Source: Candidatus Dojkabacteria bacterium
Lineage (GTDB): Bacteria > Patescibacteriota > Dojkabacteria > J137
Assembly: GCA_041750555.1 (NCBI GenBank)
Contig: JBGSZB010000016.1
Coordinates: 19,725-83,724 of the forward strand
DNA length: 64,000 nt
Reading direction: 5' to 3'
Shown here: positions 1-64,000 of the stretch, in pieces
Layout of the letters: each line of letters opens with the position of its first letter
Position numbering within the stretch: the first letter of the stretch is position 1
Program-made: the position numbers and the translations under genes
Notes under the pieces: generated by a model
What the model was told of the DNA's origin: nothing
Seen by the model: the letters and a program-made list of their open reading frames with translations, nothing else
The model's database searches: none

Positions 1-46
1 TGTTTCAATTCTAATTAGGTTTTGCATAAATTAACATATTATTAGG

Positions 47-688
47 CTAGATATCATTTATAAGAGTCTTTATTAAAAGTTCTATCTGATTAGGGCTTTT
101 TACATATACACCTTTAAATCCATAGTGCTCAGCTGGAATAATATCTTTACCTACTTCATCACCAACTGAGTACTTCTCGAAATCCTTATGCTCTAAAGCA
201 ATCTTTTTAAAAATCTCTTCCTTGTTATTAAAATCATTTGCTGTATAGATTTCATAAAAAACATCCTTAATATTTAGCCTATCTAGTACTTTTTCAGCCC
301 ATACTAGAGGAGAATAAGTTAAAAGAATTAATTTAAAATCTTTGCTTTTTAAGTTGTAAAGAAAATTAATAATAGATTCCTCTCTTTTTACATATTTATT
401 TACGTCAATTTGTCCGAAAGCTTCGTGAAAAAAGTCCTCTTTTTTAACACCGTATTTACTCACATAATACTCAAAATATACTTGATATTCTTTTGATTCA
501 GCATGTTTTATTATCTTCAAAATCTTTCGCCTTGAAATTTTTCTCTTCTCTCTTGCTAAAATAAATTTATGAATATTTGATTTTACTTCAAGATGATAGT
601 AACTATTATAGAATTGATTAACTCCTTTACTATGTTTATATGAGTAAAGTGTACCATCCATGTCAAAAATTAAAATCCTTTTGTTCAT
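47..688 (-). CDS. HAD-superfamily hydrolase
   Basis: N-terminal FDMDGTL motif (HAD motif I); 213 aa. Confidence 0.6.
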   Translation of the reverse strand: MNKRILIFDMDGTLYSYKHSKGVNQFYNSYYHLEVKSNIHKFILAREKRKISRRKILKIIKHAESKEYQVYFEYYVSKYGVKKEDFFHEAFGQIDVNKYVKREESIINFLYNLKSKDFKLILLTYSPLVWAEKVLDRLNIKDVFYEIYTANDFNNKEEIFKKIALEHKDFEKYSVGDEVGKDIIPAEHYGFKGVYVKSPNQIELLIKTLINDI

Positions 689-861
689 TGTATATTTAAA
701 TATTATAGTAAAAACATAATGGCCACTTTTTTATTATGTAATCATGTAAATTAATACCTGTTTTGGAACTATAAAAGAATTCAATCAAGATCTGTGGTTG
801 ATTACTACTGGTTAACCTTATGATTAACTCATGGCTCAGTAACCTAAGTATCATTTCAGTA

Positions 862-1449
862 CTAATTTAAATATAAATACTTTCTTGTTCTTTCAATTAT
901 GCTTTCATAGGGGAAAGAGTCTATAACATTGAGACCTAGCTTCTTTGCCTGCTTTGAAATTCTTAAAGCATTCTGAAATTCAAATTCTAAAATCTTATCG
1001 AGCATTATTTTATCATTTGGAATATCTCGAGCTCTTTTTAAGTGATTCTTCTTGTATTCGTCAAACAAATCAATGTTTAAGAATACTTCATAGATATTAC
1101 TGTATTTCTTTTTCAGCTCAACAACAAAGAGAGGGTCAATATCTACACCTTCTATAACAATAGATTCATTGATTACTTGGTGATGAGCGATTATTATCTT
1201 TAAGCCTTTAGATACTTGACTGGCAATCTTTGCATGGGTTTTAACTAGATTTTCTACAGAAGAATTCAAGACAAATTCACTGTCTCGTAATCTATTAATT
1301 TTTCGTTTACTAGAGGAGATTGACTGCATTGCGATTCTTACATCATCAGCATAAATCCTAAGCAGCTTATACTCCTCTGAAAAATATTTTGCAAGTGTTG
1401 ACTTTCCTACTCCACTTCCTCCCCCAATCAGTATTATATAATTTTTCAT
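862..1449 (-). CDS. P-loop NTPase / small-molecule kinase (2-phosphoglycerate kinase-like)
   Basis: Walker A ILIGGGSGVGKSTLA near N-terminus; 195 aa. Confidence 0.5.
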   Translation of the reverse strand: MKNYIILIGGGSGVGKSTLAKYFSEEYKLLRIYADDVRIAMQSISSSKRKINRLRDSEFVLNSSVENLVKTHAKIASQVSKGLKIIIAHHQVINESIVIEGVDIDPLFVVELKKKYSNIYEVFLNIDLFDEYKKNHLKRARDIPNDKIMLDKILEFEFQNALRISKQAKKLGLNVIDSFPYESIIERTRKYLYLN

Positions 1450-1829
1450 AGATCAGATTATATCAAGTTTAATAAATATATTGGACACTTTATAGGTTTT
1501 TTTTCTAGGTAGTTTATATCAAAGTTAAGAATGTATAACAATGTATTGTAATACAAAATACTGTGTTTTTATGAAGATCAGAGATCTACTTAAACTAAAA
1601 GATTGGATAGAGTAGAATCACAATAAAACTTAGGGCGATAAGTATTTTATGATAAAGATATATGTAACATTGTTCCTATATATAATCCGCTTGTGGGTTC
1701 AAGAACAGGTTTAACAACTGACCCCATCTTAGAATCACATTATTCCCTATTTAATTAAACTCATTCAAATATTGTATTTCAACAAAATTATTTGTAGAAT
1801 CAGCTATAATTCACTAGGTATTATCAAAC

Positions 1830-2420
1830 ATGCAACAAACAGAAAAACAAATATCTAAAAAAATGCTTTTAATCATAGGAGGTGTATTAATACCTGTACT
1901 ATTAGTTATAGTTTTCCTTTTAGCATCTTTTTTTAATAATCTACCTGAATCAAAAAATGAAGTTCAAAATAACAATACTGTTTCATACCCTGTAGAAGAT
2001 AGTTCAACTCAAATAGAAAAAGGCCCTAGTGATTCTAACCTACCATTTGTAATAGATAGCCTAAAGGAAATTGATAATTTTGAATTCGCATACCACAAAA
2101 CTATTGGGAAAAAGGAATATATTTACCTTCAAAAAGGTAGAAATAATCCTGAATTAATCACTGAAGGAATAAGTCCATTAATATCTCCAGACCATACTCA
2201 ACTTGCTTATATAAAACTCAAGGAAGGAGTAGAAAGACCTTATGATACTTTTAACTACGATGGCGGTGATTTATATGTTTTAGATTTAAAAAATAATACT
2301 GAAAAACTTATTCAATATCATTCATTACTTACACAACCTGTTTTATGGTCAGATGATAGCAAGTATCTTGTCGTTGACACCAACTATACAATTCTCGTGG
2401 CTCTTGTAATTGAGTCTTAA
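1830..2420 (+). CDS. membrane-anchored PD40/TolB-like beta-propeller repeat protein
   Basis: N-terminal TM helix; ISPDHTQLAY...GGDLYVLDL and SDDSKYLVVD PD40-like repeats. Confidence 0.4.
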   Translation: MQQTEKQISKKMLLIIGGVLIPVLLVIVFLLASFFNNLPESKNEVQNNNTVSYPVEDSSTQIEKGPSDSNLPFVIDSLKEIDNFEFAYHKTIGKKEYIYLQKGRNNPELITEGISPLISPDHTQLAYIKLKEGVERPYDTFNYDGGDLYVLDLKNNTEKLIQYHSLLTQPVLWSDDSKYLVVDTNYTILVALVIES

Positions 2421-2421
2421 A

Positions 2422-2847
2422 CTATAAAAACAAGGTTAGTGTAAAACTCATTAATAAATAAACAACAAAGCTATATGCTGTATTTAATAAAAAAAGTTTT
2501 TTACTAGATCTTTCAAAAATTACTGGATTAAATAGTGTTGTAATAACAAAAGTTAATGTAATCATAAAGCTAGTTGCAATTGCATTAGGAAATTTATCTA
2601 AACCTGATAACATTAAAGAATATTGTAGTACAGAGTTAATTCCGGTTGTTATTAATAATGCATTAATTATGGTAAACAAAATCTCTTTATTACTCATGTG
2701 ATTTAAACCTTCTCTTCTATTTACTAACTTTCTCCATGTGTTTCCAAAAAGATATGGTGAATACCAAAACATTCCTATTACAATATTTACTATAGCGGTA
2801 ACAATTATAGCTAAGATATTTACATTAACGTTAAATACTTCAAACAT
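2422..2847 (-). CDS. DUF1761-like small membrane protein
   Basis: FWYSPYLFGNTW motif; several TM helices. Confidence 0.4.
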   Translation of the reverse strand: MFEVFNVNVNILAIIVTAIVNIVIGMFWYSPYLFGNTWRKLVNRREGLNHMSNKEILFTIINALLITTGINSVLQYSLMLSGLDKFPNAIATSFMITLTFVITTLFNPVIFERSSKKLFLLNTAYSFVVYLLMSFTLTLFL

Positions 2848-2960
2848 ATTTTATTGATAATAAATAAGATTAAATAATTATACATAATTATTAACTCATA
2901 AGTATGGACATCACCTTGAAAAAAATATATATTTGTTAGTAAGTATTTTAAAAGATAATT

Positions 2961-5900
2961 ATGCCAAAAGGACACATAAAGATTGGTAAGTATAAAATCC
3001 ATCATCATCATTTGTTGATGTTTGTTATTATATCCTCCCTTGTGATAATTGGTGTATTAGCTTCTAAAGGCGTGTTCTTATTAAACGCAGCAACTTCTCC
3101 TTGGAATCAAACAGATTGGAGTGCTGGAGTTGGAGGATCTACTACAGATCAATTTGCTTCATCTACAAATATAGATTTTACAAATTCCGGTGAAATAGCT
3201 CTTGAAAAATCAAGTGCATTAGATTGGTACAATACAAGTTGGTTACATAGAAGAAAGATAGTTTTTAATAATACTGATGCAAATATTGGTGTAACCTCTC
3301 AAGCACTTGTAGATTTTTCATTTCCTGTTAAATTTACTGATGGAGTTAATATAGATTATGCTAAAACACAAAATGCAGGTCAAGATATTAGATTTACTGA
3401 TTGTGATGGAACTACAGAACTAAGTTACCAAATAGAAAAGTGGGATGAACTGGGAGAATCATTAGTTTGGGTAAAAGTTCCACAAATTGATCAAAATTCA
3501 AGTACAGATTGTATATACACTTATTATAATAATGTTGCAGCTACAGATGGACAGGGAGTAACAAGTAATGTTTGGAGTGATAATTACAAGCTTGTATATC
3601 ATATGAATGAAGCAGAAACTGTCCAAGCTACAGATTCATCCCCTAAGGGCAATAATATTGCAGCAAGTGGAACTCCAAATCAACCTAAATCTGCTACAGG
3701 TCAACTATCATTGGGTAGACTTACAGGTAGAGACGAAACAACAGGGAACAACACAAGAGGATTCTCAAACTTTAATACTTTAGACTTTGATCTAGAGGGA
3801 AAAACTAGCTTTACTGTTTCTCTTTGGTTAAACAGACAGAATGACTTTAGTACAGCTACAGGAGAGATCATCTACTTCGCTGGTAATACTGGCGGTGGAA
3901 CATCAGGACAAAGAGATATTTATCTGTCATTAGTTAATGGTACTATGGGTTCACCAGGTATAAGTACTAATTACTTTGTACCTAAAAATACTTGGGTGAA
4001 GTTTACTATTAGTTATGATAGTCCTAATAACCTAATGTATTTGTATGGAAATAATGAGCTCGTATCTACAACTACATATTCAACTGTAAATTTTTCACCC
4101 CTTGGGTTTAACGTAAACAGACTAGGGGTAAGATTTAATGGAACACAAAGATTTGGTGCTTACCTTGATGAAGTAAGAATAATCGCTGAGCACAGAACAA
4201 GAGCTGAATTAAATGCAGAGTACTTGGCAGAGACCAGTGGATTTACATCATATCAAGCTGAAGTTGGTTACTATAAAACAAGCGCAACACTTTTATCTAA
4301 TATATTTGATACAGAGCAAAAGAGTGATTGGGGTAATATAACATATACAGTTTCAGGTAGCGGATTAACCCTTAAAGCAAGAAGTGGTGCACAAGCTAAC
4401 CTAAGTGATGCTGATAATTTTAATACTTGTGATGCTATAACATCAGGTACAGATTTAACAGATAATGATTGTGTATATGATTCTGATAGATATATACAAT
4501 ATCAGGTTGATTTAACTTCAGATGGAGGAACAACGCCTGTATTAACTGATGTATCACTAGTATTTAGTCCAAGTGAATTAACTGATCCAGATGTGAATGC
4601 AACAAGTGTAGAAATATCAGGTGTAAGTGAAGGCGATTGGATAAACTATGAACCTACATTTACTTGGGATGATGCAACAGATAATTTGGGAGGTAGTGGA
4701 ATTTTAGGATATTGTTTAGCATTAGAAGAGGCAACAATTGAAAGTCCAACGAACTTAGATCCAGAAATAACATCTGGAGTTTTAGGTAGCGATAATTTAA
4801 GATGGGGATTCTGTCCATATATAGTTACAACTACTTCCCTTGATGTATCTGCAGTTACAGGATTAGATTTAACATCAAATAAACAATACTATTTATCTGT
4901 AAGAGCTATAGATAATTCAGGTAATATTTTTGATAGTGGAGATGTAAATGATTACCGAAATCTCTTTTCATTTAAACATGATAACGTACCACCAACTAAT
5001 CCTACATATGTTAGTTTACCTGGTAACTTTGTATCTTCTAAAGATGTAACACTAACTTGGCCTGTAGCCTCAGGTGGAGCAGATGATGATGCATCACTTG
5101 TTGCAGGTCTTCAATACAAGATTGGAGATAGTGGAACATGGATGGGAGACTTACACCTAGGTACAGAAGATCTAACTGACTTATTAAATAATGATGGAAG
5201 TTATACAACTGATGTTACAACTGATTATCCTGTTATTTTAGATGGATTAAATAACTTATATTTAAGAACACTTGATAATGCAGGAAATATTAGTAGCAGT
5301 AACTTAAGTGCTGTTTTAAAAATAAATACTAATGCACCATCAGAACCACAAAATCTAACTGTTTCAGAAACACCTCGTACTGAGAATGATTATTCATTTT
5401 CATGGGAACCACCTGCTACATTTACTGGAAGTGTTAATGGAATTACATATTGTTATACCATTAATGAGTTACCTTCCCTTAGTACTTGTAACTATACATC
5501 TCCTGGAAGTTTAAGTTTAGCTAGCGATGCATACGCTAATCAACCAGGAAACAATGTTTTTCGTATTGCCGCAAGAGATGAGGCTTTTAATATTAATTAC
5601 AGTGTATTTACTTCAGTTAACTTTGAATATACAGGAGATGCTCCAGGAATGCCACAAAACTTAAGCATTGCTGATGTATCCATAAAAGATCAAAGTGATT
5701 GGAGATTAGTTGTTTCTTGGATTGAACCTAGTAGTTTAGGAGCAGGAGTATCTAACTACAAAGTATATAGAAGTACAACTGAAGCTACATGTTCTAGTAA
5801 TCCTGGTGCATTTAGCGAAGTTGGAACAACTACAAGTCCATCAAAAATATTTTCAGATACGGGTTTAACCCAACAAACTTACTATTACTGTGTTAAAGCT

Positions 5901-7196
5901 TGTGATAACGCTAATAACTGTGGGGCATATTCTTCAACTGTTAATCTATTACCTACAGGAAAGTTTACAGTTCCAGCGTCTCTAATAACAGAACCAAGTG
6001 TCTCAGCTGTTAGTACTCAAAAAGCAGTTATTAACTGGGTAACAGAGAGAGCATCTGATTCTAGAATTGAATACGGATTATCTAGTGGTCAATATTTTGA
6101 TGAAGAAGTTGGATCATCAGCTCAGGTAAGCGCACATACTGTAACACTAAACAATCTAACTGCAGGAACAACATATTACTTTAGAGCTAAATGGAGTGAT
6201 GAAGATGGTAATACAGGTATTAGCGAAGAAAAAACATTTGTAACTTCCCCACCACCTCAACTTATTGAAGTTAGTTCAAGTTCTGTAACTGTAAGTTCAG
6301 CACTTATTCAATTTACAAGTTCAAGTGCATATAAAGCAATAGTATTCTATGGCAAATCAACTAGTTTTGGATCAAGTCAGGAGATTAATATATCACCTAA
6401 CCAATCAACATATACAATATCTCTAACAGAGTTAGATGATGAAACTAAATATTACTATACAATATCTCTAATTGATTTAGAGGGAGTTACTTACCCTGGT
6501 GATACATATTCATTAACTACACTTGCAAAACCTAGAGTCGAAAATATAACAATTGAAGAACAAAAAGATACTGCTAGTCCAACCGTAAGTGTTGTATGGA
6601 CTACAAATGTTAATACAACTTCAATACTTGCATATAGGGAAGAAGGATCTAGTGATGATGAACTTCAAGTTATAAATATTGATCCAACAACAGAGCACTC
6701 ACTTGAAATTGTTGGATTAAAACCTACAACTAATTATGAATTAAGAGTTAGAGGTGTAGATGGATTTGGTAACATAGCAGAATCTAGTTTGTTTAAATTT
6801 ACAACTGCAACAGATAATAGAGCACCTTTAATATCAAATGTAATAGTAGAAAGTAATATAGTTAATAATTCAGCTAGTGGAGAAAGTAGAGCACAATTAA
6901 TAGTTTCTTGGGAGACTGATGAACCATCAACCAGTTTAGTTGCATTTGGAGAAGGTTCTATAGGAGCTTACACACAAACATCACAATCTGATTTAAACTT
7001 TAAACAAAAACATGTAATTATAATTAACGATTTAAATTTCTCAACTGTATATAGTTTACAAATACAAACTAGGGATCAAGCTGATAATGAGAGAAAGGGT
7101 AGTAACTTTATTGCTATTACTCCTAATAAAACAGAGAATGCCCTAGATTTAGTTATAATAAATCTTAGAGATATATTTGGTTTCTTAAATTTCTAG
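2961..7196 (+). CDS. giant cell-surface protein: N-terminal TM anchor, DUF2341, LamG/concanavalin-like lectin domain, array of fibronectin type III repeats
   Basis: 1411 aa. W-HRRKIVFNN...DIRFTD...VWVKVP...YTYYNN matches the DUF2341 signature. LamG_3-like end motif YLDEVRIIAEHRTRAELNAEY. Repeated PxxPQNLTV/PQNLSI FN3 starts; purple-acid-phosphatase-like FN3 (NWVTERASDSRIEYG). Confidence 0.8.
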   Translation: MPKGHIKIGKYKIHHHHLLMFVIISSLVIIGVLASKGVFLLNAATSPWNQTDWSAGVGGSTTDQFASSTNIDFTNSGEIALEKSSALDWYNTSWLHRRKIVFNNTDANIGVTSQALVDFSFPVKFTDGVNIDYAKTQNAGQDIRFTDCDGTTELSYQIEKWDELGESLVWVKVPQIDQNSSTDCIYTYYNNVAATDGQGVTSNVWSDNYKLVYHMNEAETVQATDSSPKGNNIAASGTPNQPKSATGQLSLGRLTGRDETTGNNTRGFSNFNTLDFDLEGKTSFTVSLWLNRQNDFSTATGEIIYFAGNTGGGTSGQRDIYLSLVNGTMGSPGISTNYFVPKNTWVKFTISYDSPNNLMYLYGNNELVSTTTYSTVNFSPLGFNVNRLGVRFNGTQRFGAYLDEVRIIAEHRTRAELNAEYLAETSGFTSYQAEVGYYKTSATLLSNIFDTEQKSDWGNITYTVSGSGLTLKARSGAQANLSDADNFNTCDAITSGTDLTDNDCVYDSDRYIQYQVDLTSDGGTTPVLTDVSLVFSPSELTDPDVNATSVEISGVSEGDWINYEPTFTWDDATDNLGGSGILGYCLALEEATIESPTNLDPEITSGVLGSDNLRWGFCPYIVTTTSLDVSAVTGLDLTSNKQYYLSVRAIDNSGNIFDSGDVNDYRNLFSFKHDNVPPTNPTYVSLPGNFVSSKDVTLTWPVASGGADDDASLVAGLQYKIGDSGTWMGDLHLGTEDLTDLLNNDGSYTTDVTTDYPVILDGLNNLYLRTLDNAGNISSSNLSAVLKINTNAPSEPQNLTVSETPRTENDYSFSWEPPATFTGSVNGITYCYTINELPSLSTCNYTSPGSLSLASDAYANQPGNNVFRIAARDEAFNINYSVFTSVNFEYTGDAPGMPQNLSIADVSIKDQSDWRLVVSWIEPSSLGAGVSNYKVYRSTTEATCSSNPGAFSEVGTTTSPSKIFSDTGLTQQTYYYCVKACDNANNCGAYSSTVNLLPTGKFTVPASLITEPSVSAVSTQKAVINWVTERASDSRIEYGLSSGQYFDEEVGSSAQVSAHTVTLNNLTAGTTYYFRAKWSDEDGNTGISEEKTFVTSPPPQLIEVSSSSVTVSSALIQFTSSSAYKAIVFYGKSTSFGSSQEINISPNQSTYTISLTELDDETKYYYTISLIDLEGVTYPGDTYSLTTLAKPRVENITIEEQKDTASPTVSVVWTTNVNTTSILAYREEGSSDDELQVINIDPTTEHSLEIVGLKPTTNYELRVRGVDGFGNIAESSLFKFTTATDNRAPLISNVIVESNIVNNSASGESRAQLIVSWETDEPSTSLVAFGEGSIGAYTQTSQSDLNFKQKHVIIINDLNFSTVYSLQIQTRDQADNERKGSNFIAITPNKTENALDLVIINLRDIFGFLNF

Positions 7197-7200
7197 ATAT

Positions 7201-7914
7201 ATGAAAGATAAAGAATATACTCTTAAATCATCAATAATTTCTGATTTAGATGGTAAATATGGTTATCCAATAGATGAGGATGGGGTATATAAAGTAAGTG
7301 TAACTGCTTCAGGATATAAGCCTTATGAAAAGTTTTTAAACTTATCTCGTGGTAATGAATTAATTGAAGAAGTTGCCCTTACTAAAGTTAATGATATATC
7401 AAGTGTTGCTAATGATCTAGATAAAATTAAAAAATATCAAATGTTAGAGGCTGTTAAGATTATTAACGTCTTAGTATTTCTTTTAATAACTCTAGGCTTT
7501 TTATTTAATTTATACAATGTAGCAAGTAGTCCAACATTATTTAATTTAATAGTATTTGTAATATATTCATTAATAATGATGGTTAATATATATCTATTTA
7601 TTAAAAAGAATAAATCTACTTCTAAAGCTAGAATTATTGATCAGAATAAAAACCCAGTATCTTCAGCAGTTGTTAAAGTATATAGCGATAATAAACAGGT
7701 TGGAGTATATGTAACAAATGGTAGTGGTGAATTTAAAGCTAAACTACCATCAGGAGAGTATAAGATAATGATTAGTAAAACTGGAATTGTATTGGGAGAT
7801 AGAATGTATAAAGTATTTGTTAACCGCGATGGCTATATCGTTGACGATGTAGTAATAGAAACTAAATTCCCTAACTTTGATAAAGATAACTTGGTAGTTA
7901 ACCCTTTCTCTTAA
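7201..7914 (+). CDS. membrane protein with two carboxypeptidase-regulatory-like (CarboxypepD_reg) beta-sandwich domains
   Basis: Starts 5 nt after the giant protein stop. GVYKVSVTASGYKP and SGEYKIMISKTG motifs flank two TM helices. Confidence 0.6.
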   Translation: MKDKEYTLKSSIISDLDGKYGYPIDEDGVYKVSVTASGYKPYEKFLNLSRGNELIEEVALTKVNDISSVANDLDKIKKYQMLEAVKIINVLVFLLITLGFLFNLYNVASSPTLFNLIVFVIYSLIMMVNIYLFIKKNKSTSKARIIDQNKNPVSSAVVKVYSDNKQVGVYVTNGSGEFKAKLPSGEYKIMISKTGIVLGDRMYKVFVNRDGYIVDDVVIETKFPNFDKDNLVVNPFS

Positions 7915-8632
7915 GATAACTTGTATAAACCCCTGAGAATATAAAGGCTGTAATAATAGCTACACAAATTAATGCAGTGTAAAGAATTACTAATACATCT
8001 GAGAATTTAACTGCTATTCCTACACTTGCCCATACAATTACCAGGGCATACGCGTAATCTCTAGACTTATACATTGCATAAATAGCTAGAAGCATTGCTA
8101 CAACTATTAATAATGCACTCCAGACTGATCCACTTAAAACTAAAGATTCTATTCCAAAGTAGTTTAAAAATACTGTTACATTAGCAACTGTTGCTACTGT
8201 AATCCAACCTAAATATATTGAGAAGGGTATTTTTACAAAGATATTAAAGTTTCTAGTTGTTGATTTTAAACTATATATACTTGTATATATTTTAATTAAT
8301 ACTAGAAGTAGAGCAAGCATTATAGGTAGAGTTGATGGTATAAAATTATAGTGCCAAAGAATAATCCATAAGCTATTTAATAGACCAGCTAATACTACAT
8401 ACCAAGAAATCTCTTTAAACACTTTATAGTTATTTCTTAACTGATATATTGCAAAAGCTATTAAACCTAAATATATTACTCCCCAGATAGAAAACACATA
8501 ACCTGCGGGAACAAAAAATACACTAAATGAATCTGAAACTTCTGCTGTAGTTACTCCGTTATACGGAATAATATTTGCAAGTAGGTTAATAACTATAGTC
8601 ACAACAACTGATAGGGCAACCACAATTTTCAT
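7898..8632 (-). CDS. TspO/MBR-like tryptophan-rich multi-pass membrane protein
   Basis: FFVPAGYVFSIWGVIYLGLIAFAIY resembles the TspO core; 5-6 TM helices; longer than canonical TspO. Confidence 0.4.
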   Translation of the reverse strand: MKIVVALSVVVTIVINLLANIIPYNGVTTAEVSDSFSVFFVPAGYVFSIWGVIYLGLIAFAIYQLRNNYKVFKEISWYVVLAGLLNSLWIILWHYNFIPSTLPIMLALLLVLIKIYTSIYSLKSTTRNFNIFVKIPFSIYLGWITVATVANVTVFLNYFGIESLVLSGSVWSALLIVVAMLLAIYAMYKSRDYAYALVIVWASVGIAVKFSDVLVILYTALICVAIITAFIFSGVYTSYLKRKG

Positions 8633-8727
8633 ATTTTTTATATAACTACATTAGTCTAAAACTATTTAATAAAGAATTCCAGTATATTTAATATATTTAT
8701 ATATATCTAATTAAATGTACTTAATTT

Positions 8728-8736
8728 TGATATAAT
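8728..8736 (+). promoter_or_regulatory. extended -10 promoter (TGaTATAAT) for tRNA-Arg
   Basis: TGATATAAT ends 7 nt before tRNA position 1. The 13-mer TATAATCACATAT recurs at 34250. Confidence 0.35.
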
Positions 8737-8743
8737 CACATAT

Positions 8744-8818
8744 GCGCCTGTAGCCTAATGGATAGGGCACTTGTCTTCGGAACAAGGTTATGTGGGGGTT
8801 CGACTCCCTCCAGGCGTA
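8744..8818 (+). tRNA. tRNA-Arg (anticodon TCG)
   Basis: Cloverleaf read by eye: acceptor GCGCCTG/CAGGCGT (G1-U72); D-arm GCCTAATGGATAGGGC; anticodon stem CTTGT/ACAAG with loop CTTCGGA; T-arm GGGGGTTCGACTCCCTC; no encoded CCA. Confidence 0.85.
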
Positions 8819-8874
8819 AATACTTCTTGTAAATTAAGAGTTCATATATTACAATTCCAAGCTTAAATATAGTT

Positions 8875-10209
8875 ATGAAGGACAATAAATTATCAGGTGA
8901 ACCTACGTCAAGACCAGTAGAAATGGTTTTTGTAAGTGATGGCGGATTACTAGGTAATGAAATTACGTACTTAGCTCAATTTGGAGATATAAATATAATC
9001 TCTGAAGAATTTATGCTTAATGAAGTTAGAGCAGCAATTTTTTCTGAGCTTATTAAAACTTGGTCTCTTTTAAGATTTAGAGGAATAACCCCATACTTTA
9101 GTATATTTGATGCATACAGTATTGCATCTACCTTAGAAGAGGAAAAACTAATGGAATATGTAAGAGATGTTGATGATATACGGTCGGCAAGGTTAGCGAA
9201 TGGCCTAAGAGAGGAAAGCGCAAATAGCGATTTAGATATGTTGGCAGGAGATATCTGTAAAAGAATATTTTTTATTGTTGATAAGATTGACCCATATACA
9301 GGAGAAATTACCCAAGTAGTTCAATTAAAAAAGACAGATATGTTTAAAGCTAGAGATTTAGTTAAAGCTAAAGAAAGAACATTAAAAAAAGCTAAGGGTG
9401 GAATGCAGGACTATGACCTTGAATTAATAGGAAGGATAAAAAAGTTAAGTACTATTCTAGATAAACTTCCTCATATACTACTAAATACAATAATACTTCC
9501 ATTAACTCAAGAGGAAAGTGACGCTATTAAAAATATAGGGAGATCAATTCAACTACATTATGATACATTGAATTGTTCTCGAGGGATTGTAAAGAATTTT
9601 GAAGAAGCTTCAATTGAATTTGATACTAATGTTTTAGAATGGATAAGAATATCAAAAGGTAGAATTGAAAGAATAAATGAAATATTAGCAGGTTTACCTG
9701 TGGGAAACACACTAGTTTCATCAGGTTCTTCTGCAATATACCAATTTGCAGAGTATATAAAAGTAGAAAATGTAAATTTTGGCGTTAAGCATGCAAAAGT
9801 ATATGCCCCATTTCAATATTTAGTTAACCTACAAATATCAATAGATAGAGGTGATATGTACGAGAACGTTAATATTATTAAAAACAGGCTATATCTTTCC
9901 CACTATCTATATGGAGCTTTAATTGCTGAACATAGTTTAGGTAACCAAGACGCTGCAGAAATATCTATAGCTTTAATAAATTCACTATCAGATGAGCAAA
10001 TTAATAAATTAATAAGTGAGTTTAATAATGATAAACAGAGAAGAGGATTAACTAAGTTAATGGTTACGCTTTTTGGAAATGATTATGATATAGGTTCAAG
10101 AAGTATATTAAAAAGAACCTGGGGTAATAACTTTGGTCATATACCTGAGGTGATTATTAATACAGAAGTAGTTGAGAATGCAAGAGATATTAATACTGCT
10201 GAAGCTTAA
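8875..10209 (+). CDS. hypothetical protein, no recognisable domain
   Basis: 444 aa uninterrupted ORF directly downstream of tRNA-Arg; soluble; no motif recognised. Confidence 0.5.
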   Translation: MKDNKLSGEPTSRPVEMVFVSDGGLLGNEITYLAQFGDINIISEEFMLNEVRAAIFSELIKTWSLLRFRGITPYFSIFDAYSIASTLEEEKLMEYVRDVDDIRSARLANGLREESANSDLDMLAGDICKRIFFIVDKIDPYTGEITQVVQLKKTDMFKARDLVKAKERTLKKAKGGMQDYDLELIGRIKKLSTILDKLPHILLNTIILPLTQEESDAIKNIGRSIQLHYDTLNCSRGIVKNFEEASIEFDTNVLEWIRISKGRIERINEILAGLPVGNTLVSSGSSAIYQFAEYIKVENVNFGVKHAKVYAPFQYLVNLQISIDRGDMYENVNIIKNRLYLSHYLYGALIAEHSLGNQDAAEISIALINSLSDEQINKLISEFNNDKQRRGLTKLMVTLFGNDYDIGSRSILKRTWGNNFGHIPEVIINTEVVENARDINTAEA

Positions 10210-10646
10210 TCTTTAGAGTATCTTCTATTAAGTAATGTTACTACAATAATAGCTAGAAATGCTAAGAAAGATAGTAATGGTATTGTTACAAAACCTAATA
10301 CTTCAAAATCAATTTGAGTACATGAAATACCATCTCCACAAGCTAAGAATTGAGTTCCAATAGAAAACTTTTGAACAATATAATGATATCCTGAAAATAA
10401 TAGTCCTGGAATACAAAGAGCAATAATATATTTAAAATTTAATTTATCTTTAAAAGATATAGCTACACTACTTAGAATAAATAGTGAATACATAAATATT
10501 CTTTGATACCAACATAAGTTACAGGGAGGTAATTTAACAACTTCACTAAAGTATAAACTTCCAAAAGTAGATACAAATGTTAAAAGGAATATAATATTTA
10601 GGCTGTTATCTCCTAAAAACTTTAGTAATTTATTAATAATCTTCAC
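10206..10646 (-). CDS. DsbB/BdbC-like disulfide bond formation protein
   Basis: PPCNLCWYQRIFMY (CxxC followed by YQR) in TM1-2 loop region; second Cys pair CGDGISC; 4 TM helices; 146 aa. Confidence 0.55.
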   Translation of the reverse strand: MKIINKLLKFLGDNSLNIIFLLTFVSTFGSLYFSEVVKLPPCNLCWYQRIFMYSLFILSSVAISFKDKLNFKYIIALCIPGLLFSGYHYIVQKFSIGTQFLACGDGISCTQIDFEVLGFVTIPLLSFLAFLAIIVVTLLNRRYSKD

Positions 10647-10654
10647 AAGGTAAA

Positions 10655-11980
10655 TTATGCCACACTTTTTAAATTTTCTCTAACATATTCCTTAGATTCT
10701 TCTACACCTGGTTGATTAAATACATTAACTTCAAGTAAGTTACCTAAAATCAAGGTTACTAATTCAAAAAAATAAAATAATTGGCCTAAATAGTATGCAT
10801 TAACCTCAACAATTTCTAATGTAATATTAGGTATTTCATTATTATCCATTGAAGTTTGTGTACCTCTATACTCTAAATTTAAAATACTGTTAAATGATTT
10901 ATTACTTAAGAAACTTAATTCATTAATATCATTATTATCTATAGCAATATCCAAAGTATTAGAGGCATTAGTAACATTAATAAATGTAATAACTTTATTC
11001 TTAATACCATCAATATATAATTGTAATTGAGAATGTTGATCAAGGGGACCTAGGTTAGATATTGGTGTAATACCCTGAGTTACATTGTTATTATCCACTT
11101 TACCAAGAGATTCAGAGATTAACTGTACATACCATTTAGAAAAGTATGTTAAATATTTAGAATAAGGCATTAAAACATTAATATTTTTATTTTTTAAATA
11201 TTCTGAATAAATAAAACTAACATACTTAGTTACTTCATCTAAATTATTATCTAAATCAATAGCTCCCTTAATTAAACTATTAACATCTAAGTTTAATAAT
11301 AGAGATGGTATTAAACCAACACTAGATAATACTGAAAATCTACCTCCTAATTCTTTAGGAATATCAATAGTTATTACATTATGTTTTAAAGAGATATCCC
11401 TTAAAATATTAGAGCTATTAGCATTTGTATTAATTTCTTTTTCTTCAACTTCATTTGTTATAAATACAAAATGTTCTTTAATATTTAAATTTAATTTCTT
11501 AACTTTAGTGTAAAAGAATAAAAAGCTACTTAATGTTTCTATAGTATTTCCCGATTTAGATAAAACTAGGAATAAGGTTTTTGATAAATCTAAAACATCT
11601 AATAATTCATTTAAATATTTAGGTTCTGTAGTGTCTCCTGCAAAATATACTTTTTTAAAGTTAGTTAAGTTTTTATCATTACTTAAGCTATTAACGTTAC
11701 TTGAACTTACATTATCCAATTCATTAAAGTTAGAGTGAGTTAGGGCATTAAATATTGCTCTAAAACCTAAATCACTACCTCCTACACCTAGAATTACTAA
11801 AGTATCTTTATTTTTTTTAACATTATCTAGTTTACTAAATTCTAATAGTACCTTATCTAATTGATATATCTCCTTAATAAACACAGGTGGATTATTTATT
11901 AACTCTTTCTTAACTTGCTTAATTTTGTTTAATAACTCTAAGTCAATCTTATCTACAATCTTGGAGGTTACTTTAATCAT
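10655..11980 (-). CDS. pgi: glucose-6-phosphate isomerase (short bacterial/archaeal type)
   Basis: LVILGVGGSDLGFRA motif (GxGGS-LG); 441 aa. Confidence 0.75.
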   Translation of the reverse strand: MIKVTSKIVDKIDLELLNKIKQVKKELINNPPVFIKEIYQLDKVLLEFSKLDNVKKNKDTLVILGVGGSDLGFRAIFNALTHSNFNELDNVSSSNVNSLSNDKNLTNFKKVYFAGDTTEPKYLNELLDVLDLSKTLFLVLSKSGNTIETLSSFLFFYTKVKKLNLNIKEHFVFITNEVEEKEINTNANSSNILRDISLKHNVITIDIPKELGGRFSVLSSVGLIPSLLLNLDVNSLIKGAIDLDNNLDEVTKYVSFIYSEYLKNKNINVLMPYSKYLTYFSKWYVQLISESLGKVDNNNVTQGITPISNLGPLDQHSQLQLYIDGIKNKVITFINVTNASNTLDIAIDNNDINELSFLSNKSFNSILNLEYRGTQTSMDNNEIPNITLEIVEVNAYYLGQLFYFFELVTLILGNLLEVNVFNQPGVEESKEYVRENLKSVA

Positions 11981-12073
11981 AAATGAATATTTAATAGATA
12001 TTAATATATTACTTTAAATAAAGTATCTTTAATATATAATAATACAGAGATTATTAATTGTTAAAAAATATAT

Positions 12074-13093
12074 ATGACATCAAGATTAGCTATAAATGGA
12101 TTTGGAAGAATAGGTAGATTGTTTTTAAGAAGTTTAATTGAAAAAAACTATTTAAATAATAGTGTTGAAGTTGTAGCTGTTAATGATTTAACAGATGCTT
12201 TTAATTTAGCTTATCTTTTAAAGTATGATAGTGTTCATGGTGTAATGAAATCTGATGTTAAGGCTCTTGATGAATCAACTTTAATGATAGATGGTAAAGA
12301 GATTAAGGTATTAAATTTAAAGGTTAAACCAACTGAGTTACCTTGGAGAGATTTAAATATTGATGTAGTAGTAGAATCCACCGGAGTTTTTGAGAAGAAG
12401 GAAGATGCTAGTGGACATATTAGGGCTGGAGCTAAGAAGGTAATAATTTCAGCTCCAAGTGATAGTGATGTTAATACATATTTAGTGGGTGTTAATTCTG
12501 ATAAATACTTAGGAGAAGATATTATCTCTAATGCAAGTTGTACTACTAACTGCATTGCTCCAATGGTTTATGCTTTAATTAGAGAGGGTATTGGATTAGA
12601 GGAAGGGTTAATGAATACTATGCATGCATATACTGCTACTCAATCTTTAACTGATTCTCCATCATCTAAAGACTTTAGAAGAGGAAGAAGTGCCGGTTTA
12701 AATATTGTTCCATCAAGTACAGGAGCTGCAAAAATGATTGGAGAGATATTACCTGAAGTTAAAGGTAAATTAACTGGTATGTCTTTTAGAGTTCCTGTTG
12801 CTTGTGGTTCTGTAATTGATTTAACTTTTAAACCAACAAGAGAAACCTCTCTTGAGGAGATTAATTCTTTAATGAAGAAAGCTTCTGAAACTTATCTTAA
12901 AGGAGTAATGGAGTATACAACTGATCCTATTGTATCTAGTGATATTATTCATAATTCTCATTCATGTGTTTATGATTCTACTAGTGGTATACAATTAAAT
13001 TCAAGATTTTTTAAAATTGTTGGTTGGTATGATAACGAATGGGGTTACTCTAATAGGTTAGTGGATTTGTTAGGGAGTGTACTAACTAAGTAG
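12074..13093 (+). CDS. gap: glyceraldehyde-3-phosphate dehydrogenase, type I
   Basis: INGFGRIGR NAD-binding motif and catalytic SCTTNCIAP. Confidence 0.95.
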   Translation: MTSRLAINGFGRIGRLFLRSLIEKNYLNNSVEVVAVNDLTDAFNLAYLLKYDSVHGVMKSDVKALDESTLMIDGKEIKVLNLKVKPTELPWRDLNIDVVVESTGVFEKKEDASGHIRAGAKKVIISAPSDSDVNTYLVGVNSDKYLGEDIISNASCTTNCIAPMVYALIREGIGLEEGLMNTMHAYTATQSLTDSPSSKDFRRGRSAGLNIVPSSTGAAKMIGEILPEVKGKLTGMSFRVPVACGSVIDLTFKPTRETSLEEINSLMKKASETYLKGVMEYTTDPIVSSDIIHNSHSCVYDSTSGIQLNSRFFKIVGWYDNEWGYSNRLVDLLGSVLTK

Positions 13094-13250
13094 TAAATTT
13101 ATCTTTTACCATTTGCGTTTTTTACTATAGCTTTATACCTTTCTAAGAATTTTTCTGTTCTAGGAACTTTTCCTCCAGAATTTTTAATTCTATTTATTAA
13201 TACTTCAAGTCTTTGGAGTAGTTTAATATTTATTAAAATTTCTATAGAAC

Positions 13251-13790
13251 TTACATTAAAACAGAACCTTGACCACTAGGTGGATTGTTTCTGAATTTTC
13301 TAGATCTCATCTGCTCTACTGTTTCAAAATCAATATTTATACCTGTAAAATATATTGTATTTAATCTTTCTAATCTTACTAACCAGTGCATTAATATATT
13401 TCTATGACTAATACCTTCAACATCTACCATGTATGATGGCAATTCCACTTTTAATATAGGTAAGTTAGTATATACATGTTTAAGAAATATTGTTAAGTTA
13501 ATTAATGTTTCATACATTTCTCTACTAATATCTGGAACAGCAAGTGAACCTGAAACTGGGAATAACAGATTTAAAAAGCTATCAATTACATAAGTTTCTT
13601 CTAATGACATCTCTACAATTACACTGTCCTTAAAGCCTGAGATAACTAAGCTTTTATTTGGAAGTGTAATAAATGAATTAGCATATTTTTGGTAAAGAGT
13701 TTGAACTAAAGGCATGTATCTTTCAATCGAATTTATACATTCAAGCAATCTAATTCTATCTAAATCTTCAACAGAAGTAGTTCTTTCCAT
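13251..13790 (-). CDS. hypothetical protein
   Basis: 179 aa ORF convergent with gap; basic C-terminal tail; no motif recognised. Confidence 0.4.
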   Translation of the reverse strand: MERTTSVEDLDRIRLLECINSIERYMPLVQTLYQKYANSFITLPNKSLVISGFKDSVIVEMSLEETYVIDSFLNLLFPVSGSLAVPDISREMYETLINLTIFLKHVYTNLPILKVELPSYMVDVEGISHRNILMHWLVRLERLNTIYFTGINIDFETVEQMRSRKFRNNPPSGQGSVLM

Positions 13791-13896
13791 TTACAAAAAA
13801 TTAATAAGTTATATTAACACACTAAATTATTTTATAGGTTAGTTTAAAAATGGGATTGTGATATATAATCAAATATACATTTTATTATTAATATAT

Positions 13897-14157
13897 ATGT
13901 CTTCAATTTCAAAGGTAGAGGTGATTCCTACTAAACAATCAAAAGAAAGCGTAAGAGATTATGTGAAAACGCTAACTTTACCTCTTCTATTACTTCTAGC
14001 AACAATGCTAGGATTTGAAAGAACGGTAAATGAAAAGGTTTCAGAATTAACTGAAGAAGTTAAAAATAACTTAGCTGAAAGTATCGTAGCTAGAATTCAA
14101 CCACAAGACCTTCCAGGTATTCAAGAACAGTTGAGGGAATTTAACAACGAAGGCTAA
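13897..14157 (+). CDS. small hypothetical protein with one TM helix
   Basis: Short ORF upstream of pgk; the ORF track starts at GTG 13858, and ATG 13897 is an alternative. Confidence 0.3.
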   Translation: MSSISKVEVIPTKQSKESVRDYVKTLTLPLLLLLATMLGFERTVNEKVSELTEEVKNNLAESIVARIQPQDLPGIQEQLREFNNEG

Positions 14158-14193
14158 ACTATCATTCATAATTAATTCTGCTAAAATATCCTT

Positions 14194-15399
14194 ATGGAAT
14201 TAAATAACTATTCATATACAAATATTAACTTAACTAAAGAATTAAATATTGTAGTTAGATCATGTTTAAATGTAACACAAGATAGTGATGGTAACGTATT
14301 AGATAATTCTAGAATAATTGAATCTTCAAAACTAATTAAAGAGTTAGGGGGTAGGGTTAATAGGGTAGTAATACTAGCTCACTTAGGAAGACCGAGTGAA
14401 TATTCTAAAGAATTTAGTTTTGTAAATGTTGTTAAAGAGTTAGAGGGTGAAGTAAATAAAGGAGTTAATGATAAATTTAGTATTACTTTAGTTAATACTT
14501 TAGAAGAATTAGAAAACTTAGTTAATCAAAATGCTAGGGGAATATATTTACTAGAAAATATTAGGTTTAATAATGATGAAGAGAGTAGTGATTTAAATAT
14601 TAGAAGTGAATTTGGTAAAAGATTATCTAAGTTAGGTGATATATTCATTAATGATTCATTTGCAGACTATAGAGAGAGTGCATCTAACTATGATATTGCT
14701 AAAAATATGCAGTCATATTTAGGCCCTGTATTTATTAATGAAATAAATAATTTAAATAAATTAAAGAATCCAAGTACTCCATACATTGCAATATTAGGTG
14801 GTGCTAAATTAAGTGAGAAGATAGATATTTTAAATTCACTACTTGATACTTGTGATAAAGTTTTAATAGGTGGAGCAATGAGCTATACAATATTAAAAGC
14901 TAAGGGTATTAATGTAGGGAACTCTTTAATTGAAGAAGATAAAATAGATGTTGCAGTAGAGATATTAAATAAATATTCAGATAAGTTAGTATTACCCCTT
15001 GATCATTTAGTGAGTAATGAATTTAATGAAGAGAGTCCCTATCAATATATTAATGAAGTTAACATTAGTGAAAATAGAGTAGCAATAGATATTGGGTGGG
15101 AAACTATTAAGTTATTTAGGGATGAAATATTAAAAGCTAATACAATCCTTTGGAATGGTCCAATGGGTGTATTTGAATGGGAACACTCAAGTGTAGGAAC
15201 TGTAGAAATAGCTAAAGCTATAGTTAACAATGTAAATGCATACAAGGTAGTTGGTGGAGGAGATAGTATTACAGCTCTCAATAAATTTAATATATTAGGA
15301 TTTGATCATATATCAACAGGAGGAGGAGCTATGATTAAATATTTATCAGGTGATGAGTTTAAAACATTAGAGGTTATACTCAATCAGCATAACAAGTAA
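14194..15399 (+). CDS. pgk: phosphoglycerate kinase
   Basis: RVVILAHLGRP; GGAKLSEKI; GGGDS; C-terminal GGGAM motif. Confidence 0.9.
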   Translation: MELNNYSYTNINLTKELNIVVRSCLNVTQDSDGNVLDNSRIIESSKLIKELGGRVNRVVILAHLGRPSEYSKEFSFVNVVKELEGEVNKGVNDKFSITLVNTLEELENLVNQNARGIYLLENIRFNNDEESSDLNIRSEFGKRLSKLGDIFINDSFADYRESASNYDIAKNMQSYLGPVFINEINNLNKLKNPSTPYIAILGGAKLSEKIDILNSLLDTCDKVLIGGAMSYTILKAKGINVGNSLIEEDKIDVAVEILNKYSDKLVLPLDHLVSNEFNEESPYQYINEVNISENRVAIDIGWETIKLFRDEILKANTILWNGPMGVFEWEHSSVGTVEIAKAIVNNVNAYKVVGGGDSITALNKFNILGFDHISTGGGAMIKYLSGDEFKTLEVILNQHNK

Positions 15400-15400
15400 A

Positions 15401-15943
15401 TTACCTCCTATCCCTTAACAACATACTTAAGAATAGATATCCAAAACTAAATAGTATTAGATAAAATATTAAATTACTAACTTGAGAATATATATTGTTA
15501 TTGTAGTAAAACGATACTAAGTTACATCTAATTTCACAAAAGAAAGAATCATAGTTATACATTCTTTGTAAAGATTTCATTACAATACTTAATATTACAT
15601 TAGAATAAAATAGAGGTAATATTAAACCTAAGAATGAATTTAATGTAATAATTACTGGTAAATGATTTAAGTTACTGTAATAACTTCTAGCAATAAATCT
15701 AAAGTAATTAATAATTACTAATAAATTTAAGAATATTAATATTAAACCAAATATACTAACAAATGCTTTAGTAAAATCTCCTCCAGTTTTAGTTAATCCA
15801 TTAAAAAAAAGTATAGATAACATAAAGAAGGATATAGATAAAAAGCTTCTAAACATTATAGAGTGATCTAACATTTTTGAATTAAATCTACGTGCTTTAT
15901 TTGGAAGTGATTTAATATTAGAAGTTAATTTATCAAGAAACAT
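15401..15943 (-). CDS. hypothetical multi-pass membrane protein
   Basis: 180 aa, 4-5 hydrophobic helices. Confidence 0.4.
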   Translation of the reverse strand: MFLDKLTSNIKSLPNKARRFNSKMLDHSIMFRSFLSISFFMLSILFFNGLTKTGGDFTKAFVSIFGLILIFLNLLVIINYFRFIARSYYSNLNHLPVIITLNSFLGLILPLFYSNVILSIVMKSLQRMYNYDSFFCEIRCNLVSFYYNNNIYSQVSNLIFYLILFSFGYLFLSMLLRDRR

Positions 15944-15979
15944 TTAAATTAGATAATAAATATATTAATTTATTATATA

Positions 15980-17065
15980 CTACACACCCATAAATATACC
16001 TAACTTTTTTGCAGTTTGATAAACATGAGAATTTATTGTTACCTTTTTAAGAATATTAATAGCTTCTGTAATTGGAACTTCAACAATCTCATTATCTTTT
16101 AAAGACACCATATACCCGAATCGTAAATCTAGTATTAAATCAATAGCCCTAATACCATATGATTTAGCTAATATTCTATCCATTGAATCAGGAGAACCAC
16201 CTCTTTGTAAATGTCCTAAGACTAAGTTTCTTAAATCAAATTGATTAGGAGCTCTTTTATTTATTTCATTAATTATTTCACTTGAGATACCACCTAATTT
16301 AATTTCACCTTTTTTAATATTTTTATCACTAATTACTTCACCATTAATTGCTTTAGCTCCCTCACTTACAACTATTATTGAATAATCTCTACCTATATGT
16401 TTTTTCCATTTTAAAAATCTTACTAATGCATTGTAATCAAAATCAAATTCAGGAAGTAGTATTACATCAGCACCACTAGCTAGCCCAGAATGTAGTGCTA
16501 TCCAACCAGAATATCTACCCATAGTTTCAATTACCATAACTCTTTCATGACTCTCCGCACTTGTTCTTACTTTATCAATTGCATCAACGACAATATTTAC
16601 AGCACTACTAAATCCAAAGCTTTGATCAGTATTTGTAACATCATTATCTATTGTTTTTGGAATACCAATAATATTTATACCTCTATCCATAAACTGTAAT
16701 GCACCACTTAATGTTCCATCTCCACCTATTAATATTATTCCATCTAAATTAAGTCTATGATAATTTTTAACAACCTTATCAATTAAGTCTTTATCTATCT
16801 TTCTTTTTTTACCTTCATCTCCTCTTTTAGAACCAAATAACCCTCTGTTAGAGGTTTTTAAAATTGTTCCACCAAGACTTCCTATACCTTTAACGCTACT
16901 TGAGTTTAATTCTATGTATTCATTATCATATACTCCTTCCCAACTTCTTAAAAATCCAAAGAACTTAATATGTCTCTTAACTCCATAAGTTACACATGCT
17001 TCTATTACAGCATTTGTACCTTGTGCATCTCCTCCTCCTGTTACTATTCCTATTCTTTTATACAT
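15980..17065 (-). CDS. pfkA: 6-phosphofructokinase (PfkA family; ATP versus PPi dependence not decided)
   Basis: IGIVTGGGDAQGTNA and IILIGGDGTLSGA motifs. Confidence 0.9.
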   Translation of the reverse strand: MYKRIGIVTGGGDAQGTNAVIEACVTYGVKRHIKFFGFLRSWEGVYDNEYIELNSSSVKGIGSLGGTILKTSNRGLFGSKRGDEGKKRKIDKDLIDKVVKNYHRLNLDGIILIGGDGTLSGALQFMDRGINIIGIPKTIDNDVTNTDQSFGFSSAVNIVVDAIDKVRTSAESHERVMVIETMGRYSGWIALHSGLASGADVILLPEFDFDYNALVRFLKWKKHIGRDYSIIVVSEGAKAINGEVISDKNIKKGEIKLGGISSEIINEINKRAPNQFDLRNLVLGHLQRGGSPDSMDRILAKSYGIRAIDLILDLRFGYMVSLKDNEIVEVPITEAINILKKVTINSHVYQTAKKLGIFMGV

Positions 17066-17209
17066 AAATACCTAGATATTTAATTAATATATTTCTTACT
17101 TAGTTTACAATTATTAAAAAAGTTTTTGAAGTAATATGTTTTATATTTAATATATATTACTTTAAACTCAAGTTTATTGATAAAATATTAATAATTAATA
17201 TTAAAAGTT

Positions 17210-18268
17210 ATGGATAAATACACTGAATTCTTAAAAGAATTAGATTCAACTAGATATATATTAAATGAGCCATTATCTAAACACTCTACTGTTAGAATTG
17301 GAGGACCTGCTGATATTTGGTATGAAGCTCTAACTAATGATGACTTTATACAAACTATTAAACTAGCTAGAGAGTACAATGTCCCAGTAACTATACTTGG
17401 TAGAGGAGCTAATGTATTAATTGGAGATTTGGGTATTAGGGGATTAGTTATTAAAAACTCTAGTAAAAATATTAAGATATCAAGTGAAGAGAGTGTTAGT
17501 GAAACTAAAGAGTTAGAAGATGAAGTTCAAGCTAGATGGGATTCTGCTACAGAAGAGGAGGGTGCTAGATCAATGTATGAATTTAAAGATTTAGATTATT
17601 CAGAAGAAGAGTATCCAAGAGTTGATGTAACAATAGATAGTGGTGTAGATATGCCTTTTGCAATTAATTATTTAATTCAAAATGGTGTTACAGGATTACA
17701 ATGGTATTCTAGAATTCCAGGAAGTTTAGGTGGTTGGATTTACAATAATGTTCATGGTGGAACACACTTTATCCATGAAGTTATTAAAGATGTTACTGTT
17801 TTAACTCCTGATAACAAGATTGTTGTATTAGGTAAACAAGATTTAGGCTTAGATTATGATTTATCTAGGTTTCATACATCTAACGAGGTAATTATTAAAG
17901 CAACACTACTGTTATACAAAGGTGATACACAAAAAGCTAGATATGTAGCTATGGAGTGGGCTAAGAGAAAAAGTATCCAACCATCAATTTCTATTGGTTG
18001 TATATTTAAAAATATCTCTAATGAGTCTAAAGAGAAGTTTAATTATCCAACTACTAGTGTTGGATACATTGTAGAGCATGTACTTAATATGAAGGGTTTT
18101 CATATTGGAGATGCATATATTTCTCCTAATCATCATAACTTTATTGAGAATAAAGGTAATGCAACAGCTAAAGATTACCTAGCTGTTATTAATGAAATAG
18201 TTAATAGAACTAAAGAGAAACTAGGTATAGATTTAGAATTAGAGATATTTAAGTTAGGGGAGTTTTAA
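17210..18268 (+). CDS. murB: UDP-N-acetylenolpyruvoylglucosamine reductase
   Basis: FAD-binding PCMH domain (VRIGGPADIW...ILGRGANVLI); carries a ~50 aa acidic insertion. Confidence 0.8.
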   Translation: MDKYTEFLKELDSTRYILNEPLSKHSTVRIGGPADIWYEALTNDDFIQTIKLAREYNVPVTILGRGANVLIGDLGIRGLVIKNSSKNIKISSEESVSETKELEDEVQARWDSATEEEGARSMYEFKDLDYSEEEYPRVDVTIDSGVDMPFAINYLIQNGVTGLQWYSRIPGSLGGWIYNNVHGGTHFIHEVIKDVTVLTPDNKIVVLGKQDLGLDYDLSRFHTSNEVIIKATLLLYKGDTQKARYVAMEWAKRKSIQPSISIGCIFKNISNESKEKFNYPTTSVGYIVEHVLNMKGFHIGDAYISPNHHNFIENKGNATAKDYLAVINEIVNRTKEKLGIDLELEIFKLGEF

Positions 18269-19596
18269 TCTTTAAAAAGACCTATTTTAAATATAACTGA
18301 ACCTTCTGAAGTACCTCGTTTGGATGACCAGAAGGTTTTATTATCATTAACTTTAAAGTATAGATTTAAGGAACTTATTATGGATTCAAGATCTTCTGCT
18401 ATCTTCGCATGAAGTTTGTAGATACTGGTTTCATCAGTAATACTTAAAGCTGTTTTTTGTTTAATAGTTATCTCAATTGATTCATTGGCAAATAGACTTT
18501 CAAGGTTTTGCTCTATTGCCCCAATAATCTCATCTTTATATAACATTCTACCATGATCTTCTTCATTAAAACTTCTCTTCCATAACTTAAAGTTATCTCT
18601 GAATTTATCTAAAGGTGTTTTTTTACTTTCAATGTATTCAGCTTTAATATCATCTAAATTTTTCTTTAATGAGGTACTTTCGCTTAACTCTTTAAGCGTT
18701 TGAACTAATCTCAAAAATGACTCTACTAGACTCTCTCTTTTACTCGTATCCTTTGTTAAGTCTGTATTTTGAAAGGTTGTAAATAGTTCGGCTAAATCTC
18801 TATATGAGTCTACAAATCCCCTTAAATCCGTTCCTAGCTTGTCTTCAGGGAGTGAATCAACTGACATTAAGGAATCCAAAACATCTGTAACTGATTTTGT
18901 ATCATAAGATTTCTGGTTACCTCCTATAATTTTTAATTCACCACCTAAAAATATAAGACGAGGTTCTATATCTTGGAATTCAACTTTAAAGTAGGCTTTA
19001 TTTTCAGAATCCAAACCATAACTTTTAAATATTAATCCAATAAACTTACTTAGAATTGTTGGATCAATAACAGTAGGCATCTCAATAGGAGGTTCCACAG
19101 GAGTATCCAATACATCTATGGGTTGATTATCTCCTCTAGGGTTCTCTGCAAGAAGCAAAGGTACTTCTTGATTCTGATGCAGAGGAGCTATAGCTTCATC
19201 AACAGTTTCAAGTGGTAAAAATAACTTATCAATACTATCAAAAGTTTTATGGACAAGATATTCTAGATTCCTCTCATATTCATTATATGCTTGATTATTT
19301 TTTAATTTATCTAAGTAATAAAGTATATTACTTAAATCAAAAAAGATTTCATTATACTCATCTTTTTTAATATCTGCCGACTTTCTCTTTAATTCAAAAA
19401 AACGAATAAGATCTTTAAGCAACGATTCTACATCATGATATTTTCTTTCATCTTTTATTAAGTAATATATCGGATATTCTGGAGAATCTTTAGGGAAATA
19501 ATGGCCAAGTAATTTTGGCTTCAATTTGCTATAAATTAATTTAGCCTCATCTTCTCCCATATTGTTATCAACTACTTTTTCAATAGATCCTTGCAT
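18265..19596 (-). CDS. hypothetical protein
   Basis: 443 aa ORF overlapping the murB stop by 4 nt, convergent; no motif recognised. Confidence 0.5.
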   Translation of the reverse strand: MQGSIEKVVDNNMGEDEAKLIYSKLKPKLLGHYFPKDSPEYPIYYLIKDERKYHDVESLLKDLIRFFELKRKSADIKKDEYNEIFFDLSNILYYLDKLKNNQAYNEYERNLEYLVHKTFDSIDKLFLPLETVDEAIAPLHQNQEVPLLLAENPRGDNQPIDVLDTPVEPPIEMPTVIDPTILSKFIGLIFKSYGLDSENKAYFKVEFQDIEPRLIFLGGELKIIGGNQKSYDTKSVTDVLDSLMSVDSLPEDKLGTDLRGFVDSYRDLAELFTTFQNTDLTKDTSKRESLVESFLRLVQTLKELSESTSLKKNLDDIKAEYIESKKTPLDKFRDNFKLWKRSFNEEDHGRMLYKDEIIGAIEQNLESLFANESIEITIKQKTALSITDETSIYKLHAKIAEDLESIISSLNLYFKVNDNKTFWSSKRGTSEGSVIFKIGLFKD

Positions 19597-19605
19597 TTAA
19601 ATTTA

Positions 19606-20562
19606 TTAATAAATAACATTTAAACTCTTAACAATTAATTCTAATTCTTCATCACTTACTTTATAATCTACGTTAACAACTCCATTACCATTAACCATAC
19701 ACATGATCCCAATTATATCATTTTCATAACCTTTAATAGTAGTATAGTAACTTAATGGAATAACACTATCTTTGTTTAAAACAATAGCTTCAATAATATT
19801 AGAAATAACAGTTGATATACCATAATAAGTAGCATTCTTACCTTTAATAATATTGTATGCTTTATCTCTAACAATATTTGTAAATTCCTCTAACTTCTTA
19901 TCTAAATTATTTGTATAGTAACTACTTAATGGTTTAGCTTTAATTAAAACTTTAGTGAATATTGGAACACTACTATCCCCATGTTCCCCTAAAACAATAG
20001 CTTCTACATCATTAACACTAACTTTTAAATCTTGAGATATGGCTAATCTTAACCTTAGAGAATCTAAGTATGTACCACTACCAAATACTCTACCACGAGG
20101 TAACTTTAATGAATTAATAGCAATATGTGTTAAATAATCTACTGGATTAGTAACCATTAAAACAATAATATCCTTTTTTATTTTATTTAAATTACTACAT
20201 ATATCTAAAACTATTCCTTCATTTTTCTTTTTTAAATCTAACCTAGATTCACCATCCTTTTGATTACATCCTGCAGTAATAACTACAATGTCATTATTTT
20301 TAATATCACTGTAACTAGAGGTTTTAATTGTAGAATTAAATAGTATTGTAGAATCTTCTAAATCCATAACCTGTGAGGTTTCTAATTCCTGATTAATATC
20401 AAGTAACAATACTTCATTAATATATTCTTTTGAGAGTAGAGAATAAGCTGTTGTAGAACCAACTAACCCTGCTCCAATAATTACAACTCTACCTGATGGT
20501 TTAAAACTCTTAGAATTTAAAGAAGTATTATCCATCTTTAATATTTTAGTAAATAGTTTCAT
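19606..20562 (-). CDS. ldh: L-lactate/malate dehydrogenase family (probably L-LDH)
   Basis: RVVIIGAGLVGSTTAYSLL Rossmann motif; ITAGC-QKDGESRLDL; GEHGDS catalytic region. Confidence 0.85.
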   Translation of the reverse strand: MKLFTKILKMDNTSLNSKSFKPSGRVVIIGAGLVGSTTAYSLLSKEYINEVLLLDINQELETSQVMDLEDSTILFNSTIKTSSYSDIKNNDIVVITAGCNQKDGESRLDLKKKNEGIVLDICSNLNKIKKDIIVLMVTNPVDYLTHIAINSLKLPRGRVFGSGTYLDSLRLRLAISQDLKVSVNDVEAIVLGEHGDSSVPIFTKVLIKAKPLSSYYTNNLDKKLEEFTNIVRDKAYNIIKGKNATYYGISTVISNIIEAIVLNKDSVIPLSYYTTIKGYENDIIGIMCMVNGNGVVNVDYKVSDEELELIVKSLNVIY

Positions 20563-20563
20563 A

Positions 20564-21637
20564 TTAACTTCTATTAATACAATTTAAAACTTCAAACCAT
20601 TTAATAATTCTATCTCTCATGCTTTCTTCACCATGTCTTATCCAATGTCTTGGATCAAAGTATTCTTTATTTGAAGAATTCTTATCATCAATACTCCCTA
20701 TCATACTTTGTAAATATTGATTATTTTTTTCAATATATGTTTTAACACCCATCCAATAGCTCCATTGCAAATCTGTATCTAAATTAACTTTTGTAATTCC
20801 ATACTTTAATGTATCACTTACCTCATTAAATGGAGTACCTGATGTACCATGAAATACTAAATTAACTGGGTTATTAATGTTTTCAGAATTAGTTAAATTA
20901 TTACTAACTAAATCTTGTATATCTTTCAAAATCTCTGGTTTTAACTTTTGTACACCCTCACTAAATACACCATGTAAATTACCAAATATTGCAGCTATTA
21001 AAAAATTATCACTAACACCCTTTAATGCATTAAACATCTTTAATACATCTAAAGGATTAGAATAAACATTATCACCTAAGTTATTAATATTAATTTGATT
21101 ATTTAAGCTAACTAATTTATCTTCTTCTCCTGCCACTCCTATTTCAACTTCTAAGAATGCTCCAATATCTTTAATATCATTTAATATATTTAGACTTTCA
21201 TTAATATTATCTTCCAGAGTTTCAAGAGAGTAATCTAACATATGACTAGAGAATAGAGGATATCCATTTTCATTAAAAAATTCTTTAGAATATTTAATAA
21301 TACCTTTAAGCCAATCAATATGTTCTCTTTTACAATGGTCTGTATGAATAATTACATCTACATTGTATATATTTGCTAATTGATGAACTAACTTAGCCCC
21401 ACTTATAGCTCCTAAAATATTAGATTCTAAGTTATCTACTCCTAATCCTTTAAAAGCTTTAGATCCACCTACTGAGAATTGTACAAATATTGGTGAATTA
21501 ACTTTTCCTGCTGCTTCTAATGTTGCAATAATAGTGCTACTAGAACTAACATTAATAGCAGGAATAGCATAACCTTCATTTTTAGCTTTTAAAAGTGCTT
21601 GTTTTAATTTATCTCCATAAAGTATTTTAGATTGCAT
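20564..21637 (-). CDS. fba: fructose-bisphosphate aldolase, class II
   Basis: AIPAINVSSS N-terminus; IHTDHC metal site; LHGVF; class II FBA length. Confidence 0.85.
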   Translation of the reverse strand: MQSKILYGDKLKQALLKAKNEGYAIPAINVSSSSTIIATLEAAGKVNSPIFVQFSVGGSKAFKGLGVDNLESNILGAISGAKLVHQLANIYNVDVIIHTDHCKREHIDWLKGIIKYSKEFFNENGYPLFSSHMLDYSLETLEDNINESLNILNDIKDIGAFLEVEIGVAGEEDKLVSLNNQININNLGDNVYSNPLDVLKMFNALKGVSDNFLIAAIFGNLHGVFSEGVQKLKPEILKDIQDLVSNNLTNSENINNPVNLVFHGTSGTPFNEVSDTLKYGITKVNLDTDLQWSYWMGVKTYIEKNNQYLQSMIGSIDDKNSSNKEYFDPRHWIRHGEESMRDRIIKWFEVLNCINRS

Positions 21638-21674
21638 ATGTTTTTTTAATTTCTTATATATATTTTTTAATTCA

Positions 21675-22346
21675 CTAATTGTTAATGAATGGTTTAGTTA
21701 ATTCTATTAGTTTGTCATAATGATTATTTGCTTTTACAAAACTAGAAGCTAGAGCAACTCCAGTTGCCCCTAACCTTAATGAATTAACTACATCTTCAAC
21801 TGTTGTTACACCTGCTCCAATTAATAACTTAGTGTTTGTATTTTTAAATGTATTAATAAATTGAGTAACTGCTTCAGGTCTAGTTGTAACTGATATACCA
21901 CTACCTATTAAATCTTGGGGCTCATATATTAAATACTCTGGATTTGTTTTAATTAATTCCTGAGCCTCACTAACACTTTCAGTAAATACCATTAACTTTA
22001 AACCCCTGGATTGAATATTTATTATTTCCTCTATATCTAACTCACTTTTACATTCAGAATGGTTATAGAGTGAATATTTAACACCCAAAGATAATAAATT
22101 TTCTACAACTATTGCACCTGTAGATTGTCCCTCTAATTTACTACTTACATTTTGAGAAACAAAATGAATATTTGGATATTTATTAATAACTTCAGAGAGA
22201 TAAATTAAGGGTGGAGCAATAAATAATTTATTACTATCACGATTAAACATTGGGTAATCAGTTACAAATCTACTCACTTCATCTAGCATTTTAAATAGGG
22301 TATCAGCATTTGATTCGGAGTAGGTTTTTAAATTTAAAATTAACAT
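21675..22346 (-). CDS. tpiA: triosephosphate isomerase, short archaeal-type
   Basis: ILNLKTYSES N-terminus; YNHSECK (HSER-like); IYEPQDLIGSG (YEPxxxIGTG); GVALASSFVKA; 223 aa is the archaeal-type length. Confidence 0.7.
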   Translation of the reverse strand: MLILNLKTYSESNADTLFKMLDEVSRFVTDYPMFNRDSNKLFIAPPLIYLSEVINKYPNIHFVSQNVSSKLEGQSTGAIVVENLLSLGVKYSLYNHSECKSELDIEEIINIQSRGLKLMVFTESVSEAQELIKTNPEYLIYEPQDLIGSGISVTTRPEAVTQFINTFKNTNTKLLIGAGVTTVEDVVNSLRLGATGVALASSFVKANNHYDKLIELTKPFINN

Positions 22347-22524
22347 TAAGAACTTTTTAACAATAAACTCGGTATTAAATATATCTAATATCTTTAATAC
22401 ATATTCATAATATTACTAAACATGAAATAATTAAAGTCATACTTTAATTTAAAAAGATAATCTACTAGCTAATATTTTAAATTTTAAGTAATATGACAAC
22501 TAAAGTACTTATTAAATTTTTTAT

Positions 22525-22938
22525 ATGGCAGATGATAATGTTTCAGATTTATTAACTAATGAGAATCTAGATAAGGTTGAAGAATATTTTAAATTAAAGG
22601 GAGTAATGAGAACCTTAAGAAATGATTTAAAAGATTTAAAAGCTCAATCTGAAGATTATGCTGAATTAACAAAAATTGTTAAAAAAGCTAAAGAATTAAG
22701 AGATAAGATTAAAGAGGATGAAAATATTAGAAATATAACTGAAAAATTAGAAGTAACTAAAGAGAGAGCTGAACTATTAAAAGAACTAATTAGAATAGAA
22801 CTTTTAGAAACTGCTCAAGAAGAAGTTAAGAGAAATGGTAGAAAGTTAAAGATTGTAAATATTCTTAAAGAGATGAAAGATGAAGATGATAAAAAGAAGA
22901 GTAAGTTTAAAGGTGGTAAATCAATATTTAGATCGTGA
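22525..22938 (+). CDS. K/E-rich coiled-coil protein
   Basis: 137 aa, heptad-like charged sequence; TGA stop. Confidence 0.4.
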   Translation: MADDNVSDLLTNENLDKVEEYFKLKGVMRTLRNDLKDLKAQSEDYAELTKIVKKAKELRDKIKEDENIRNITEKLEVTKERAELLKELIRIELLETAQEEVKRNGRKLKIVNILKEMKDEDDKKKSKFKGGKSIFRS

Positions 22939-22970
22939 GTTTGAATAATAAATTTGTGATTTAGGTTTTA

Positions 22971-23711
22971 ATGAGAAAGTTTAGTGCTTATGAAATTAAT
23001 CTATTATCCCGTTATGGAATAGATTATCAAAGTGTAGATGATTTAAATATTCCAGTTGAATATATTATTGGTACCGCAATTTTTTGTGAAAATGAGTTTT
23101 TTGTTAATGAATCTACATTAATTCCAAGAATAGAGAGCGAATTTTTAATTGAATTAGCTCTTAGAGATATCTGTAATAAAGAGTTTAAAGATATTAAATA
23201 TATTGATATTGGAACAGGAAGTGGAGCTATTGGATTAACTTTTGCTATTGAATTAACAAGAAGGCATATTAATTTTGAAGGGACTTTAAGTGATATTTCA
23301 GATAAAGCCCTAAAGATTACTAAAAAGAATTTAAATAATTTAAAAAAATATATTAATGGGGATATTAATATTTTAAATTCAAATCTATTCTCAAATATTC
23401 CAAAAATTAAATTTAAATATATATTTGCTAATCTTCCATATATTCCAAGTAGTAGAATATATAACTTACCTGTAAGCGTTAAAGGATACGAACCTCTTAA
23501 TGCTCTTGATGGAGGAGAGGATGGATTAAATTTAATTAGAGAGTTATTAAATGTAGCATCTAAGTTTTTAGAAGATGATGGTTTAATTTTGCTAGAGGTT
23601 GATGATTCTCACACTTCTAAATATATTGATGAATTTAAGAGTAATTGGGATATATCTATTAAAAATGATTTTAATGGGAAGAATAGATATTGGTTGTGTA
23701 GAAAAAAGTAA
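22971..23711 (+). CDS. HemK/PrmC-family N5-glutamine (protein or RNA) methyltransferase
   Basis: IDIGTGSGAIG SAM motif and NLPYIP (NPPY-type) motif. Confidence 0.7.
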   Translation: MRKFSAYEINLLSRYGIDYQSVDDLNIPVEYIIGTAIFCENEFFVNESTLIPRIESEFLIELALRDICNKEFKDIKYIDIGTGSGAIGLTFAIELTRRHINFEGTLSDISDKALKITKKNLNNLKKYINGDINILNSNLFSNIPKIKFKYIFANLPYIPSSRIYNLPVSVKGYEPLNALDGGEDGLNLIRELLNVASKFLEDDGLILLEVDDSHTSKYIDEFKSNWDISIKNDFNGKNRYWLCRKK

Positions 23712-23832
23712 TCTCCTTTAAATACTATATGTTTAATATTTCTATATATATCTTAACCCCATAGTAATTATTTAATTTACAATATATTTTTAAACACTTA
23801 GACTAAAGAACATAGTAATTATCTTTCAAACT

Positions 23833-25494
23833 ATGTTTAATCCTAAATACATTTTTATATCTGGCGGCGTAATTTCAGGTCTTGGTAAGGGAGTAGCAGC
23901 AGCTTCCTTAGGTGTGTTATTAAAATCTCGTGGATACAAGGTTACTGCAATTAAGTGTGAAACTTATCTAAATGTAGACTCAGGAACAATTAATCCAATT
24001 GAACATGGAGATCCATTTTTATGTGGTGATGGATTAGAGGCAGATATGGATTTAGGAACATATGAAAGATTTTTAGAAGTTGAAGTTGGGCATAAAAACT
24101 TTGTAACAATGGGAAAGGTATACAAAGAGATAATTGATAAAGAGAGATCAATGGGATATGAGGGAAGAACAGTAGATGCAATTCCTGAAATACCAAATAA
24201 AATAATTGAAAAGATTAGAGAGGCTTCAAAAGACTTTGATATTTGTTTAGTTGAATTGGGGGGAACTGCGGGTGAATATCAAAACGTATATAACTATGAG
24301 GCTGCTAGGATGATGAAGTTAGAGAATCCAAGTGACGTTATTCATGTTCATATTACATATGTTCCACTTCCACCACATTTAGGAGAACCTAAAACTAAAC
24401 CTACTCAGTTATCTATGAGGTTTTTAAACATGGCAGGTATTCAACCTGAATTTTTAGTTTTAAGATCTAATGCAAAAATGGATCAATTAAGAGCTAAAAA
24501 GGTATCCGTACAATGTAATATTCATGAAGATAGAATAATCTTTAACCCTAATGTTAAAAGTATTTATGAGCTCCCTATTCTTTTTGAAGAGCAGGAGTTT
24601 GATAGAAAAGCTCTAGAACTTTTAGGACTACCTGTTAAAAGATTAGAATTTAGTAAATGGCAAAACCTAGTTAGGACAGTTACAACTGTTAGAAAAAAGA
24701 GGGTAAACATTGCAATTGTTGGTAAATATATATCAACTGGATCATATGAATTACCAGATGCATATAACTCATTAACTCACTCCCTTAAACACGCTAGTTG
24801 GGGAACAGGGATAGGGGTAGATATACATTTCATTAACTCTGAAAGTTTTGAAAAAGAATTAAATAAAAAGAAGGATCTATTAAAAGGAATGGATGGAATA
24901 ATTGTACCAATAGGGTGGGGTAATAGGGGAAGTGAGGGTAAAATTAGGGCTATAGAATATGCAAGAGTTAAAAAGGTTCCATATTTAGGGCTATGTTTTG
25001 GTATGCAATTAGCCTGCATTGAATATGCAAGAAATATATTAAAGATTAAAGATGCAACTAGTGAAGAATTAAATGAAAAATCTAAAAACAAGATAATTCA
25101 TTCAATACCGTTTGATCCTAAGTATCAAACTATTAAGGGAGAAGGTACTTCAATGAGGTTAGGAACTTTCCCATGTGTTGTTAAAAAGAATAGTTTAGCT
25201 TATGAAATATATACTAAACATAATGAAGGTGTATTAGATAAAAATGGTAATTTAATAGTTGAAGAGAGACATAGACATAGATTTGAATTTAAGAACGAGT
25301 ATAGATCCGAAATGGAGAAGAGTGGATTTGTATTTAGTGGAACTTCCCCTGATGATTTCTTTGTGGAAATGATTGAGTTACCAAGAAAAGTTCACCCATT
25401 TTTCTTAGCAACACAAGCTCATCCTGAGTATAAATCTAGTCCATTAAAACCTCATCCATTTTTTATTGAATTTATTAGAGCATGTTTAAAATAG
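23833..25494 (+). CDS. pyrG: CTP synthase
   Basis: MFNPKYIFISGGVISGLGKG N-terminus; GLCFGMQ glutamine amidotransferase active site. Confidence 0.95.
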   Translation: MFNPKYIFISGGVISGLGKGVAAASLGVLLKSRGYKVTAIKCETYLNVDSGTINPIEHGDPFLCGDGLEADMDLGTYERFLEVEVGHKNFVTMGKVYKEIIDKERSMGYEGRTVDAIPEIPNKIIEKIREASKDFDICLVELGGTAGEYQNVYNYEAARMMKLENPSDVIHVHITYVPLPPHLGEPKTKPTQLSMRFLNMAGIQPEFLVLRSNAKMDQLRAKKVSVQCNIHEDRIIFNPNVKSIYELPILFEEQEFDRKALELLGLPVKRLEFSKWQNLVRTVTTVRKKRVNIAIVGKYISTGSYELPDAYNSLTHSLKHASWGTGIGVDIHFINSESFEKELNKKKDLLKGMDGIIVPIGWGNRGSEGKIRAIEYARVKKVPYLGLCFGMQLACIEYARNILKIKDATSEELNEKSKNKIIHSIPFDPKYQTIKGEGTSMRLGTFPCVVKKNSLAYEIYTKHNEGVLDKNGNLIVEERHRHRFEFKNEYRSEMEKSGFVFSGTSPDDFFVEMIELPRKVHPFFLATQAHPEYKSSPLKPHPFFIEFIRACLK

Positions 25495-25608
25495 TATCCT
25501 GTAGTATTTTATTATTTGCATGTTTTAATTTAATTTTGTAATCTACTCAAAGTATAAAAACATAATGTGAAGAAGATTATTAATTTAAATATCAATATTT
25601 AACTCTTA

Positions 25609-25632
25609 AAGAGCCGGAAGGCTCTTTTTTTT
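25609..25632 (+). terminator. Rho-independent terminator
   Basis: Stem AGAGCC, loop GGAA, stem GGCTCT (extendable to 8 bp), followed by T8; ~115 nt after the pyrG stop. Confidence 0.7.
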
Positions 25633-25650
25633 AATTTTTATTTTTTTATT

Positions 25651-26664
25651 ATGATAGCTTTAGATAATTTAGAAGGTAAAATCCCTGAAGGGTTTGGTGT
25701 AAAACCATTGTTTGAGGAATTACATCCAAATGGTCATATAGACGAAGAAACATATGAAAGAATTTTTGCAACAATAAATGTAAATCATCCAACTGATTGG
25801 ATGAGAGATAATCTTGATCAAAATGCAGAAGCTAATCCTGATAGTTTACCTAATGAATTTAAAAAGATATTTGAAAATTTCAGTCCAGAAGAAAGATTGG
25901 AATTAAGTGATTGTGCAGATGTTTTAAGTGAAATCGCGAATATGAATTTTGATGAACTTAATGTTAATCAAGTAAATGAATTAAGAAGAATATATAGAGA
26001 AGCTGAGATGAGAATTATGTATATGGTGAGAGTTAAGATTAAAGAGTATTTAGGAATAGATGTAGGTAATTTTGAAGCAATTAAAGAAAAATCATTATGT
26101 TTATACGCTCTTAGAGGAGCTAAGATAATGAAAAAAGGATTTGAACCATTAGCTAAGTATAACTATGAAGTTGAAATGAAAAGATTAGTTATGATGGATG
26201 GCCATTTTGAAGTAGGGGTGGGTTATGACTTTTTTAATATTCTAAGAAATTTATCACAAGAGGAAAAAGATAGTATTGAGAATGTATATTTACCAGATGA
26301 TTGTATATCAACTGGTATGAGTCAATTTGCAATGCTTAAGTTATTAAAAGCATTAGGATTAAATAATTTAAAAAAAATTATTATTCCAGCAAGTGTAGCA
26401 GTATCTGGTGGTATTAAACATTTAGTAAGTGAAGCAAAAAAGTTATTCCCAAATTGTGAAATAATTGTTGGTGCAGGAGAAGTTGCATACAGAGTTAATC
26501 AATTAATGTATCTATTAAAGCAGGATGGTAACTTTAAAGTAGGTGATATGGGGAAATTTAATGATATGGATGCATATGATTATATACCAGAGGGAGATCA
26601 ACCTATTAATGCTAATGAATTAATTAATCAAGCTAGACAAATTGGGGGAGTAGTTGAAGCATAA
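25651..26664 (+). CDS. protein with C-terminal phosphoribosyltransferase-like (PRPP-binding) domain and unknown N-terminal half
   Basis: VYLPDDCISTGMS resembles the PRTase PRPP loop (hhhhDDhhsTGxT). Confidence 0.4.
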   Translation: MIALDNLEGKIPEGFGVKPLFEELHPNGHIDEETYERIFATINVNHPTDWMRDNLDQNAEANPDSLPNEFKKIFENFSPEERLELSDCADVLSEIANMNFDELNVNQVNELRRIYREAEMRIMYMVRVKIKEYLGIDVGNFEAIKEKSLCLYALRGAKIMKKGFEPLAKYNYEVEMKRLVMMDGHFEVGVGYDFFNILRNLSQEEKDSIENVYLPDDCISTGMSQFAMLKLLKALGLNNLKKIIIPASVAVSGGIKHLVSEAKKLFPNCEIIVGAGEVAYRVNQLMYLLKQDGNFKVGDMGKFNDMDAYDYIPEGDQPINANELINQARQIGGVVEA

Positions 26665-26688
26665 TAAGCCATTGAATAAACTCTTGGG

Positions 26689-28260
26689 ATGTATTATCCT
26701 ATCTTAATGGCTACATTTTTTAAAAGACCAAAACCTATCGTATTAGCAATAATGGATGGAGTAGGTGTAGCTCCTCCAGGGCAGGGTAATGCAGTAACAT
26801 TAGCTGACACACCTAACCTTGATAAACTATGGCCAATGTATCCTCATGCATACTTAGAAGCTAGTGGATTAAATGTAGGGCTACCTCAAGGAACAGATGG
26901 TAATAGTGAAGTGGGACATATGACATTAGGAGCAGGTAAAGTAATATTTCAAAACCTACCTAGAATTGATAACAGTATTGCAACAGGAGATTTCTTTAGA
27001 AATGAACAGATTAAAAGAGCTTTTGATCATGTAAAAGAAACTAAAGGTGTAGTTCATATTATGGGGTTAGTAGGAAATGGATTTGTACATGCTTCAGTTG
27101 AACATCTATATGCATTAATTAAAATGGCAGCTAGTGAAAAAATTAAATCAGATAGACTTGCAATACACTTATTTACAGATGGAAGAGACTCTGCTCCAGA
27201 TGCTTCAATTGATGTAATTCAAAAGATAGAAGCTGTATGTATACAAAAAAGAGTAGGTAAAATTGCATCAATTATTGGTAGAGCATATGCAATGGATAGG
27301 AATAGGAATTGGAAGAAGACTCAATTAGCATATGATATGTTAGTTAATGGAAAAGCCCAAAGGGTTACAGATTGGGAAAAAGCTATTAAAGAGTCATACA
27401 AAAAAGAGATAACTGATGAATATATTGAACCAATATTAATTGACTACAATGGTGAAGTTTATCAAATACAAGATAATGATAGTGTAATATTTTTTAACTA
27501 CAGACCTGATAGAGCTTATCAATTAACACTAAGTTTAGAAGATCCAACCTTTAAAGAGTTTGAAACTAAAAAGTTTAAAGACTTCTACTTTGTAGGTATG
27601 ACTGATTATGAGAATGGATATCCAAAGAATAAAGCATTTCCTCCTGAAAAAGTATTAAAACCATTAGGAAGTATATTGTCAGATAATGATTTAAAACAAT
27701 TAAGAATTGCTGAATCTGAAAAGTTTCCTCATGTTACATACTTTTTTAATGGAGCAAATAAAGAGATATACAAAGGAGAAACATGGGTAGAAGTTCCATC
27801 TCCTAAAGATGTAGCTACGTATGATAAAAAGCCAGGAATGAGTATGGAGTGGGTTACTGAGATGTTAATTGATAAATTAGATAAAAATGATTATGACTTT
27901 GTATTAGTTAACTATGCAGGACCTGATATGGTAGCTCATACAGGAGTAATGGATGCAAGTGTAGAGGCTATGGAAATTTGTGATAAATGTGTTGGAACAC
28001 TTGTTAATGAAGTATTAAAAAGAGATGGAATACTTTTAATTACTGCTGATCATGGTAATTGTGAAGAATTAATTGATCCTAAAACTGGAAATGCTGATAC
28101 TAAGCATTCTACTAACCAAGTACCTTTCTTAGTTGTTAGAAATGGTTTAAAGGGTAGAGAATTAACAGTTGGTGGATTAAGTGATATAGCTCCTACAATA
28201 TTAAAGCTTATGGGAATTGAAATCCCCCCCGAAATGACCGGGAGGGATTTATTAGCTTAA
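26689..28260 (+). CDS. gpmI: 2,3-bisphosphoglycerate-independent phosphoglycerate mutase
   Basis: LAIMDGVGVAPPGQGNAV and TADHGN motifs; 523 aa. Confidence 0.9.
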   Translation: MYYPILMATFFKRPKPIVLAIMDGVGVAPPGQGNAVTLADTPNLDKLWPMYPHAYLEASGLNVGLPQGTDGNSEVGHMTLGAGKVIFQNLPRIDNSIATGDFFRNEQIKRAFDHVKETKGVVHIMGLVGNGFVHASVEHLYALIKMAASEKIKSDRLAIHLFTDGRDSAPDASIDVIQKIEAVCIQKRVGKIASIIGRAYAMDRNRNWKKTQLAYDMLVNGKAQRVTDWEKAIKESYKKEITDEYIEPILIDYNGEVYQIQDNDSVIFFNYRPDRAYQLTLSLEDPTFKEFETKKFKDFYFVGMTDYENGYPKNKAFPPEKVLKPLGSILSDNDLKQLRIAESEKFPHVTYFFNGANKEIYKGETWVEVPSPKDVATYDKKPGMSMEWVTEMLIDKLDKNDYDFVLVNYAGPDMVAHTGVMDASVEAMEICDKCVGTLVNEVLKRDGILLITADHGNCEELIDPKTGNADTKHSTNQVPFLVVRNGLKGRELTVGGLSDIAPTILKLMGIEIPPEMTGRDLLA

Positions 28261-28273
28261 TACTCACTTAATG

Positions 28274-29161
28274 TTATCTATTTGTAGTGTTACTTGTTGA
28301 ACTACTAGGTACGGGACATCCTTTATTTAAGTTTTTAACGAAGTAGTTATAGTCAGTTCTAGTTACATATCCATCACCATTTGAATCAGCAGTAACATCA
28401 CAAGTATTTGTTTTAGGAGCTGATACAGGAGTTCCTGCAACTACATCCTTACATTTATATGGGAAACCTCCTGCAAAAGAACTAGTAAAATCTCTAACTG
28501 TTATATTACCATCGTTATTTGTATCAATTGATGCACAAGGTTGTTCTATAAACTTATCACACTTCATTCCAAAGAACTCACTAAAGATTTTAAAATCATT
28601 GTAATCTAAAACGTAATCTTTATTTGCATCCATTGGACCACAGTGTTGTGTAGATAAATATGCTTCATCTGTTGGATCACACTGCTTACCCATGTTTTGA
28701 GCTAAGAAAGAAAAATCTCTTATTGTAATTCTATTATCTCTTGTTCCAGTAATCCCTTTAGAGTCCGTTGGCAATACATCCATTGTTCCGCAATTAATTG
28801 TTTTATTAGTAGAGCTAGAAGAAGTTGAGCCTTTATTTGAAATTACATTTGAGATTTCAGTTAAACTCTCATCATTTATCTCACTATCTTCATCTAATAG
28901 AGAGGTAGTTAAACAATTGTTAACATATGTATCTGTTAAGAATAGTTTTTCATCTTCATAATCATCACTAGAGGCTAAATCTAATTCAGGAAATGTTGTA
29001 CAGAAATCTTCAGTATTAACGTATTCTACAATTTTACTATCTATATCAGTTGTATTTACTGTTGCAGTATTAACCATCATGGTTGAAGCTAGTACTCCAA
29101 CTATAAAGAATCCAAGTGCAACTGAGAGAAGTAGTATAGTTAAAATATGGTGTCTTTTCAT
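28274..29161 (-). CDS. membrane-anchored secreted protein with four Cys-bracketed dockerin-like calcium-binding repeats
   Basis: N-terminal TM. Repeats: C..DxNxDGxITVRDF...C, e.g. CASIDTNNDGNITVRDF and CDVTADSNGDGYVTRTDYNYFVKNLNKGC. Confidence 0.55.
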   Translation of the reverse strand: MKRHHILTILLLSVALGFFIVGVLASTMMVNTATVNTTDIDSKIVEYVNTEDFCTTFPELDLASSDDYEDEKLFLTDTYVNNCLTTSLLDEDSEINDESLTEISNVISNKGSTSSSSTNKTINCGTMDVLPTDSKGITGTRDNRITIRDFSFLAQNMGKQCDPTDEAYLSTQHCGPMDANKDYVLDYNDFKIFSEFFGMKCDKFIEQPCASIDTNNDGNITVRDFTSSFAGGFPYKCKDVVAGTPVSAPKTNTCDVTADSNGDGYVTRTDYNYFVKNLNKGCPVPSSSTSNTTNR

Positions 29162-29214
29162 AAGTGTCTATTAAAATATATATTGTTAATAGTTTACATT
29201 ATGGATTGTTAATG

Positions 29215-30330
29215 TCAATTAGAAGACAAACTAGTGTTGAGTAATTTCATCCAGTTACTATAGAAAGTTAAGTTATGTATTGTTAATAATCTTAAAGCAC
29301 TGCTTTCCTTAAGTCTTAATAAATGTCTAATATAGCTTCTTGAATAATTAGAACAAGCCTCACATTTACAAGTACTATCTATTGGGTTTAAATCATCTTC
29401 ATATCGTTTACTTTTAATATGCATTACATCATATTTTAAATTTTTGTATCCCCGATTTACATCACCATTTCCTTCACTTACATATATATATCCATGTCTT
29501 GCATTACGGGTAGGTAGCACTGTATCAAATAGATCCCAACCTTTTTCTACACAGTAAGCTATATCTTCAGGTTGTCCAACTCCCATAGCATATTTTATTT
29601 TATTTTCTGGTATTAAATTAGATACATACTCAAGCATTTCATGATAAAACCCTGTATAGTTATCATTTCTCCAAGTTTCTCCAGAAGTTAGTGGTACTCC
29701 CCCATAGTTAAATATATCAAAATCTAATTCAAGTAATTCTGATGCTGATTGTTTTCTTAATTCAAAATCATTAGCTCCCTGTATTACACAACCTAATAAC
29801 TTAGCATTATCTAACTCTTTAAACTTCTTTAATGATCTCTTAGCCCATTTAGTATTTAATTTAACACTTTCACGTCTTTCTTTAAGTGTTGAGTTAATTA
29901 ATATTGGATGATCTAATACTGTTAATATGTCACTTCCTAAGTTATCTTGTATTTGAATTGAATTTTCAGGTGTTAACAGAGATGATTTATTTGTATTAGG
30001 ATTTACAAATGTACAACCTAAATCACTTATTGCATTTTTAGAGTATCCACTTTTTGAATTAATTAAACTAAATACTTGCCAACCACCACTATCTGTTAAT
30101 ATTGGTCTATCCCAGTTAAAGTATTTATGTATACCACCCATCTCTTTAATTCTATTACTCCCAATATTTTGTTCAATATGAAGAGTAGTTGTAACTATCT
30201 CTTTAACTCCACATGATTTTGCATCTTCAAATGTTATTGATTTAATAGATCCATATGTAGCATCTGGCATAAAGCTAGGTAGAGATATTTCACCATGTTT
30301 AGTTTTTAATATCTTTTTATTCTTTATCAT
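29215..30330 (-). CDS. tgt: queuine tRNA-ribosyltransferase
   Basis: LTDSGGWQVF catalytic motif; Zn site CKCEACSNY...H. Confidence 0.9.
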   Translation of the reverse strand: MIKNKKILKTKHGEISLPSFMPDATYGSIKSITFEDAKSCGVKEIVTTTLHIEQNIGSNRIKEMGGIHKYFNWDRPILTDSGGWQVFSLINSKSGYSKNAISDLGCTFVNPNTNKSSLLTPENSIQIQDNLGSDILTVLDHPILINSTLKERRESVKLNTKWAKRSLKKFKELDNAKLLGCVIQGANDFELRKQSASELLELDFDIFNYGGVPLTSGETWRNDNYTGFYHEMLEYVSNLIPENKIKYAMGVGQPEDIAYCVEKGWDLFDTVLPTRNARHGYIYVSEGNGDVNRGYKNLKYDVMHIKSKRYEDDLNPIDSTCKCEACSNYSRSYIRHLLRLKESSALRLLTIHNLTFYSNWMKLLNTSLSSN

Positions 30331-30378
30331 TAATTAATAACTTAATCTAATTTCTATATTCTGTATTGATTTTTATAC

Positions 30379-31536
30379 ATGAGATTATATAATACTTCTA
30401 TATTATTAAATACCCATATGAATATTAATAGCATTACCCCGACTTCTCAGGACTTTGAACCCAAAGTAGCAGATTACCGCAGATTTAATCTTGAACCTTA
30501 TCAAAAAAGAATAATTGATTTACGAAATAAATTAAATAGTGTTTATGATACTCTAAATAATCTTGTAAAAGACCCTGACTATGAAACTAAAGAAGTTTCG
30601 ATTGAAGACTATGAAGCTATTATTGAACATCTTAGATTACTTAATAATGAGTATGAAAAGTTAATAAAATACTTTACAAAAAGGAATGTTGCAAATTATT
30701 TGTATCCGCTTATTCTTCATGATTCTATTAAACCACTTTATACTCTTATACCTTATTTAGGTATGCTTACTTATGGTATAGATGATTACAAAGTTATTGT
30801 TAAAGAGAGCTTAGATTCCACTTTTACTAGTATAAGAACCTACTTAGATATCTTAGAGAAAATATCTACTTCTAATTTATTTGATACAAACCTCTCTTGC
30901 TTAGATCTAGCCAATGCACAAGGCTTAGATAGCACAGAAAGGGGAGGACTGTATCAAATCACATATAATGGGAAACTAAAAGAAATTGATTTAACAGACT
31001 TAAAAGGATTTTCGACACTTGAAATGTTTTTCCCAATCAATACAGCATTAATTAATGCTATACGAAGAGAAGATGTAACAAAGATAAAAATATCAGAAGT
31101 TCATGACGAAGCTACAGGAAATACGACATACTTAATTGCTGATAATTCACCAGTTAAATGGAATACCTCCCAAGATGAAACTCCTGAAGGATTTACAAAA
31201 CTGGCTATGGAAGCATATTTTTTAGGTATGGAATTCCCAGAATCTCCTGTTAAATCAGTATCGGGTGGTGCCCAAATGTCAATAGAACTTGCAGGTAAAA
31301 GAGATGCGAGATCAAATGATACTGATAAATCTTATCAATTAATAGAACAAAACCAAGTTGAGATAGAGTCTGCTAAAGCTGAGAATAAGTCACTTCATTT
31401 AGAACAATTTATTGGATATAAAGTTTTAGTATTAAAATTTAAGAAAGGTACACTAATAGTAGATTACCTATCTAAAAACCCTAAGAAGAATCAGGATACT
31501 GAAGCAGATGAAGAAGCTCTTATTGCTGCCGCCTAA
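30379..31536 (+). CDS. hypothetical protein
   Basis: 385 aa ORF, soluble, no motif recognised. Confidence 0.5.
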   Translation: MRLYNTSILLNTHMNINSITPTSQDFEPKVADYRRFNLEPYQKRIIDLRNKLNSVYDTLNNLVKDPDYETKEVSIEDYEAIIEHLRLLNNEYEKLIKYFTKRNVANYLYPLILHDSIKPLYTLIPYLGMLTYGIDDYKVIVKESLDSTFTSIRTYLDILEKISTSNLFDTNLSCLDLANAQGLDSTERGGLYQITYNGKLKEIDLTDLKGFSTLEMFFPINTALINAIRREDVTKIKISEVHDEATGNTTYLIADNSPVKWNTSQDETPEGFTKLAMEAYFLGMEFPESPVKSVSGGAQMSIELAGKRDARSNDTDKSYQLIEQNQVEIESAKAENKSLHLEQFIGYKVLVLKFKKGTLIVDYLSKNPKKNQDTEADEEALIAAA

Positions 31537-31569
31537 TTTGACAAAAAAAAATTACTTAATATATAATTT

Positions 31570-31607
31570 AGCAGGTGATACATTCACCTGCTATTTTACT
31601 TTTTAAT
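31570..31607 (+). terminator. probable intrinsic terminator (9-bp stem AGCAGGTGA/TCACCTGCT, loop TACAT, T-rich tail)
   Basis: Perfect inverted repeat followed by ATTTTACTTTTT; sits between ORF 30379-31536 and hsp20. Confidence 0.5.
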
Positions 31608-31616
31608 ATATATATT

Positions 31617-32051
31617 ATGAATAACAGAAGAATATCATTAATTAGACCATCACAAGTGTTTGATACATTCTTTGATGAGTTCTTTAATGCACCTAGTAGT
31701 AGTAACTTAAATACTGTATTTACAGATTCTATGGATGTAGATATGTATGAAGAAAAAGATAGTGTAGTAGTAGAAGCTAGAGTTCCTGGATTTAAAAAAA
31801 ATGATATTAATGTAAAGATAGAAGATAACATGTTAATTATTGAAGGTAGTAATAAACATGAAGAGGAAAGAAAGGATGGAAGGAAGTATCATATTAAAGA
31901 AGTAAGTTCTCAAAGTATTTATAGATCTATAATGCTTCCTCATAAGGTTGATTCTGATAAAACAGTAGCTGAATTTAAAAATGGTATATTAAAGATTATT
32001 ATGCCTAAAATGGGAGAAGGTAGAGCTAAGAGTATTTCAATTAATGAGTAA
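31617..32051 (+). CDS. Hsp20/alpha-crystallin small heat shock protein
   Basis: Alpha-crystallin domain (VDMYEEKDSVVVEARVPGFKKNDINV...GILKIIMPK). The ORF track starts at 31575; ATG 31617 is the likelier start because it lies after the terminator. Confidence 0.85.
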   Translation: MNNRRISLIRPSQVFDTFFDEFFNAPSSSNLNTVFTDSMDVDMYEEKDSVVVEARVPGFKKNDINVKIEDNMLIIEGSNKHEEERKDGRKYHIKEVSSQSIYRSIMLPHKVDSDKTVAEFKNGILKIIMPKMGEGRAKSISINE

Positions 32052-32083
32052 TTAAAATACTTCTTAAAAAAGATTGAAGTTAA

Positions 32084-32842
32084 TTAATCTCCCAAAGTTT
32101 TCTTTGGGAGATTTCTAATATTTCTAGTAGCGTGTTTAACTATCCATTTAGTATTTACATTATCACTTTTACTCCATTCATTAATTACTTTAATAGCATA
32201 ATCATAGTTATCTTTAAGCATATCATTTAAGTTATTAGCTACTGATTTTTTAACAAAGAGTATATTATCTTCTTTTAAATTATTTATTACACTTAATACT
32301 AATTCTGGATTTTTTATACTCTCATCTAATTTAAAGCTCCATGGTAATCTAGATCTAACTCCTTCACTAGCTAATCTTCTAATATGAAAGTTAGAGTCCA
32401 ATGACCATTTTTTCATTAAGTTATATGTTTTCTTTGGATATTTTTTTAAAAATGGTCTAATTGCATATTCTCCAGTATTTCTTTTAGTTAATTCATATAT
32501 TGCATTTATACTTTCATCATAGTGATCTAATCCGTAAAGAATAATAAAAGTACTAATAGGGAGTAACCAATAATATTCTTTAAACATTCCAGTTTCTTTT
32601 AAATTTTCATTACCCATTATACTTATTAATATCTTAATAGCTTTAGAATATTCTTTAGGTAAATGTTTATGTAATGCTTTAGCTATTAATTCAACTCTAC
32701 CACTGTATTCTAGGTCTAAGTATTCCCTAGCTATGTAATTAATAAATGAAGTAGTATTAAATTCTGGATATTCCTTTATTATCTTTAAAGATAAATCTAT
32801 AGCTAATTGTGTATCAAACCAATCTTTTACTTTTTTAGTCAT
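32084..32842 (-). CDS. DNA alkylation repair enzyme family (AlkC/AlkD-like HEAT-repeat glycosylase)
   Basis: HEAT-like repeats; WSLDSNFHIRRLASEGVR and KKSVANNLND motifs typical of PF08713. Confidence 0.55.
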   Translation of the reverse strand: MTKKVKDWFDTQLAIDLSLKIIKEYPEFNTTSFINYIAREYLDLEYSGRVELIAKALHKHLPKEYSKAIKILISIMGNENLKETGMFKEYYWLLPISTFIILYGLDHYDESINAIYELTKRNTGEYAIRPFLKKYPKKTYNLMKKWSLDSNFHIRRLASEGVRSRLPWSFKLDESIKNPELVLSVINNLKEDNILFVKKSVANNLNDMLKDNYDYAIKVINEWSKSDNVNTKWIVKHATRNIRNLPKKTLGD

Positions 32843-32843
32843 A

Positions 32844-33254
32844 CTATTTTATACTAATTTCTTTATTTAATACTAAACCAGCTAATCTTGCATATTCTTC
32901 AAAATCAGGTATTAACTTATCTTCTTCTATCATCTTGTCATAAATTCTTTGCGAAGCATATCCATAAAAACCAAATCTTTCGAATCTGAAATTTGATATT
33001 TTAACTTCCTTCCCATACCTCCATAATAGATAAAGTAATCTGTGATTGCCTTCAGCAGCAAAGAATCTCTTTTTACCATTAATATCTGTTACTTCTGTTA
33101 TTAAGATATCTGTACTTGATACATCTAATGTATTATTACTTGTTATAGGTCCTTCATCCCATAAATGATAAGGTTGTCCATTAAAAACTTTTTGTAAACT
33201 AAAACTTCTAGGTAAATCATGAGGAATTATATCCATTACTCTTATAGGTTCCAT
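32844..33254 (-). CDS. ParB/sulfiredoxin-like nuclease-domain protein
   Basis: FFAAEGNHRLLYL matches the ParB/Srx xxGxHRxxA motif; 136 aa. Confidence 0.4.
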   Translation of the reverse strand: MEPIRVMDIIPHDLPRSFSLQKVFNGQPYHLWDEGPITSNNTLDVSSTDILITEVTDINGKKRFFAAEGNHRLLYLLWRYGKEVKISNFRFERFGFYGYASQRIYDKMIEEDKLIPDFEEYARLAGLVLNKEISIK

Positions 33255-33313
33255 ATTTCTTAAACTAAATAGTTATATAATCTCATAAATATTGTATAAT
33301 TCAAATACCTTAA

Positions 33314-33403
33314 GGAGGGGTACCCAAGTGGCTCAAGGGGAGGGTTTGCTAAACCCTTAGTACGGAGTAATCCGTAGCGCAGGTTCGAATCCTGTTCCCT
33401 CCG
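33314..33403 (+). tRNA. tRNA-Ser (anticodon GCT)
   Basis: Acceptor GGAGGGG/TCCCTCC; anticodon stem GGGTT/AACCC with loop TTGCTAA; long variable arm (TTAGTACGGAGTAATCCGTAGC); T-arm GCAGGTTCGAATCCTGT; no encoded CCA. Confidence 0.85.
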
Positions 33404-33433
33404 TATTTTTCTAAAGACAGTTTAATTACCTAA

Positions 33434-34183
33434 ATGAGAAGACCCAGAGAAGATTTGATAGCTATTATAAATGATGCCAACTCATTATTGTACGATTCAT
33501 CAATTTATACAGTACTAGGGACAAATAACCCCTACGATGAGGTTTACGAAAATTTAACTGAAAAGGGATACTATCTTACTGCTTTCTCCGGCATGACGAT
33601 ACTAGGATTTTATTCAAGAATATTTTATATGATAAAACTATTTAAGCCTAAAGTATTATCTCCCAAACAAGTCAATGCACTAAATGAAATAAAGGAAATA
33701 GCTAAAAATAATAAAATTAAAGGACTTTGTTATATAAAAAATCCCGAATCTAATCTAACTAGTGATTTAGATCATTTTAGGAGTTTCATGAAGTACCTAT
33801 TGAATCAAGGATTGGATCTTGGATTAAACTCAAATAATTATGAATCTGCTTGGAAACAGTTTAGAAATACGATCGCTCATCTTGCTTTTCCAGGACTTCC
33901 AATCGGTGGGAAACATATACCTAAAGATGATAAGGATGCAATATTACGACTTGGACTACCTATATATGATGCCGAAAAAGCTTTTGATATACTTAGAAAA
34001 GGATCTAAACCAACAGATACTTTTACTTATACTGACGGTACGCTGCACCTAAACAGTTATGTTCTTATTTCATATATTCCTATAATTAGAAATCACTTAA
34101 TATCTATTGTAAATGATGTAAGTGAAGAGAAATGCCAATTTGCAATAGATGACTTAAAGGAAATCTGGAACAGACAAAAATAA
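33434..34183 (+). CDS. HEPN-like / Abi-like protein (RNxxAH motif)
   Basis: FRNTIAHLAF fits the Rx4-6H HEPN motif in the RNxxAH variant found in Abi_2/Swt1-type HEPN proteins; first gene after tRNA-Ser. Confidence 0.4.
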   Translation: MRRPREDLIAIINDANSLLYDSSIYTVLGTNNPYDEVYENLTEKGYYLTAFSGMTILGFYSRIFYMIKLFKPKVLSPKQVNALNEIKEIAKNNKIKGLCYIKNPESNLTSDLDHFRSFMKYLLNQGLDLGLNSNNYESAWKQFRNTIAHLAFPGLPIGGKHIPKDDKDAILRLGLPIYDAEKAFDILRKGSKPTDTFTYTDGTLHLNSYVLISYIPIIRNHLISIVNDVSEEKCQFAIDDLKEIWNRQK

Positions 34184-34277
34184 GAAATACACAAACAAAA
34201 TGCAATTTAGAAGATATTCTTAATAATTTGACCGGGACAATTTTTGTTTTATAATCACATATATTAATACATATAAC

Positions 34278-35219
34278 ATGACAAAACCTCTTTCAAAATT
34301 GGTTAAAGTAGAACTTAGGGAAGTATGGGGACATGAAGCTATAGATTTTACTAATTGGTTAGCAATGCAAGAGAATTTAGATATTTTAGGCAAAGAGATA
34401 GGAGTTGAGATTAAGCTTATAAAGACAGAGGCAAGTGTGGGTAAATTTAACGTTGATATATTAGCTGAAGAGGAGTCCTCTGGGAGAAAAATAATAATTG
34501 AAAATCAGCTCGAAGATACTAATCACGATCATTTAGGCAAAATTATTACTTATGCTTCAGGATATGACTCAGAAATTATTATATGGATTGTTAAAAATTT
34601 TAGAGACGAGCATAAGAAAGCAATTGAGTGGCTAAACGAGCATACAGATGAATCTATTAACTTCTTTTTAATAAAAGTTGAACTATGGCAAATAGATAAT
34701 TCATATCCAGCTCCAAAGTTCGAAATTATTTCAAATCCCAATGAGTGGGCTAAAGCAATTAAGACCATATCTCTTTCAGGTGAGTTAACGGAGACAAAAT
34801 TACAGCAACTAGGATTTTGGGATAAATTTAAAAATTATGTTAGGGAAAGAGATCAAAATATTAGGTTACAAACACCTCGACCTCAACATTGGTATGATGT
34901 AAGTATGGGAAGTTCTTATGGTCATGTTGCACTTACCTTAAATACTCGGGAGAACTTAATAGGATGTGAGGTCTATATCGATAGGAATAAAGATCTTTAT
35001 AAGTTCTTAATTGAAAAGAAAGAATTAATTGAAAGCGAAATTGGTGAATCTTTGAAGTGGGTCGATGCATCTGTAGCTTCAAGAATTAAAATAAAGAAAA
35101 AGATTTCAAACTTGTTCAATGATAATAGTAACGAAGAAAAATTTAAATGGATGTATGAAAAGACCATTCTTTTCCAAAAAGTTTTTATCAAACACTTTAA
35201 GGAATTTAAAAATGAATAA
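34278..35219 (+). CDS. DUF4268 family protein with N-terminal NucS/PD-(D/E)xK-like nuclease domain
   Basis: VELREVWGHEAIDFTNWL...VGKFNVDILAEEE...IIENQLEDTNHDHLGKIITYASG...EHKKAIEWLNEHT...FFLIKVELWQI is the stereotyped DUF4268 signature. Confidence 0.65.
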   Translation: MTKPLSKLVKVELREVWGHEAIDFTNWLAMQENLDILGKEIGVEIKLIKTEASVGKFNVDILAEEESSGRKIIIENQLEDTNHDHLGKIITYASGYDSEIIIWIVKNFRDEHKKAIEWLNEHTDESINFFLIKVELWQIDNSYPAPKFEIISNPNEWAKAIKTISLSGELTETKLQQLGFWDKFKNYVRERDQNIRLQTPRPQHWYDVSMGSSYGHVALTLNTRENLIGCEVYIDRNKDLYKFLIEKKELIESEIGESLKWVDASVASRIKIKKKISNLFNDNSNEEKFKWMYEKTILFQKVFIKHFKEFKNE

Positions 35220-35220
35220 T

Positions 35221-35760
35221 ATGACAATAGAAATAATCCAAGGTAACAAAGTAACTAATGAAGATTTAGAATTAATTAATAAATATAGAAAGATTAGATT
35301 ATCTAGAGATAGAGTATGGGATCATAAAATAAATAACGAATTCCATGATAGAACATTCTTTCTAGTTAGAGATAATAATCAATTAGTAGCATTTGGTACA
35401 TTAAGAGATATTAAGATATATATAAATGATATAGAAGTAACTATTAAAGGTATACAAGCAATAATATCAATAATACAAGGTATGGGTTATGGTAAATACT
35501 TAATGCAAAACATGATTAAATATGCAATTAATAATAATTTAATATTAATAGGATTTTGTGAAAGAAAGAATAAAGAATTTTATATTAAAAGTGGTTTAGA
35601 AGTATTTGAAGATAAAAACTTAAACTTTATATACATTAATGAAAAACTTGAAGAATATAGTGAAGAGGGAGATGTAATATATTATTCAAAGGAAAATAAC
35701 ATTGTAAGAGAAGCTATAGTTAGTAATATTAAGATTAAACACTTTATTCCCCATTGGTAA
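35221..35760 (+). CDS. GNAT-family N-acetyltransferase
   Basis: IQGMGYGKYLMQ resembles GNAT motif A (Q/RxxGxG/A). The track ORF (35119) overlaps the upstream gene; ATG 35212 or 35221 abuts its stop at 35217-35219. Confidence 0.55.
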   Translation: MTIEIIQGNKVTNEDLELINKYRKIRLSRDRVWDHKINNEFHDRTFFLVRDNNQLVAFGTLRDIKIYINDIEVTIKGIQAIISIIQGMGYGKYLMQNMIKYAINNNLILIGFCERKNKEFYIKSGLEVFEDKNLNFIYINEKLEEYSEEGDVIYYSKENNIVREAIVSNIKIKHFIPHW

Positions 35761-35831
35761 AACTGAATTTGTATTACAATACAATGCAATTATTTAAGAA
35801 TCATTGTATAAATAAATATTTAAATTTACAA

Positions 35832-36611
35832 ATGACCACACTTAGTTTATATATAGATGAGACTGGTAATGATAATCCTTTAAACAAGCAATCTGAATAC
35901 TATATTCTTTGTGGAATAGTTGTGTTAAAAGATAAACAAGAGGATTTAAAAATCTTATCTGATCAAATTAAATTCAAATATTGGAATCGAACTAATATTG
36001 TTTTCCACTCTATAGATATTCAGAGGAATCAAAAAGATTTTATTCTTTTTAATCAAAACCCAACTTTTAAAGATGAATTTTTAAAGGATTTATTCAAACT
36101 TTTGAATAGTGGTCCCTTCAAAATACTCTCCTGTGTAGTTAATAAAGATAAAGCAAGAGAAAAAGGATGGAATAGAGTAAAAGTTTTACAAGAAACATCT
36201 AAGTCACTTTTTAAAAACTATCTTGTACTTTTAACCTCAATTAAAAATACAAATGGAAGAATTATTGTAGAAGCTAGTAGTTCGGAGAAGGATATCTTTT
36301 ACCTAAAAGCCTTAAGTTATTTTTTAACAAATGGTATTTATAGTTTAAAAATAGACTCTTCTATGGTTAGATCTAGATTAACTTCAATTTCATTTGTTTC
36401 TAAGAAAAATAATGACATTGAAGAACAGATAGCTGATTTAATAGCATATGGAATAAAATGTTACCTTGAATATGAAAAAGGGGAAATATTTCATAAAAAC
36501 TCTTATGAATACAAAATCTTACAAGTCGTTAAGTCTAAACTATATTCAAAACCTTCAAACACAAGAAAGAATTTATTAAATGAAGTGAATCCTTTAGAAC
36601 TTATTATATAG
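35832..36611 (+). CDS. DUF3800 domain protein
   Basis: N-terminal LSLYIDETGN, the DUF3800 signature (YIDESG). The track start (TTG 35754) overlaps the GNAT stop; in-frame ATG at 35832. Confidence 0.6.
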   Translation: MTTLSLYIDETGNDNPLNKQSEYYILCGIVVLKDKQEDLKILSDQIKFKYWNRTNIVFHSIDIQRNQKDFILFNQNPTFKDEFLKDLFKLLNSGPFKILSCVVNKDKAREKGWNRVKVLQETSKSLFKNYLVLLTSIKNTNGRIIVEASSSEKDIFYLKALSYFLTNGIYSLKIDSSMVRSRLTSISFVSKKNNDIEEQIADLIAYGIKCYLEYEKGEIFHKNSYEYKILQVVKSKLYSKPSNTRKNLLNEVNPLELII

Positions 36612-36723
36612 ATATAAAAAAACGAGATTGAGCCTAAACGGTCTCGCCCTCGCCTTTTATAAGAATATTATATCACCACAAACTTTTCATTTCAAACAAT
36701 AAAAAATATAATATAATTCACTA

Positions 36724-37461
36724 ATGAACATCCTAGAAAAAATAAAAGATAAATTACTTAAAGATCAGAAATATACAATAGTATTCTTTGGAGATTCAAC
36801 AATTTCTACAGAGTGGGTACATCCTAATACAAGAGAGATAATAGAATATGTATTAAAAGACACGTTAGAAAAGACAATGCAAGATTGGAGACTCCCTAAT
36901 TGGAATATTAGATTTATAAATGCAGCACTAAATGGTGGATCAACTAAAGATTTCTTAAAATATATGGTTAGTGAAATAGATGATTATAAACCAGATATGG
37001 TTATATTAATTGGAGGAGATAATGATTTAGAAGATAATGAAATAATTGATGATATTCATGCTAATAACTTAAATAAAATACTTACATTTCTAAAAAGTAG
37101 AGTAGAGGATGTTGTATATGCAACAGCTCTATACCATGCATTAATACCTAATAGAAATACTAGATATCTAAAGTTTTTAGAAAAGATTAAGAATTTAGAA
37201 ATTCTAAAAAGTATTCACTTTATTAATTTATATGATTTTTTTAACTACGAAGAATCTAATAGATTCTTTACATTTAAATTATCTAAGGAAGAAGCATATT
37301 TATTTAATTTGAGAGAGGGAGATATTGATCCATCACATATGAATCAATTAGGACAAGCATATGTGGCCTCTAGAATATTAAAAGAAATATTTAATATTGA
37401 ATTTGATCCAGAGAAATATATTAAAACTAATAATTTAGGGTATAAATATCCAGAATATTAA
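36724..37461 (+). CDS. SGNH/GDSL-family hydrolase
   Basis: IVFFGDSTIS (block I GDS) and LIGGDNDL (block III). Confidence 0.7.
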   Translation: MNILEKIKDKLLKDQKYTIVFFGDSTISTEWVHPNTREIIEYVLKDTLEKTMQDWRLPNWNIRFINAALNGGSTKDFLKYMVSEIDDYKPDMVILIGGDNDLEDNEIIDDIHANNLNKILTFLKSRVEDVVYATALYHALIPNRNTRYLKFLEKIKNLEILKSIHFINLYDFFNYEESNRFFTFKLSKEEAYLFNLREGDIDPSHMNQLGQAYVASRILKEIFNIEFDPEKYIKTNNLGYKYPEY

Positions 37462-37551
37462 TAATCCCCATTGTTTAACTTCTCTAGAAGCTTAATTCCA
37501 ATTATTACGGATAAGTACTAAAATGTAGATATATTTTTAAAACATATATCT

Positions 37552-37953
37552 ATGAAAAAAGGGTTTTTTGCAAATATAGAGGAATTAACAATAAATAACT
37601 CTAACTTTAGACAAGTACTATACACTGGTAAATACTCCCAATTAGTATTAATGACTTTAAAGCCAGGAGAAGAAATTGGAATGGAAGTACATAATGGAAC
37701 AGATCAATTCTTTAGATTTGAAAGTGGAGAAGGTAAGGTAATTGTAAATGATAGTGAGTATATAGTTACAGATGGAGATTGTGTAGTAATACCAAGTGAT
37801 TGTAGCCATAACGTTATAAATACATCAAGTACAGTAGACTTAAAAATGTATACAATATATTCTCCATCACACCATAAGGATAAAGTAATACATCCAACAA
37901 AAACTGATGCATTAAATGACGATGAAGAGTTTGATAATGTTACCACTGAGTAA
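37552..37953 (+). CDS. cupin-domain protein
   Basis: GEEIGMEVHNGTDQFFRFESGEGKV...GDCVVIPSDCSHNVIN two-motif cupin signature. Confidence 0.7.
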   Translation: MKKGFFANIEELTINNSNFRQVLYTGKYSQLVLMTLKPGEEIGMEVHNGTDQFFRFESGEGKVIVNDSEYIVTDGDCVVIPSDCSHNVINTSSTVDLKMYTIYSPSHHKDKVIHPTKTDALNDDEEFDNVTTE

Positions 37954-37999
37954 TAATTATAGTTGTAGTGAGAATAATATTTTGCAATAATAGGCATGT

Positions 38000-40900
38000 A
38001 TGAAGATCCTAATAATTGAAAAGGACTTAATAGCGAGGCTTGTTATTAAGAATATAATATACAAAAGCTTAAGTGTTGATAGGAATCAATTAGACATATA
38101 TACAACCCCTAATCCACTACAAGGAATTGGAACATGTTTTGTAATTAATCCAGATATAATAATTTTTGATGAAAAAGAATATATAACTGATGATAAAAGT
38201 ATTAGTGAATATATCTCTTCAAATAAAAATATATTAATTAATTCACCAATAATAATTAAAAACTTCTCTAGATTTACTGAAGATCGTAACTATGTAGAAC
38301 ACTATTCACAATTCTTAGAGGCTAAATTAAAAGAATTTAACTTAAGTAATGGTTTAAAAATAGATACTATTGAAAAAATATTACTTAAGTTACTGTATCC
38401 ATCTAAAAAAGAAAAAAGATATAAGAATAATATTTTAAATAAATCGTATATAGTTTTAAATAACCTTTATTTAGATTTATTAACTGGTGTATATAGATTA
38501 CTTTGGGATAGGAAAGAAATTGAGAGAGATGATTTAACAGTAACTTATGAAAAGAAAACATTTAATCAAAGAATTTATCCTAAGCTATTTATAGCGTCCT
38601 CTATTACTCTATCTATACTTTTAAATGTATCGCTATCTCTTCTTCCAATACTTGGATTAGGATACTTATCACAAAGAGATGCTACAGCTCAGATTACTGA
38701 TAACTGTATAGCTATAGATAAAGACTTTAATCAAGAAATAGGTTTAATAGATTTAGCAAGTATTGCAACTAAATACAATGATGAATGTGTTAATACAAGT
38801 TATCATTGGGGATGTGGTTCTATGGATAGCAATAGTGATAGTAGTGTAGATGTAATAGATTTAGCATATTTAGTTCAAAGATATAATCAAAGTTGTTTTA
38901 AAGGTGGTGAATGGTTTGTTTCAACCACTGGAAGTCCTACAGGAGATGGAAGTATAGATGATCCATGGGATATTGCTACAGGGTTAAATAGTTTTAATAC
39001 AATTCAACCTGGAGATACATTATGGTTAAGAGGTGGAACTTACGGAACTGGAGCGGGAACTATTTATCAAACTAAATTAATAGGTACAGAAGAAAGTCCA
39101 ATCGTTATTAAAAGTTATCCAAATGAATGGGCTGTAATAGATGGAGGAATACAACAAGTAGCGCTATCTGGAGCTGCACATATGTGGTTTTGGGGATTTG
39201 AAGTAACTAATTCAAGTATAGTAAGGCCAATAGATAATGTAAGTGCATTTAGATCTGCAGGATTTGATCTTCATGGTCCTGGTACAAAAGTAATAAATCT
39301 ATATATAAATAATACTGGACATCCCTCTATTGGTTTCTGGGATAGAATTGAAGATGGGGGAGAGGTATATGGGACAGTATCTTGGGGGGCAGGGGTTAGA
39401 GATGATACTCCAGAGTACGGAGGAGCTTGGAGAGGAGCTTCAATTTATGGACAAAACACTATTGGAAATAGAAATATTGAAAACAATATATTCTTTTCTA
39501 ATTCAACTACAGGTTTAAGTACTCACGGTGTTGATGGACATGTTAATAACTTTACATATAGATATAATTCAGTATTTAACAACAACCAAGCTGATTTAAT
39601 AGCCTACAGTACAAATCACGGAGCATCAGGATTAGTAATTGATAATAATAGTTTTTATTCTGAAAGAGGAATGGCTGTAGGAAGTATGCTAATTGGAACT
39701 TTTGGAAATAATTACGATGCAACAATTACAAATAATATAGTTTTTAACCCATACAAAGGAATATATTTTAGAAAATATGAAACAATAAATTTAACTAATA
39801 ACTTAATTATCTCTGATACCGACTTAGTAATTCAAGATAGTTCAGTTACAACATATAACTCAAGTAACAACAAATTTATATCTAGAGGTGGATCAATATT
39901 AAAACTTGATGGTGTAAGTTCAAGAACATTTAGTGCTCTAACTACACATTTATCAGATTCAACCTCAACTTACTCTAGATATATAGATGAAAGCAATAAA
40001 GTACTATTAAAACCTAATAAGTATGAATATGGGAAAGCTCATTTAACTGTATATAACTTTGAAAATAAGATTACTGAGAGCATTAATCCTTCAACTTTTT
40101 TATCGTATGGTGATTACTACATTGTAAGAGATGTACTAGATTACGATAATCCAATAATAAAAGGTAGATATTTAGGTAGTAATATAACTATTCCTCTACA
40201 TCTATATGTTTATCAACCAATTACAGGAACAGTATTTAATGCTAATCATAAGCACTTTGCTCCTATGTTTAATAACTATTCAATAGAGAGAGTAAACTCT
40301 AGTAGTGGGAATAAAGTAAATGCCCCAGTATTAGTGGGAGATCTTGAATACTCAACATCTGTTTATTCTGTAGAATTAACTTCAACTACACCTAATGCCC
40401 TAATATATTACACAACAGATGGAAGTGAACCAACAACATCCAGCACTCTATACTCTGGGGCGTTTAATATCTCAAGCACTGTAGAGATTAAAGCAATAGC
40501 AGTATTAGACGGTTATGAAGATAGTACAAAGGTAAAATACAATATATATAAAATTGATTTAGAGGATGGATTAAAAGGATATTACAAACTAGATGAAGAG
40601 AGTGGTACAACAGTACTAAACTCATCTAACGATCCATCTAAATTCCCTGTAGGTACAACAGTTGGAACAGGTATTGAAAGAATAAGTGGAATTGATGGAG
40701 GTGCATATAGACTAGATGGAGCGGGGAGTTACTTTAACGTGTTATCAGTTTCAGGATTAACAGAAGCTTATTCAATATCAGGGTGGGCAAAATTAAGTGG
40801 TAATTCAGGAACCTTACTAAACATAGGATCAAGTGCATGGAGTACTGTAAACTTTAGATTAACCCTAACAGCATCTACTAATATGGTAAACAATATGACT

Positions 40901-41209
40901 CATTTTCCTGGAGATTTCTCTGGAACTGGAGTAGAAAGTAATAATTGTAACAGTGTAACTGAATGGAACTTTTATACTGTAACTTTTGATGGAACAAGTC
41001 AAAGAATATATTGTAATGGAATATTTAAAAGTATAACAACAAGAGAGGATGGCCCCCTAGTTGCGGGAACCCGAACAACTATGAATGTTGGATTTAATGG
41101 ATTTGACCAATCGTTTACTGGAGATATTGATGAGATAAGGATATATAATAGAACTCTAAACGAAAGAGAGGTTTATTCATTATTTAATCAATTTAAAGAC
41201 CAAATTTAA
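38000..41209 (+). CDS. large surface protein: N-terminal receiver-like domain, TM helix, dockerin-like Cys-bracketed repeats, parallel beta-helix (pectate-lyase fold), chitobiase/hexosaminidase-C-like domain, C-terminal LamG_3 lectin domain
   Basis: MKILIIEKDL...DIIIFDEK receiver-like; TM ~aa 195-215; CIAIDKDFNQEIGLIDLASIATKYNDEC and CGSMDSNSDSSVDVIDLAYLVQRYNQSC; DGSIDDPWDIATGLNSFNTIQPGDTLWLRGGTYG beta-helix start; ALIYYTTDGSEPTTSS; C-terminal DIDEIRIYNRTLNEREV LamG_3 end motif. Confidence 0.75.
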   Translation: MKILIIEKDLIARLVIKNIIYKSLSVDRNQLDIYTTPNPLQGIGTCFVINPDIIIFDEKEYITDDKSISEYISSNKNILINSPIIIKNFSRFTEDRNYVEHYSQFLEAKLKEFNLSNGLKIDTIEKILLKLLYPSKKEKRYKNNILNKSYIVLNNLYLDLLTGVYRLLWDRKEIERDDLTVTYEKKTFNQRIYPKLFIASSITLSILLNVSLSLLPILGLGYLSQRDATAQITDNCIAIDKDFNQEIGLIDLASIATKYNDECVNTSYHWGCGSMDSNSDSSVDVIDLAYLVQRYNQSCFKGGEWFVSTTGSPTGDGSIDDPWDIATGLNSFNTIQPGDTLWLRGGTYGTGAGTIYQTKLIGTEESPIVIKSYPNEWAVIDGGIQQVALSGAAHMWFWGFEVTNSSIVRPIDNVSAFRSAGFDLHGPGTKVINLYINNTGHPSIGFWDRIEDGGEVYGTVSWGAGVRDDTPEYGGAWRGASIYGQNTIGNRNIENNIFFSNSTTGLSTHGVDGHVNNFTYRYNSVFNNNQADLIAYSTNHGASGLVIDNNSFYSERGMAVGSMLIGTFGNNYDATITNNIVFNPYKGIYFRKYETINLTNNLIISDTDLVIQDSSVTTYNSSNNKFISRGGSILKLDGVSSRTFSALTTHLSDSTSTYSRYIDESNKVLLKPNKYEYGKAHLTVYNFENKITESINPSTFLSYGDYYIVRDVLDYDNPIIKGRYLGSNITIPLHLYVYQPITGTVFNANHKHFAPMFNNYSIERVNSSSGNKVNAPVLVGDLEYSTSVYSVELTSTTPNALIYYTTDGSEPTTSSTLYSGAFNISSTVEIKAIAVLDGYEDSTKVKYNIYKIDLEDGLKGYYKLDEESGTTVLNSSNDPSKFPVGTTVGTGIERISGIDGGAYRLDGAGSYFNVLSVSGLTEAYSISGWAKLSGNSGTLLNIGSSAWSTVNFRLTLTASTNMVNNMTHFPGDFSGTGVESNNCNSVTEWNFYTVTFDGTSQRIYCNGIFKSITTREDGPLVAGTRTTMNVGFNGFDQSFTGDIDEIRIYNRTLNEREVYSLFNQFKDQI

Positions 41210-41277
41210 ATTCTAGTGAGAATCTTTAACCCTGCAATGATATAATCTATGCTGTTAATTTATTAATTAAGATTAAG

Positions 41278-41829
41278 ATGTATCCATATATAATTTTAAA
41301 GATAGAAAACTATATACCACATTTATACTTAAGAACTTCAGAAACTTTAGAAACTCAAATTGAAGACGAAGATATTAGTTTATTAGATACCGTATTAGAA
41401 TTAGGAGAAAAATTAAACTTGAGTGATTCTAACTTAGATTCTAAATCTCAATATAACTATCTCATAAATTTAGCTAGAGAACATGATGAGACATATGCAA
41501 CAAGTAATAGTGATATTGATAATACAACTTTTTTTAGATTGAAAGAGTATTTAGATAGATTTTTAGAAGAGAATAAAGTAGAGCCCCTATACCTTGATGT
41601 AGAAGTTAGTGATGAAATTAGAGATCAATTAAATAGAGAACAAGGTGCAGATTTATTAGCTAGTATATTAGACTATATCTATACAATATTAATAGCTAAA
41701 AGCGTTATAGCTGCATCCGAAATGGGAATAGGTGTTATACATTTAAATGATGAAACTAAAAACAGTAGACTTCAAGAAAAAATGGCAATGGAGTTAGAAA
41801 AAATTGATGTTGAGTTAATAATAGATTAA
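41278..41829 (+). CDS. hypothetical acidic protein
   Basis: 183 aa, D/E-rich, no motif recognised. Confidence 0.4.
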   Translation: MYPYIILKIENYIPHLYLRTSETLETQIEDEDISLLDTVLELGEKLNLSDSNLDSKSQYNYLINLAREHDETYATSNSDIDNTTFFRLKEYLDRFLEENKVEPLYLDVEVSDEIRDQLNREQGADLLASILDYIYTILIAKSVIAASEMGIGVIHLNDETKNSRLQEKMAMELEKIDVELIID

Positions 41830-42254
41830 TCAGGTTTACTACTATTTAACCATTCAAAAACTTCAGTTAAATTATCTCTATGAGTATTATCAAATACTTT
41901 TAAATCATATTTATGCCTTAAATCAGTTATACCTAATCCATAAGTAACTATTGGTATAAATTTACTAACGATACTTAAGTCTTCTGGCATAACAACAGCA
42001 TAAGCTCCCCAATTAACGTCAAATGGGAATTGTACAAAATTTAAAATAGCAGTTAATGGTGGTGTTTTATCTACAACATATATTATTCTACAGTTCCTAT
42101 CTTTATCTAACCTTTTTAATACACCCTCATCAAACTCTTTTCCTTTCTCTAAAAAAAGTTTAGTATCAGTTGTATTGATTCTTAGGATATGAGCTCCCTT
42201 AAAATCATAGATTATCTCCATCTCTTTTGAATTATCAAAATCAAGTTTAATCAT
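41826..42254 (-). CDS. hypothetical protein
   Basis: 142 aa; ends 1 nt from the FNR-like gene (stop-start overlap at 42254). Confidence 0.4.
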   Translation of the reverse strand: MIKLDFDNSKEMEIIYDFKGAHILRINTTDTKLFLEKGKEFDEGVLKRLDKDRNCRIIYVVDKTPPLTAILNFVQFPFDVNWGAYAVVMPEDLSIVSKFIPIVTYGLGITDLRHKYDLKVFDNTHRDNLTEVFEWLNSSKPD

Positions 42255-42961
42255 TAACCATATTTTTCCATAAATATATTACTTACCCCAAGGGATTTTA
42301 AAACAACAGTAGTGTCATTTATCATTTCATTACTACCACATAGATAAAACTCTGTATTATTAATATCAATATTTAAATTAGAGTATTTATTATCTAAAAT
42401 ATCACTAACTACAGTGTTTACCCTACCTTTAAAAGAGTATTCGTTTATGGGGTCTTCTCTAGTTACACATTGAACATATTTAAATTTAGAAGAATCTATA
42501 TCTTTAAAATATATATATGCAATATCTAATTCACTTGTTCTTGTACCAAATAACAGATAAATACTTCCATTAAAACTATTATCATTAATTAACGAATAAA
42601 TCATTGGAATAAATGGAGCTATACCACTTCCTGTTGCTATAAATACTTTATTCTCAACAACATTTTTAATATTAAATATTCCATAAGGCCCTAAAATATT
42701 AATTTCATCATTAATTTTAGTATCTATAAAATACTTAGAAGCTAATCCCATTGGTTTAACATCTATTAAAAGTTTTAATAAATTATCCTTAACTTCTACA
42801 ATTGAATAGGCTCTTGTATATGTTGGATTAAATTTAATTACTACAAATTGTCCAGCCTTATATTCAAAATCAATTGGAACTCTATAGTAAAGTTCATAAG
42901 TTGTTTCATTTATCTGTATCTTTTTTTCTAAAAGGGATTTGAAATTTAATATTTTTAACAT
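42254..42961 (-). CDS. ferredoxin-NADP-reductase-like FAD/NAD(P)-binding oxidoreductase
   Basis: RAYSIVEV (RxYS FAD motif) and FIATGSGIAPFIPMI (GTGIAP NAD(P) motif); no Fe-S domain. Confidence 0.6.
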   Translation of the reverse strand: MLKILNFKSLLEKKIQINETTYELYYRVPIDFEYKAGQFVVIKFNPTYTRAYSIVEVKDNLLKLLIDVKPMGLASKYFIDTKINDEINILGPYGIFNIKNVVENKVFIATGSGIAPFIPMIYSLINDNSFNGSIYLLFGTRTSELDIAYIYFKDIDSSKFKYVQCVTREDPINEYSFKGRVNTVVSDILDNKYSNLNIDINNTEFYLCGSNEMINDTTVVLKSLGVSNIFMEKYG

Positions 42962-43098
42962 AGTTTTGTAATAATTTAATGTTAATGTATAACCTTTGAT
43001 TTACTGATACACTTTAACATATAAATATATTTGGATGTAGAGAATTATTAGAATATAATGCTGTAACTGAACTAAATATTAAATAATAATTAATTAAT

Positions 43099-44067
43099 AT
43101 GAAAAAGAATAATTTAATTAGTGTAATTATTACAGCCTTTAGAGAAGAAGCTACTATTGGAAAAGCTATTGAATGTATAGCAAATCCTGAGTATTCAGGA
43201 ATACCTGATGATTATGAAATAATATTAGCTGCTCCAGATAAAGAAACTCATAATGTAGCAACCCTTAAAGCAAGGGAATTAAATATTGAAGATAAATTAA
43301 TTCATGTTTATGACCCAGGTAAAGCAGAGGGCAAGGGGAAACCAACTGCCTTAAATATGGCCCTAGATATCGCAAAAGGGAGCATTTTAATATTTACTGA
43401 TGGAGATGTACATTTAGGTAAATTTGCCCTTAAAAGGCTTCTTAAACACTTTAGAAATCCTAGTGTAATGTTAGTAACTGGAAGACCAGTATCTAGTGAT
43501 TCTAAGAGTACTTTAATGGGATATTTTGGTAATTTATTAGCTGATGCAGCTCATCATAAAAGAACAATAGATTTAACAGATAACCCAGAAGGTTTAAGTT
43601 TAAAGCTTGTTAGGAAAAGAGCATTCTTTCCAGTTTCTGGATATGTATATGCTATGAGAAAAAATGATATTCGTTTTCCTGAAGATTGTTTAGTTGATGA
43701 TGCATATATCTCATATATGATTTTTAATATGGGGGGTAGAATTGAGTATGAACCAAGAGCTCTAGCATATGTTAAGTATCCAACTAATTTATCTGACTAT
43801 TTTAAACAAAAGAAAAGATCAACTGGTGGATATATGCAGTTATGGGAGTATGGTATTGTTAAAAAAAGTACTAAAACTAGATCATTCTGGAGAGAGTTAG
43901 AGTATGTTTGGTTTCCCCTAAGATACTCTAAAAATATTAAACAATTATTCTTTTCATTCTTAATGTATCCAATTAGATTATGGTTATGGATTCAAATATA
44001 TTGGGAGAGAAAGGTTGTTAAGAAAAACTTTGTTAAAACTTGGGTTAGAGTTGAAAGTACTAAATAG
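43099..44067 (+). CDS. family 2 glycosyltransferase
   Basis: ISVIITAFREEATIGKAI N-terminus; FTDGDVHL DxD motif; C-terminal hydrophobic/W-rich segment. Confidence 0.75.
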   Translation: MKKNNLISVIITAFREEATIGKAIECIANPEYSGIPDDYEIILAAPDKETHNVATLKARELNIEDKLIHVYDPGKAEGKGKPTALNMALDIAKGSILIFTDGDVHLGKFALKRLLKHFRNPSVMLVTGRPVSSDSKSTLMGYFGNLLADAAHHKRTIDLTDNPEGLSLKLVRKRAFFPVSGYVYAMRKNDIRFPEDCLVDDAYISYMIFNMGGRIEYEPRALAYVKYPTNLSDYFKQKKRSTGGYMQLWEYGIVKKSTKTRSFWRELEYVWFPLRYSKNIKQLFFSFLMYPIRLWLWIQIYWERKVVKKNFVKTWVRVESTK

Positions 44068-44148
44068 CTATACCTAAATTAGAAATTAAATTATCCCCTT
44101 GCCATATTTTCTCTTTGGCTGTTAGAGTAGGTTAGTTAAATTTTCTTT

Positions 44149-44556
44149 ATGTTAAATTTAGATGATACCCAAACACTTCCAGTTATTGAAACTTCGCATG
44201 AACATGATTTGTATGTTGGAACTCCCGATCCTCAAGTATCTCAGAAAAACAAGATTTCAATTAGAAGTTTTCAAATTGGAATGATATATCAAAGAGTTAT
44301 GTCTCCTGAATTTGCATCTGAGTGGAACTCTACTTTATATGGGAGTAGAACATCTGATGATAAATTTAAAGTTACCTACTCTGAATTACATAGGGCATAT
44401 ATCGATTTAAATTTCCACTTAAATAGGGGAGATGTTGCATTTGAAGCTTTTATTGCAGAATTATTAAACCTTAAGTTAATTACAGAGGAGAGATCAAATG
44501 GAGTTACTTTGTTTACTCTTAGTCCATCTGAGTATAATTTTACAGATGAGGGATAA
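44149..44556 (+). CDS. hypothetical protein
   Basis: 135 aa ORF, no motif recognised. Confidence 0.4.
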   Translation: MLNLDDTQTLPVIETSHEHDLYVGTPDPQVSQKNKISIRSFQIGMIYQRVMSPEFASEWNSTLYGSRTSDDKFKVTYSELHRAYIDLNFHLNRGDVAFEAFIAELLNLKLITEERSNGVTLFTLSPSEYNFTDEG

Positions 44557-44609
44557 GTGTTGTATAAAAAATACCATGGGTATATAATCCCGACAATTAT
44601 ACGAATTCA

Positions 44610-45074
44610 ATGACTGATCAGATAAGTGATTTTCTTAAAAGAGTTAAAATAGGTTCACTTTACATAGCTATAGCATATATGTTTGGTGCTCCATATATTA
44701 ATGATATTAACTACTCACCTCAAAACAATTATGGATTACCGATTCAGAGAGATATTACTCCACTGGCTTTAGTTGTAGAAAGTGATACAGCTAATTTACC
44801 ATCTTTTAGAATCCAAAATGCTATTCCACAAACAGGTTCTATCCCCGATGGTTTTATAGATAGCGCATTTTTAAATAAATTAGATGAACTATACAAATCT
44901 CCCAACTTAAGTGAAGAAGATAGAAAGAAATTTTTAGAATTTCTAGAAGTATATATTAATACTCTTGCATACTTAAACAATGCAAATGATACTCATGCAT
45001 ATGAAATTGCTACATTTACAAATAATGTAAAAGGTGAACTTATGGCAATATACTTTAGAAATTCTGAAGCTTAA
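44610..45074 (+). CDS. hypothetical protein
   Basis: 154 aa ORF, no motif recognised. Confidence 0.4.
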   Translation: MTDQISDFLKRVKIGSLYIAIAYMFGAPYINDINYSPQNNYGLPIQRDITPLALVVESDTANLPSFRIQNAIPQTGSIPDGFIDSAFLNKLDELYKSPNLSEEDRKKFLEFLEVYINTLAYLNNANDTHAYEIATFTNNVKGELMAIYFRNSEA

Positions 45075-45493
45075 TTAATCTCTAATACTTCAAATCCATT
45101 AACAATATCTCCTATACCTTTATTTAATAACTCCTTACCAATTACTGAACTTACTGTAACTGCATTAGGATATATTCTAGATTTAAATATATCTTCATCT
45201 ACTAATACTAATTCTTTAATATTATTATCCCTTAATAATTTAATTTTAGAACCTATTACTATTACTTCGCTTTTCTTTTTATTCTTTAAAGATTTTATAG
45301 CGTCACTAATCTCTACAATTCTAGCTTCATTTAATCTTTGTTGAGCTACTGCATCATCAAATGGAAAGTTTTCTCTAAATAAATCCCCTATATCAGAAGC
45401 TTTAATTAAATCAGAAGTTATACTATCTCTTAGAATTGTACTTCTATACTTTAATTCATCCTCTAACTTTTTAATATCTTCTATATTATTCAT
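45071..45493 (-). CDS. greA: GreA/GreB-family transcript cleavage factor
   Basis: N-terminal coiled coil; C-terminal FKBP-like domain (VTVSSVIGKELLNKGIGDIVNGFEVLEI resembles the GreA SPxGxALxGkxxGD motif). Confidence 0.6.
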   Translation of the reverse strand: MNNIEDIKKLEDELKYRSTILRDSITSDLIKASDIGDLFRENFPFDDAVAQQRLNEARIVEISDAIKSLKNKKKSEVIVIGSKIKLLRDNNIKELVLVDEDIFKSRIYPNAVTVSSVIGKELLNKGIGDIVNGFEVLEIN

Positions 45494-45546
45494 ATATACT
45501 AATTAAAGGTAAACCTGATTGTATCAAATTATTAATTTTAAAAAAA

Positions 45547-45560
45547 TGTATTGCAATACA
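45547..45560. promoter_or_regulatory. perfect 14-bp palindrome TGTATTGCAATACA (TGT-N8-ACA) in a divergent promoter region
   Basis: Read directly; flanked by A/T runs; lies between the greA-like gene (-) and ORF 45634 (+). Confidence 0.3.
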
Positions 45561-45633
45561 AATTTTTCTATAAGATATTGTTTAAATTAAATATGAGAGG
45601 TATATTCCACAAGTATTTGTTAAATTAAAAAAT

Positions 45634-45900
45634 ATGGACGGAATGAAGGAATCAGAACAAGTGTCAAGTATTATTAATGGTGCTGAATTAGCTGATGCAC
45701 TCTCTAAGAGATATTTAAACACTGAATTATCTGTCATAAGACAAATCCCAAGGGCAACAATTATCGACGCAATAGTAAAATTAAATGGGAATAAAATATC
45801 AGTAGAGTTGGCAAATACATATTTAAGTGAGTTGGAGGATTTACGAGTTATTAGTTTTGACCAAGGATTTCTAAGTGATAGACCTCAATTAGAAGCCTAA
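45634..45900 (+). CDS. small hypothetical protein
   Basis: 88 aa ORF. Confidence 0.35.
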   Translation: MDGMKESEQVSSIINGAELADALSKRYLNTELSVIRQIPRATIIDAIVKLNGNKISVELANTYLSELEDLRVISFDQGFLSDRPQLEA

Positions 45901-46563
45901 TCACCACTCTACAACTGGTATATTATGTAATGTTAAAAACTCATTAGCTTTGCTAAATGGTTTAGAACCAAAAAAACCTCTATCAGCAGAGAATGGAGAG
46001 GGATGAGGTGACTTAATTATTAATTGTTTTGAACTATCAATAAACATTTCCTTCTTTTGTGCATATGCACCCCAAAGAATGAAAACCATATGTTCCTTTT
46101 TATCCGATAGTAACTTAATAACGCTATCTGTAAAAGTTTCCCAACCCTTATTCTGATGAGAACCAGCTAACCCACTTCTTACAGTTAATGTAGCATTTAA
46201 AAGTAATACACCTGATTGAGCCCAATGTGTTAAATCTGGAGTTATTGGTGGAGTAATGCCTAAATCACTTTTTAACTCTTTAAAAATATTTCTTAAAGAT
46301 GGAGGAATTGGATTTCCTGGATTACTAGAGAATGCTAATCCATTAGCAACATTTGGAGTATGATATGGATCTTGACCTAAAATTAAAACTTTAACATCTT
46401 CGAATGAAGTTTCATTTAATGCTCTAAAAATATGTTTACCTAATGGATAAACAGTATTATTCTCATACTCACCTTTAACAAAAGTTACTAACTTTTTAAA
46501 ATACTCTTTATCAAACTCTTCACTTAAATATTTTCTCCATGAATTAGAAATTTTAACTTCCAT
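45901..46563 (-). CDS. ung: uracil-DNA glycosylase, family 1
   Basis: ILGQDPYHTPN and HPSPFSA motifs. Confidence 0.9.
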   Translation of the reverse strand: MEVKISNSWRKYLSEEFDKEYFKKLVTFVKGEYENNTVYPLGKHIFRALNETSFEDVKVLILGQDPYHTPNVANGLAFSSNPGNPIPPSLRNIFKELKSDLGITPPITPDLTHWAQSGVLLLNATLTVRSGLAGSHQNKGWETFTDSVIKLLSDKKEHMVFILWGAYAQKKEMFIDSSKQLIIKSPHPSPFSADRGFFGSKPFSKANEFLTLHNIPVVEW

Positions 46564-46954
46564 AAAGTTCTTTTAATGGTTTAAAGTAATATTCTTCCCA
46601 ACCATCCTTAATATCATCAGCATACATTTCAGGAATATTGTTATGAGTTAAAGTTAACTTAGTAACATTATCACCTAAATCTTCAAATTCAATAGTAACT
46701 TCAGAATAAAAATCACTTGGCCAATCCTCATAATCATATCTCCATTTCTGAACAATCTTTAATGGAGGTTCTAATTCCTCTGTTACTCCTGTAATACTAC
46801 CTCCCCATAAACTAAATTCACCTTCTTCTGTGGCATCAACTACTGCTTCATCATTAATTAAATCAGAATGTTTCTCTGCATCCATAAAAGTATCATAAAG
46901 TTCTTGTGGAGTAGTATCTAGCTTAAGGGTTAACAATATATCTTTAGTCTTCAT
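46553..46954 (-). CDS. SRPBCC / AHSA1 (activator of Hsp90 ATPase)-like protein
   Basis: 133 aa; overall SRPBCC pattern (PQELYDTFMD ... VTKLTLTHNNIPE ... EGWEEYYFKPLKEL). Confidence 0.6.
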   Translation of the reverse strand: MKTKDILLTLKLDTTPQELYDTFMDAEKHSDLINDEAVVDATEEGEFSLWGGSITGVTEELEPPLKIVQKWRYDYEDWPSDFYSEVTIEFEDLGDNVTKLTLTHNNIPEMYADDIKDGWEEYYFKPLKELYGS

Positions 46955-47915
46955 TTTTTAAGGATAAAATATAAAAGTTGTATTTATCAGATTTAGATTC
47001 ATTTAAAATATTAAAGCCTGTCTTATCTAACATCTCTTTAAAGTAAAGAAATGGTGTTTCTTTACTAAAGTATTCTAATTCATTTTTACCTTTTATTAAA
47101 ACATTCCAAACTTCTTTAATTTCTAAACTCTCTTTAAAGTTAATTAATACTATACCCTTATCTCTAATTATCCTTTTAACTTCCATTAAATACTTATATT
47201 CACTCTCTAAAGGTATAAATTGCCAATAAGAATTAATAATAATTAAATCAAAGCTATTATCTTTAAATGTATTCTTTAATAAATCTTTAACAATTATCTT
47301 TCCCTTAATTAATGTCTTTAAGTCTAAAGTTAACTCCCTAGAGATTTCAATAATATTAAATTTTAATTTATGTTTCTTTTCTACCTCTTTATTTAATTCA
47401 TTAATACCCTCATTAATCTCTTTAAAACTTGGTATTGGCCCTATACTTAATATATTAATATTGTTTGAGTTTAGGGATATTAATGCACTAATTAAATTAG
47501 TTAATGTTTCTTTTGATAATATCCCTATACTTTTATCTAATAAATTGCTCTTTAACTGATCTCTAAACTTTGACATCTTTTTAATTACAAATGAGTATTC
47601 AAAGTTTTTTTTATCAATAGCCTTTTTATTCTCTTCTCTTAATTGTTTTAATTTCCATAAAAACACTCTTCCTTTAAATTCTGATGTTGAGTCAATTGCA
47701 TATGAGTAAGCTCTCTCCATTACTGATCTATCAATATTTTTAGCTAATTTCATATATATTCCTAAATGATCAGGGTCATTTAAATCTTTAGATAACTTAT
47801 ATGCAAATGCTTGAAATTCTTTAGAGGCATGTCGTCTTCCCTTAGACGCTTTTACATCTTCAATGTCTAATATATTAATATTTGTTAGTATTGATTTAGC
47901 TGATACAAATGCCAT
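46944..47915 (-). CDS. putative class I SAM-dependent methyltransferase with long N-terminal extension
   Basis: C-terminal FDLIIINSYWQFIP...KRIIRDKGIVLINF resembles methyltransferase motifs II-III. Confidence 0.45.
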   Translation of the reverse strand: MAFVSAKSILTNINILDIEDVKASKGRRHASKEFQAFAYKLSKDLNDPDHLGIYMKLAKNIDRSVMERAYSYAIDSTSEFKGRVFLWKLKQLREENKKAIDKKNFEYSFVIKKMSKFRDQLKSNLLDKSIGILSKETLTNLISALISLNSNNINILSIGPIPSFKEINEGINELNKEVEKKHKLKFNIIEISRELTLDLKTLIKGKIIVKDLLKNTFKDNSFDLIIINSYWQFIPLESEYKYLMEVKRIIRDKGIVLINFKESLEIKEVWNVLIKGKNELEYFSKETPFLYFKEMLDKTGFNILNESKSDKYNFYILSLKNED

Positions 47916-47976
47916 ATGTAATTATACAATTAAGTGTTAACTTAATTCTTACAATAGTTAAATATATATTGAAAGA

Positions 47977-49482
47977 TTAATCTAATTCCTTAGCTAAGTT
48001 ATTAGCCATAGCAGTTAACCTATAGCTACTAAAGAATACAAACAATGTTTTTTTATTCTCCCCTAAATTAACTGTATACTTATCCTTTAAAAGACTAGGT
48101 AACGTTTCTGTTTTAGAAAACATTGCATTAAACCCTAAGTTATTTAATTGTGTAACCATATTTTCTCCATCAATTAATTCACTATTACTAGTTGATAACT
48201 CAGGGATAATTACTAAGTTACTGTAATTAAATGATTCTTTATACATTTTATTAAACAATTCTAAATTAGATGGTCTACTACCACTATTAGGTTCATAAAT
48301 ACCAATAATTTCAAAATCATTAAAATTATCTTTTAATGTTTTTAAACTATTAAAAGCTCTTTCAGGAGTTACTCCAAAGTCATCAATTATTACTAAATTA
48401 CTACTTACCTTTAATTTCTGTAATCTCTTTTTAGGACCTTTAAATGTATTAATACTTGTTTTTAAGAATTCTGAATTATTAATTAATTTTCTATCTAAAC
48501 TAGATTTAAGAGCTGGTACTTCATTAATTAAAATATATGAAGCTAATATATTTTCTAAATTGTAATCTCCCAAAAGTATTGTTTCTGATTCAAATACTAG
48601 TTCTTTAAGAGGATTATATATTTGAAATTTTGTATCTCCATTCTCGTTTTTACTATCTTTAACAATTGTATATATCCCATCAACTAAGTTATTAACATTT
48701 TCTACAAATTTGTATCTTATTACCCTTACTTTATTTATATTACTTTCTAATACCTTTTCAATATTTAAGTCACCATCATGAGCTATTATTAATCCATTGC
48801 TCGGGATAATCTTTACACATTTAGCAAATTCTTCAATGTATCGTTCTTCTGTGGGAAATATATCTTGATGTTCCCAACTAACTTTAGTGATTAATAAATA
48901 TTTAGGTTTGTATTGAAGAAATTTAGCACCTTTAGATAATACTGGGTTATGGTATTCATCACCCTCAAGTACTGACCAATTAGAATCTGTATTTCCTATT
49001 GATTCTTCAAAATCAATAACATCTGCTCCAATCATATAGCTTGGATTTAAATCTAAATCTTTAAGTATTTTTGTAATTAAAGTAGTAGTTGTTGTTTTAC
49101 CTGCTGTTCCAATTACAACAATTGATTCATCTTTAACTAAATAATCGTGTAATATTTCACTAAAAGGCCTAACATCAAGTCCAAGTTTTTTAGCATATAA
49201 ATATTCTTTGTTCTTATCAGTTACTGATTCTACAAGTAGTAACAGGTCTGGGTGATTAGGTATATCAAGAGATTTATTTAACTTCTTTTCCCAAAATTCT
49301 TTATCTAAATGGTAGTAGATATAATCTAAATCAAAAGGGATGTCATTATTTTTAATAATATCACTAGCAGGAGCTATAAATTGTGAATCACTACCTGTAA
49401 CAAACCAACCCATATCTTTAAACATTTTACATACATTTGCAGTTGTTTTACCACTAGCTCCAATTGCATGAAACCATTTCAT
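47977..49482 (-). CDS. Mur ligase family (MurC/Mpl-like UDP-N-acetylmuramate ligase)
   Basis: HAIGASGKTT N-terminal nucleotide motif; central GTAGKTTTTTLI P-loop; 501 aa. Confidence 0.75.
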   Translation of the reverse strand: MKWFHAIGASGKTTANVCKMFKDMGWFVTGSDSQFIAPASDIIKNNDIPFDLDYIYYHLDKEFWEKKLNKSLDIPNHPDLLLLVESVTDKNKEYLYAKKLGLDVRPFSEILHDYLVKDESIVVIGTAGKTTTTTLITKILKDLDLNPSYMIGADVIDFEESIGNTDSNWSVLEGDEYHNPVLSKGAKFLQYKPKYLLITKVSWEHQDIFPTEERYIEEFAKCVKIIPSNGLIIAHDGDLNIEKVLESNINKVRVIRYKFVENVNNLVDGIYTIVKDSKNENGDTKFQIYNPLKELVFESETILLGDYNLENILASYILINEVPALKSSLDRKLINNSEFLKTSINTFKGPKKRLQKLKVSSNLVIIDDFGVTPERAFNSLKTLKDNFNDFEIIGIYEPNSGSRPSNLELFNKMYKESFNYSNLVIIPELSTSNSELIDGENMVTQLNNLGFNAMFSKTETLPSLLKDKYTVNLGENKKTLFVFFSSYRLTAMANNLAKELD

Positions 49483-49650
49483 ATAACTTAATAATAACTT
49501 GTATAAATATTATCACTTATTTATGTTTTAGAATATAACTATAGAAAAATGGAGATTATTATTTAAAATCTATAACCACTTTTATATCAAATATATATTA
49601 AATCTAAAAAATTATAATACCATAAACACTATTCATAAATTACGTTGACT

Positions 49651-49666
49651 ATACTATATCTAGTGT
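49651..49666 (+). promoter_or_regulatory. candidate NrdR box 1
   Basis: ATACTATATCTAGTGT matches the NrdR-box consensus acaCwAtATaTwGtgt at 14 of 16 positions. Confidence 0.45.
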
Positions 49667-49682
49667 GTATTCTATAAGTTAC

Positions 49683-49698
49683 ATACAATTAGTAGTGT
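49683..49698 (+). promoter_or_regulatory. candidate NrdR box 2 (weaker)
   Basis: ATACAATTAGTAGTGT matches at 12 of 16; starts 32 bp after box 1, the canonical tandem spacing; ends 4 bp before the nrdR ATG. Confidence 0.3.
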
Positions 49699-49702
49699 TT
49701 TT

Positions 49703-50179
49703 ATGATTTGTCCATACTGTAAAAATAATGATACAAGAGTAATAGATAAAAGAGAAAGTGGAGAATCATCTAGACGTAGAAGAGAGTGTGATAACTGTAA
49801 AAAAAGATTTACAACATATGAAAGAGTAGAGCATGTACTACTAAATGTAATAAAAAGAGATGGGAGAGTAGAAGAGTTTGATAGAGATAAATTAAAAAGA
49901 GGAGTAATGAAAGCAGTTAACAAAAGAGGTATACCGTCTAATATAATAGATGAGATGATATCCGATATTGAGTACTCATTACTAACCTCAGAGAAATCAG
50001 AAGTAAAATCAGTAGATATAGGAGAGATGGTGTTAAAGAGATTAACTAAAATAGATAAACTAGCAAGTTTGTTATTTGCTGCTGTATACAAAGAATTTAA
50101 TTCTTTAGAAGAGGTAGAAAAAGAACTTGAAAGATTATCTAATATTAAAATTAGAGTAAACAAAAATATTAATTCTTAA
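49703..50179 (+). CDS. nrdR: transcriptional repressor NrdR
   Basis: MICPYCKNNDTRVIDKRE...CDNCKKRFTTYERVE zinc ribbon plus ATP-cone. Confidence 0.9.
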   Translation: MICPYCKNNDTRVIDKRESGESSRRRRECDNCKKRFTTYERVEHVLLNVIKRDGRVEEFDRDKLKRGVMKAVNKRGIPSNIIDEMISDIEYSLLTSEKSEVKSVDIGEMVLKRLTKIDKLASLLFAAVYKEFNSLEEVEKELERLSNIKIRVNKNINS

Positions 50180-50189
50180 TAAAAATATT

Positions 50190-53100
50190 ATGGCAATAGA
50201 AGCTGTTATTACTAACAAAGATTACTCAACTAGACTTAAAAAAAATATTGGAACTAAAGGACTTAAGATTGAAAGAGTATTTACAAAGAAAGGTAGTGAT
50301 AGGTATGAAGGCATTGAATTTGATTTAAGAGATTCAAGGATATCTAACCCTGATGGATCAACAGTCTTTGAAATGAAGGATGTTGAAGTACCACTTGAAT
50401 GGAGTCAAATTGCAACAGATATATTAGTTCAAAAATATTTTAGAAAGAAAGGTGTTCCTCAAAAGGATAGAAATGGAAATGTATTAAAAGATAAATCAGG
50501 GGAGGCAATATTAGGTAGTGAAAAAAGCGCTAAAGAAACAATTAATAGATTAGCTCTAGCTTGGAGATGGTGGGGTGAACAATATGGATACTTTAATTCA
50601 AAAGATGATGCAGATAGCTTTGAGGATGAATTAGCATATATATTAATGAAACAGATTGCAGCTCCAAATAGTCCTCAATGGTTTAATACAGGATTAAACT
50701 TAGCTTATGGAATAAATGGTAAAGCTCAAGGACACTGGTATGTTGATCCAGAAACAAAAAAATCTAAATTATCTGAAGATGCATATACAAGAGGACAACC
50801 TCATGCATGTTTTATACTTTCTATTGAAGATGATTTAGTAAATGAAGGCGGAATTTTTGATGTATTAAAAACTGAAGCTAGAATATTTAAATATGGATCA
50901 GGAACTGGAACTAACTTTTCTTCTATTAGAGCTAGTAATGAGACATTATCAGGAGGAGGAATCTCTAGTGGATTAATGAGTTTTTTAAAAATATTTGATG
51001 CAGGAGCAGGAGCTATTAAATCTGGAGGGACTACACGAAGAGCTGCTAAAATGGTTACTCTAGATATGGATCACCCAGAAATTGAACAATTTATTGTTTG
51101 GAAAGCAAGAGAGGAACAAAAGGTAGCAGCATTAGTTACAGGTTCCTACATTAACTACGATCATTTAAAACGAATAATGTTATCTGCAGAAACTAATGGT
51201 ATTGATCCAGTTAAAAATCCAGGATTAAAAAAATTAATAAATCAAGCTAAGTTAGATTATGTACCAGAAAACTACATTAAAAGAATATTAATGTTGGTTG
51301 AAAATGGAATTAAAAGTGAAGATTTTACTTTTGAAAGATATGATACAGATTTTAGATCTGAAGCATATTATACAGTTTCAGGACAAAATTCTAACAACTC
51401 AATTAGAGTTACTAATGAATTTTTTGAAGCCCTAAAAAATGATAGTGATTGGAATTTAATAAATAGAACTAACAGGGAAGTTTCTAAAACATTAAAAGCT
51501 AGATATTTATGGAATAAAGTTATTGAATCAGCATGGCAAAGTGCTGATCCTGGAGTTCAATATGATACAACTATTAATGAATGGCATACATGTCCAAGCG
51601 ACGGCAGAATTAATGCATCTAATCCATGTTCAGAATATATGTTTTTAGATAATACTGCATGTAACTTAGCTTCAATTAATTTAGTAAAATTTTATAATCC
51701 AGAAACTGGAGTATTTGATGTAGAAAGTTATAAACATGTTATTAGATTATTTACTATTGTATTAGAGATCTCTGTATTATCAGCTCATCTACCAACTAAA
51801 TCTGTTGCTGAAAGAACTTACCTTTATAGAACATTAGGATTAGGATATGCAAATATTGGAGCACTTTTAATGCAACAAGGTGTAGCTTATGAGAGTGAAA
51901 AAGGTTATGCAATAACTGGAGCCTTAACTTCAATTATGTGTGGAGAATCATATGCAACTTCTGCAGAAATGGCAAAAGTATTAGGTACTTTTGATAAATA
52001 CGAAGATAACAAAGATTCTATGCTTAGAGTTATTAGAAACCATAGAAGAGCATCATATAACACTCCTGATAGTGATTACGAAGATTTAACAATTAAACCT
52101 CAAGGTATTAATTCTAGTTTAATTGATGCAAGTTTGGGATATAACGCTATGGCTTCTTGGGATTACGCTTTAAAAATGGGAGAAGAGTTTGGATATAGAA
52201 ATGCACAAGTAACTGTTATTGCTCCAACTGGGACAATAGGCTTAGTTATGGATTGCGATACTACAGGTATTGAACCTGATTTTGCTGTTGTTAAATTTAA
52301 AAAATTAGTTGGGGGTGGATACTTTAAGATTGTTAATCAATCAATAAGACCAGCTCTTAAAAACTTAGGGTATTCTGAAACCGAAATAAATGATATTGAA
52401 AAATATATTATTGGAACTCCAAGTATTAAAGATTCTCCATATATTAATTTTGAAAGTTTAAAAGCTAAAGGCTTTACCGAAAAAGAACTAACAATTATTG
52501 AAAACAACTTAGAGAATGCATATAACTTAAGTAGTGTATTTTCTAAATGGAACCTAGGTGAAGACTTTCTTAAAAATACTTTAAAGTTAAGTAATGAGGA
52601 TATTAATTCTTCTAACTTATTAAAAAGTTTAGGGTTTAGTAATGAACAAATTGAATTAGCTGAAGAGTATGTTTGTGGAGCAATGACAATTGAAGGAGCT
52701 CCTCATTTAAAGCTTGAACATTATTCTGTTTTTGATTGTGCTAATAAATGTGGTAAAAAAGGAAAAAGATATATCTCTACAATGGGTCATTTAAGACAGA
52801 TGGCTGCAGCTCAACCTTTTATTAGTGGAGCTATTAGTAAAACTGTAAATTTACCTGAAGAAGCGACCTTAGAAGATATAGATGAAGCATATGTTAAAGG
52901 ATGGGAGTTAATGTTAAAAGCAAATGCACTTTACAGAGATTCTTCAAAATTAAGTCAACCACTAAATACTTCTAGTGATTCTAAATATGCTGAGTTATTT
53001 AATTTCAAAGAGGAGGACATTAAAGAAGAGGTAAGTTTAATTCAAATGCAAAAGGCTATTAAAGAAGAAGTTAGTGCACCAAGAAGAAGAAGATTACCTG

Positions 53101-53816
53101 AAGAGAGACATAGTCTTACACATAAGTTTAGTGTTGCAGGTCATGAAGGATATATTACTGTAGGACTATTTGAAGAAGGTACTCCCGGAGAAGTCTTTAT
53201 TACAATGAGTACTGCAGGAAGTTTCTTATCTGGAATTATGGATGCATTAGCTGTAAGTTTATCTCTTAATTTACAATATGGAGTGCCCCTAGAAGCTATT
53301 GTTAGAAAGTTAACTAGTACTAAATTTGAACCATCTGGCATGACTTCAAACAAAGAAATACCATTAGTTAAATCTATTACTGACTACATTGGTAGATGGT
53401 TAGGATTAAAGTTCTTACCTGCAGAAAAAGCTAAACTTTATCATAATGAAGAGTTAGTTGAAAGATCATATAGGGAGGGTAGTAATTTTAGAATTTTAAT
53501 TCCATATGTAAATGGAAGTGGTCATACCGAGGTTAAATCTAGACAAATCTTACACATTAATGAAGAGGAGAGTATAAAGGTTGTAGAAGTTCAAGCGATA
53601 ACTCAAGCTGAACCTTCTCAAATGACTTTAGATCATACTAAACCATTAGAAGATTTAAATGACTCTAAGATTGATTCAATAGGAGATAAGATTAGAATTG
53701 CTAAAGAAAAAGGTTTTACAGGAGAGATGTGTAGTAACTGTGGTAGTATGAATGTGAAACAAAACGGTAGTTGTACTGTATGTGCTGATTGTGGTACTAC
53801 TACTGGTTGTAGTTAA
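50190..53816 (+). CDS. nrdJ: adenosylcobalamin-dependent (class II) ribonucleotide reductase, long form
   Basis: Class II RNR motifs (NPCSEYMFLD-NTACNLASINL, ISKTVNLP); C-terminal Cys-rich zinc ribbon CSNCGS...CTVCADCG; 1208 aa. Confidence 0.9.
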   Translation: MAIEAVITNKDYSTRLKKNIGTKGLKIERVFTKKGSDRYEGIEFDLRDSRISNPDGSTVFEMKDVEVPLEWSQIATDILVQKYFRKKGVPQKDRNGNVLKDKSGEAILGSEKSAKETINRLALAWRWWGEQYGYFNSKDDADSFEDELAYILMKQIAAPNSPQWFNTGLNLAYGINGKAQGHWYVDPETKKSKLSEDAYTRGQPHACFILSIEDDLVNEGGIFDVLKTEARIFKYGSGTGTNFSSIRASNETLSGGGISSGLMSFLKIFDAGAGAIKSGGTTRRAAKMVTLDMDHPEIEQFIVWKAREEQKVAALVTGSYINYDHLKRIMLSAETNGIDPVKNPGLKKLINQAKLDYVPENYIKRILMLVENGIKSEDFTFERYDTDFRSEAYYTVSGQNSNNSIRVTNEFFEALKNDSDWNLINRTNREVSKTLKARYLWNKVIESAWQSADPGVQYDTTINEWHTCPSDGRINASNPCSEYMFLDNTACNLASINLVKFYNPETGVFDVESYKHVIRLFTIVLEISVLSAHLPTKSVAERTYLYRTLGLGYANIGALLMQQGVAYESEKGYAITGALTSIMCGESYATSAEMAKVLGTFDKYEDNKDSMLRVIRNHRRASYNTPDSDYEDLTIKPQGINSSLIDASLGYNAMASWDYALKMGEEFGYRNAQVTVIAPTGTIGLVMDCDTTGIEPDFAVVKFKKLVGGGYFKIVNQSIRPALKNLGYSETEINDIEKYIIGTPSIKDSPYINFESLKAKGFTEKELTIIENNLENAYNLSSVFSKWNLGEDFLKNTLKLSNEDINSSNLLKSLGFSNEQIELAEEYVCGAMTIEGAPHLKLEHYSVFDCANKCGKKGKRYISTMGHLRQMAAAQPFISGAISKTVNLPEEATLEDIDEAYVKGWELMLKANALYRDSSKLSQPLNTSSDSKYAELFNFKEEDIKEEVSLIQMQKAIKEEVSAPRRRRLPEERHSLTHKFSVAGHEGYITVGLFEEGTPGEVFITMSTAGSFLSGIMDALAVSLSLNLQYGVPLEAIVRKLTSTKFEPSGMTSNKEIPLVKSITDYIGRWLGLKFLPAEKAKLYHNEELVERSYREGSNFRILIPYVNGSGHTEVKSRQILHINEEESIKVVEVQAITQAEPSQMTLDHTKPLEDLNDSKIDSIGDKIRIAKEKGFTGEMCSNCGSMNVKQNGSCTVCADCGTTTGCS

Positions 53817-53837
53817 TTATTTTGTAATATTAAATTT

Positions 53838-54107
53838 ATGCAGACATCAATGTTAGGATCTAATGATCCCTTAATAGAATCAGTTGACACTTCTGTGTTC
53901 AATAATGCAATAAAAGAAAGTGTTATAAAATCGATTAAAGCTTTAATTCAGGCAGGCAATCTAACCTTAGAGGATGTAATTACTGGGCAACAATTAGATA
54001 GTATAGTAGCAGACTTAGTAAAAACATTTAAAACCATTCCTGAAGATAACTTAAGAGGAATTGCAAGATATGTTATAGCTAATGAATACAGTAGATTAGA
54101 AGTTTAA
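53838..54107 (+). CDS. small hypothetical protein
   Basis: 89 aa ORF, 21 nt after nrdJ. Confidence 0.35.
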   Translation: MQTSMLGSNDPLIESVDTSVFNNAIKESVIKSIKALIQAGNLTLEDVITGQQLDSIVADLVKTFKTIPEDNLRGIARYVIANEYSRLEV

Positions 54108-54123
54108 TTATTAATTTTAATAT

Positions 54124-54714
54124 ATGTTCGATAAAGATAATGAAGGTTACAGAAAAACAAAATCTAGTCAGATCGGGTATCTAGAAGATGGAACTGTGGT
54201 TGACGATACTTTAGAAGCACTTGAGAGAATGAATAATATAAACTCCAGATTAGACTTACTAATAGACAGTATTAAAGAGAAAGATCCTGAGATGTTCTCT
54301 GAGATGAAAATTAGCCAAGAATATATGGCTATGTTAATTTTGTTAGAAATTAGGATTTTAGCAGAAACGTATCCTAGAGTTAAAGCAACTCTTGATGAAA
54401 TCCAAGGAACAGGTAGTGCCCAAACTATGAATGAAACGGCAATAGAGGCAATAAAAAGAAGATTGGAATCTAGAGCAACTGTAGAGGTTAGAAAAACAAG
54501 AGAACAACTGGTTATTGATGCTATTATGGAATATACCTATATACAAGAAGCAGTAAAGAGAAAAGGCATAAAATACTTACAAGATTATGAAACATTAAAT
54601 TCGCTTTGCCGTAATATTCAAGACGATATTATTCCTGATGTTAATTTCCAGGAAATACAATTGGCGATGGATAGCATTGTATCAAAATTAGAAGGCCAAA
54701 CTATTGAAGGTTAA
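54124..54714 (+). CDS. hypothetical protein
   Basis: 196 aa ORF, predicted helical, no motif. Confidence 0.4.
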   Translation: MFDKDNEGYRKTKSSQIGYLEDGTVVDDTLEALERMNNINSRLDLLIDSIKEKDPEMFSEMKISQEYMAMLILLEIRILAETYPRVKATLDEIQGTGSAQTMNETAIEAIKRRLESRATVEVRKTREQLVIDAIMEYTYIQEAVKRKGIKYLQDYETLNSLCRNIQDDIIPDVNFQEIQLAMDSIVSKLEGQTIEG

Positions 54715-55823
54715 CCTTTAATACTTTTAGATACCTCTAATACAATAATTTGAATTAATGCAGCAATTGGTATAGCAATTAAAGCTCCAATAGGACCTGC
54801 TAATTCTAACCCTGCAATAGCTGCAAAGATACTAAGAATAGGGTGTAAGTCAATAGCTTTTTTAAATATGTATGGAACAATTAATAACCCCTCTAATTGT
54901 TGAAGTAAGCCAAAAGATACAATTACATAGATAATTAAGGGGATACCACCACCACTTAATACAGCAACTAACACACCAATAATTAAAGTAATTAATGGAC
55001 CAATATTTGGAATCGACTCTAAAAGAGCTGCTACTATTGCAATAACTAATGCATATTCAGTTAAAGGAAAATCAGGAATAAAAAGAGATGGAATAGTTAA
55101 AATTAAATATGTTAATACACCAATAAAACCCATTAAAATTAATTGACCTCTAAACCATGCACCTAAACTGTTTTCAATTCTCTCCATGACAGGATTAACT
55201 CTTAAAATATACTTTTGAGGTAATAAATTAGTTAGAGGTTCATAAACATGGTTCTTGTTACCAACCATATATGCTGAAAGAATTATTACAATAAAGAAAC
55301 TAAATATTAACCCTATGCCACTACTAATAAATGAAATACTATTTAATCCAATAAAGTTAAAAGCTTGAAAGATCAAATTTAATAAACTATTAAGATCTAA
55401 ACCCTGTAAACTAGTTAATGATAAATCAGCAACCGATTTAATATTATCTAAACTATTAATACCAATATATTCCTTTAAGAAAGGTAAATTAATTTCAATA
55501 AAGTTAATTAAATTAATAACTTTAATATCAATATCACTTAAAAAATCTCTTAATTGATTAATTCCTGTTAAAACAATAATTAAGGATAAAAGTATAAAGA
55601 GTATAAAAAATATTAAGTATGTTAGAAAAATAGAAAAATTTCTAGGTAGCTTTTTACTTACAAAAAAATTAACGAAAGGTCTAAGTCCTGCATTAACAAT
55701 GTATGCAACAAATAACAAAAGAATTACACCTCTTAAAAGATAAGCTAAATATAAGAACATAGCTACTCCAAAAACTAAAAGTATACTTTTATAAGAAATA
55801 TTTATATTAATGTTTTTCATCAC
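54711..55823 (-). CDS. AI-2E family transporter (PerM/UPF0118)
   Basis: 8 TM helices with the AI-2E family architecture; 370 aa. Confidence 0.65.
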   Translation of the reverse strand: MMKNININISYKSILLVFGVAMFLYLAYLLRGVILLLFVAYIVNAGLRPFVNFFVSKKLPRNFSIFLTYLIFFILFILLSLIIVLTGINQLRDFLSDIDIKVINLINFIEINLPFLKEYIGINSLDNIKSVADLSLTSLQGLDLNSLLNLIFQAFNFIGLNSISFISSGIGLIFSFFIVIILSAYMVGNKNHVYEPLTNLLPQKYILRVNPVMERIENSLGAWFRGQLILMGFIGVLTYLILTIPSLFIPDFPLTEYALVIAIVAALLESIPNIGPLITLIIGVLVAVLSGGGIPLIIYVIVSFGLLQQLEGLLIVPYIFKKAIDLHPILSIFAAIAGLELAGPIGALIAIPIAALIQIIVLEVSKSIKG

Positions 55824-55827
55824 TTAA

Positions 55828-56946
55828 TTATAGCGTATATATCCAAATACCAATAACCATACATGCGATAGAGAATAGTGTTAATCTCATAACTACCTTT
55901 TCTTCACTCCAACCATACTTCATTTGAAAATGATAATGAATAGGAGCCATTGCAAATATTCTTCTACCTAAAACTCTTCTACCAATACCTTGTATAACTG
56001 TTGATAGTAGAGTAACAGCAAATGGGAGTGAAATAATTAATAACATTAAAGGTTCTTGAAGTATAAATGCAACTGACGCTAATAGTGTTCCTAAACTTAA
56101 TGAACCAATATCTCCCATTTGAAATCTTGCTGGGGGAATATTAAAGTAGATATAACTTAATATACTTCCAATAATTGTAGCTATTAATATAACTGATCTA
56201 ATATCTTCTTTAAGTAGGGCAATAACTAAAAATCCAACAAAAGAGTAAAGTAATTGATTAGCAGCTAAACTATCCATTCCATCTGCTAAATTAACAGCAT
56301 TTGTCATTAAAACAGTTGTAATCCATGTAAATGGAATTAGAAATAGTCCAATATTAATAGATGTATTAAGTATTGGTATGTTTAATAACTCAGGATTAGA
56401 TAATGGAGTAAAGTAATATAGGGCAATACCTAGTCCAATTCCTACAATTGATTGTACAATAATTTTTTCATGAGCTTGAATACCTTTACCGGGATTTGAA
56501 CCTAACATGTAAAAGAATGCTTTATATAAACTCCAAGGTAGTGTTAAAACTAATAGAACTCTTTTAATCTTACTTTTATGAACCTTAATTAACTTAATAG
56601 TTCTACTAAAACTTCTAGGTTTATCTCTATCTCTTCCAAATATATTTAAAATATCATCTAAGCCCCCTAATATTGCAGAGAGTATAAATAATACTAATAA
56701 TAAATATATACCTCTATTAGGATTAAATAATAAATTTAAAACAACAACTGATATCACTACAATTAAACCACCCATTATTGGAACTCCAACTTTTAAGTTT
56801 CGTTTTTCAATTAACGATGATATATCAACTGCCATTCTTCTCGTAATATTTAATTTATATAAAATATTAATTACAGGAAAAGCTATTAAAAAAGAAAATA
56901 CTCCAGAAAGAAGTATTATTGAAAATATTTGGTGTAGATCTATCAT
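55828..56946 (-). CDS. mraY: phospho-N-acetylmuramoyl-pentapeptide transferase
   Basis: MraY/glycosyltransferase-4 topology; NAVNLADGMDSLA and DxxD motifs; contains a basic insertion (RDRDKPRSFSRTIKLIKVHKSK). Confidence 0.8.
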   Translation of the reverse strand: MIDLHQIFSIILLSGVFSFLIAFPVINILYKLNITRRMAVDISSLIEKRNLKVGVPIMGGLIVVISVVVLNLLFNPNRGIYLLLVLFILSAILGGLDDILNIFGRDRDKPRSFSRTIKLIKVHKSKIKRVLLVLTLPWSLYKAFFYMLGSNPGKGIQAHEKIIVQSIVGIGLGIALYYFTPLSNPELLNIPILNTSINIGLFLIPFTWITTVLMTNAVNLADGMDSLAANQLLYSFVGFLVIALLKEDIRSVILIATIIGSILSYIYFNIPPARFQMGDIGSLSLGTLLASVAFILQEPLMLLIISLPFAVTLLSTVIQGIGRRVLGRRIFAMAPIHYHFQMKYGWSEEKVVMRLTLFSIACMVIGIWIYTL

Positions 56947-57030
56947 ATTATTATTTAAATTACCTTATTCTACCAATGAATATATTTAGGTGCAATTTAA
57001 AATTAATGTGCAATTAAGATATAATCAATT

Positions 57031-58551
57031 ATGAATTCAATACTCTCTAGTAAAAATACAACTTTCCAAGAAAAAATCATTAATGCATCTAAACTACCTG
57101 GTTGTTATCTATACAAAGATAATAGGGGTAAAGTATTGTATGTTGGTAAAGCTAAAGTGTTAGTTAATAGAGTTAAAAGCTACTTCATTAACTATAAAAA
57201 GCTAGATATCAAAATACAACAAATGTTAGATCAGGCTTTTGATATAGAATTAATAACTGTAGATTCAGAGATTGAGGCTTTAATTCTAGAAACTAACTTA
57301 ATAAAGAAATATAAACCTAAATATAACTCATTAATGATAGATGATAAAAACTATACATGGGTTAAATTTGAGAAATATATTAAAGGTGTTAAAGATTTTC
57401 CAAGAATAAAACTTGTTAGAGAAAAGTTAGATGATGGAAGTGAATACTTTGGACCATTCCCAGATAGAGTTCCATTAAGAAATGTTTTAAAAAGACTTAG
57501 GAAGGTATTTCCATATGTAACTTGTAATAGGAAATTAATACAAAAAACAGATAATCCCTTACTTATAGAAACTAATAATAGTACTCCATGTTTGTACTAC
57601 CATATAGGATTATGTAATGCTCCATGTGCCAGTTTAGAATCTAGAGATGATTATTTAAAAAGATTTAATGAAATTAAGAGATTTTTTAGAGGAGAAAAGC
57701 TAAGTATTATTAATTCCCTAGAACGGGAGATGGGTAGCTTTTCAAAAATTAAAAACTATGAAGAAGCTGCAATAATTAGAGATAAGATAAATGATATTAA
57801 ATATGTAACTAAAAATATTAGAATTGATAGTGATGTAGATGATATTGTTGTATCTAATTTAAAACTAGAGGAGAGGAGAGAAGGTTTAAATCAATTAATT
57901 GAAGAATTAAAGTTCCCAAGTGATAAATTAAGTTACCATAAAGATTTTAAAATAGAGTGTTATGACATTAGTAATATTCAAGGTAGTAATCCAGTTGGAG
58001 CTATGACTGTAATGATTAATGGTAGTTTATCTCCAAGTCTTTACAGAAAATTTAAGATTAGGGGGAAGAATACTCCTAATGATTTTTTTATGCTTCAAGA
58101 GATGCTTACAAGAAGATTTAGCCATGTAAATATTAATACCATACAAAATTCAGATATAGTTTTAAATGATAATTTGGAAAATATTGAAGATTATAAAGAG
58201 AGTAAAGATATTGATCCATCATTTAGTGTACTACCTGATTTAATAATAATAGATGGAGGTAAAGGGCAATTAAGTTCAAGTTATAAAATTTTATACAATT
58301 TAGGATTACATAATATTATTCCAATAATTGGTTTAGCTAAAAGAGATGAAGAAGTTTTTAAATTAACTCATCAATTTAGAGAAGATTTTAGTGAATACAA
58401 TTTAGAATTTGAAAAAGTATTTACAAGAATATATCTACCTAGAAGATCAGAAAGTCTTTACTTAGTTCAAAGAATTAGAGATGAAGCTCATAGATTCGGA
58501 ATAACATTTCATAGAAAATTAAGATCTCAGAGTTTAATTAAGAAAGATTAA
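57031..58551 (+). CDS. uvrC: excinuclease ABC subunit C (short form)
   Basis: N-terminal GIY-YIG (PGCYLYKDNRGKVLYVGKAK...R...E); UvrC C-terminal RNase-H-like region; 506 aa. Confidence 0.85.
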   Translation: MNSILSSKNTTFQEKIINASKLPGCYLYKDNRGKVLYVGKAKVLVNRVKSYFINYKKLDIKIQQMLDQAFDIELITVDSEIEALILETNLIKKYKPKYNSLMIDDKNYTWVKFEKYIKGVKDFPRIKLVREKLDDGSEYFGPFPDRVPLRNVLKRLRKVFPYVTCNRKLIQKTDNPLLIETNNSTPCLYYHIGLCNAPCASLESRDDYLKRFNEIKRFFRGEKLSIINSLEREMGSFSKIKNYEEAAIIRDKINDIKYVTKNIRIDSDVDDIVVSNLKLEERREGLNQLIEELKFPSDKLSYHKDFKIECYDISNIQGSNPVGAMTVMINGSLSPSLYRKFKIRGKNTPNDFFMLQEMLTRRFSHVNINTIQNSDIVLNDNLENIEDYKESKDIDPSFSVLPDLIIIDGGKGQLSSSYKILYNLGLHNIIPIIGLAKRDEEVFKLTHQFREDFSEYNLEFEKVFTRIYLPRRSESLYLVQRIRDEAHRFGITFHRKLRSQSLIKKD

Positions 58552-59340
58552 TTATTTTTCATTATCCATATCCTTAATACTATCCTCTACATCTTTAATT
58601 AATTCATCAGAGAGTGGAGTACTTTCCCCATATGTTGTTTCAACAGGTTTAGATGGAATATTCTTTTTATTTAATCTTGGAGCTTTTAATTTAGGCATAG
58701 AAACTTTAGATAATTTAACTCTACTAGAGTAATTTGATAAAACTTTAGAACTACCTCCAAATATTAGAATAAGTCTATCTACAATTCGTTCAGTATATAT
58801 ATCTAATATTATTACTATTACTAAAACTAAAATTGCTGATAAATCAATACTTCCATTTAAAAAGCTAATTTCAAATAAATTACCTTGAGACCACTCAGTT
58901 GTTGAATAAATTATTGTAATTATAGCTGGAGAATTTGTTGTAACACCTATACCAAATAACTCTAAAACTATTCTTAAAAAAAGAAATGCTTCTACAATCT
59001 TATACAATGCATCTAAAAAGTTTTGAAATACATCTTTAAAAGTCTCAAAAAAGAATGATGTAATTAATTCTGAAATAGCTATTGAAAATATTGAATAGAT
59101 AATCATACCTATTACACAATCAAAATTAATTTTTTGAAGGAAACCATCAAAAGGAATACTTACTAAGCCATTAAAAGGGGATAAAAAGAAATCACTTATG
59201 GAATATATTAAACCAATTAATCCTTGATTTTCTAGTTCAAAATATTGAAAAAGTATTCTTAAAATGAAAAAGAGAACTATAAAGGAAACTATTAAAAAAA
59301 TTACTGCTCTTATTCTTCCTCTTATATCAGGTAATTCCAT
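58552..59340 (-). CDS. hypothetical multi-pass membrane protein (possibly tandem YggT-like)
   Basis: 262 aa, about 6 TM helices; K/S-rich C-terminal tail. Confidence 0.35.
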   Translation of the reverse strand: MELPDIRGRIRAVIFLIVSFIVLFFILRILFQYFELENQGLIGLIYSISDFFLSPFNGLVSIPFDGFLQKINFDCVIGMIIYSIFSIAISELITSFFFETFKDVFQNFLDALYKIVEAFLFLRIVLELFGIGVTTNSPAIITIIYSTTEWSQGNLFEISFLNGSIDLSAILVLVIVIILDIYTERIVDRLILIFGGSSKVLSNYSSRVKLSKVSMPKLKAPRLNKKNIPSKPVETTYGESTPLSDELIKDVEDSIKDMDNEK

Positions 59341-59427
59341 TTAATGTTAATATACATAAGTAAATTATATCTCTAGATATGTTATTTTATACTAAAGTAT
59401 ATTGTATTTAAATAACTTAATTAACAA

Positions 59428-60315
59428 ATGACTAATACTAAAAGATTAGAACAAAAATTAGATAACCAAAACTTAATCTGGGCTTTGGATAAATATGCAG
59501 ATTTTGGAGTTTTACATTTATATAAAGAGTTATCTCAGGATGAAGAGAGTAATTTAAATGAGGTTAAATCTCTTTCAAATTCTTTATTAACTAAATATGA
59601 ACTTAAAGGTATTTATTTAAAAAAGAGATATATTAATGATCCTAAACTTGATAATTTAACCGTATTAGTTGCAGGAGTTGAATCAGAAGACGAAATTATT
59701 GTAATAGAAAATGATATTAAGTTTATTATAAGACTTAAAGATAAATTAGATGTTGGATTATTTTTAGATCATAGAATTTCAAGAGAACTAATTCAGGGTT
59801 ATTCAAAGAATAAAGATGTTTTAAATCTATTTAGCTATACTTCATCTTTTAGTGTTTATGCTGCCCTTAATGGTGCTAAAACTACTACAAGTGTAGATTT
59901 ATCTAATACTTATTGTTTATGGTCTCAAAAAAACTTTGAAATTAATGATTTAAAAGTTAATTACAATAATTCAGATAGTAGTGCTACTAACTATATTTGG
60001 AAAGAGGATGTTTTTGATTTTATTAATGTTTGTATAGAAACTAATACAACTTATGACATTATAGTTTTAGATCCTCCATCATTTTCTAGAAATAAGGGTA
60101 AAGTATTTAGTATTCAAAAAGATCATGAAGAGTTAATTAGAAATATTCAAAATCACCTATTAAATCCTGGAGGTATTTTATTCTTTAGTAATAACTTAAG
60201 TGATTTCCAATTAAGTAAATATATTAGACCAGGAGCTGATAAATTAACTAAAAAAACTATTCCTGAAGAATTTTTACCATACAGAGCTCATCAATCTTTT
60301 GCTTTCTATAACTAA
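59428..60315 (+). CDS. class I SAM-dependent rRNA methyltransferase (RlmI/RlmK-like)
   Basis: VLNLFSYTSSFSVYAA and IIVLDPPSF (DPPxF) motifs. Confidence 0.7.
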   Translation: MTNTKRLEQKLDNQNLIWALDKYADFGVLHLYKELSQDEESNLNEVKSLSNSLLTKYELKGIYLKKRYINDPKLDNLTVLVAGVESEDEIIVIENDIKFIIRLKDKLDVGLFLDHRISRELIQGYSKNKDVLNLFSYTSSFSVYAALNGAKTTTSVDLSNTYCLWSQKNFEINDLKVNYNNSDSSATNYIWKEDVFDFINVCIETNTTYDIIVLDPPSFSRNKGKVFSIQKDHEELIRNIQNHLLNPGGILFFSNNLSDFQLSKYIRPGADKLTKKTIPEEFLPYRAHQSFAFYN

Positions 60316-60316
60316 A

Positions 60317-60335
60317 TGACATCATTTTGATGTCA
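60317..60335. promoter_or_regulatory. perfect inverted repeat TGACATCA-ttt-TGATGTCA, probable toxin-antitoxin operator
   Basis: Read directly; lies 43 bp upstream of the antitoxin ATG; TATAAT at 60342-60347. Confidence 0.45.
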
Positions 60336-60377
60336 ATATGATATAATAATACATATTAAATGTAATATTTTTATATT

Positions 60378-60644
60378 ATGTCAACTAAATTAAAAAGTAT
60401 AAGGTTTCCAAACACTGTTGTAAGTGTTTTAGATGATTATTCTAAAAAGAATTACGGTATTTCATTTTCAAAGTATATTGTGCACTTAGCTATTGATAAA
60501 GTAGAAGAGATTAACTCTACATCAATTTCACTTCAGGATATATTTGAAGAAAGTGAAAATGATATAGTATCAGGGAATGCACTAATTCTTAAAGATGAGG
60601 AGAGTGTAAAATCCTATCTTAATAGTTTAAAGGAAGATGAATAA
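60378..60644 (+). CDS. putative antitoxin (DinJ/RelB-like) of a type II TA pair
   Basis: 88 aa, overlaps the downstream toxin gene by 8 nt; the assignment rests on position. Confidence 0.5.
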   Translation: MSTKLKSIRFPNTVVSVLDDYSKKNYGISFSKYIVHLAIDKVEEINSTSISLQDIFEESENDIVSGNALILKDEESVKSYLNSLKEDE

Positions 60645-60921
60645 ATATAGTCTTTATTTTTCCAACGAGTTTAAAAGAAACTATAAATCTTTTAAGAAAA
60701 GAAGGGATACACAATACAAAATTGATGATGTAATTGTTCTAATTGGGAAAGACCCCTACAGTAAAGGACTTAAATCTCATATGGTTAACCTTTCTAAAAT
60801 TGGTAAATGTTGGAGTTCAAGAGTTGATGGTGATATTAGAATTATATGGACATTTAGTAAAAAGGATACCAACATAATTATTGTATTAAGAGTAGGAGGA
60901 CATGATATTGTATATAGCTAA
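60637..60921 (+). CDS. YafQ/RelE/ParE-superfamily type II toxin (mRNA interferase)
   Basis: FKRNYKSFKKR...KDPYSKGLKSHMVNLSKIGKCWSSRVDGDIRIIWTFSKKDTNIIIVLRVGGHDIVY parallels the YafQ fold motifs (kdH.L.G....R.cHi.pDwlLIY........l.RtGsH). Confidence 0.75.
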   Translation: MNKYSLYFSNEFKRNYKSFKKRRDTQYKIDDVIVLIGKDPYSKGLKSHMVNLSKIGKCWSSRVDGDIRIIWTFSKKDTNIIIVLRVGGHDIVYS

Positions 60922-60957
60922 AAAAATGAGACTACGTGGTGTATAATCCCCCTAATT

Positions 60958-61362
60958 ATGGATTTAGCAGGATTACCTACAAACATTTCTTACTCTGATG
61001 GAGAATTTAACCCTAATAATATTGTTTTAGGTTCAAGCTTTGAGAAACTTCATAGAATGCATTTATTTCCAGATTCTGAGAGAGTGAGGAAACATATTAT
61101 TAAAGCTAAATTAGGTAAAAGTGGAGTATATAGAGTTAAGGGACTAGAGTTTCAAATTCCATATAGTGGCATTATCAATATACCAGGAATAATTATTGAA
61201 AATTGTGATATAGAAAAATTAGATTGTTTTAGAGTGTTAATAATTGAATATTGTGAGTGTGAAAGTAGCTTTAGAGTAAGATTAGCAGAGTATAGTGAGG
61301 TTAATGGGTTAGTTAGTATTAATGAAGTTTCAGATTTAATTAATGAATTAATTGAAGCTTAA
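60958..61362 (+). CDS. hypothetical protein
   Basis: 134 aa ORF, convergent with the ligase. Confidence 0.35.
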   Translation: MDLAGLPTNISYSDGEFNPNNIVLGSSFEKLHRMHLFPDSERVRKHIIKAKLGKSGVYRVKGLEFQIPYSGIINIPGIIIENCDIEKLDCFRVLIIEYCECESSFRVRLAEYSEVNGLVSINEVSDLINELIEA

Positions 61363-63152
61363 TCTTTAGCTTTTCTTAACTCATACATTCTAATTATTTC
61401 ACTTACGTTATTTGGATAATCACGATCAACTCTGTTCCATATCTTCATTCTTGGAAATCTTATTGATAAGCCTTTAGTTGAATCATCGTTTTTAACTTTA
61501 GAAGATATATTAATAGCTGCAGTATGGTTAGGACTTCTAGTTATTTCATCAGCAATAATTTCCATGATAATTTTTGGAGTTACCCAAACATCTGGAGTTA
61601 ATGAGTTATTTACTACATAATTTTTAGGCATTACGTTTGTTGAAATATTTTCTAAATCCTTATACATTGTATTCATTAATTCTTCACTAAAACCACTACC
61701 TACTTTTCCAATTGTATAGTATTTTTCATCCTCTGGGTTATATACTCCTGCTAAAAGAGTTCCAAAACCAAATCTAGATCTGTCTCCTTTACCTCTGTAA
61801 TACCCCAAAACTACTACATCTATAGTATCTACCATTTCTGTTAATGTATTAGCTTTTAATTTAATCCATTTAAAGTTTCTAGTACCTGGTTCATAATTTG
61901 TATTATTATCTTTAACAATAATTCCCTCTAAACCCCTACTAACTTTATCTCTAAAGTAACTCTCTAACTCTTCTAAGGTATTTATTCTTTTAGTTTCTAA
62001 CATCTCTAATGAATCTCTGTTATTCTTTAAAATATCTTCTAGTAACTTTAATCTTTCATCTATTGGTAATTCAGTTAAATCTTTTCCATTTAAATACAGA
62101 ATATCAAAACACATTGCTTTAACAGGTATATCTTTAGAAAATGTTTCAATTTCATACTTTCTTCTTCTTTTCATAGTATCTTGATAAGTTGCATAACCTA
62201 AATCTTTTACTCCAATTATCTCTGAATCTAATATTATTGATTTCACCCCAAGGGATTTTAAAGAAGTGGTTAACTCAGGAAACTGGTTAGTCATTAATTC
62301 CATATTCCTACTATATATTGCAACATTAGTATCTAATTCTTCGAAGTTATTAATAGAGTAGTGTAGTTGTCCTCTTAAACCATCTAATTTAGGTTGTACA
62401 TAACTATCATTCATTCTTTTAAATACAGATTCTGAATCTACTTCTCTTTCAACTAATTTAGATGCAACAGGCACTCCAGGTTTTAATTTAATAGTCTCTA
62501 ATGTTTTAATAACAAAATCTCTGTATTCAGTACTTTCTTTAATATTATCTAACTCTTTAACAAAACTTAATATTCCACCTAAGTCTGCATATTTACCATA
62601 AGCACTATCTAATATTTTTCTAATTGATTTATCTCCTGTTACATACCATGATATTGAATCTAATATTGTTTTATCACTCATACCAAGTCTTAAATCTCCA
62701 ACAATTATTCTTGTTACATATTTACTACTTTGAAAATCTAATTGAGTTATTAATTCTAAATATTTATTTATTTTATTCTCTTGAGAACCACTTCCACTAA
62801 TTACTGCTATCTCTTTTAATTTTTCAAATACAGTTGATATATCTAGATCTACCTCAACATTATCATTAAGTTTTAATTCTTCTATTAATGTTCCTAAATC
62901 TCCATATTTCTTATATTTTTCTAAAACATTACTGTATTTAGTATCTAGCGCTTTTACTATTAATTTAGATGAGAAGTTAAATTCCAATGGTACAAATTTT
63001 GGAGCTATACGTCCCATTATTAAATACATTGCAAGTCTAGATTCCTCTAATTGTAGAGAAGATATTAATTCACTTACAACAATTGTAATATCATTTCTAG
63101 ATGAGATATCTTCTATTTTTTTTAAGTAGTTTGAGAAATTTTTAAATGTCAT
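61359..63152 (-). CDS. lig: ATP-dependent DNA ligase (Lig I/archaeo-eukaryotic type)
   Basis: KLDGLRGQLHYS (KxDG adenylation motif I); nucleotidyltransferase and OB domains; 597 aa. Confidence 0.85.
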   Translation of the reverse strand: MTFKNFSNYLKKIEDISSRNDITIVVSELISSLQLEESRLAMYLIMGRIAPKFVPLEFNFSSKLIVKALDTKYSNVLEKYKKYGDLGTLIEELKLNDNVEVDLDISTVFEKLKEIAVISGSGSQENKINKYLELITQLDFQSSKYVTRIIVGDLRLGMSDKTILDSISWYVTGDKSIRKILDSAYGKYADLGGILSFVKELDNIKESTEYRDFVIKTLETIKLKPGVPVASKLVEREVDSESVFKRMNDSYVQPKLDGLRGQLHYSINNFEELDTNVAIYSRNMELMTNQFPELTTSLKSLGVKSIILDSEIIGVKDLGYATYQDTMKRRRKYEIETFSKDIPVKAMCFDILYLNGKDLTELPIDERLKLLEDILKNNRDSLEMLETKRINTLEELESYFRDKVSRGLEGIIVKDNNTNYEPGTRNFKWIKLKANTLTEMVDTIDVVVLGYYRGKGDRSRFGFGTLLAGVYNPEDEKYYTIGKVGSGFSEELMNTMYKDLENISTNVMPKNYVVNNSLTPDVWVTPKIIMEIIADEITRSPNHTAAINISSKVKNDDSTKGLSIRFPRMKIWNRVDRDYPNNVSEIIRMYELRKAKD

Positions 63153-63153
63153 T

Positions 63154-63942
63154 TTAGAATGATCCAGCTGGTAATATATCTAATATATTAACACCTATTA
63201 TTCTTAATATTAACACACTAAATACTAATACTGCTAAACCTGTTAATGTAGCTATTAATTGTTCTCTAGCTTTTTTAATTTCAGCTTCATTACCTCTTTG
63301 ATAGTTAATACCAACTAGTATTAATTGTACTAAAGCAACTCCACCCATTACTCCTAATGATATTCTAATTAACCCTGTTATTATTCCAATTGGTGTTGTA
63401 TCTATACATCCTATTGCTGTAGGGATACCTCCTTGAGCTCTACAGTTTTCAATATATTCTGCATTATCTTCATCTTGAGCTGCTAACCATGCAATAGTAT
63501 CGGTGATGCTATTATTTTTTAAAGGAATCCCATAAGTAAGACTCCCTTTTGAGCAAAATAGTAACTCATTACCTCTAACAGCCAATGCCTCTTCATCAGA
63601 ATAACACCTAACACACTCAGCCTCACCCAGACTACTATCCTTTAATTGATCTGAGTATATAACGTTTAGGTCTTCGTCATCTAGCGCAACTCCTATCCCT
63701 AGGAAATTATCTGAAGGGTTAACAATAGCACAAACAGAATCATCTGGGCATATATTTTCTGAACCACTCACCTCAGAGCCATAAGTAAATGTACCAAAAG
63801 GAAGTCCTCTTACAAAAGATTCTGTTATTATTTTTTCTAAATCTTTCTGTGACTCTGAATATACAACCTCAGTTCTATCATCTAATGCACTGTTCCTATG
63901 GTAACAAACAGGCGAAGCATTATCAATATATTCATTAGGCAT
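63154..63942 (-). CDS. Cys-rich protein with C-terminal pair of TM helices; possibly N-terminally truncated by the window edge
   Basis: About 12 Cys in the N-terminal 180 aa; C-terminal GGVALVQLILVGINY...LAVLVFSVLILRIIG hydrophobic hairpin; 1 nt from the ligase gene. Confidence 0.4.
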   Translation of the reverse strand: MPNEYIDNASPVCYHRNSALDDRTEVVYSESQKDLEKIITESFVRGLPFGTFTYGSEVSGSENICPDDSVCAIVNPSDNFLGIGVALDDEDLNVIYSDQLKDSSLGEAECVRCYSDEEALAVRGNELLFCSKGSLTYGIPLKNNSITDTIAWLAAQDEDNAEYIENCRAQGGIPTAIGCIDTTPIGIITGLIRISLGVMGGVALVQLILVGINYQRGNEAEIKKAREQLIATLTGLAVLVFSVLILRIIGVNILDILPAGSF

Positions 63943-64000
63943 GTTCCCAGGGCTCTGATCATTAGGAATAAGACAACACGCTGCAGCATAGGTCCTATTC

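Follow-up and report, generated by a model that had tools for sequence, protein, structure and literature searches.

A Dojkabacteria beta-helix/LamG surface protein with a probable decayed receiver in its N-terminal leader cassette

The surface-protein gene and its extracellular part

The window analyzed here is a 64-kb stretch of DNA from a Candidatus Dojkabacteria bacterium. It contains on its plus strand an ORF at 38000..41209 that begins with ATG and encodes a surface protein of 1069 aa, exactly as described in an earlier sequence-only reading. The ORF is coding throughout its length. At the local base composition, the probability of finding no stop in the N-terminal 190 codons is ~8e-8, which rules out a chance ORF for this part. 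Its codon log-likelihood is 0.47 in frame versus -1.8 and -1.9 in the other frames; with normal genes at 0.67 +/- 0.13 as the reference, the coding potential is slightly below average, at the low end. GC3 and the frame signal are even across the junction between the N-terminal region and the beta-helix, and the GC3 of the N-terminal region is genome-typical. The region also shows lower GC1 and GC2 than normal genes, and its amino-acid composition is shifted towards I/K/N. No in-frame ATG, GTG or TTG occurs from codon 2 to codon 224, and 38000 is the sole canonical start ahead of the membrane helix. Shine-Dalgarno motifs are uninformative for this start because the genome generally lacks them (absent in 45 of 50 genes). 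A true start downstream of the N-terminal region, which the sequence-only reading had named as a threat to its interpretation, is ruled out, since no canonical start is available there and the membrane helix is part of the cassette described below.

The part of the protein beyond the membrane helix begins with two Cys-bracketed, Ca-loop-like repeats, C236-C263 and C272-C299 (38705..38896), which resemble dockerin or EF-hand loops and are kept in the homologue P0002. Two Cys-bracketed D-x-N/D-x-D loops were spotted by eye in this region. Of the dockerin-like repeats proposed earlier, the Ca-loop-like pattern stands, while the Pfam match to Dockerin_1 (PF00404) is sub-threshold (E 0.029, 15 bits vs the 22.9 cut-off) and covers one repeat only. 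Another homologue, P0003, carries a genuine C-terminal Dockerin_1 (E 5e-8).

The repeats are followed by a predicted right-handed parallel beta-helix of the pectate-lyase-like type, aa ~301-650 (38900..39949). The AF2 model of this part has a pLDDT of 84 and a pTM of 0.88, and its Foldseek matches to Pel9A, PL6, GH120 and GH136 span E 1.5e-6 to 1e-4 at probability 1.0. The full set of matches includes the polysaccharide lyase Pel9A (1ru4, E 1.5e-6), GH120 XylC, GH136, PL6 alginate lyases, rhamnogalacturonan lyase, phage tailspikes and PfbA. Fold and structural matches thus agree with the beta-helix that had been read from the sequence. The N-terminal cap also gave a weak profile match to PL6 6qps (E 1.7e-4). 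No Pfam beta-helix family matched the window protein. Its homologues carry Pel9A-like_beta_helix or Beta_helix in precomputed Pfam annotation; a direct scan gave only a sub-threshold Pel9A-like match, in P0003 (E 0.019). The model suggests either a carbohydrate-active enzyme or an adhesin module.

A beta-sandwich with the motif 'RPNKYE.GKA' occupies aa ~651-777 (39950..40330); its strands lie at residues 357-465 of the AF2 model, and the domain is conserved in homologues P0002-P0005. It is followed by a CHB_HEX_C_1/Fn3_assoc domain at aa 789-843 (40364..40528; E 1.4e-17 and 2.7e-16) and a Laminin_G_3 domain, of the concanavalin-A-like lectin/glucanase type, at aa 907-1058 (40718..41173; E 4e-15). 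These score 63.8, 59.8 and 56.7 bits against gathering cut-offs of 22, 23 and 27.6, which bears out the chitobiase-C-like and LamG_3 domains noted previously. Accessory domains of the LamG and CHB_HEX_C kinds typify secreted proteins that act on glycans. The extracellular part may bind or cleave polysaccharide, as an adhesin or as an enzyme.

The receiver-like domain and the membrane helix

The N-terminal domain, aa 1-~115 (38000..38344), is assigned as a degenerate receiver on the basis of family homology and predicted structure. Pfam Response_reg (PF00072; gathering 30.2 bits) has no match in aa 1-200 or in the full protein even at E<=10, NCBIfam detects no receiver in aa 1-200, and phmmer of aa 1-200 against PDB sequences returned only a spurious viral polymerase (E 1.3). 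The assignment is transitive via the family profiles described below, and structural. AF2 predicts the order beta1-alpha1-beta2-alpha2-beta3-alpha3-beta4-helix, with beta5 absent, and the structural matches of the model include FrzS. The pLDDT is only 62-65 at aa 60-100, and the fold evidence depends on homology because REC-containing relatives made up the alignment that guided the model. By this route, and not by Pfam or NCBIfam, the degenerate receiver proposed for the first ~120 aa is supported.

R13, G42, G44, P51 and D57 are kept in the window copy and invariant with the family. D57, in 'IIIFDE', occupies the phospho-acceptor position at the C-terminal end of beta3 and is invariant in 27/27 aligned sequences; the window copy is not an aspartate-less receiver. 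Both this Asp and the acidic E-K-D (E7-K8-D9) are as first reported. The rest of the pocket is altered. The acidic pair after beta1 is E7-K8, with K8 replacing the Mg2+-binding Asp. The Thr/Ser position at the end of beta4 is Lys or a gap, and the Lys position at the end of beta5 is Thr or a gap, in a locally uncertain alignment with K107 and K109 nearby. Between beta4 and beta5, 10-16 residues are deleted (part of alpha4/beta5). The beta3-alpha3 loop reads D-E-K-E-Y-I-T-D-D in place of the family-invariant D-T-T-L-P-K-Y-S-G, so that columns T-L-P-Y-G of the family loop are K-E-Y-T-D in the window.

A pseudo-receiver (PsR) has been defined as a receiver homologue without at least one of DD, D, T and K (PMC12632262). 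Of these, the window domain has kept D57, and the second D, T and K are missing; judged by these residues, it is a pseudo-receiver under that definition. Canonical Asp phosphorylation of this copy is unlikely because K8 replaces the Asp, the T and K positions and the beta3-alpha3 loop are lost, and part of alpha4/beta5 is missing. Of the two functions suggested earlier, intracellular signalling coupled to a surface module or a pseudo-receiver scaffold, these losses favor the scaffold. With D57 and several core residues kept and coding potential near average, the domain is not simply junk and could signal non-canonically.

A predicted cytoplasmic helical linker (aa 116-144) and an amphipathic helix, H1 (aa 145-172), span 38345..38515 and were delimited by AF2, hydropathy and hhalign to the family. 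H1 is weakly hydrophobic (KD 1.05, vs 1.6-2.3 in most family members); given this value and the K/R-rich flanks on both sides, H1 of the window protein is ruled out as a first helix that truly spans the membrane. The juxtamembrane loop that follows (38516..38584) is predicted to be cytoplasmic because it is rich in K/R. It ends in the family motif R-x-x-(x)-Y-P, whose R, Y and P positions show no or almost no variation across the family alignments and whose window form is Q-R-I-Y-P (aa 190-194).

The single TM helix, a putative signal anchor, lies at aa 196-224 (38585..38671). Its KD19 is 2.08 and no other segment of the protein reaches 1.6, in keeping with the one membrane helix of the sequence-only reading. 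The flanks carry 4 K/R on the N side versus 1 on the C side, which indicates an N-in/C-out orientation. Both the family TM and the signal anchor at the N-terminus of P0002 align with this helix, whose mid-TM polar residue is Asn, versus a conserved Gln in the family. Beyond it, A228-T229-A230 (38681..38689) forms a signal-peptidase-I-like small-x-Ala site. A230 stands exactly 36 residues past YP, in the family-like register: an Ala at +36 to +38 was found by regex in 18 of 20 members, and by eye also in L005 (VFA) and L013 (MFA). Near A230, cassette homology stops (hhalign query 1-216) and homology to the orthologue without a REC starts (BLAST to P0002 from 215). Signal peptidase possibly cleaves after A230. 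Two features count against cleavage: the hydrophobic segment exceeds the usual length of a signal peptide, and a basic residue separates this segment from the Ala.

A leader cassette family in Patescibacteria

An exhaustive phmmer search with aa 1-230 returned only proteins that start with Pfam Response_reg (E 9e-6 to 9e-4). A TM and extracellular domains are present in the majority of the long proteins among them, and one match, P0037, aligned to query 2-225. A family HMM made without the query had ORF 38000-41209 as its sole match in the window (E 4e-14), and hhalign of the window protein against the family gave 98.7% probability (E 3.7e-16, query 1-216). Word-indexed searches were less productive. 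With aa 1-230 the result was empty and missed even the self protein present in the database, hence an unreliable null; with the family alignment there were only 3 matches. The receiver nature of the family is supported by profile comparison with solved REC domains (E down to 4e-8), by Response_reg matches at E<=1e-4 in 15 of 19 full-length members, and by relatives P0030-P0037, which score 27-40 bits to Response_reg (7/8 above the gathering cut-off).

The cassette runs in a common order: REC, linker, amphipathic helix, K/R-rich loop ending R-x-x-(x)-Y-P, a TM of ~27 aa and small-x-Ala. Most of the phosphorylation pocket is intact in the family. The acidic pair is DD in 23-24 of 26 sequences (first position D/E in 26/26; second D in 23 and N in 3), the phospho-acceptor D is present in 26/26, the beta5 K in 25/26, and T, L, P, Y and G of the loop DTTLPKYSG each in 26/26. 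The T position at the end of beta4, anchored by the alignment of the family profile with solved RECs ('IIVLhe' vs 'IIVLSA'), is more variable, with T/S in 10/26, H in 8 and N in 3 as counted by eye. The window protein shares the whole-cassette profile match, the juxtamembrane motif, a polar mid-TM residue and the Ala at +36; the invariant loop is missing. Phospho-control is plausible for the family and unlikely for the window copy.

The cassette was found at 18 genome loci in Dojkabacteria, Doudnabacteria and MAGs labelled 'Saccharibacteria', many with ORFs of >2000 aa. The C-terminal domains vary (CarboxypepD_reg, Beta_helix/NosD, LamG_3, DUF2341, DUF4403, Big_7/13), and short stand-alone REC-TM genes also occur (L020, L003, P0030). 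A census of 86 neighboring genes at 15 family loci revealed no recurrent histidine kinase or other partner; HK and RR genes lie nearby only at L018. These homologies indicate that residues 1-230 are a conserved leader cassette common to many Patescibacteria surface proteins and no one-off fusion. The linkage of a receiver to an extracellular module that the earlier description called unusual is present, and it recurs across this family. Searches of the literature gave no account of REC-TM-surface proteins in CPR and one passing note of CheY-like domains in giant proteins; cassette-bearing giant surface proteins are apparently undescribed so far.

For the extracellular part, the closest orthologue is P0002/P0025 (40% identity, query 215-1069), which has no cassette and begins directly with a plain signal anchor. 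No REC gene lies upstream of P0025 at its locus, and the same assembly carries a cassette gene elsewhere (L017). The window is syntenic with the P0025 locus (GT2 and a Mur-ligase-like gene) and with a Dojkabacteria locus that holds homologues of window genes 41278-41829 and 46944-47915; at the latter, a stand-alone REC-TM gene lies upstream of these homologues. Two metagenome scans for closer orthologues of the fusion yielded none that carried the cassette; they recovered only proteins like P0002 and remoter beta-helix proteins. The plain signal anchor of P0002/P0025 makes it probable that the beta-helix/LamG ORF acquired its cassette as a graft.

Proposed role and comparison with known systems

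We consider it rather probable that the window cassette is an export/anchor leader whose receiver is vestigial or a scaffold, and that it was grafted onto this protein and has since decayed. The gene would belong to an ultra-small, low-GC bacterium of the CPR/Patescibacteria type and encode a surface protein in type II orientation (N-in/C-out), with the Ca-loop repeats, beta-helix, beta-sandwich, CHB_HEX_C and LamG_3 domains outside the cell to bind or cut polysaccharide. In place of a simple signal peptide, a leader cassette of ~230 aa would serve as the export/anchor signal. The cassette would have been fused to a beta-helix/LamG ORF represented elsewhere by an orthologue with a plain signal anchor, and the receiver part would afterwards have decayed to a pseudo-receiver. 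Its remaining function would most likely be membrane targeting and anchoring, perhaps with signal-peptidase cleavage after A230, and the residual CheY-like fold may be a cytoplasmic scaffold or dimerization stub.

A broader reading, held only tentatively, is that the REC-TM cassette represents a new class of response regulator with extracellular output in Patescibacteria episymbionts, and that the window protein is a decayed offshoot. Receiver phosphorylation would then gate the export, signal-peptidase release, clustering or conformation of giant surface proteins. This would amount to a post-translational, two-component-driven control of host attachment, and the window protein would document the shuffling of the cassette onto new surface modules.

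It is unlikely, though compatible with several observations, that the decayed REC still signals independently of phosphorylation as a conformational or docking module of the FrzS type. Such a module could recruit cytoplasmic partners, localize the surface protein (to a pole or host-contact site) or report ligand binding inward. The predicted CheY-like fold with FrzS among its matches, the invariant core residues from R13 to D57, and the in-frame coding signal with genome-typical GC3 all favor this possibility, and pseudo-receivers are common and work via conformation or protein binding (PMC12632262). However, no partner was found, the metagenome scans yielded no orthologue that would show constraint, and the I/K/N drift with lower GC1/GC2 is consistent with relaxed selection.

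Less likely still is an active, inside-out phospho-switch, in which D57 is phosphorylated by a kinase or small-molecule phosphodonor and a change of REC conformation or dimerization passes through H1 and the TM helix to alter the display, clustering, release or activity of the beta-helix/LamG part. D57 is kept, E7 could serve as one acidic ligand, and the conserved juxtamembrane loop and polar mid-TM residue could relay a signal; moreover, the almost invariant family pocket (DD, D, loop and K) suggests that phosphorylation chemistry matters for the cassette generally. Against this stand the window copy's K8 in place of the Mg2+-ligand Asp, the loss of T/S and Lys, the replaced loop, the deletion of 10-16 residues and the lack of a Response_reg match even at E<=10. 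In addition, the window contains no H-box ORF (by a crude H-box regex) and no second REC (by the family HMM), and no kinase neighbor recurs at the 15 family loci.

Finally, an annotation or assembly artefact, with the first ~190 codons as an upstream-gene remnant or chimeric join and the true start near the TM, would fit the orthologue that begins at the hydrophobic segment, the low-end coding potential and the existence of short stand-alone REC-TM genes such as L020, L003 and P0030, but is very improbable given the lack of an in-frame start in codons 2-224, the uniform GC3 and frame signal over the junction, an identical 1069-aa protein on record from an NCBI 94-kb contig, the same continuous architecture in many independent MAGs, and a TM and RxxYP/+36-Ala register of the cassette type and not the P0002 type, because of which removal of the N-terminus would delete the sole export signal.

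Few signalling modules have been studied as thoroughly as receiver domains, which nearly always have cytoplasmic outputs. Patescibacteria spend their lives attached to host cells, and regulators are very scarce in them. The present analysis finds a conserved receiver-TM cassette atop diverse Patescibacteria surface proteins, many of them giant. If intact members are phospho-regulated, the cassette would be a direct and inexpensive means for a cytoplasmic signal to act on surface display or on the release of adhesins, a hypothesis open to testing in those few Patescibacteria that can be cultured and genetically manipulated. The leader-and-decay reading that we prefer would make the window copy an example of cassette modularity, in which the receiver can decay while leader function persists. 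Genome annotation should leave N-terminal extensions of this kind in place instead of cutting them back as wrongly called starts.

Compared with CheY-like RECs (PF00072; DivK, Spo0F, CheY), the window domain is unmatched by PF00072 and lacks the second acidic residue, the T/S, the K and a predicted beta5; the outputs of those RECs are cytoplasmic DNA-binding or enzymatic, whereas the 'output' here would lie across the membrane, outside the cell. It resembles bacterial PsRs such as the FrzS receiver, which is among its structural matches. Known PsRs occur as soluble proteins or within cytoplasmic regulators or kinases, while the window PsR appears TM-tethered to an extracellular glycan-binding or glycan-cutting module and, unlike them, descends from a family in which the other members seem capable of being phosphorylated.

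As a leader, the cassette is likewise N-terminal with the hydrophobic helix last, as in the ESPR of autotransporters and TPS proteins, YSIRK-type signal peptides and type II signal anchors. It shares with them the positive cytoplasmic flank, a small-x-Ala after the helix and modular attachment to diverse large surface proteins. Those leaders add about 20-30 residues, whereas the window cassette adds about 195, including a folded signalling domain, and its cleavage is putative. On the extracellular side, the fold of aa ~301-650 is shared with pectate-lyase-like CAZymes and adhesins (PL9 Pel9A, PL6, GH120, GH136, tailspikes, PfbA), a likeness of fold at 9-14% sequence identity.

Two membrane-associated systems also bear comparison. 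In the LapD/LapG c-di-GMP system, LapD is a separate receptor with degenerate GGDEF/EAL that acts via a periplasmic protease (PMC3032553). In concept, both link a cytoplasmic signalling module across the membrane with what becomes of a large surface adhesin; unlike LapD, the signalling-type domain here is a REC fused in cis to the surface protein, with no homology between the two. The archaeal MetOD3 is a membrane-anchored response-regulator output domain in methanogens (PMC5847659). As far as its description allows a likeness, it too follows a REC with a membrane-anchored region and is rare and lineage-specific. It differs from the cassette in its taxa, and large extracellular carbohydrate-binding or adhesin domains are unreported there.

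Receiver homology of the N-terminus

The 1069-aa product of ORF 38000-41209 (+) begins with a region (aa 1-200) in which a Pfam and NCBIfam scan detected no domain, and which is, by transitive sequence evidence alone, a receiver homologue. Queried with aa 1-230, a word-indexed protein search gave zero matches and missed even the protein's own full-length entry, although this is in the database; the null result is therefore unreliable. I/K/N-rich, low-complexity queries can yield false negatives in searches of this type. An exhaustive phmmer search of the same residues against 1.84 billion representatives recovered the protein itself and eight weak matches (E 9e-6 to 9e-4), which cover query residues 2 to ~100; one of the eight spans 2-225. 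All eight carry Pfam Response_reg at the N-terminus (model positions 1 to ~80 of 111), and sequence comparison revealed that the module common to them reaches well past this receiver (REC) part. Several are proteins of 1500-2000 aa with Ig-like, CarboxypepD_reg, SpaA or DUF4403 domains.

Membership of the window protein in this family of REC-transmembrane (TM) cassettes was confirmed by three independent profile comparisons. When the window was translated in all six frames, a family HMM of 26 sequences, with the query left out, matched the window ORF alone (E 4e-14). In hhalign, query residues 1-216 aligned with a 19-member full-length alignment (98.7% probability, E 3.7e-16, 213 columns), and the family profile matched 55 solved REC domains (best E 3.7e-8). 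The receiver-like N-terminus proposed in the sequence-only reading is borne out through family homology. The predicted N-terminal model was guided by an alignment of REC-bearing relatives, and its fold therefore does not count as evidence separate from this homology.

The cassette family

When genomes were scanned for a single conserved peptide pattern, the cassette turned up at 18 loci; the sources include MAGs with the labels Dojkabacteria, Doudnabacteria and 'Saccharibacteria', as well as one labelled Synechococcus that is probably mislabelled. Many cassette ORFs exceed 2000 aa or extend beyond the end of the fetched locus, and a few encode REC-TM proteins that are short and stand alone. 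In the family alignments, the REC part contains D-D-[D/N], an invariant Arg in alpha1, G-x-x-G-x-G, an invariant P-[D/E/N]-x-I-I-I-D-T-T-L-P-K-Y-S-G, I-I-V-L-[T/S/H/N], and a short beta4-beta5 connection followed by the beta5 Lys. The full quintet of receiver residues (DD, D, T, K) is present in about 10 of 26 members; the remainder vary at the T position only. After the REC comes a helical linker, marked by an N-x-x-D motif, and then a hydrophobic helix (H1) in which a Gln is conserved. The juxtamembrane loop that follows is rich in K/R and D/E (N-I-x-Q-x-x-x-D-x-x-x-[F/Y]-R-x-[R/K]-x-Y-P), and the TM helix after it, ~27-30 residues long, has a Gln at its centre. Most members have two hydrophobic segments; because H1 is positively charged on both flanks, in typical members it is probably interfacial and not membrane-spanning. 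A fixed Ala, located 36-38 residues past YP with V, A, I, S, T or L at -3, resembles a signal-peptidase I site. From this Ala onward the sequences diverge, and the extracellular domains vary among members (CarboxypepD_reg, Beta_helix/NosD, LamG_3, DUF2341, DUF4403, Big_7/13).

The stand-alone cassettes (L020 5986-6714, L003 793-1560, L018 3704-4261, which is P0030, and the relatives P0033 and P0040) comprise REC, linker and H1 with or without the TM helix, at or before which they end. With lengths of 143-255 aa, they may represent true small receivers tethered to the membrane, or else remnants left by truncation. L018 is the sole family locus with an H-box histidine kinase nearby: the 369-aa kinase and an adjacent 240-aa ORF (7017-8820, -) are separated from the short cassette gene by ~3 kb. 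Among 86 genes next to 15 family loci, no kinase or other partner recurs. At locus L006, a 623-aa cassette protein is directly followed by a same-orientation ORF of >1600 aa, and the pair may be a split giant gene.

Elsewhere in the window, a second large surface protein (2961-7196, +; 1411 aa; DUF2341, LamG_3, Pur_ac_phosph_N, fn3) lacks the REC cassette and has extracellular segments in common with the giant cassette proteins of loci L008 and L004 (~30% identity). The adjoining 237-aa CarboxypepD_reg protein (7201-7914, +) resembles part of the L007 giant protein. These likenesses suggest that surface modules are shuffled as mosaics.

The window copy: topology, extracellular part and proposed role

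R13, G42, G44, P51 and D57 of the window protein are common to all family members in the alignment. E7-K8-D9 occupies the place of the family's D-D-[D/N]; these three residues and D57 are the E-K-D and the Asp of IIFDE that had been picked out earlier. D-E-K-E-Y-I-T-D-D replaces the family's D-T-T-L-P-K-Y-S-G, and 10-16 residues are deleted after beta4. The T/S position, anchored by alignment of the family profile to solved REC domains, is Lys or a gap, and the beta5-Lys position is Thr or a gap. Under the published definition (PMC12632262), the window receiver is a pseudo-receiver, yet it is not aspartate-less. H1 (aa 145-172) has only weak hydrophobicity (KD 1.05), and Asn stands in for the family's mid-TM Gln. 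By hydropathy, aa 196-224 form the only strongly hydrophobic segment, in line with the single TM helix originally described. K/R residues number 4 on its N-side versus 1 on its C-side, indicating an N-in/C-out topology.

The only Pfam matches in the window protein are CHB_HEX_C_1/Fn3_assoc (aa 789-843) and Laminin_G_3 (aa 907-1058), corresponding to the chitobiase-C-like and LamG_3 domains of the sequence-only reading. A confident predicted model of aa 301-777 (pLDDT 84, pTM 0.88) contains a right-handed beta-helix and then a beta-sandwich. Its best structural matches are the enzymes Pel9A, GH120 XylC, GH136 lacto-N-biosidase, PL6 alginate lyases and rhamnogalacturonan lyase, together with phage tailspikes and the adhesin PfbA; a profile search gave a weak match to a PL6 lyase. 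The model and the match to Pel9A, among others, uphold the pectate-lyase-like beta-helix. The supposed dockerin-like repeats stand in part: two Cys-bracketed D-rich loops are present (aa 236-299), but the Dockerin_1 match is sub-threshold. The extracellular module is either a putative lyase/hydrolase or a putative lectin.

The window protein is probably an N-in/C-out surface protein that binds or cuts glycans. Its leader would belong to the REC-TM cassette family, with the receiver part decayed to a pseudo-receiver and the cassette serving mainly for membrane insertion and anchoring. Cleavage after A230 is possible, and the CheY-like stub may be vestigial or may serve for docking. It seems rather unlikely that the pseudo-receiver acts in signalling or localisation independently of phosphorylation. 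An active phospho-switch is more doubtful still: conservation of the phospho-acceptor, T and K residues, which had been proposed as a check, extends to D57 in all members, but the T/S and Lys positions are lost in the window copy.

Reading frame and origin of the fusion

The ORF has an ATG start and was confirmed as real; an annotation artefact is highly improbable. The window is densely packed with genes and has 28.5% G+C, a composition at which a stop-free run over the first 190 codons would arise by chance with P ~8e-8. A chance open frame was rejected on this value and on the in-frame coding signal, with a codon log-likelihood of 0.47/codon in frame versus -1.8 and -1.9 out of frame. The coding score of these codons falls towards the lower end of the range for normal stretches of 190 codons (0.67 +/- 0.13); their third positions match other genes, and A/T content is higher at the first two codon positions. 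No alternative in-frame ATG, GTG or TTG occurs between codons 2 and 224, which dispels the earlier concern that the true start might lie downstream of the N-terminal region. Of 50 genes across the whole window (ORFs of 150 aa or more), 45 lack Shine-Dalgarno-like motifs within -20 to -3, so these motifs cannot arbitrate the start; translation initiation in this genome is apparently SD-independent. The genetic code is standard, and stop codon usage in the window is TAA 45, TAG 12 and TGA 3. The window also encodes a class II (B12-dependent) ribonucleotide reductase (50190-53816, +; 1208 aa) with a barrel domain matched in two stretches and a C-terminal TSCPD domain; its length would fit an insertion, for example an intein.

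Among relatives of the extracellular region, the closest is P0002/P0025 (883 aa; 40% identity across query residues 215-1069), which opens directly with a hydrophobic signal anchor; other homologues open with ordinary signal peptides. The P0025 locus has a divergent GT2 gene 85 nt upstream and no REC gene; the same assembly holds a cassette gene at another locus (L017). Microsynteny with the window comprises GT2 at 43099-44067 (50% identity) and a Mur-ligase-like gene at 47977-49482. At the Dojkabacteria locus L020, window genes 41278-41829 and 46944-47915 have homologues downstream of a REC-TM gene that stands alone and encodes 242 aa. The former (+) and its counterpart at L020 7855-8433 encode a conserved 183-192 aa protein (37% identity, no Pfam match), downstream of the cassette gene in both. 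Cassette homology stops at ~aa 216-230 and P0002 homology begins at 215-235, placing the junction at the cleavage-like Ala. Most simply, the window lineage would have joined a resident cassette to a beta-helix/LamG ORF; two metagenome scans found no closer orthologue bearing the fusion. Immediately upstream of the ORF, behind a tRNA-Ser(GCT) gene, lie accessory-type genes (33314-37953 including the tRNA) for a hypothetical protein, DUF4268, GNAT, DUF3800, GDSL lipase and cupin proteins; they could be an island integrated at the tRNA-Ser(GCT).

The family, with its near-invariant phospho-acceptor pocket, is a more interesting object than the window copy. No description of it was found in the searchable literature; the two nearest concepts are the rare membrane-anchored RR outputs in archaea and the inside-out control of adhesins by LapD.

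Follow-up and report, generated by a model that had tools for sequence, protein, structure and literature searches.

A probable chromosomal type II toxin-antitoxin operon with a RelE-superfamily, YafQ/YoeB-like toxin and a predicted ribbon-helix-helix antitoxin in a Candidatus Dojkabacteria bacterium

[quoted passage not shown] A preliminary description had read the locus in this way, as a YafQ/RelE-type toxin with an overlapping antitoxin in an autoregulated layout. Every element that it described is real, i.e., the ORFs, the overlap, the palindrome, and the TATAAT hexamer. Our analysis supports its main interpretation: with an intact overlapping gene pair, conserved pairing in relatives, a superfamily toxin, and a predicted ribbon-helix-helix (RHH) antitoxin, the locus is very probably a chromosomal type II TA operon. 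The features read in the sequence and its ORF list are given below for the window, which is the whole stretch of 64,000 nt that was analyzed.

59428-60315: upstream methyltransferase ORF, ending in TAA (Pfam Methyltrans_SAM, E 1.6e-23)
60317-60335, no strand: perfect 8-3-8 inverted repeat TGACATCA ttt TGATGTCA, candidate operator, by direct reading
60339-60347, plus strand: extended -10 element TGaTATAAT, with TG at 60339-60340 and TATAAT at 60342-60347
60378-60384, plus strand: possible third half-site ATGTCAA, overlapping the start codon of the antitoxin gene
60378-60644, plus strand: putative antitoxin gene (ORF A), 88 aa, ATG to TAA
60637-60921, plus strand: putative toxin gene (ORF T), 94 aa, ATG to TAA
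60958-61362: orphan ORF of 134 aa between the toxin gene and the ligase gene
61359-63152, minus strand: ATP-dependent DNA ligase gene

The two genes of the pair are intact and co-oriented and share 8 nt at 60637-60644 (ATGAATAA, by direct reading), as had been described, so the two are almost certainly transcribed together and probably coupled in translation. The coupling had also been called ATGA-type, but the actual overlap of 8 nt is not of the 4-nt ATGA type. The composition of the pair is host-like at 27-28% GC, with a GC3 of 0.18-0.21 vs 0.12-0.15 in the neighboring genes, and both proteins are singletons after clustering at 90% identity. The locus had been placed next to the DNA ligase gene; the ligase gene is indeed nearby, but it is not the immediate neighbor, since the 134-aa ORF intervenes. 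We asked whether this ORF might be a further part of the module, such as a chaperone, and rejected the idea because it has no family match and is missing from all other loci. A tie of the pair to the ligase locus or to defense systems was not retained either; PADLOC has no match for the toxin or the antitoxin. An Rfam search of the window found two tRNAs and nothing else.

On its matches to sequence models and annotated members, the 94-aa protein is assigned to the RelE/ParE superfamily of toxins. Among the Pfam models it matches YafQ_toxin (PF15738) at E 2e-6 (28.5 bits vs a cutoff of 30) and YoeB_toxin at E 1.4e-3 (19 bits vs 27). The NCBIfam matches are TIGR02116 (Txe/YoeB) at E 1.5e-5 (25.1 vs a cutoff of 51.8), RelE_StbE at E 4e-3 (17.5 vs 27.9), and TIGR00053 (YafQ) at E 9e-3 (16.6 vs 87.25), and PHROG 1213, a RelE-like toxin family given with no cutoff, is matched at E 4e-6. 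The protein scores below every curated family cutoff in Pfam and NCBIfam, yet the matches are mutually consistent. A tblastn search against plasmids found toxins of 30-36% identity annotated as RelE/StbE in Picosynechococcus and Gloeothece (E 2e-6 to one of the RelE/StbE toxins) and one further match annotated as YafQ family in Phocaeicola, and each of these plasmid toxin homologues is preceded by a small overlapping gene. Single-sequence PDB searches with the toxin and the antitoxin returned nothing, and word-indexed homologue searches with the two returned the query proteins alone. A single-sequence AF2 model of the toxin is unusable (pLDDT 47); its order of secondary-structure elements is compatible with a microbial-RNase-like fold, in which a strand and two or three helices come with an antiparallel sheet. 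The YafQ/RelE signature that had been called convincing is therefore upheld at the level of the superfamily but not at that of the YafQ family, whose curated cutoffs (PF15738, TIGR00053) are not reached. As the protein falls short of strict YafQ membership, the defensible label is a RelE-superfamily, YafQ/YoeB-like protein and putative ribosome-dependent mRNA endonuclease.

When 185,579 species-representative genomes were scanned for the degenerate pattern [VI][TD]GD[IL]R[IL]IW, 85 related toxin loci emerged, which carry the subfamily motif SSRVTGDIRIIW. Many of these 85 loci are found in Patescibacteria, Chloroflexota, Melainabacteria, and MAGs labeled Gammaproteobacteria, and a small ORF lies upstream in 68 out of the 76 for which a toxin ORF is present. 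In a 27-member alignment P40, L45, H48, S60, S61, G65, D66, R68, I70, W71, and H89 are invariant, and F12, I81, G87, V92, and Y93 are nearly so. Pfam YafQ_toxin is matched by 24 of the 27 members (E<=0.01, best 2.3e-7), YoeB by 9, and ParE by 3. When a subfamily-only profile was compared with solved structures, YoeB came first at E 2e-3, and the values for YafQ and HP0892 exceeded 0.01. Strong matches to HP0892, HP0894, and YafQ structures (E ~1e-11) had been obtained with a profile that contained the Phocaeicola YafQ-family sequence; we discounted them because they depend on that sequence, and the subfamily-only profile fails to reproduce them. As judged from these comparisons, the predicted toxin belongs to a distinct YafQ/YoeB-like subfamily.

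The catalytic-residue roles in YafQ, YoeB, and RelE have been experimentally defined or proposed (PMC4652777). The E. coli sequences of these three toxins were added to the 27-member alignment, and the residue numbers were adjusted because the fixed-length alignment leaves out some positions. The aligned positions are as follows.

Toxin H48: YafQ H50, YoeB E46, RelE none
Toxin R62: YafQ H63, YoeB R59, RelE none; varies within the subfamily (R/S/W/K/I/F)
Toxin D66: YafQ D67, YoeB E63, RelE none
Toxin R68: YafQ I69 (non-catalytic), YoeB R65, RelE R61
Toxin H89: YafQ H87, YoeB H83, RelE R81
Toxin Y93: YafQ F91, YoeB none, RelE Y87

From the YafQ active-site set (H50, H63, D67, H87, and F91) the toxin keeps the equivalents of H50, D67, and H87, with Tyr in place of F91 and Arg in place of H63. 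Conserved polar residues are found at the RNase catalytic positions, and the catalytic His and Arg, on whose presence the preliminary description had made the toxin assignment depend, are there: H48, D66, R68, and H89 are invariant and Y93 is nearly so (n=27). The candidate active site consists of H48, (R62), D66, R68, H89, and Y93, and the residue alignment indicates that it is a hybrid of the YafQ, YoeB, and RelE sites. The same conservation bears on whether the toxin could be a ParE-type gyrase poison instead of an mRNA endonuclease. We consider this highly improbable, as His/Asp/Arg/His/Tyr are conserved at the RNase catalytic positions of YafQ, YoeB, and RelE, the YafQ_toxin and YoeB models are matched by 24 and 9 of the 27 members, and the window toxin has no match to Pfam ParE_toxin even at E<=1.

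Compared with known systems, the locus resembles DinJ-YafQ (E. coli b0226/b0225, with toxins of the H. pylori HP0892/HP0894 type) in that an RHH antitoxin, here a predicted one, comes first and is followed by a toxin of ~92 aa; among curated HMMs Pfam YafQ_toxin fits the window toxin best, and the toxin's H48, D66, H89, and Y93 align with YafQ H50, D67, H87, and F91. It differs from YafQ in scoring below the family cutoffs, in having Arg, variable in the subfamily, at the H63 position, and in its invariant R68, which stands at the RelE R61/YoeB R65 position, an Ile in YafQ. The similarity to YoeB lies in the core motif, where WSSRVDGDIRIIW parallels YoeB WSRRITEEHRLVY, in the alignment of H48, R68, and H89 with E46, R65, and H83, and in the structure search with the subfamily-only profile, which finds YoeB first. 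Unlike the window toxin, YoeB has Glu rather than His at the general-base position and ends in RYHY instead of GGHDIVYS, and its partner in YefM-YoeB is a Phd/YefM-fold antitoxin, whereas the window partner is a predicted RHH protein. RelBE shares with the window the order of an RHH antitoxin upstream of a ribosome-dependent RNase toxin and autoregulation through a palindromic operator (RNase activity and operator both putative in the window), and RelE R61 and Y87 align with R68 and Y93; in contrast, RelE K52 and K54 have no counterparts in the window toxin, RelE R81 is replaced by His, and the RelE_StbE match is at E 4e-3 only.

The 88-aa protein is predicted to be an RHH antitoxin of DinJ/ParD-like architecture from a rare, uncurated lineage. 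Its N-terminal part (a strand at ~K6-P11 and helices 12-26 and 30-48) is a predicted RHH DNA-binding domain with the strand-helix-helix order of Arc/CopG/ParD-type repressors, and its C-terminal part (helices 52-64 and 74-86, motif DIVSG...EESVKSYLNSL) is a predicted toxin-binding region; an RHH domain with a toxin-wrapping tail is the arrangement of DinJ. The AF2 model from an 11-sequence alignment has a pLDDT of 78, rising above 90 at residues 11-30, and shows an extended N-terminus followed by helix-helix.

An HMM search of the antitoxin against RelB/DinJ/RHH families had been proposed as a check, and its outcome is divided: the direct models are negative, and the RHH head is supported by the partner profile described below together with the predicted structure. 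No RHH or antitoxin sequence model of Pfam or NCBIfam is matched directly, in which the protein, a putative DNA binder, differs from the Arc/CopG/ParD-type repressors. Pfam and PADLOC gave no match, the best NCBIfam model was YlcI_YnfO_N at E 0.09, and the PHROG matches were noise. Unlike DinJ, the antitoxin does not match RelB/DinJ PF04221; hhalign to DinJ gave E 0.2-0.4, and direct comparison with E. coli DinJ and RelB was not significant. Single members of the antitoxin family show weak NikA-like and SeqA_N matches. A tblastn search against plasmids found no match, the antitoxin profile had no meaningful match among PDB sequences, and a narrow antitoxin alignment found no relative in the contigs of species-representative genomes, a set to which the source genome itself does not belong. 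HMMER, run exhaustively on 1.84 billion cluster representatives, detected four genuine relatives with 29-51% identity; a 2218-aa protein from the same search was set aside as an apparent artefact without an aligned stretch. The antitoxin profile search gathered 11 proteins in all.

The partners of homologous toxins provide the connection to known RHH proteins. An hhalign comparison matches the group of the window antitoxin over its full length, tail included, to the partners with NikA-like heads (probability 96%, E 1.8e-9, 84 columns), and the partner-antitoxin profile finds RHH domains in NikA (4e-3), Arc (0.04), and MazE6 (0.05). Across the toxin subfamily the partner antitoxins have varied heads, including weak NikA-like ones, RHH_1 (21.1 bits vs 20.5), and PF04221 (E 3.8e-17), and share the C-terminal motif ETEKRIGxSLxDIxxGxY...EL..YL.SL. 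A tail-only HMM locates on residues 49-84 of the window antitoxin with an empirical p of ~0.004. A similarity of this tail to the upstream ORFs of the plasmid toxins had been seen by eye and was not claimed at that stage because BLASTP was not significant. The antitoxin has both a predicted N-terminal strand-helix-helix domain and the putative C-terminal toxin-neutralizing segment common to the cognate partners, and the profile evidence indicates that its tail is homologous to the tails of the antitoxins that accompany the toxin subfamily elsewhere.

The pairing of small adjacent or overlapping genes is conserved across genomes. An antitoxin homologue is followed by a toxin homologue at loci L007, L010, and L011; in L007 the latter is an overlapping ORF at 1488-1778 with the motif YSSRVTGDIRLIW...GGHNDVC. 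Pairing is partial at L008 and L009, where the N-terminus of the toxin begins before the contig end, and on the JGI contig of the antitoxin homologue P0003 an uncharacterized 94-aa gene follows. The upstream ORF, whose conservation at homologous loci had been put forward as a point on which the reading hinged, is conserved at these loci, and the hhalign alignment with the partner antitoxins agrees. Toxin-less homologues also occur, at L012 and at L005 and L006, where the antitoxin homologue has a different C-terminus and faces an OGG glycosylase gene. These solo genes, together with the fully host-like composition of the window pair, could be read as signs of a remnant, decaying or domesticated, in which the toxin is inactive and the 88-aa protein acts purely as an RHH transcription factor. 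We regard such a remnant as improbable: both ORFs are full length, the toxin keeps all subfamily-invariant residues, and the antitoxin retains the C-terminal toxin-binding motif, which is replaced in the solo homologues P0005, P0008, and P0010.

The perfect inverted repeat just upstream of the pair with a TATAAT nearby, as reported earlier, was found at 60317-60335 and 60342-60347. The repeat is separated by 3 nt from the downstream TGaTATAAT and by 6 nt from the TATAAT hexamer, its arm centers are 11 bp apart, and it is single-copy in the window even when 3 mismatches are allowed. There is no canonical -35 hexamer (ATGACA at 60316-60321 would require a 20-nt spacer), and a promoter scan in which both hexamers are required did not report TGaTATAAT. 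If transcription starts ~7 nt after the -10 element, near 60354, the palindrome would be located at about -37 to -19. The possible third half-site ATGTCAA is the same as the outer 7 nt, 60330-60336, of the right arm region; it has 6 copies on both strands of the 64 kb, two of them 48 nt apart here, a post hoc observation of weak weight.

The statistical support for the repeat was evaluated in the window and locally. Counting perfect inverted repeats with arms of 8 nt and a loop of 0-10, the window (28.5% GC) has 59, vs 41+-7 in dinucleotide shuffles; for those with >=3 G/C per arm the number is 12, vs 4.5+-2.2. From these counts the a-priori chance of finding one in a given 62-nt spacer is ~0.04 (0.004 for the G/C-containing class). 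In the local test, arms of >=8 appeared in 94/1000 dinucleotide shuffles of the 115-nt upstream region, so the palindrome on its own is only marginally non-random (p ~0.04-0.09).

These figures leave room for a real TA pair whose palindrome is not an operator, being either a 3'-terminal hairpin of the methyltransferase mRNA (a terminator or stabilizer) or a chance AT-rich repeat. The methyltransferase stop codon (ORF 59428-60315) is followed 2 nt later by the palindrome, which folds as an 8-bp hairpin, with a folding z-score of -3.5 for 60300-60380; a terminator scan flags it, though on the minus strand, and there is no T-run past the stem on the plus strand. The clear terminator-like hairpins of the window, at 25608, 31569, and 32087, have longer and GC-richer stems with A/T-run flanks. 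In favor of a non-operator palindrome there are also the frequency of perfect 8-nt inverted repeats, ~1 per kb in the window, the 9% of local shuffles that yield one, and L009, a close relative with no palindrome upstream of its antitoxin homologue; against it, the palindrome directly adjoins the extended -10 element, the corresponding place in relatives is taken by other motifs of inverted or repeated type, and the family shows an enrichment of upstream inverted repeats. Taken together, we consider a non-operator palindrome unlikely, although it deserves more weight than the ParE-type or remnant readings.

The family-wide comparison covered 75 loci. Perfect upstream inverted repeats with arms >=8 are present at 11 of them (3.4+-1.9 in shuffles) and with arms >=7 at 18 (9.8+-2.6); some are evident terminators of preceding genes, e.g., at L077. 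Among the antitoxin relatives, L005, L006, L007, and L008 have inverted or repeated motifs ~50-62 nt before the start codon: TGTTAA-N7-TTAACA in L005, TTGTTAAC-N5-GTTAACAA plus another GTTAACA copy in L006, ATATTATT-tt-AATAATAT in L007, and TATGCA-N7-TGCATA in L008. A -10-like hexamer follows the repeat in L005, L006, and L008, and the closely related L005 and L006 have GTTAAC-type repeats in common while their flanks have diverged. An operator role is plausible, supported by the position of the palindrome and the family enrichment of upstream palindromes, and we incline to the view that the palindrome is an operator. The Arc operator is 21 bp long and is bound by two dimers; the half-sites of the window palindrome, one helical turn apart, have the same geometry.

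By analogy with the related families, the following mechanism can be proposed. Free toxin would enter the ribosomal A site and cut mRNA, leading to translation arrest. In the cleavage reaction H48 would act as the general base and H89, tuned by D66, as the general acid, while stabilizing the transition state would fall to R68 and stacking on a substrate base to Y93. The antitoxin tail would wrap around the toxin and block it. Antitoxin dimers, alone or toxin-bound, may bind the 19-bp palindrome by the extended -10 element, with their N-terminal beta-ribbon placed in its major groove; the two arms, 11 bp and hence one helical turn apart, could both be occupied by RHH dimers. Such binding would keep the operon repressed; once the labile antitoxin is lost, the toxin would be released and the repression lifted. 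Confidence in this mechanism is lowest for the operator step.

Except for its antitoxin, which belongs to a very rare and unnamed sequence family, the pair is an ordinary one, and what is mildly new is confined to an uncurated toxin subfamily and a very rare antitoxin head. A wider reading, which we offer tentatively and hold as somewhat less than probable, is that the toxin and its ~85 relatives form a separate clade of ribosome-dependent RNases, with a hybrid active site (YafQ-type His/Asp/His, YoeB/RelE-type Arg, and an invariant Ser-Ser) and a cleavage specificity of their own. Their antitoxins would be modular, with one conserved toxin-binding tail and interchangeable DNA-binding heads, and the head in the window would come from a very rare RHH lineage, of which toxin-less regulators beside an OGG repair gene are further survivors. 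The finding implies no new mechanism, and its value is mainly one of annotation, in that two unnamed ORFs of an uncultured, AT-rich genome become a predicted RelE-superfamily toxin and a predicted RHH antitoxin. The toxin subfamily is frequent in Patescibacteria and other uncultured lineages and is merely grazed by curated models, which miss the antitoxin family; both may be of use for TA catalogues and HMM libraries.

Between the toxin gene and the convergent ATP-dependent DNA ligase gene (61359-63152, - strand), and upstream of the toxin-antitoxin pair, lie two further genes:

60958-61362, + strand, orphan ORF of 134 aa, between the toxin and ligase genes
59428-60315, + strand, SAM-dependent methyltransferase gene (Pfam Methyltrans_SAM, E 1.6e-23), upstream of the pair

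The orphan ORF has a TATAAT 14 nt ahead of its ATG and overlaps the ligase gene by 4 nt at its 3' end. It had no match in Pfam, NCBIfam, PHROG or PADLOC and was not found at any of the related loci, and its product forms a singleton cluster. A second match of the methyltransferase, at E 4.8e-14, is to mad2, a PADLOC model for a methylation-associated defence system, and probably reflects generic methyltransferase-domain similarity.

All five window proteins that were checked, UvrC and DNA ligase among them, are singleton clusters (90% identity, about 15 billion proteins), and the source genome is absent from 185,579 species representatives. The pair was seen elsewhere only once, in SRR28170474, on a Logan contig of 1,084 nt. 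In most relatives of the toxin in alignment A7 (loci L013-L092), 3-4 extra residues separate the conserved His from the C-terminal Val-Tyr (GGHSGxxKVY); this insertion is missing from the window toxin (GGHDIVYS), from that of L007, a locus with an antitoxin homologue, and from two other subfamily members.

Two homologues of the antitoxin are found without a toxin:

319-600 of locus L005, antitoxin homologue P0010
174-464 of locus L006, antitoxin homologue P0005

Both keep the antitoxin N-terminal domain and have a different C-terminus. At each locus repeated GTTAAC-type palindromes precede the homologue, and a convergent OGG/HhH-GPD glycosylase gene faces it. P0010 and P0005 are possibly domesticated, antitoxin-derived regulators. 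The 2218-aa protein P0004 scored E 2.8e-11 against the antitoxin, yet no aligned stretch was reported; the score is most likely an artefact of composition, and the protein was disregarded.

Elsewhere in the window, gene ends carry perfect inverted repeats with flanking A/T runs:

25608-25627, inverted repeat
31569-31597, inverted repeat
32087-32118, inverted repeat

They are longer and GC-richer than the palindrome at the pair, stylistically distinct from it, and look like intrinsic terminators of this genome.

Start regions were compared across the whole window. Among 60 long ORFs, a Shine-Dalgarno-like motif is present in the upstream 22 nt of only two, and in many there is instead a TATAAT-like hexamer 8-15 nt ahead of the start codon, for example:

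862-1449, ORF
10206-10646, ORF
57031-58551, ORF
60958-61362, the 134-aa orphan ORF

The scarcity of the former and the position of the latter suggest that translation in this genome is mostly Shine-Dalgarno-independent, on short-leader or leaderless transcripts, so the AAGGAAG ahead of the toxin start may be a coincidence.
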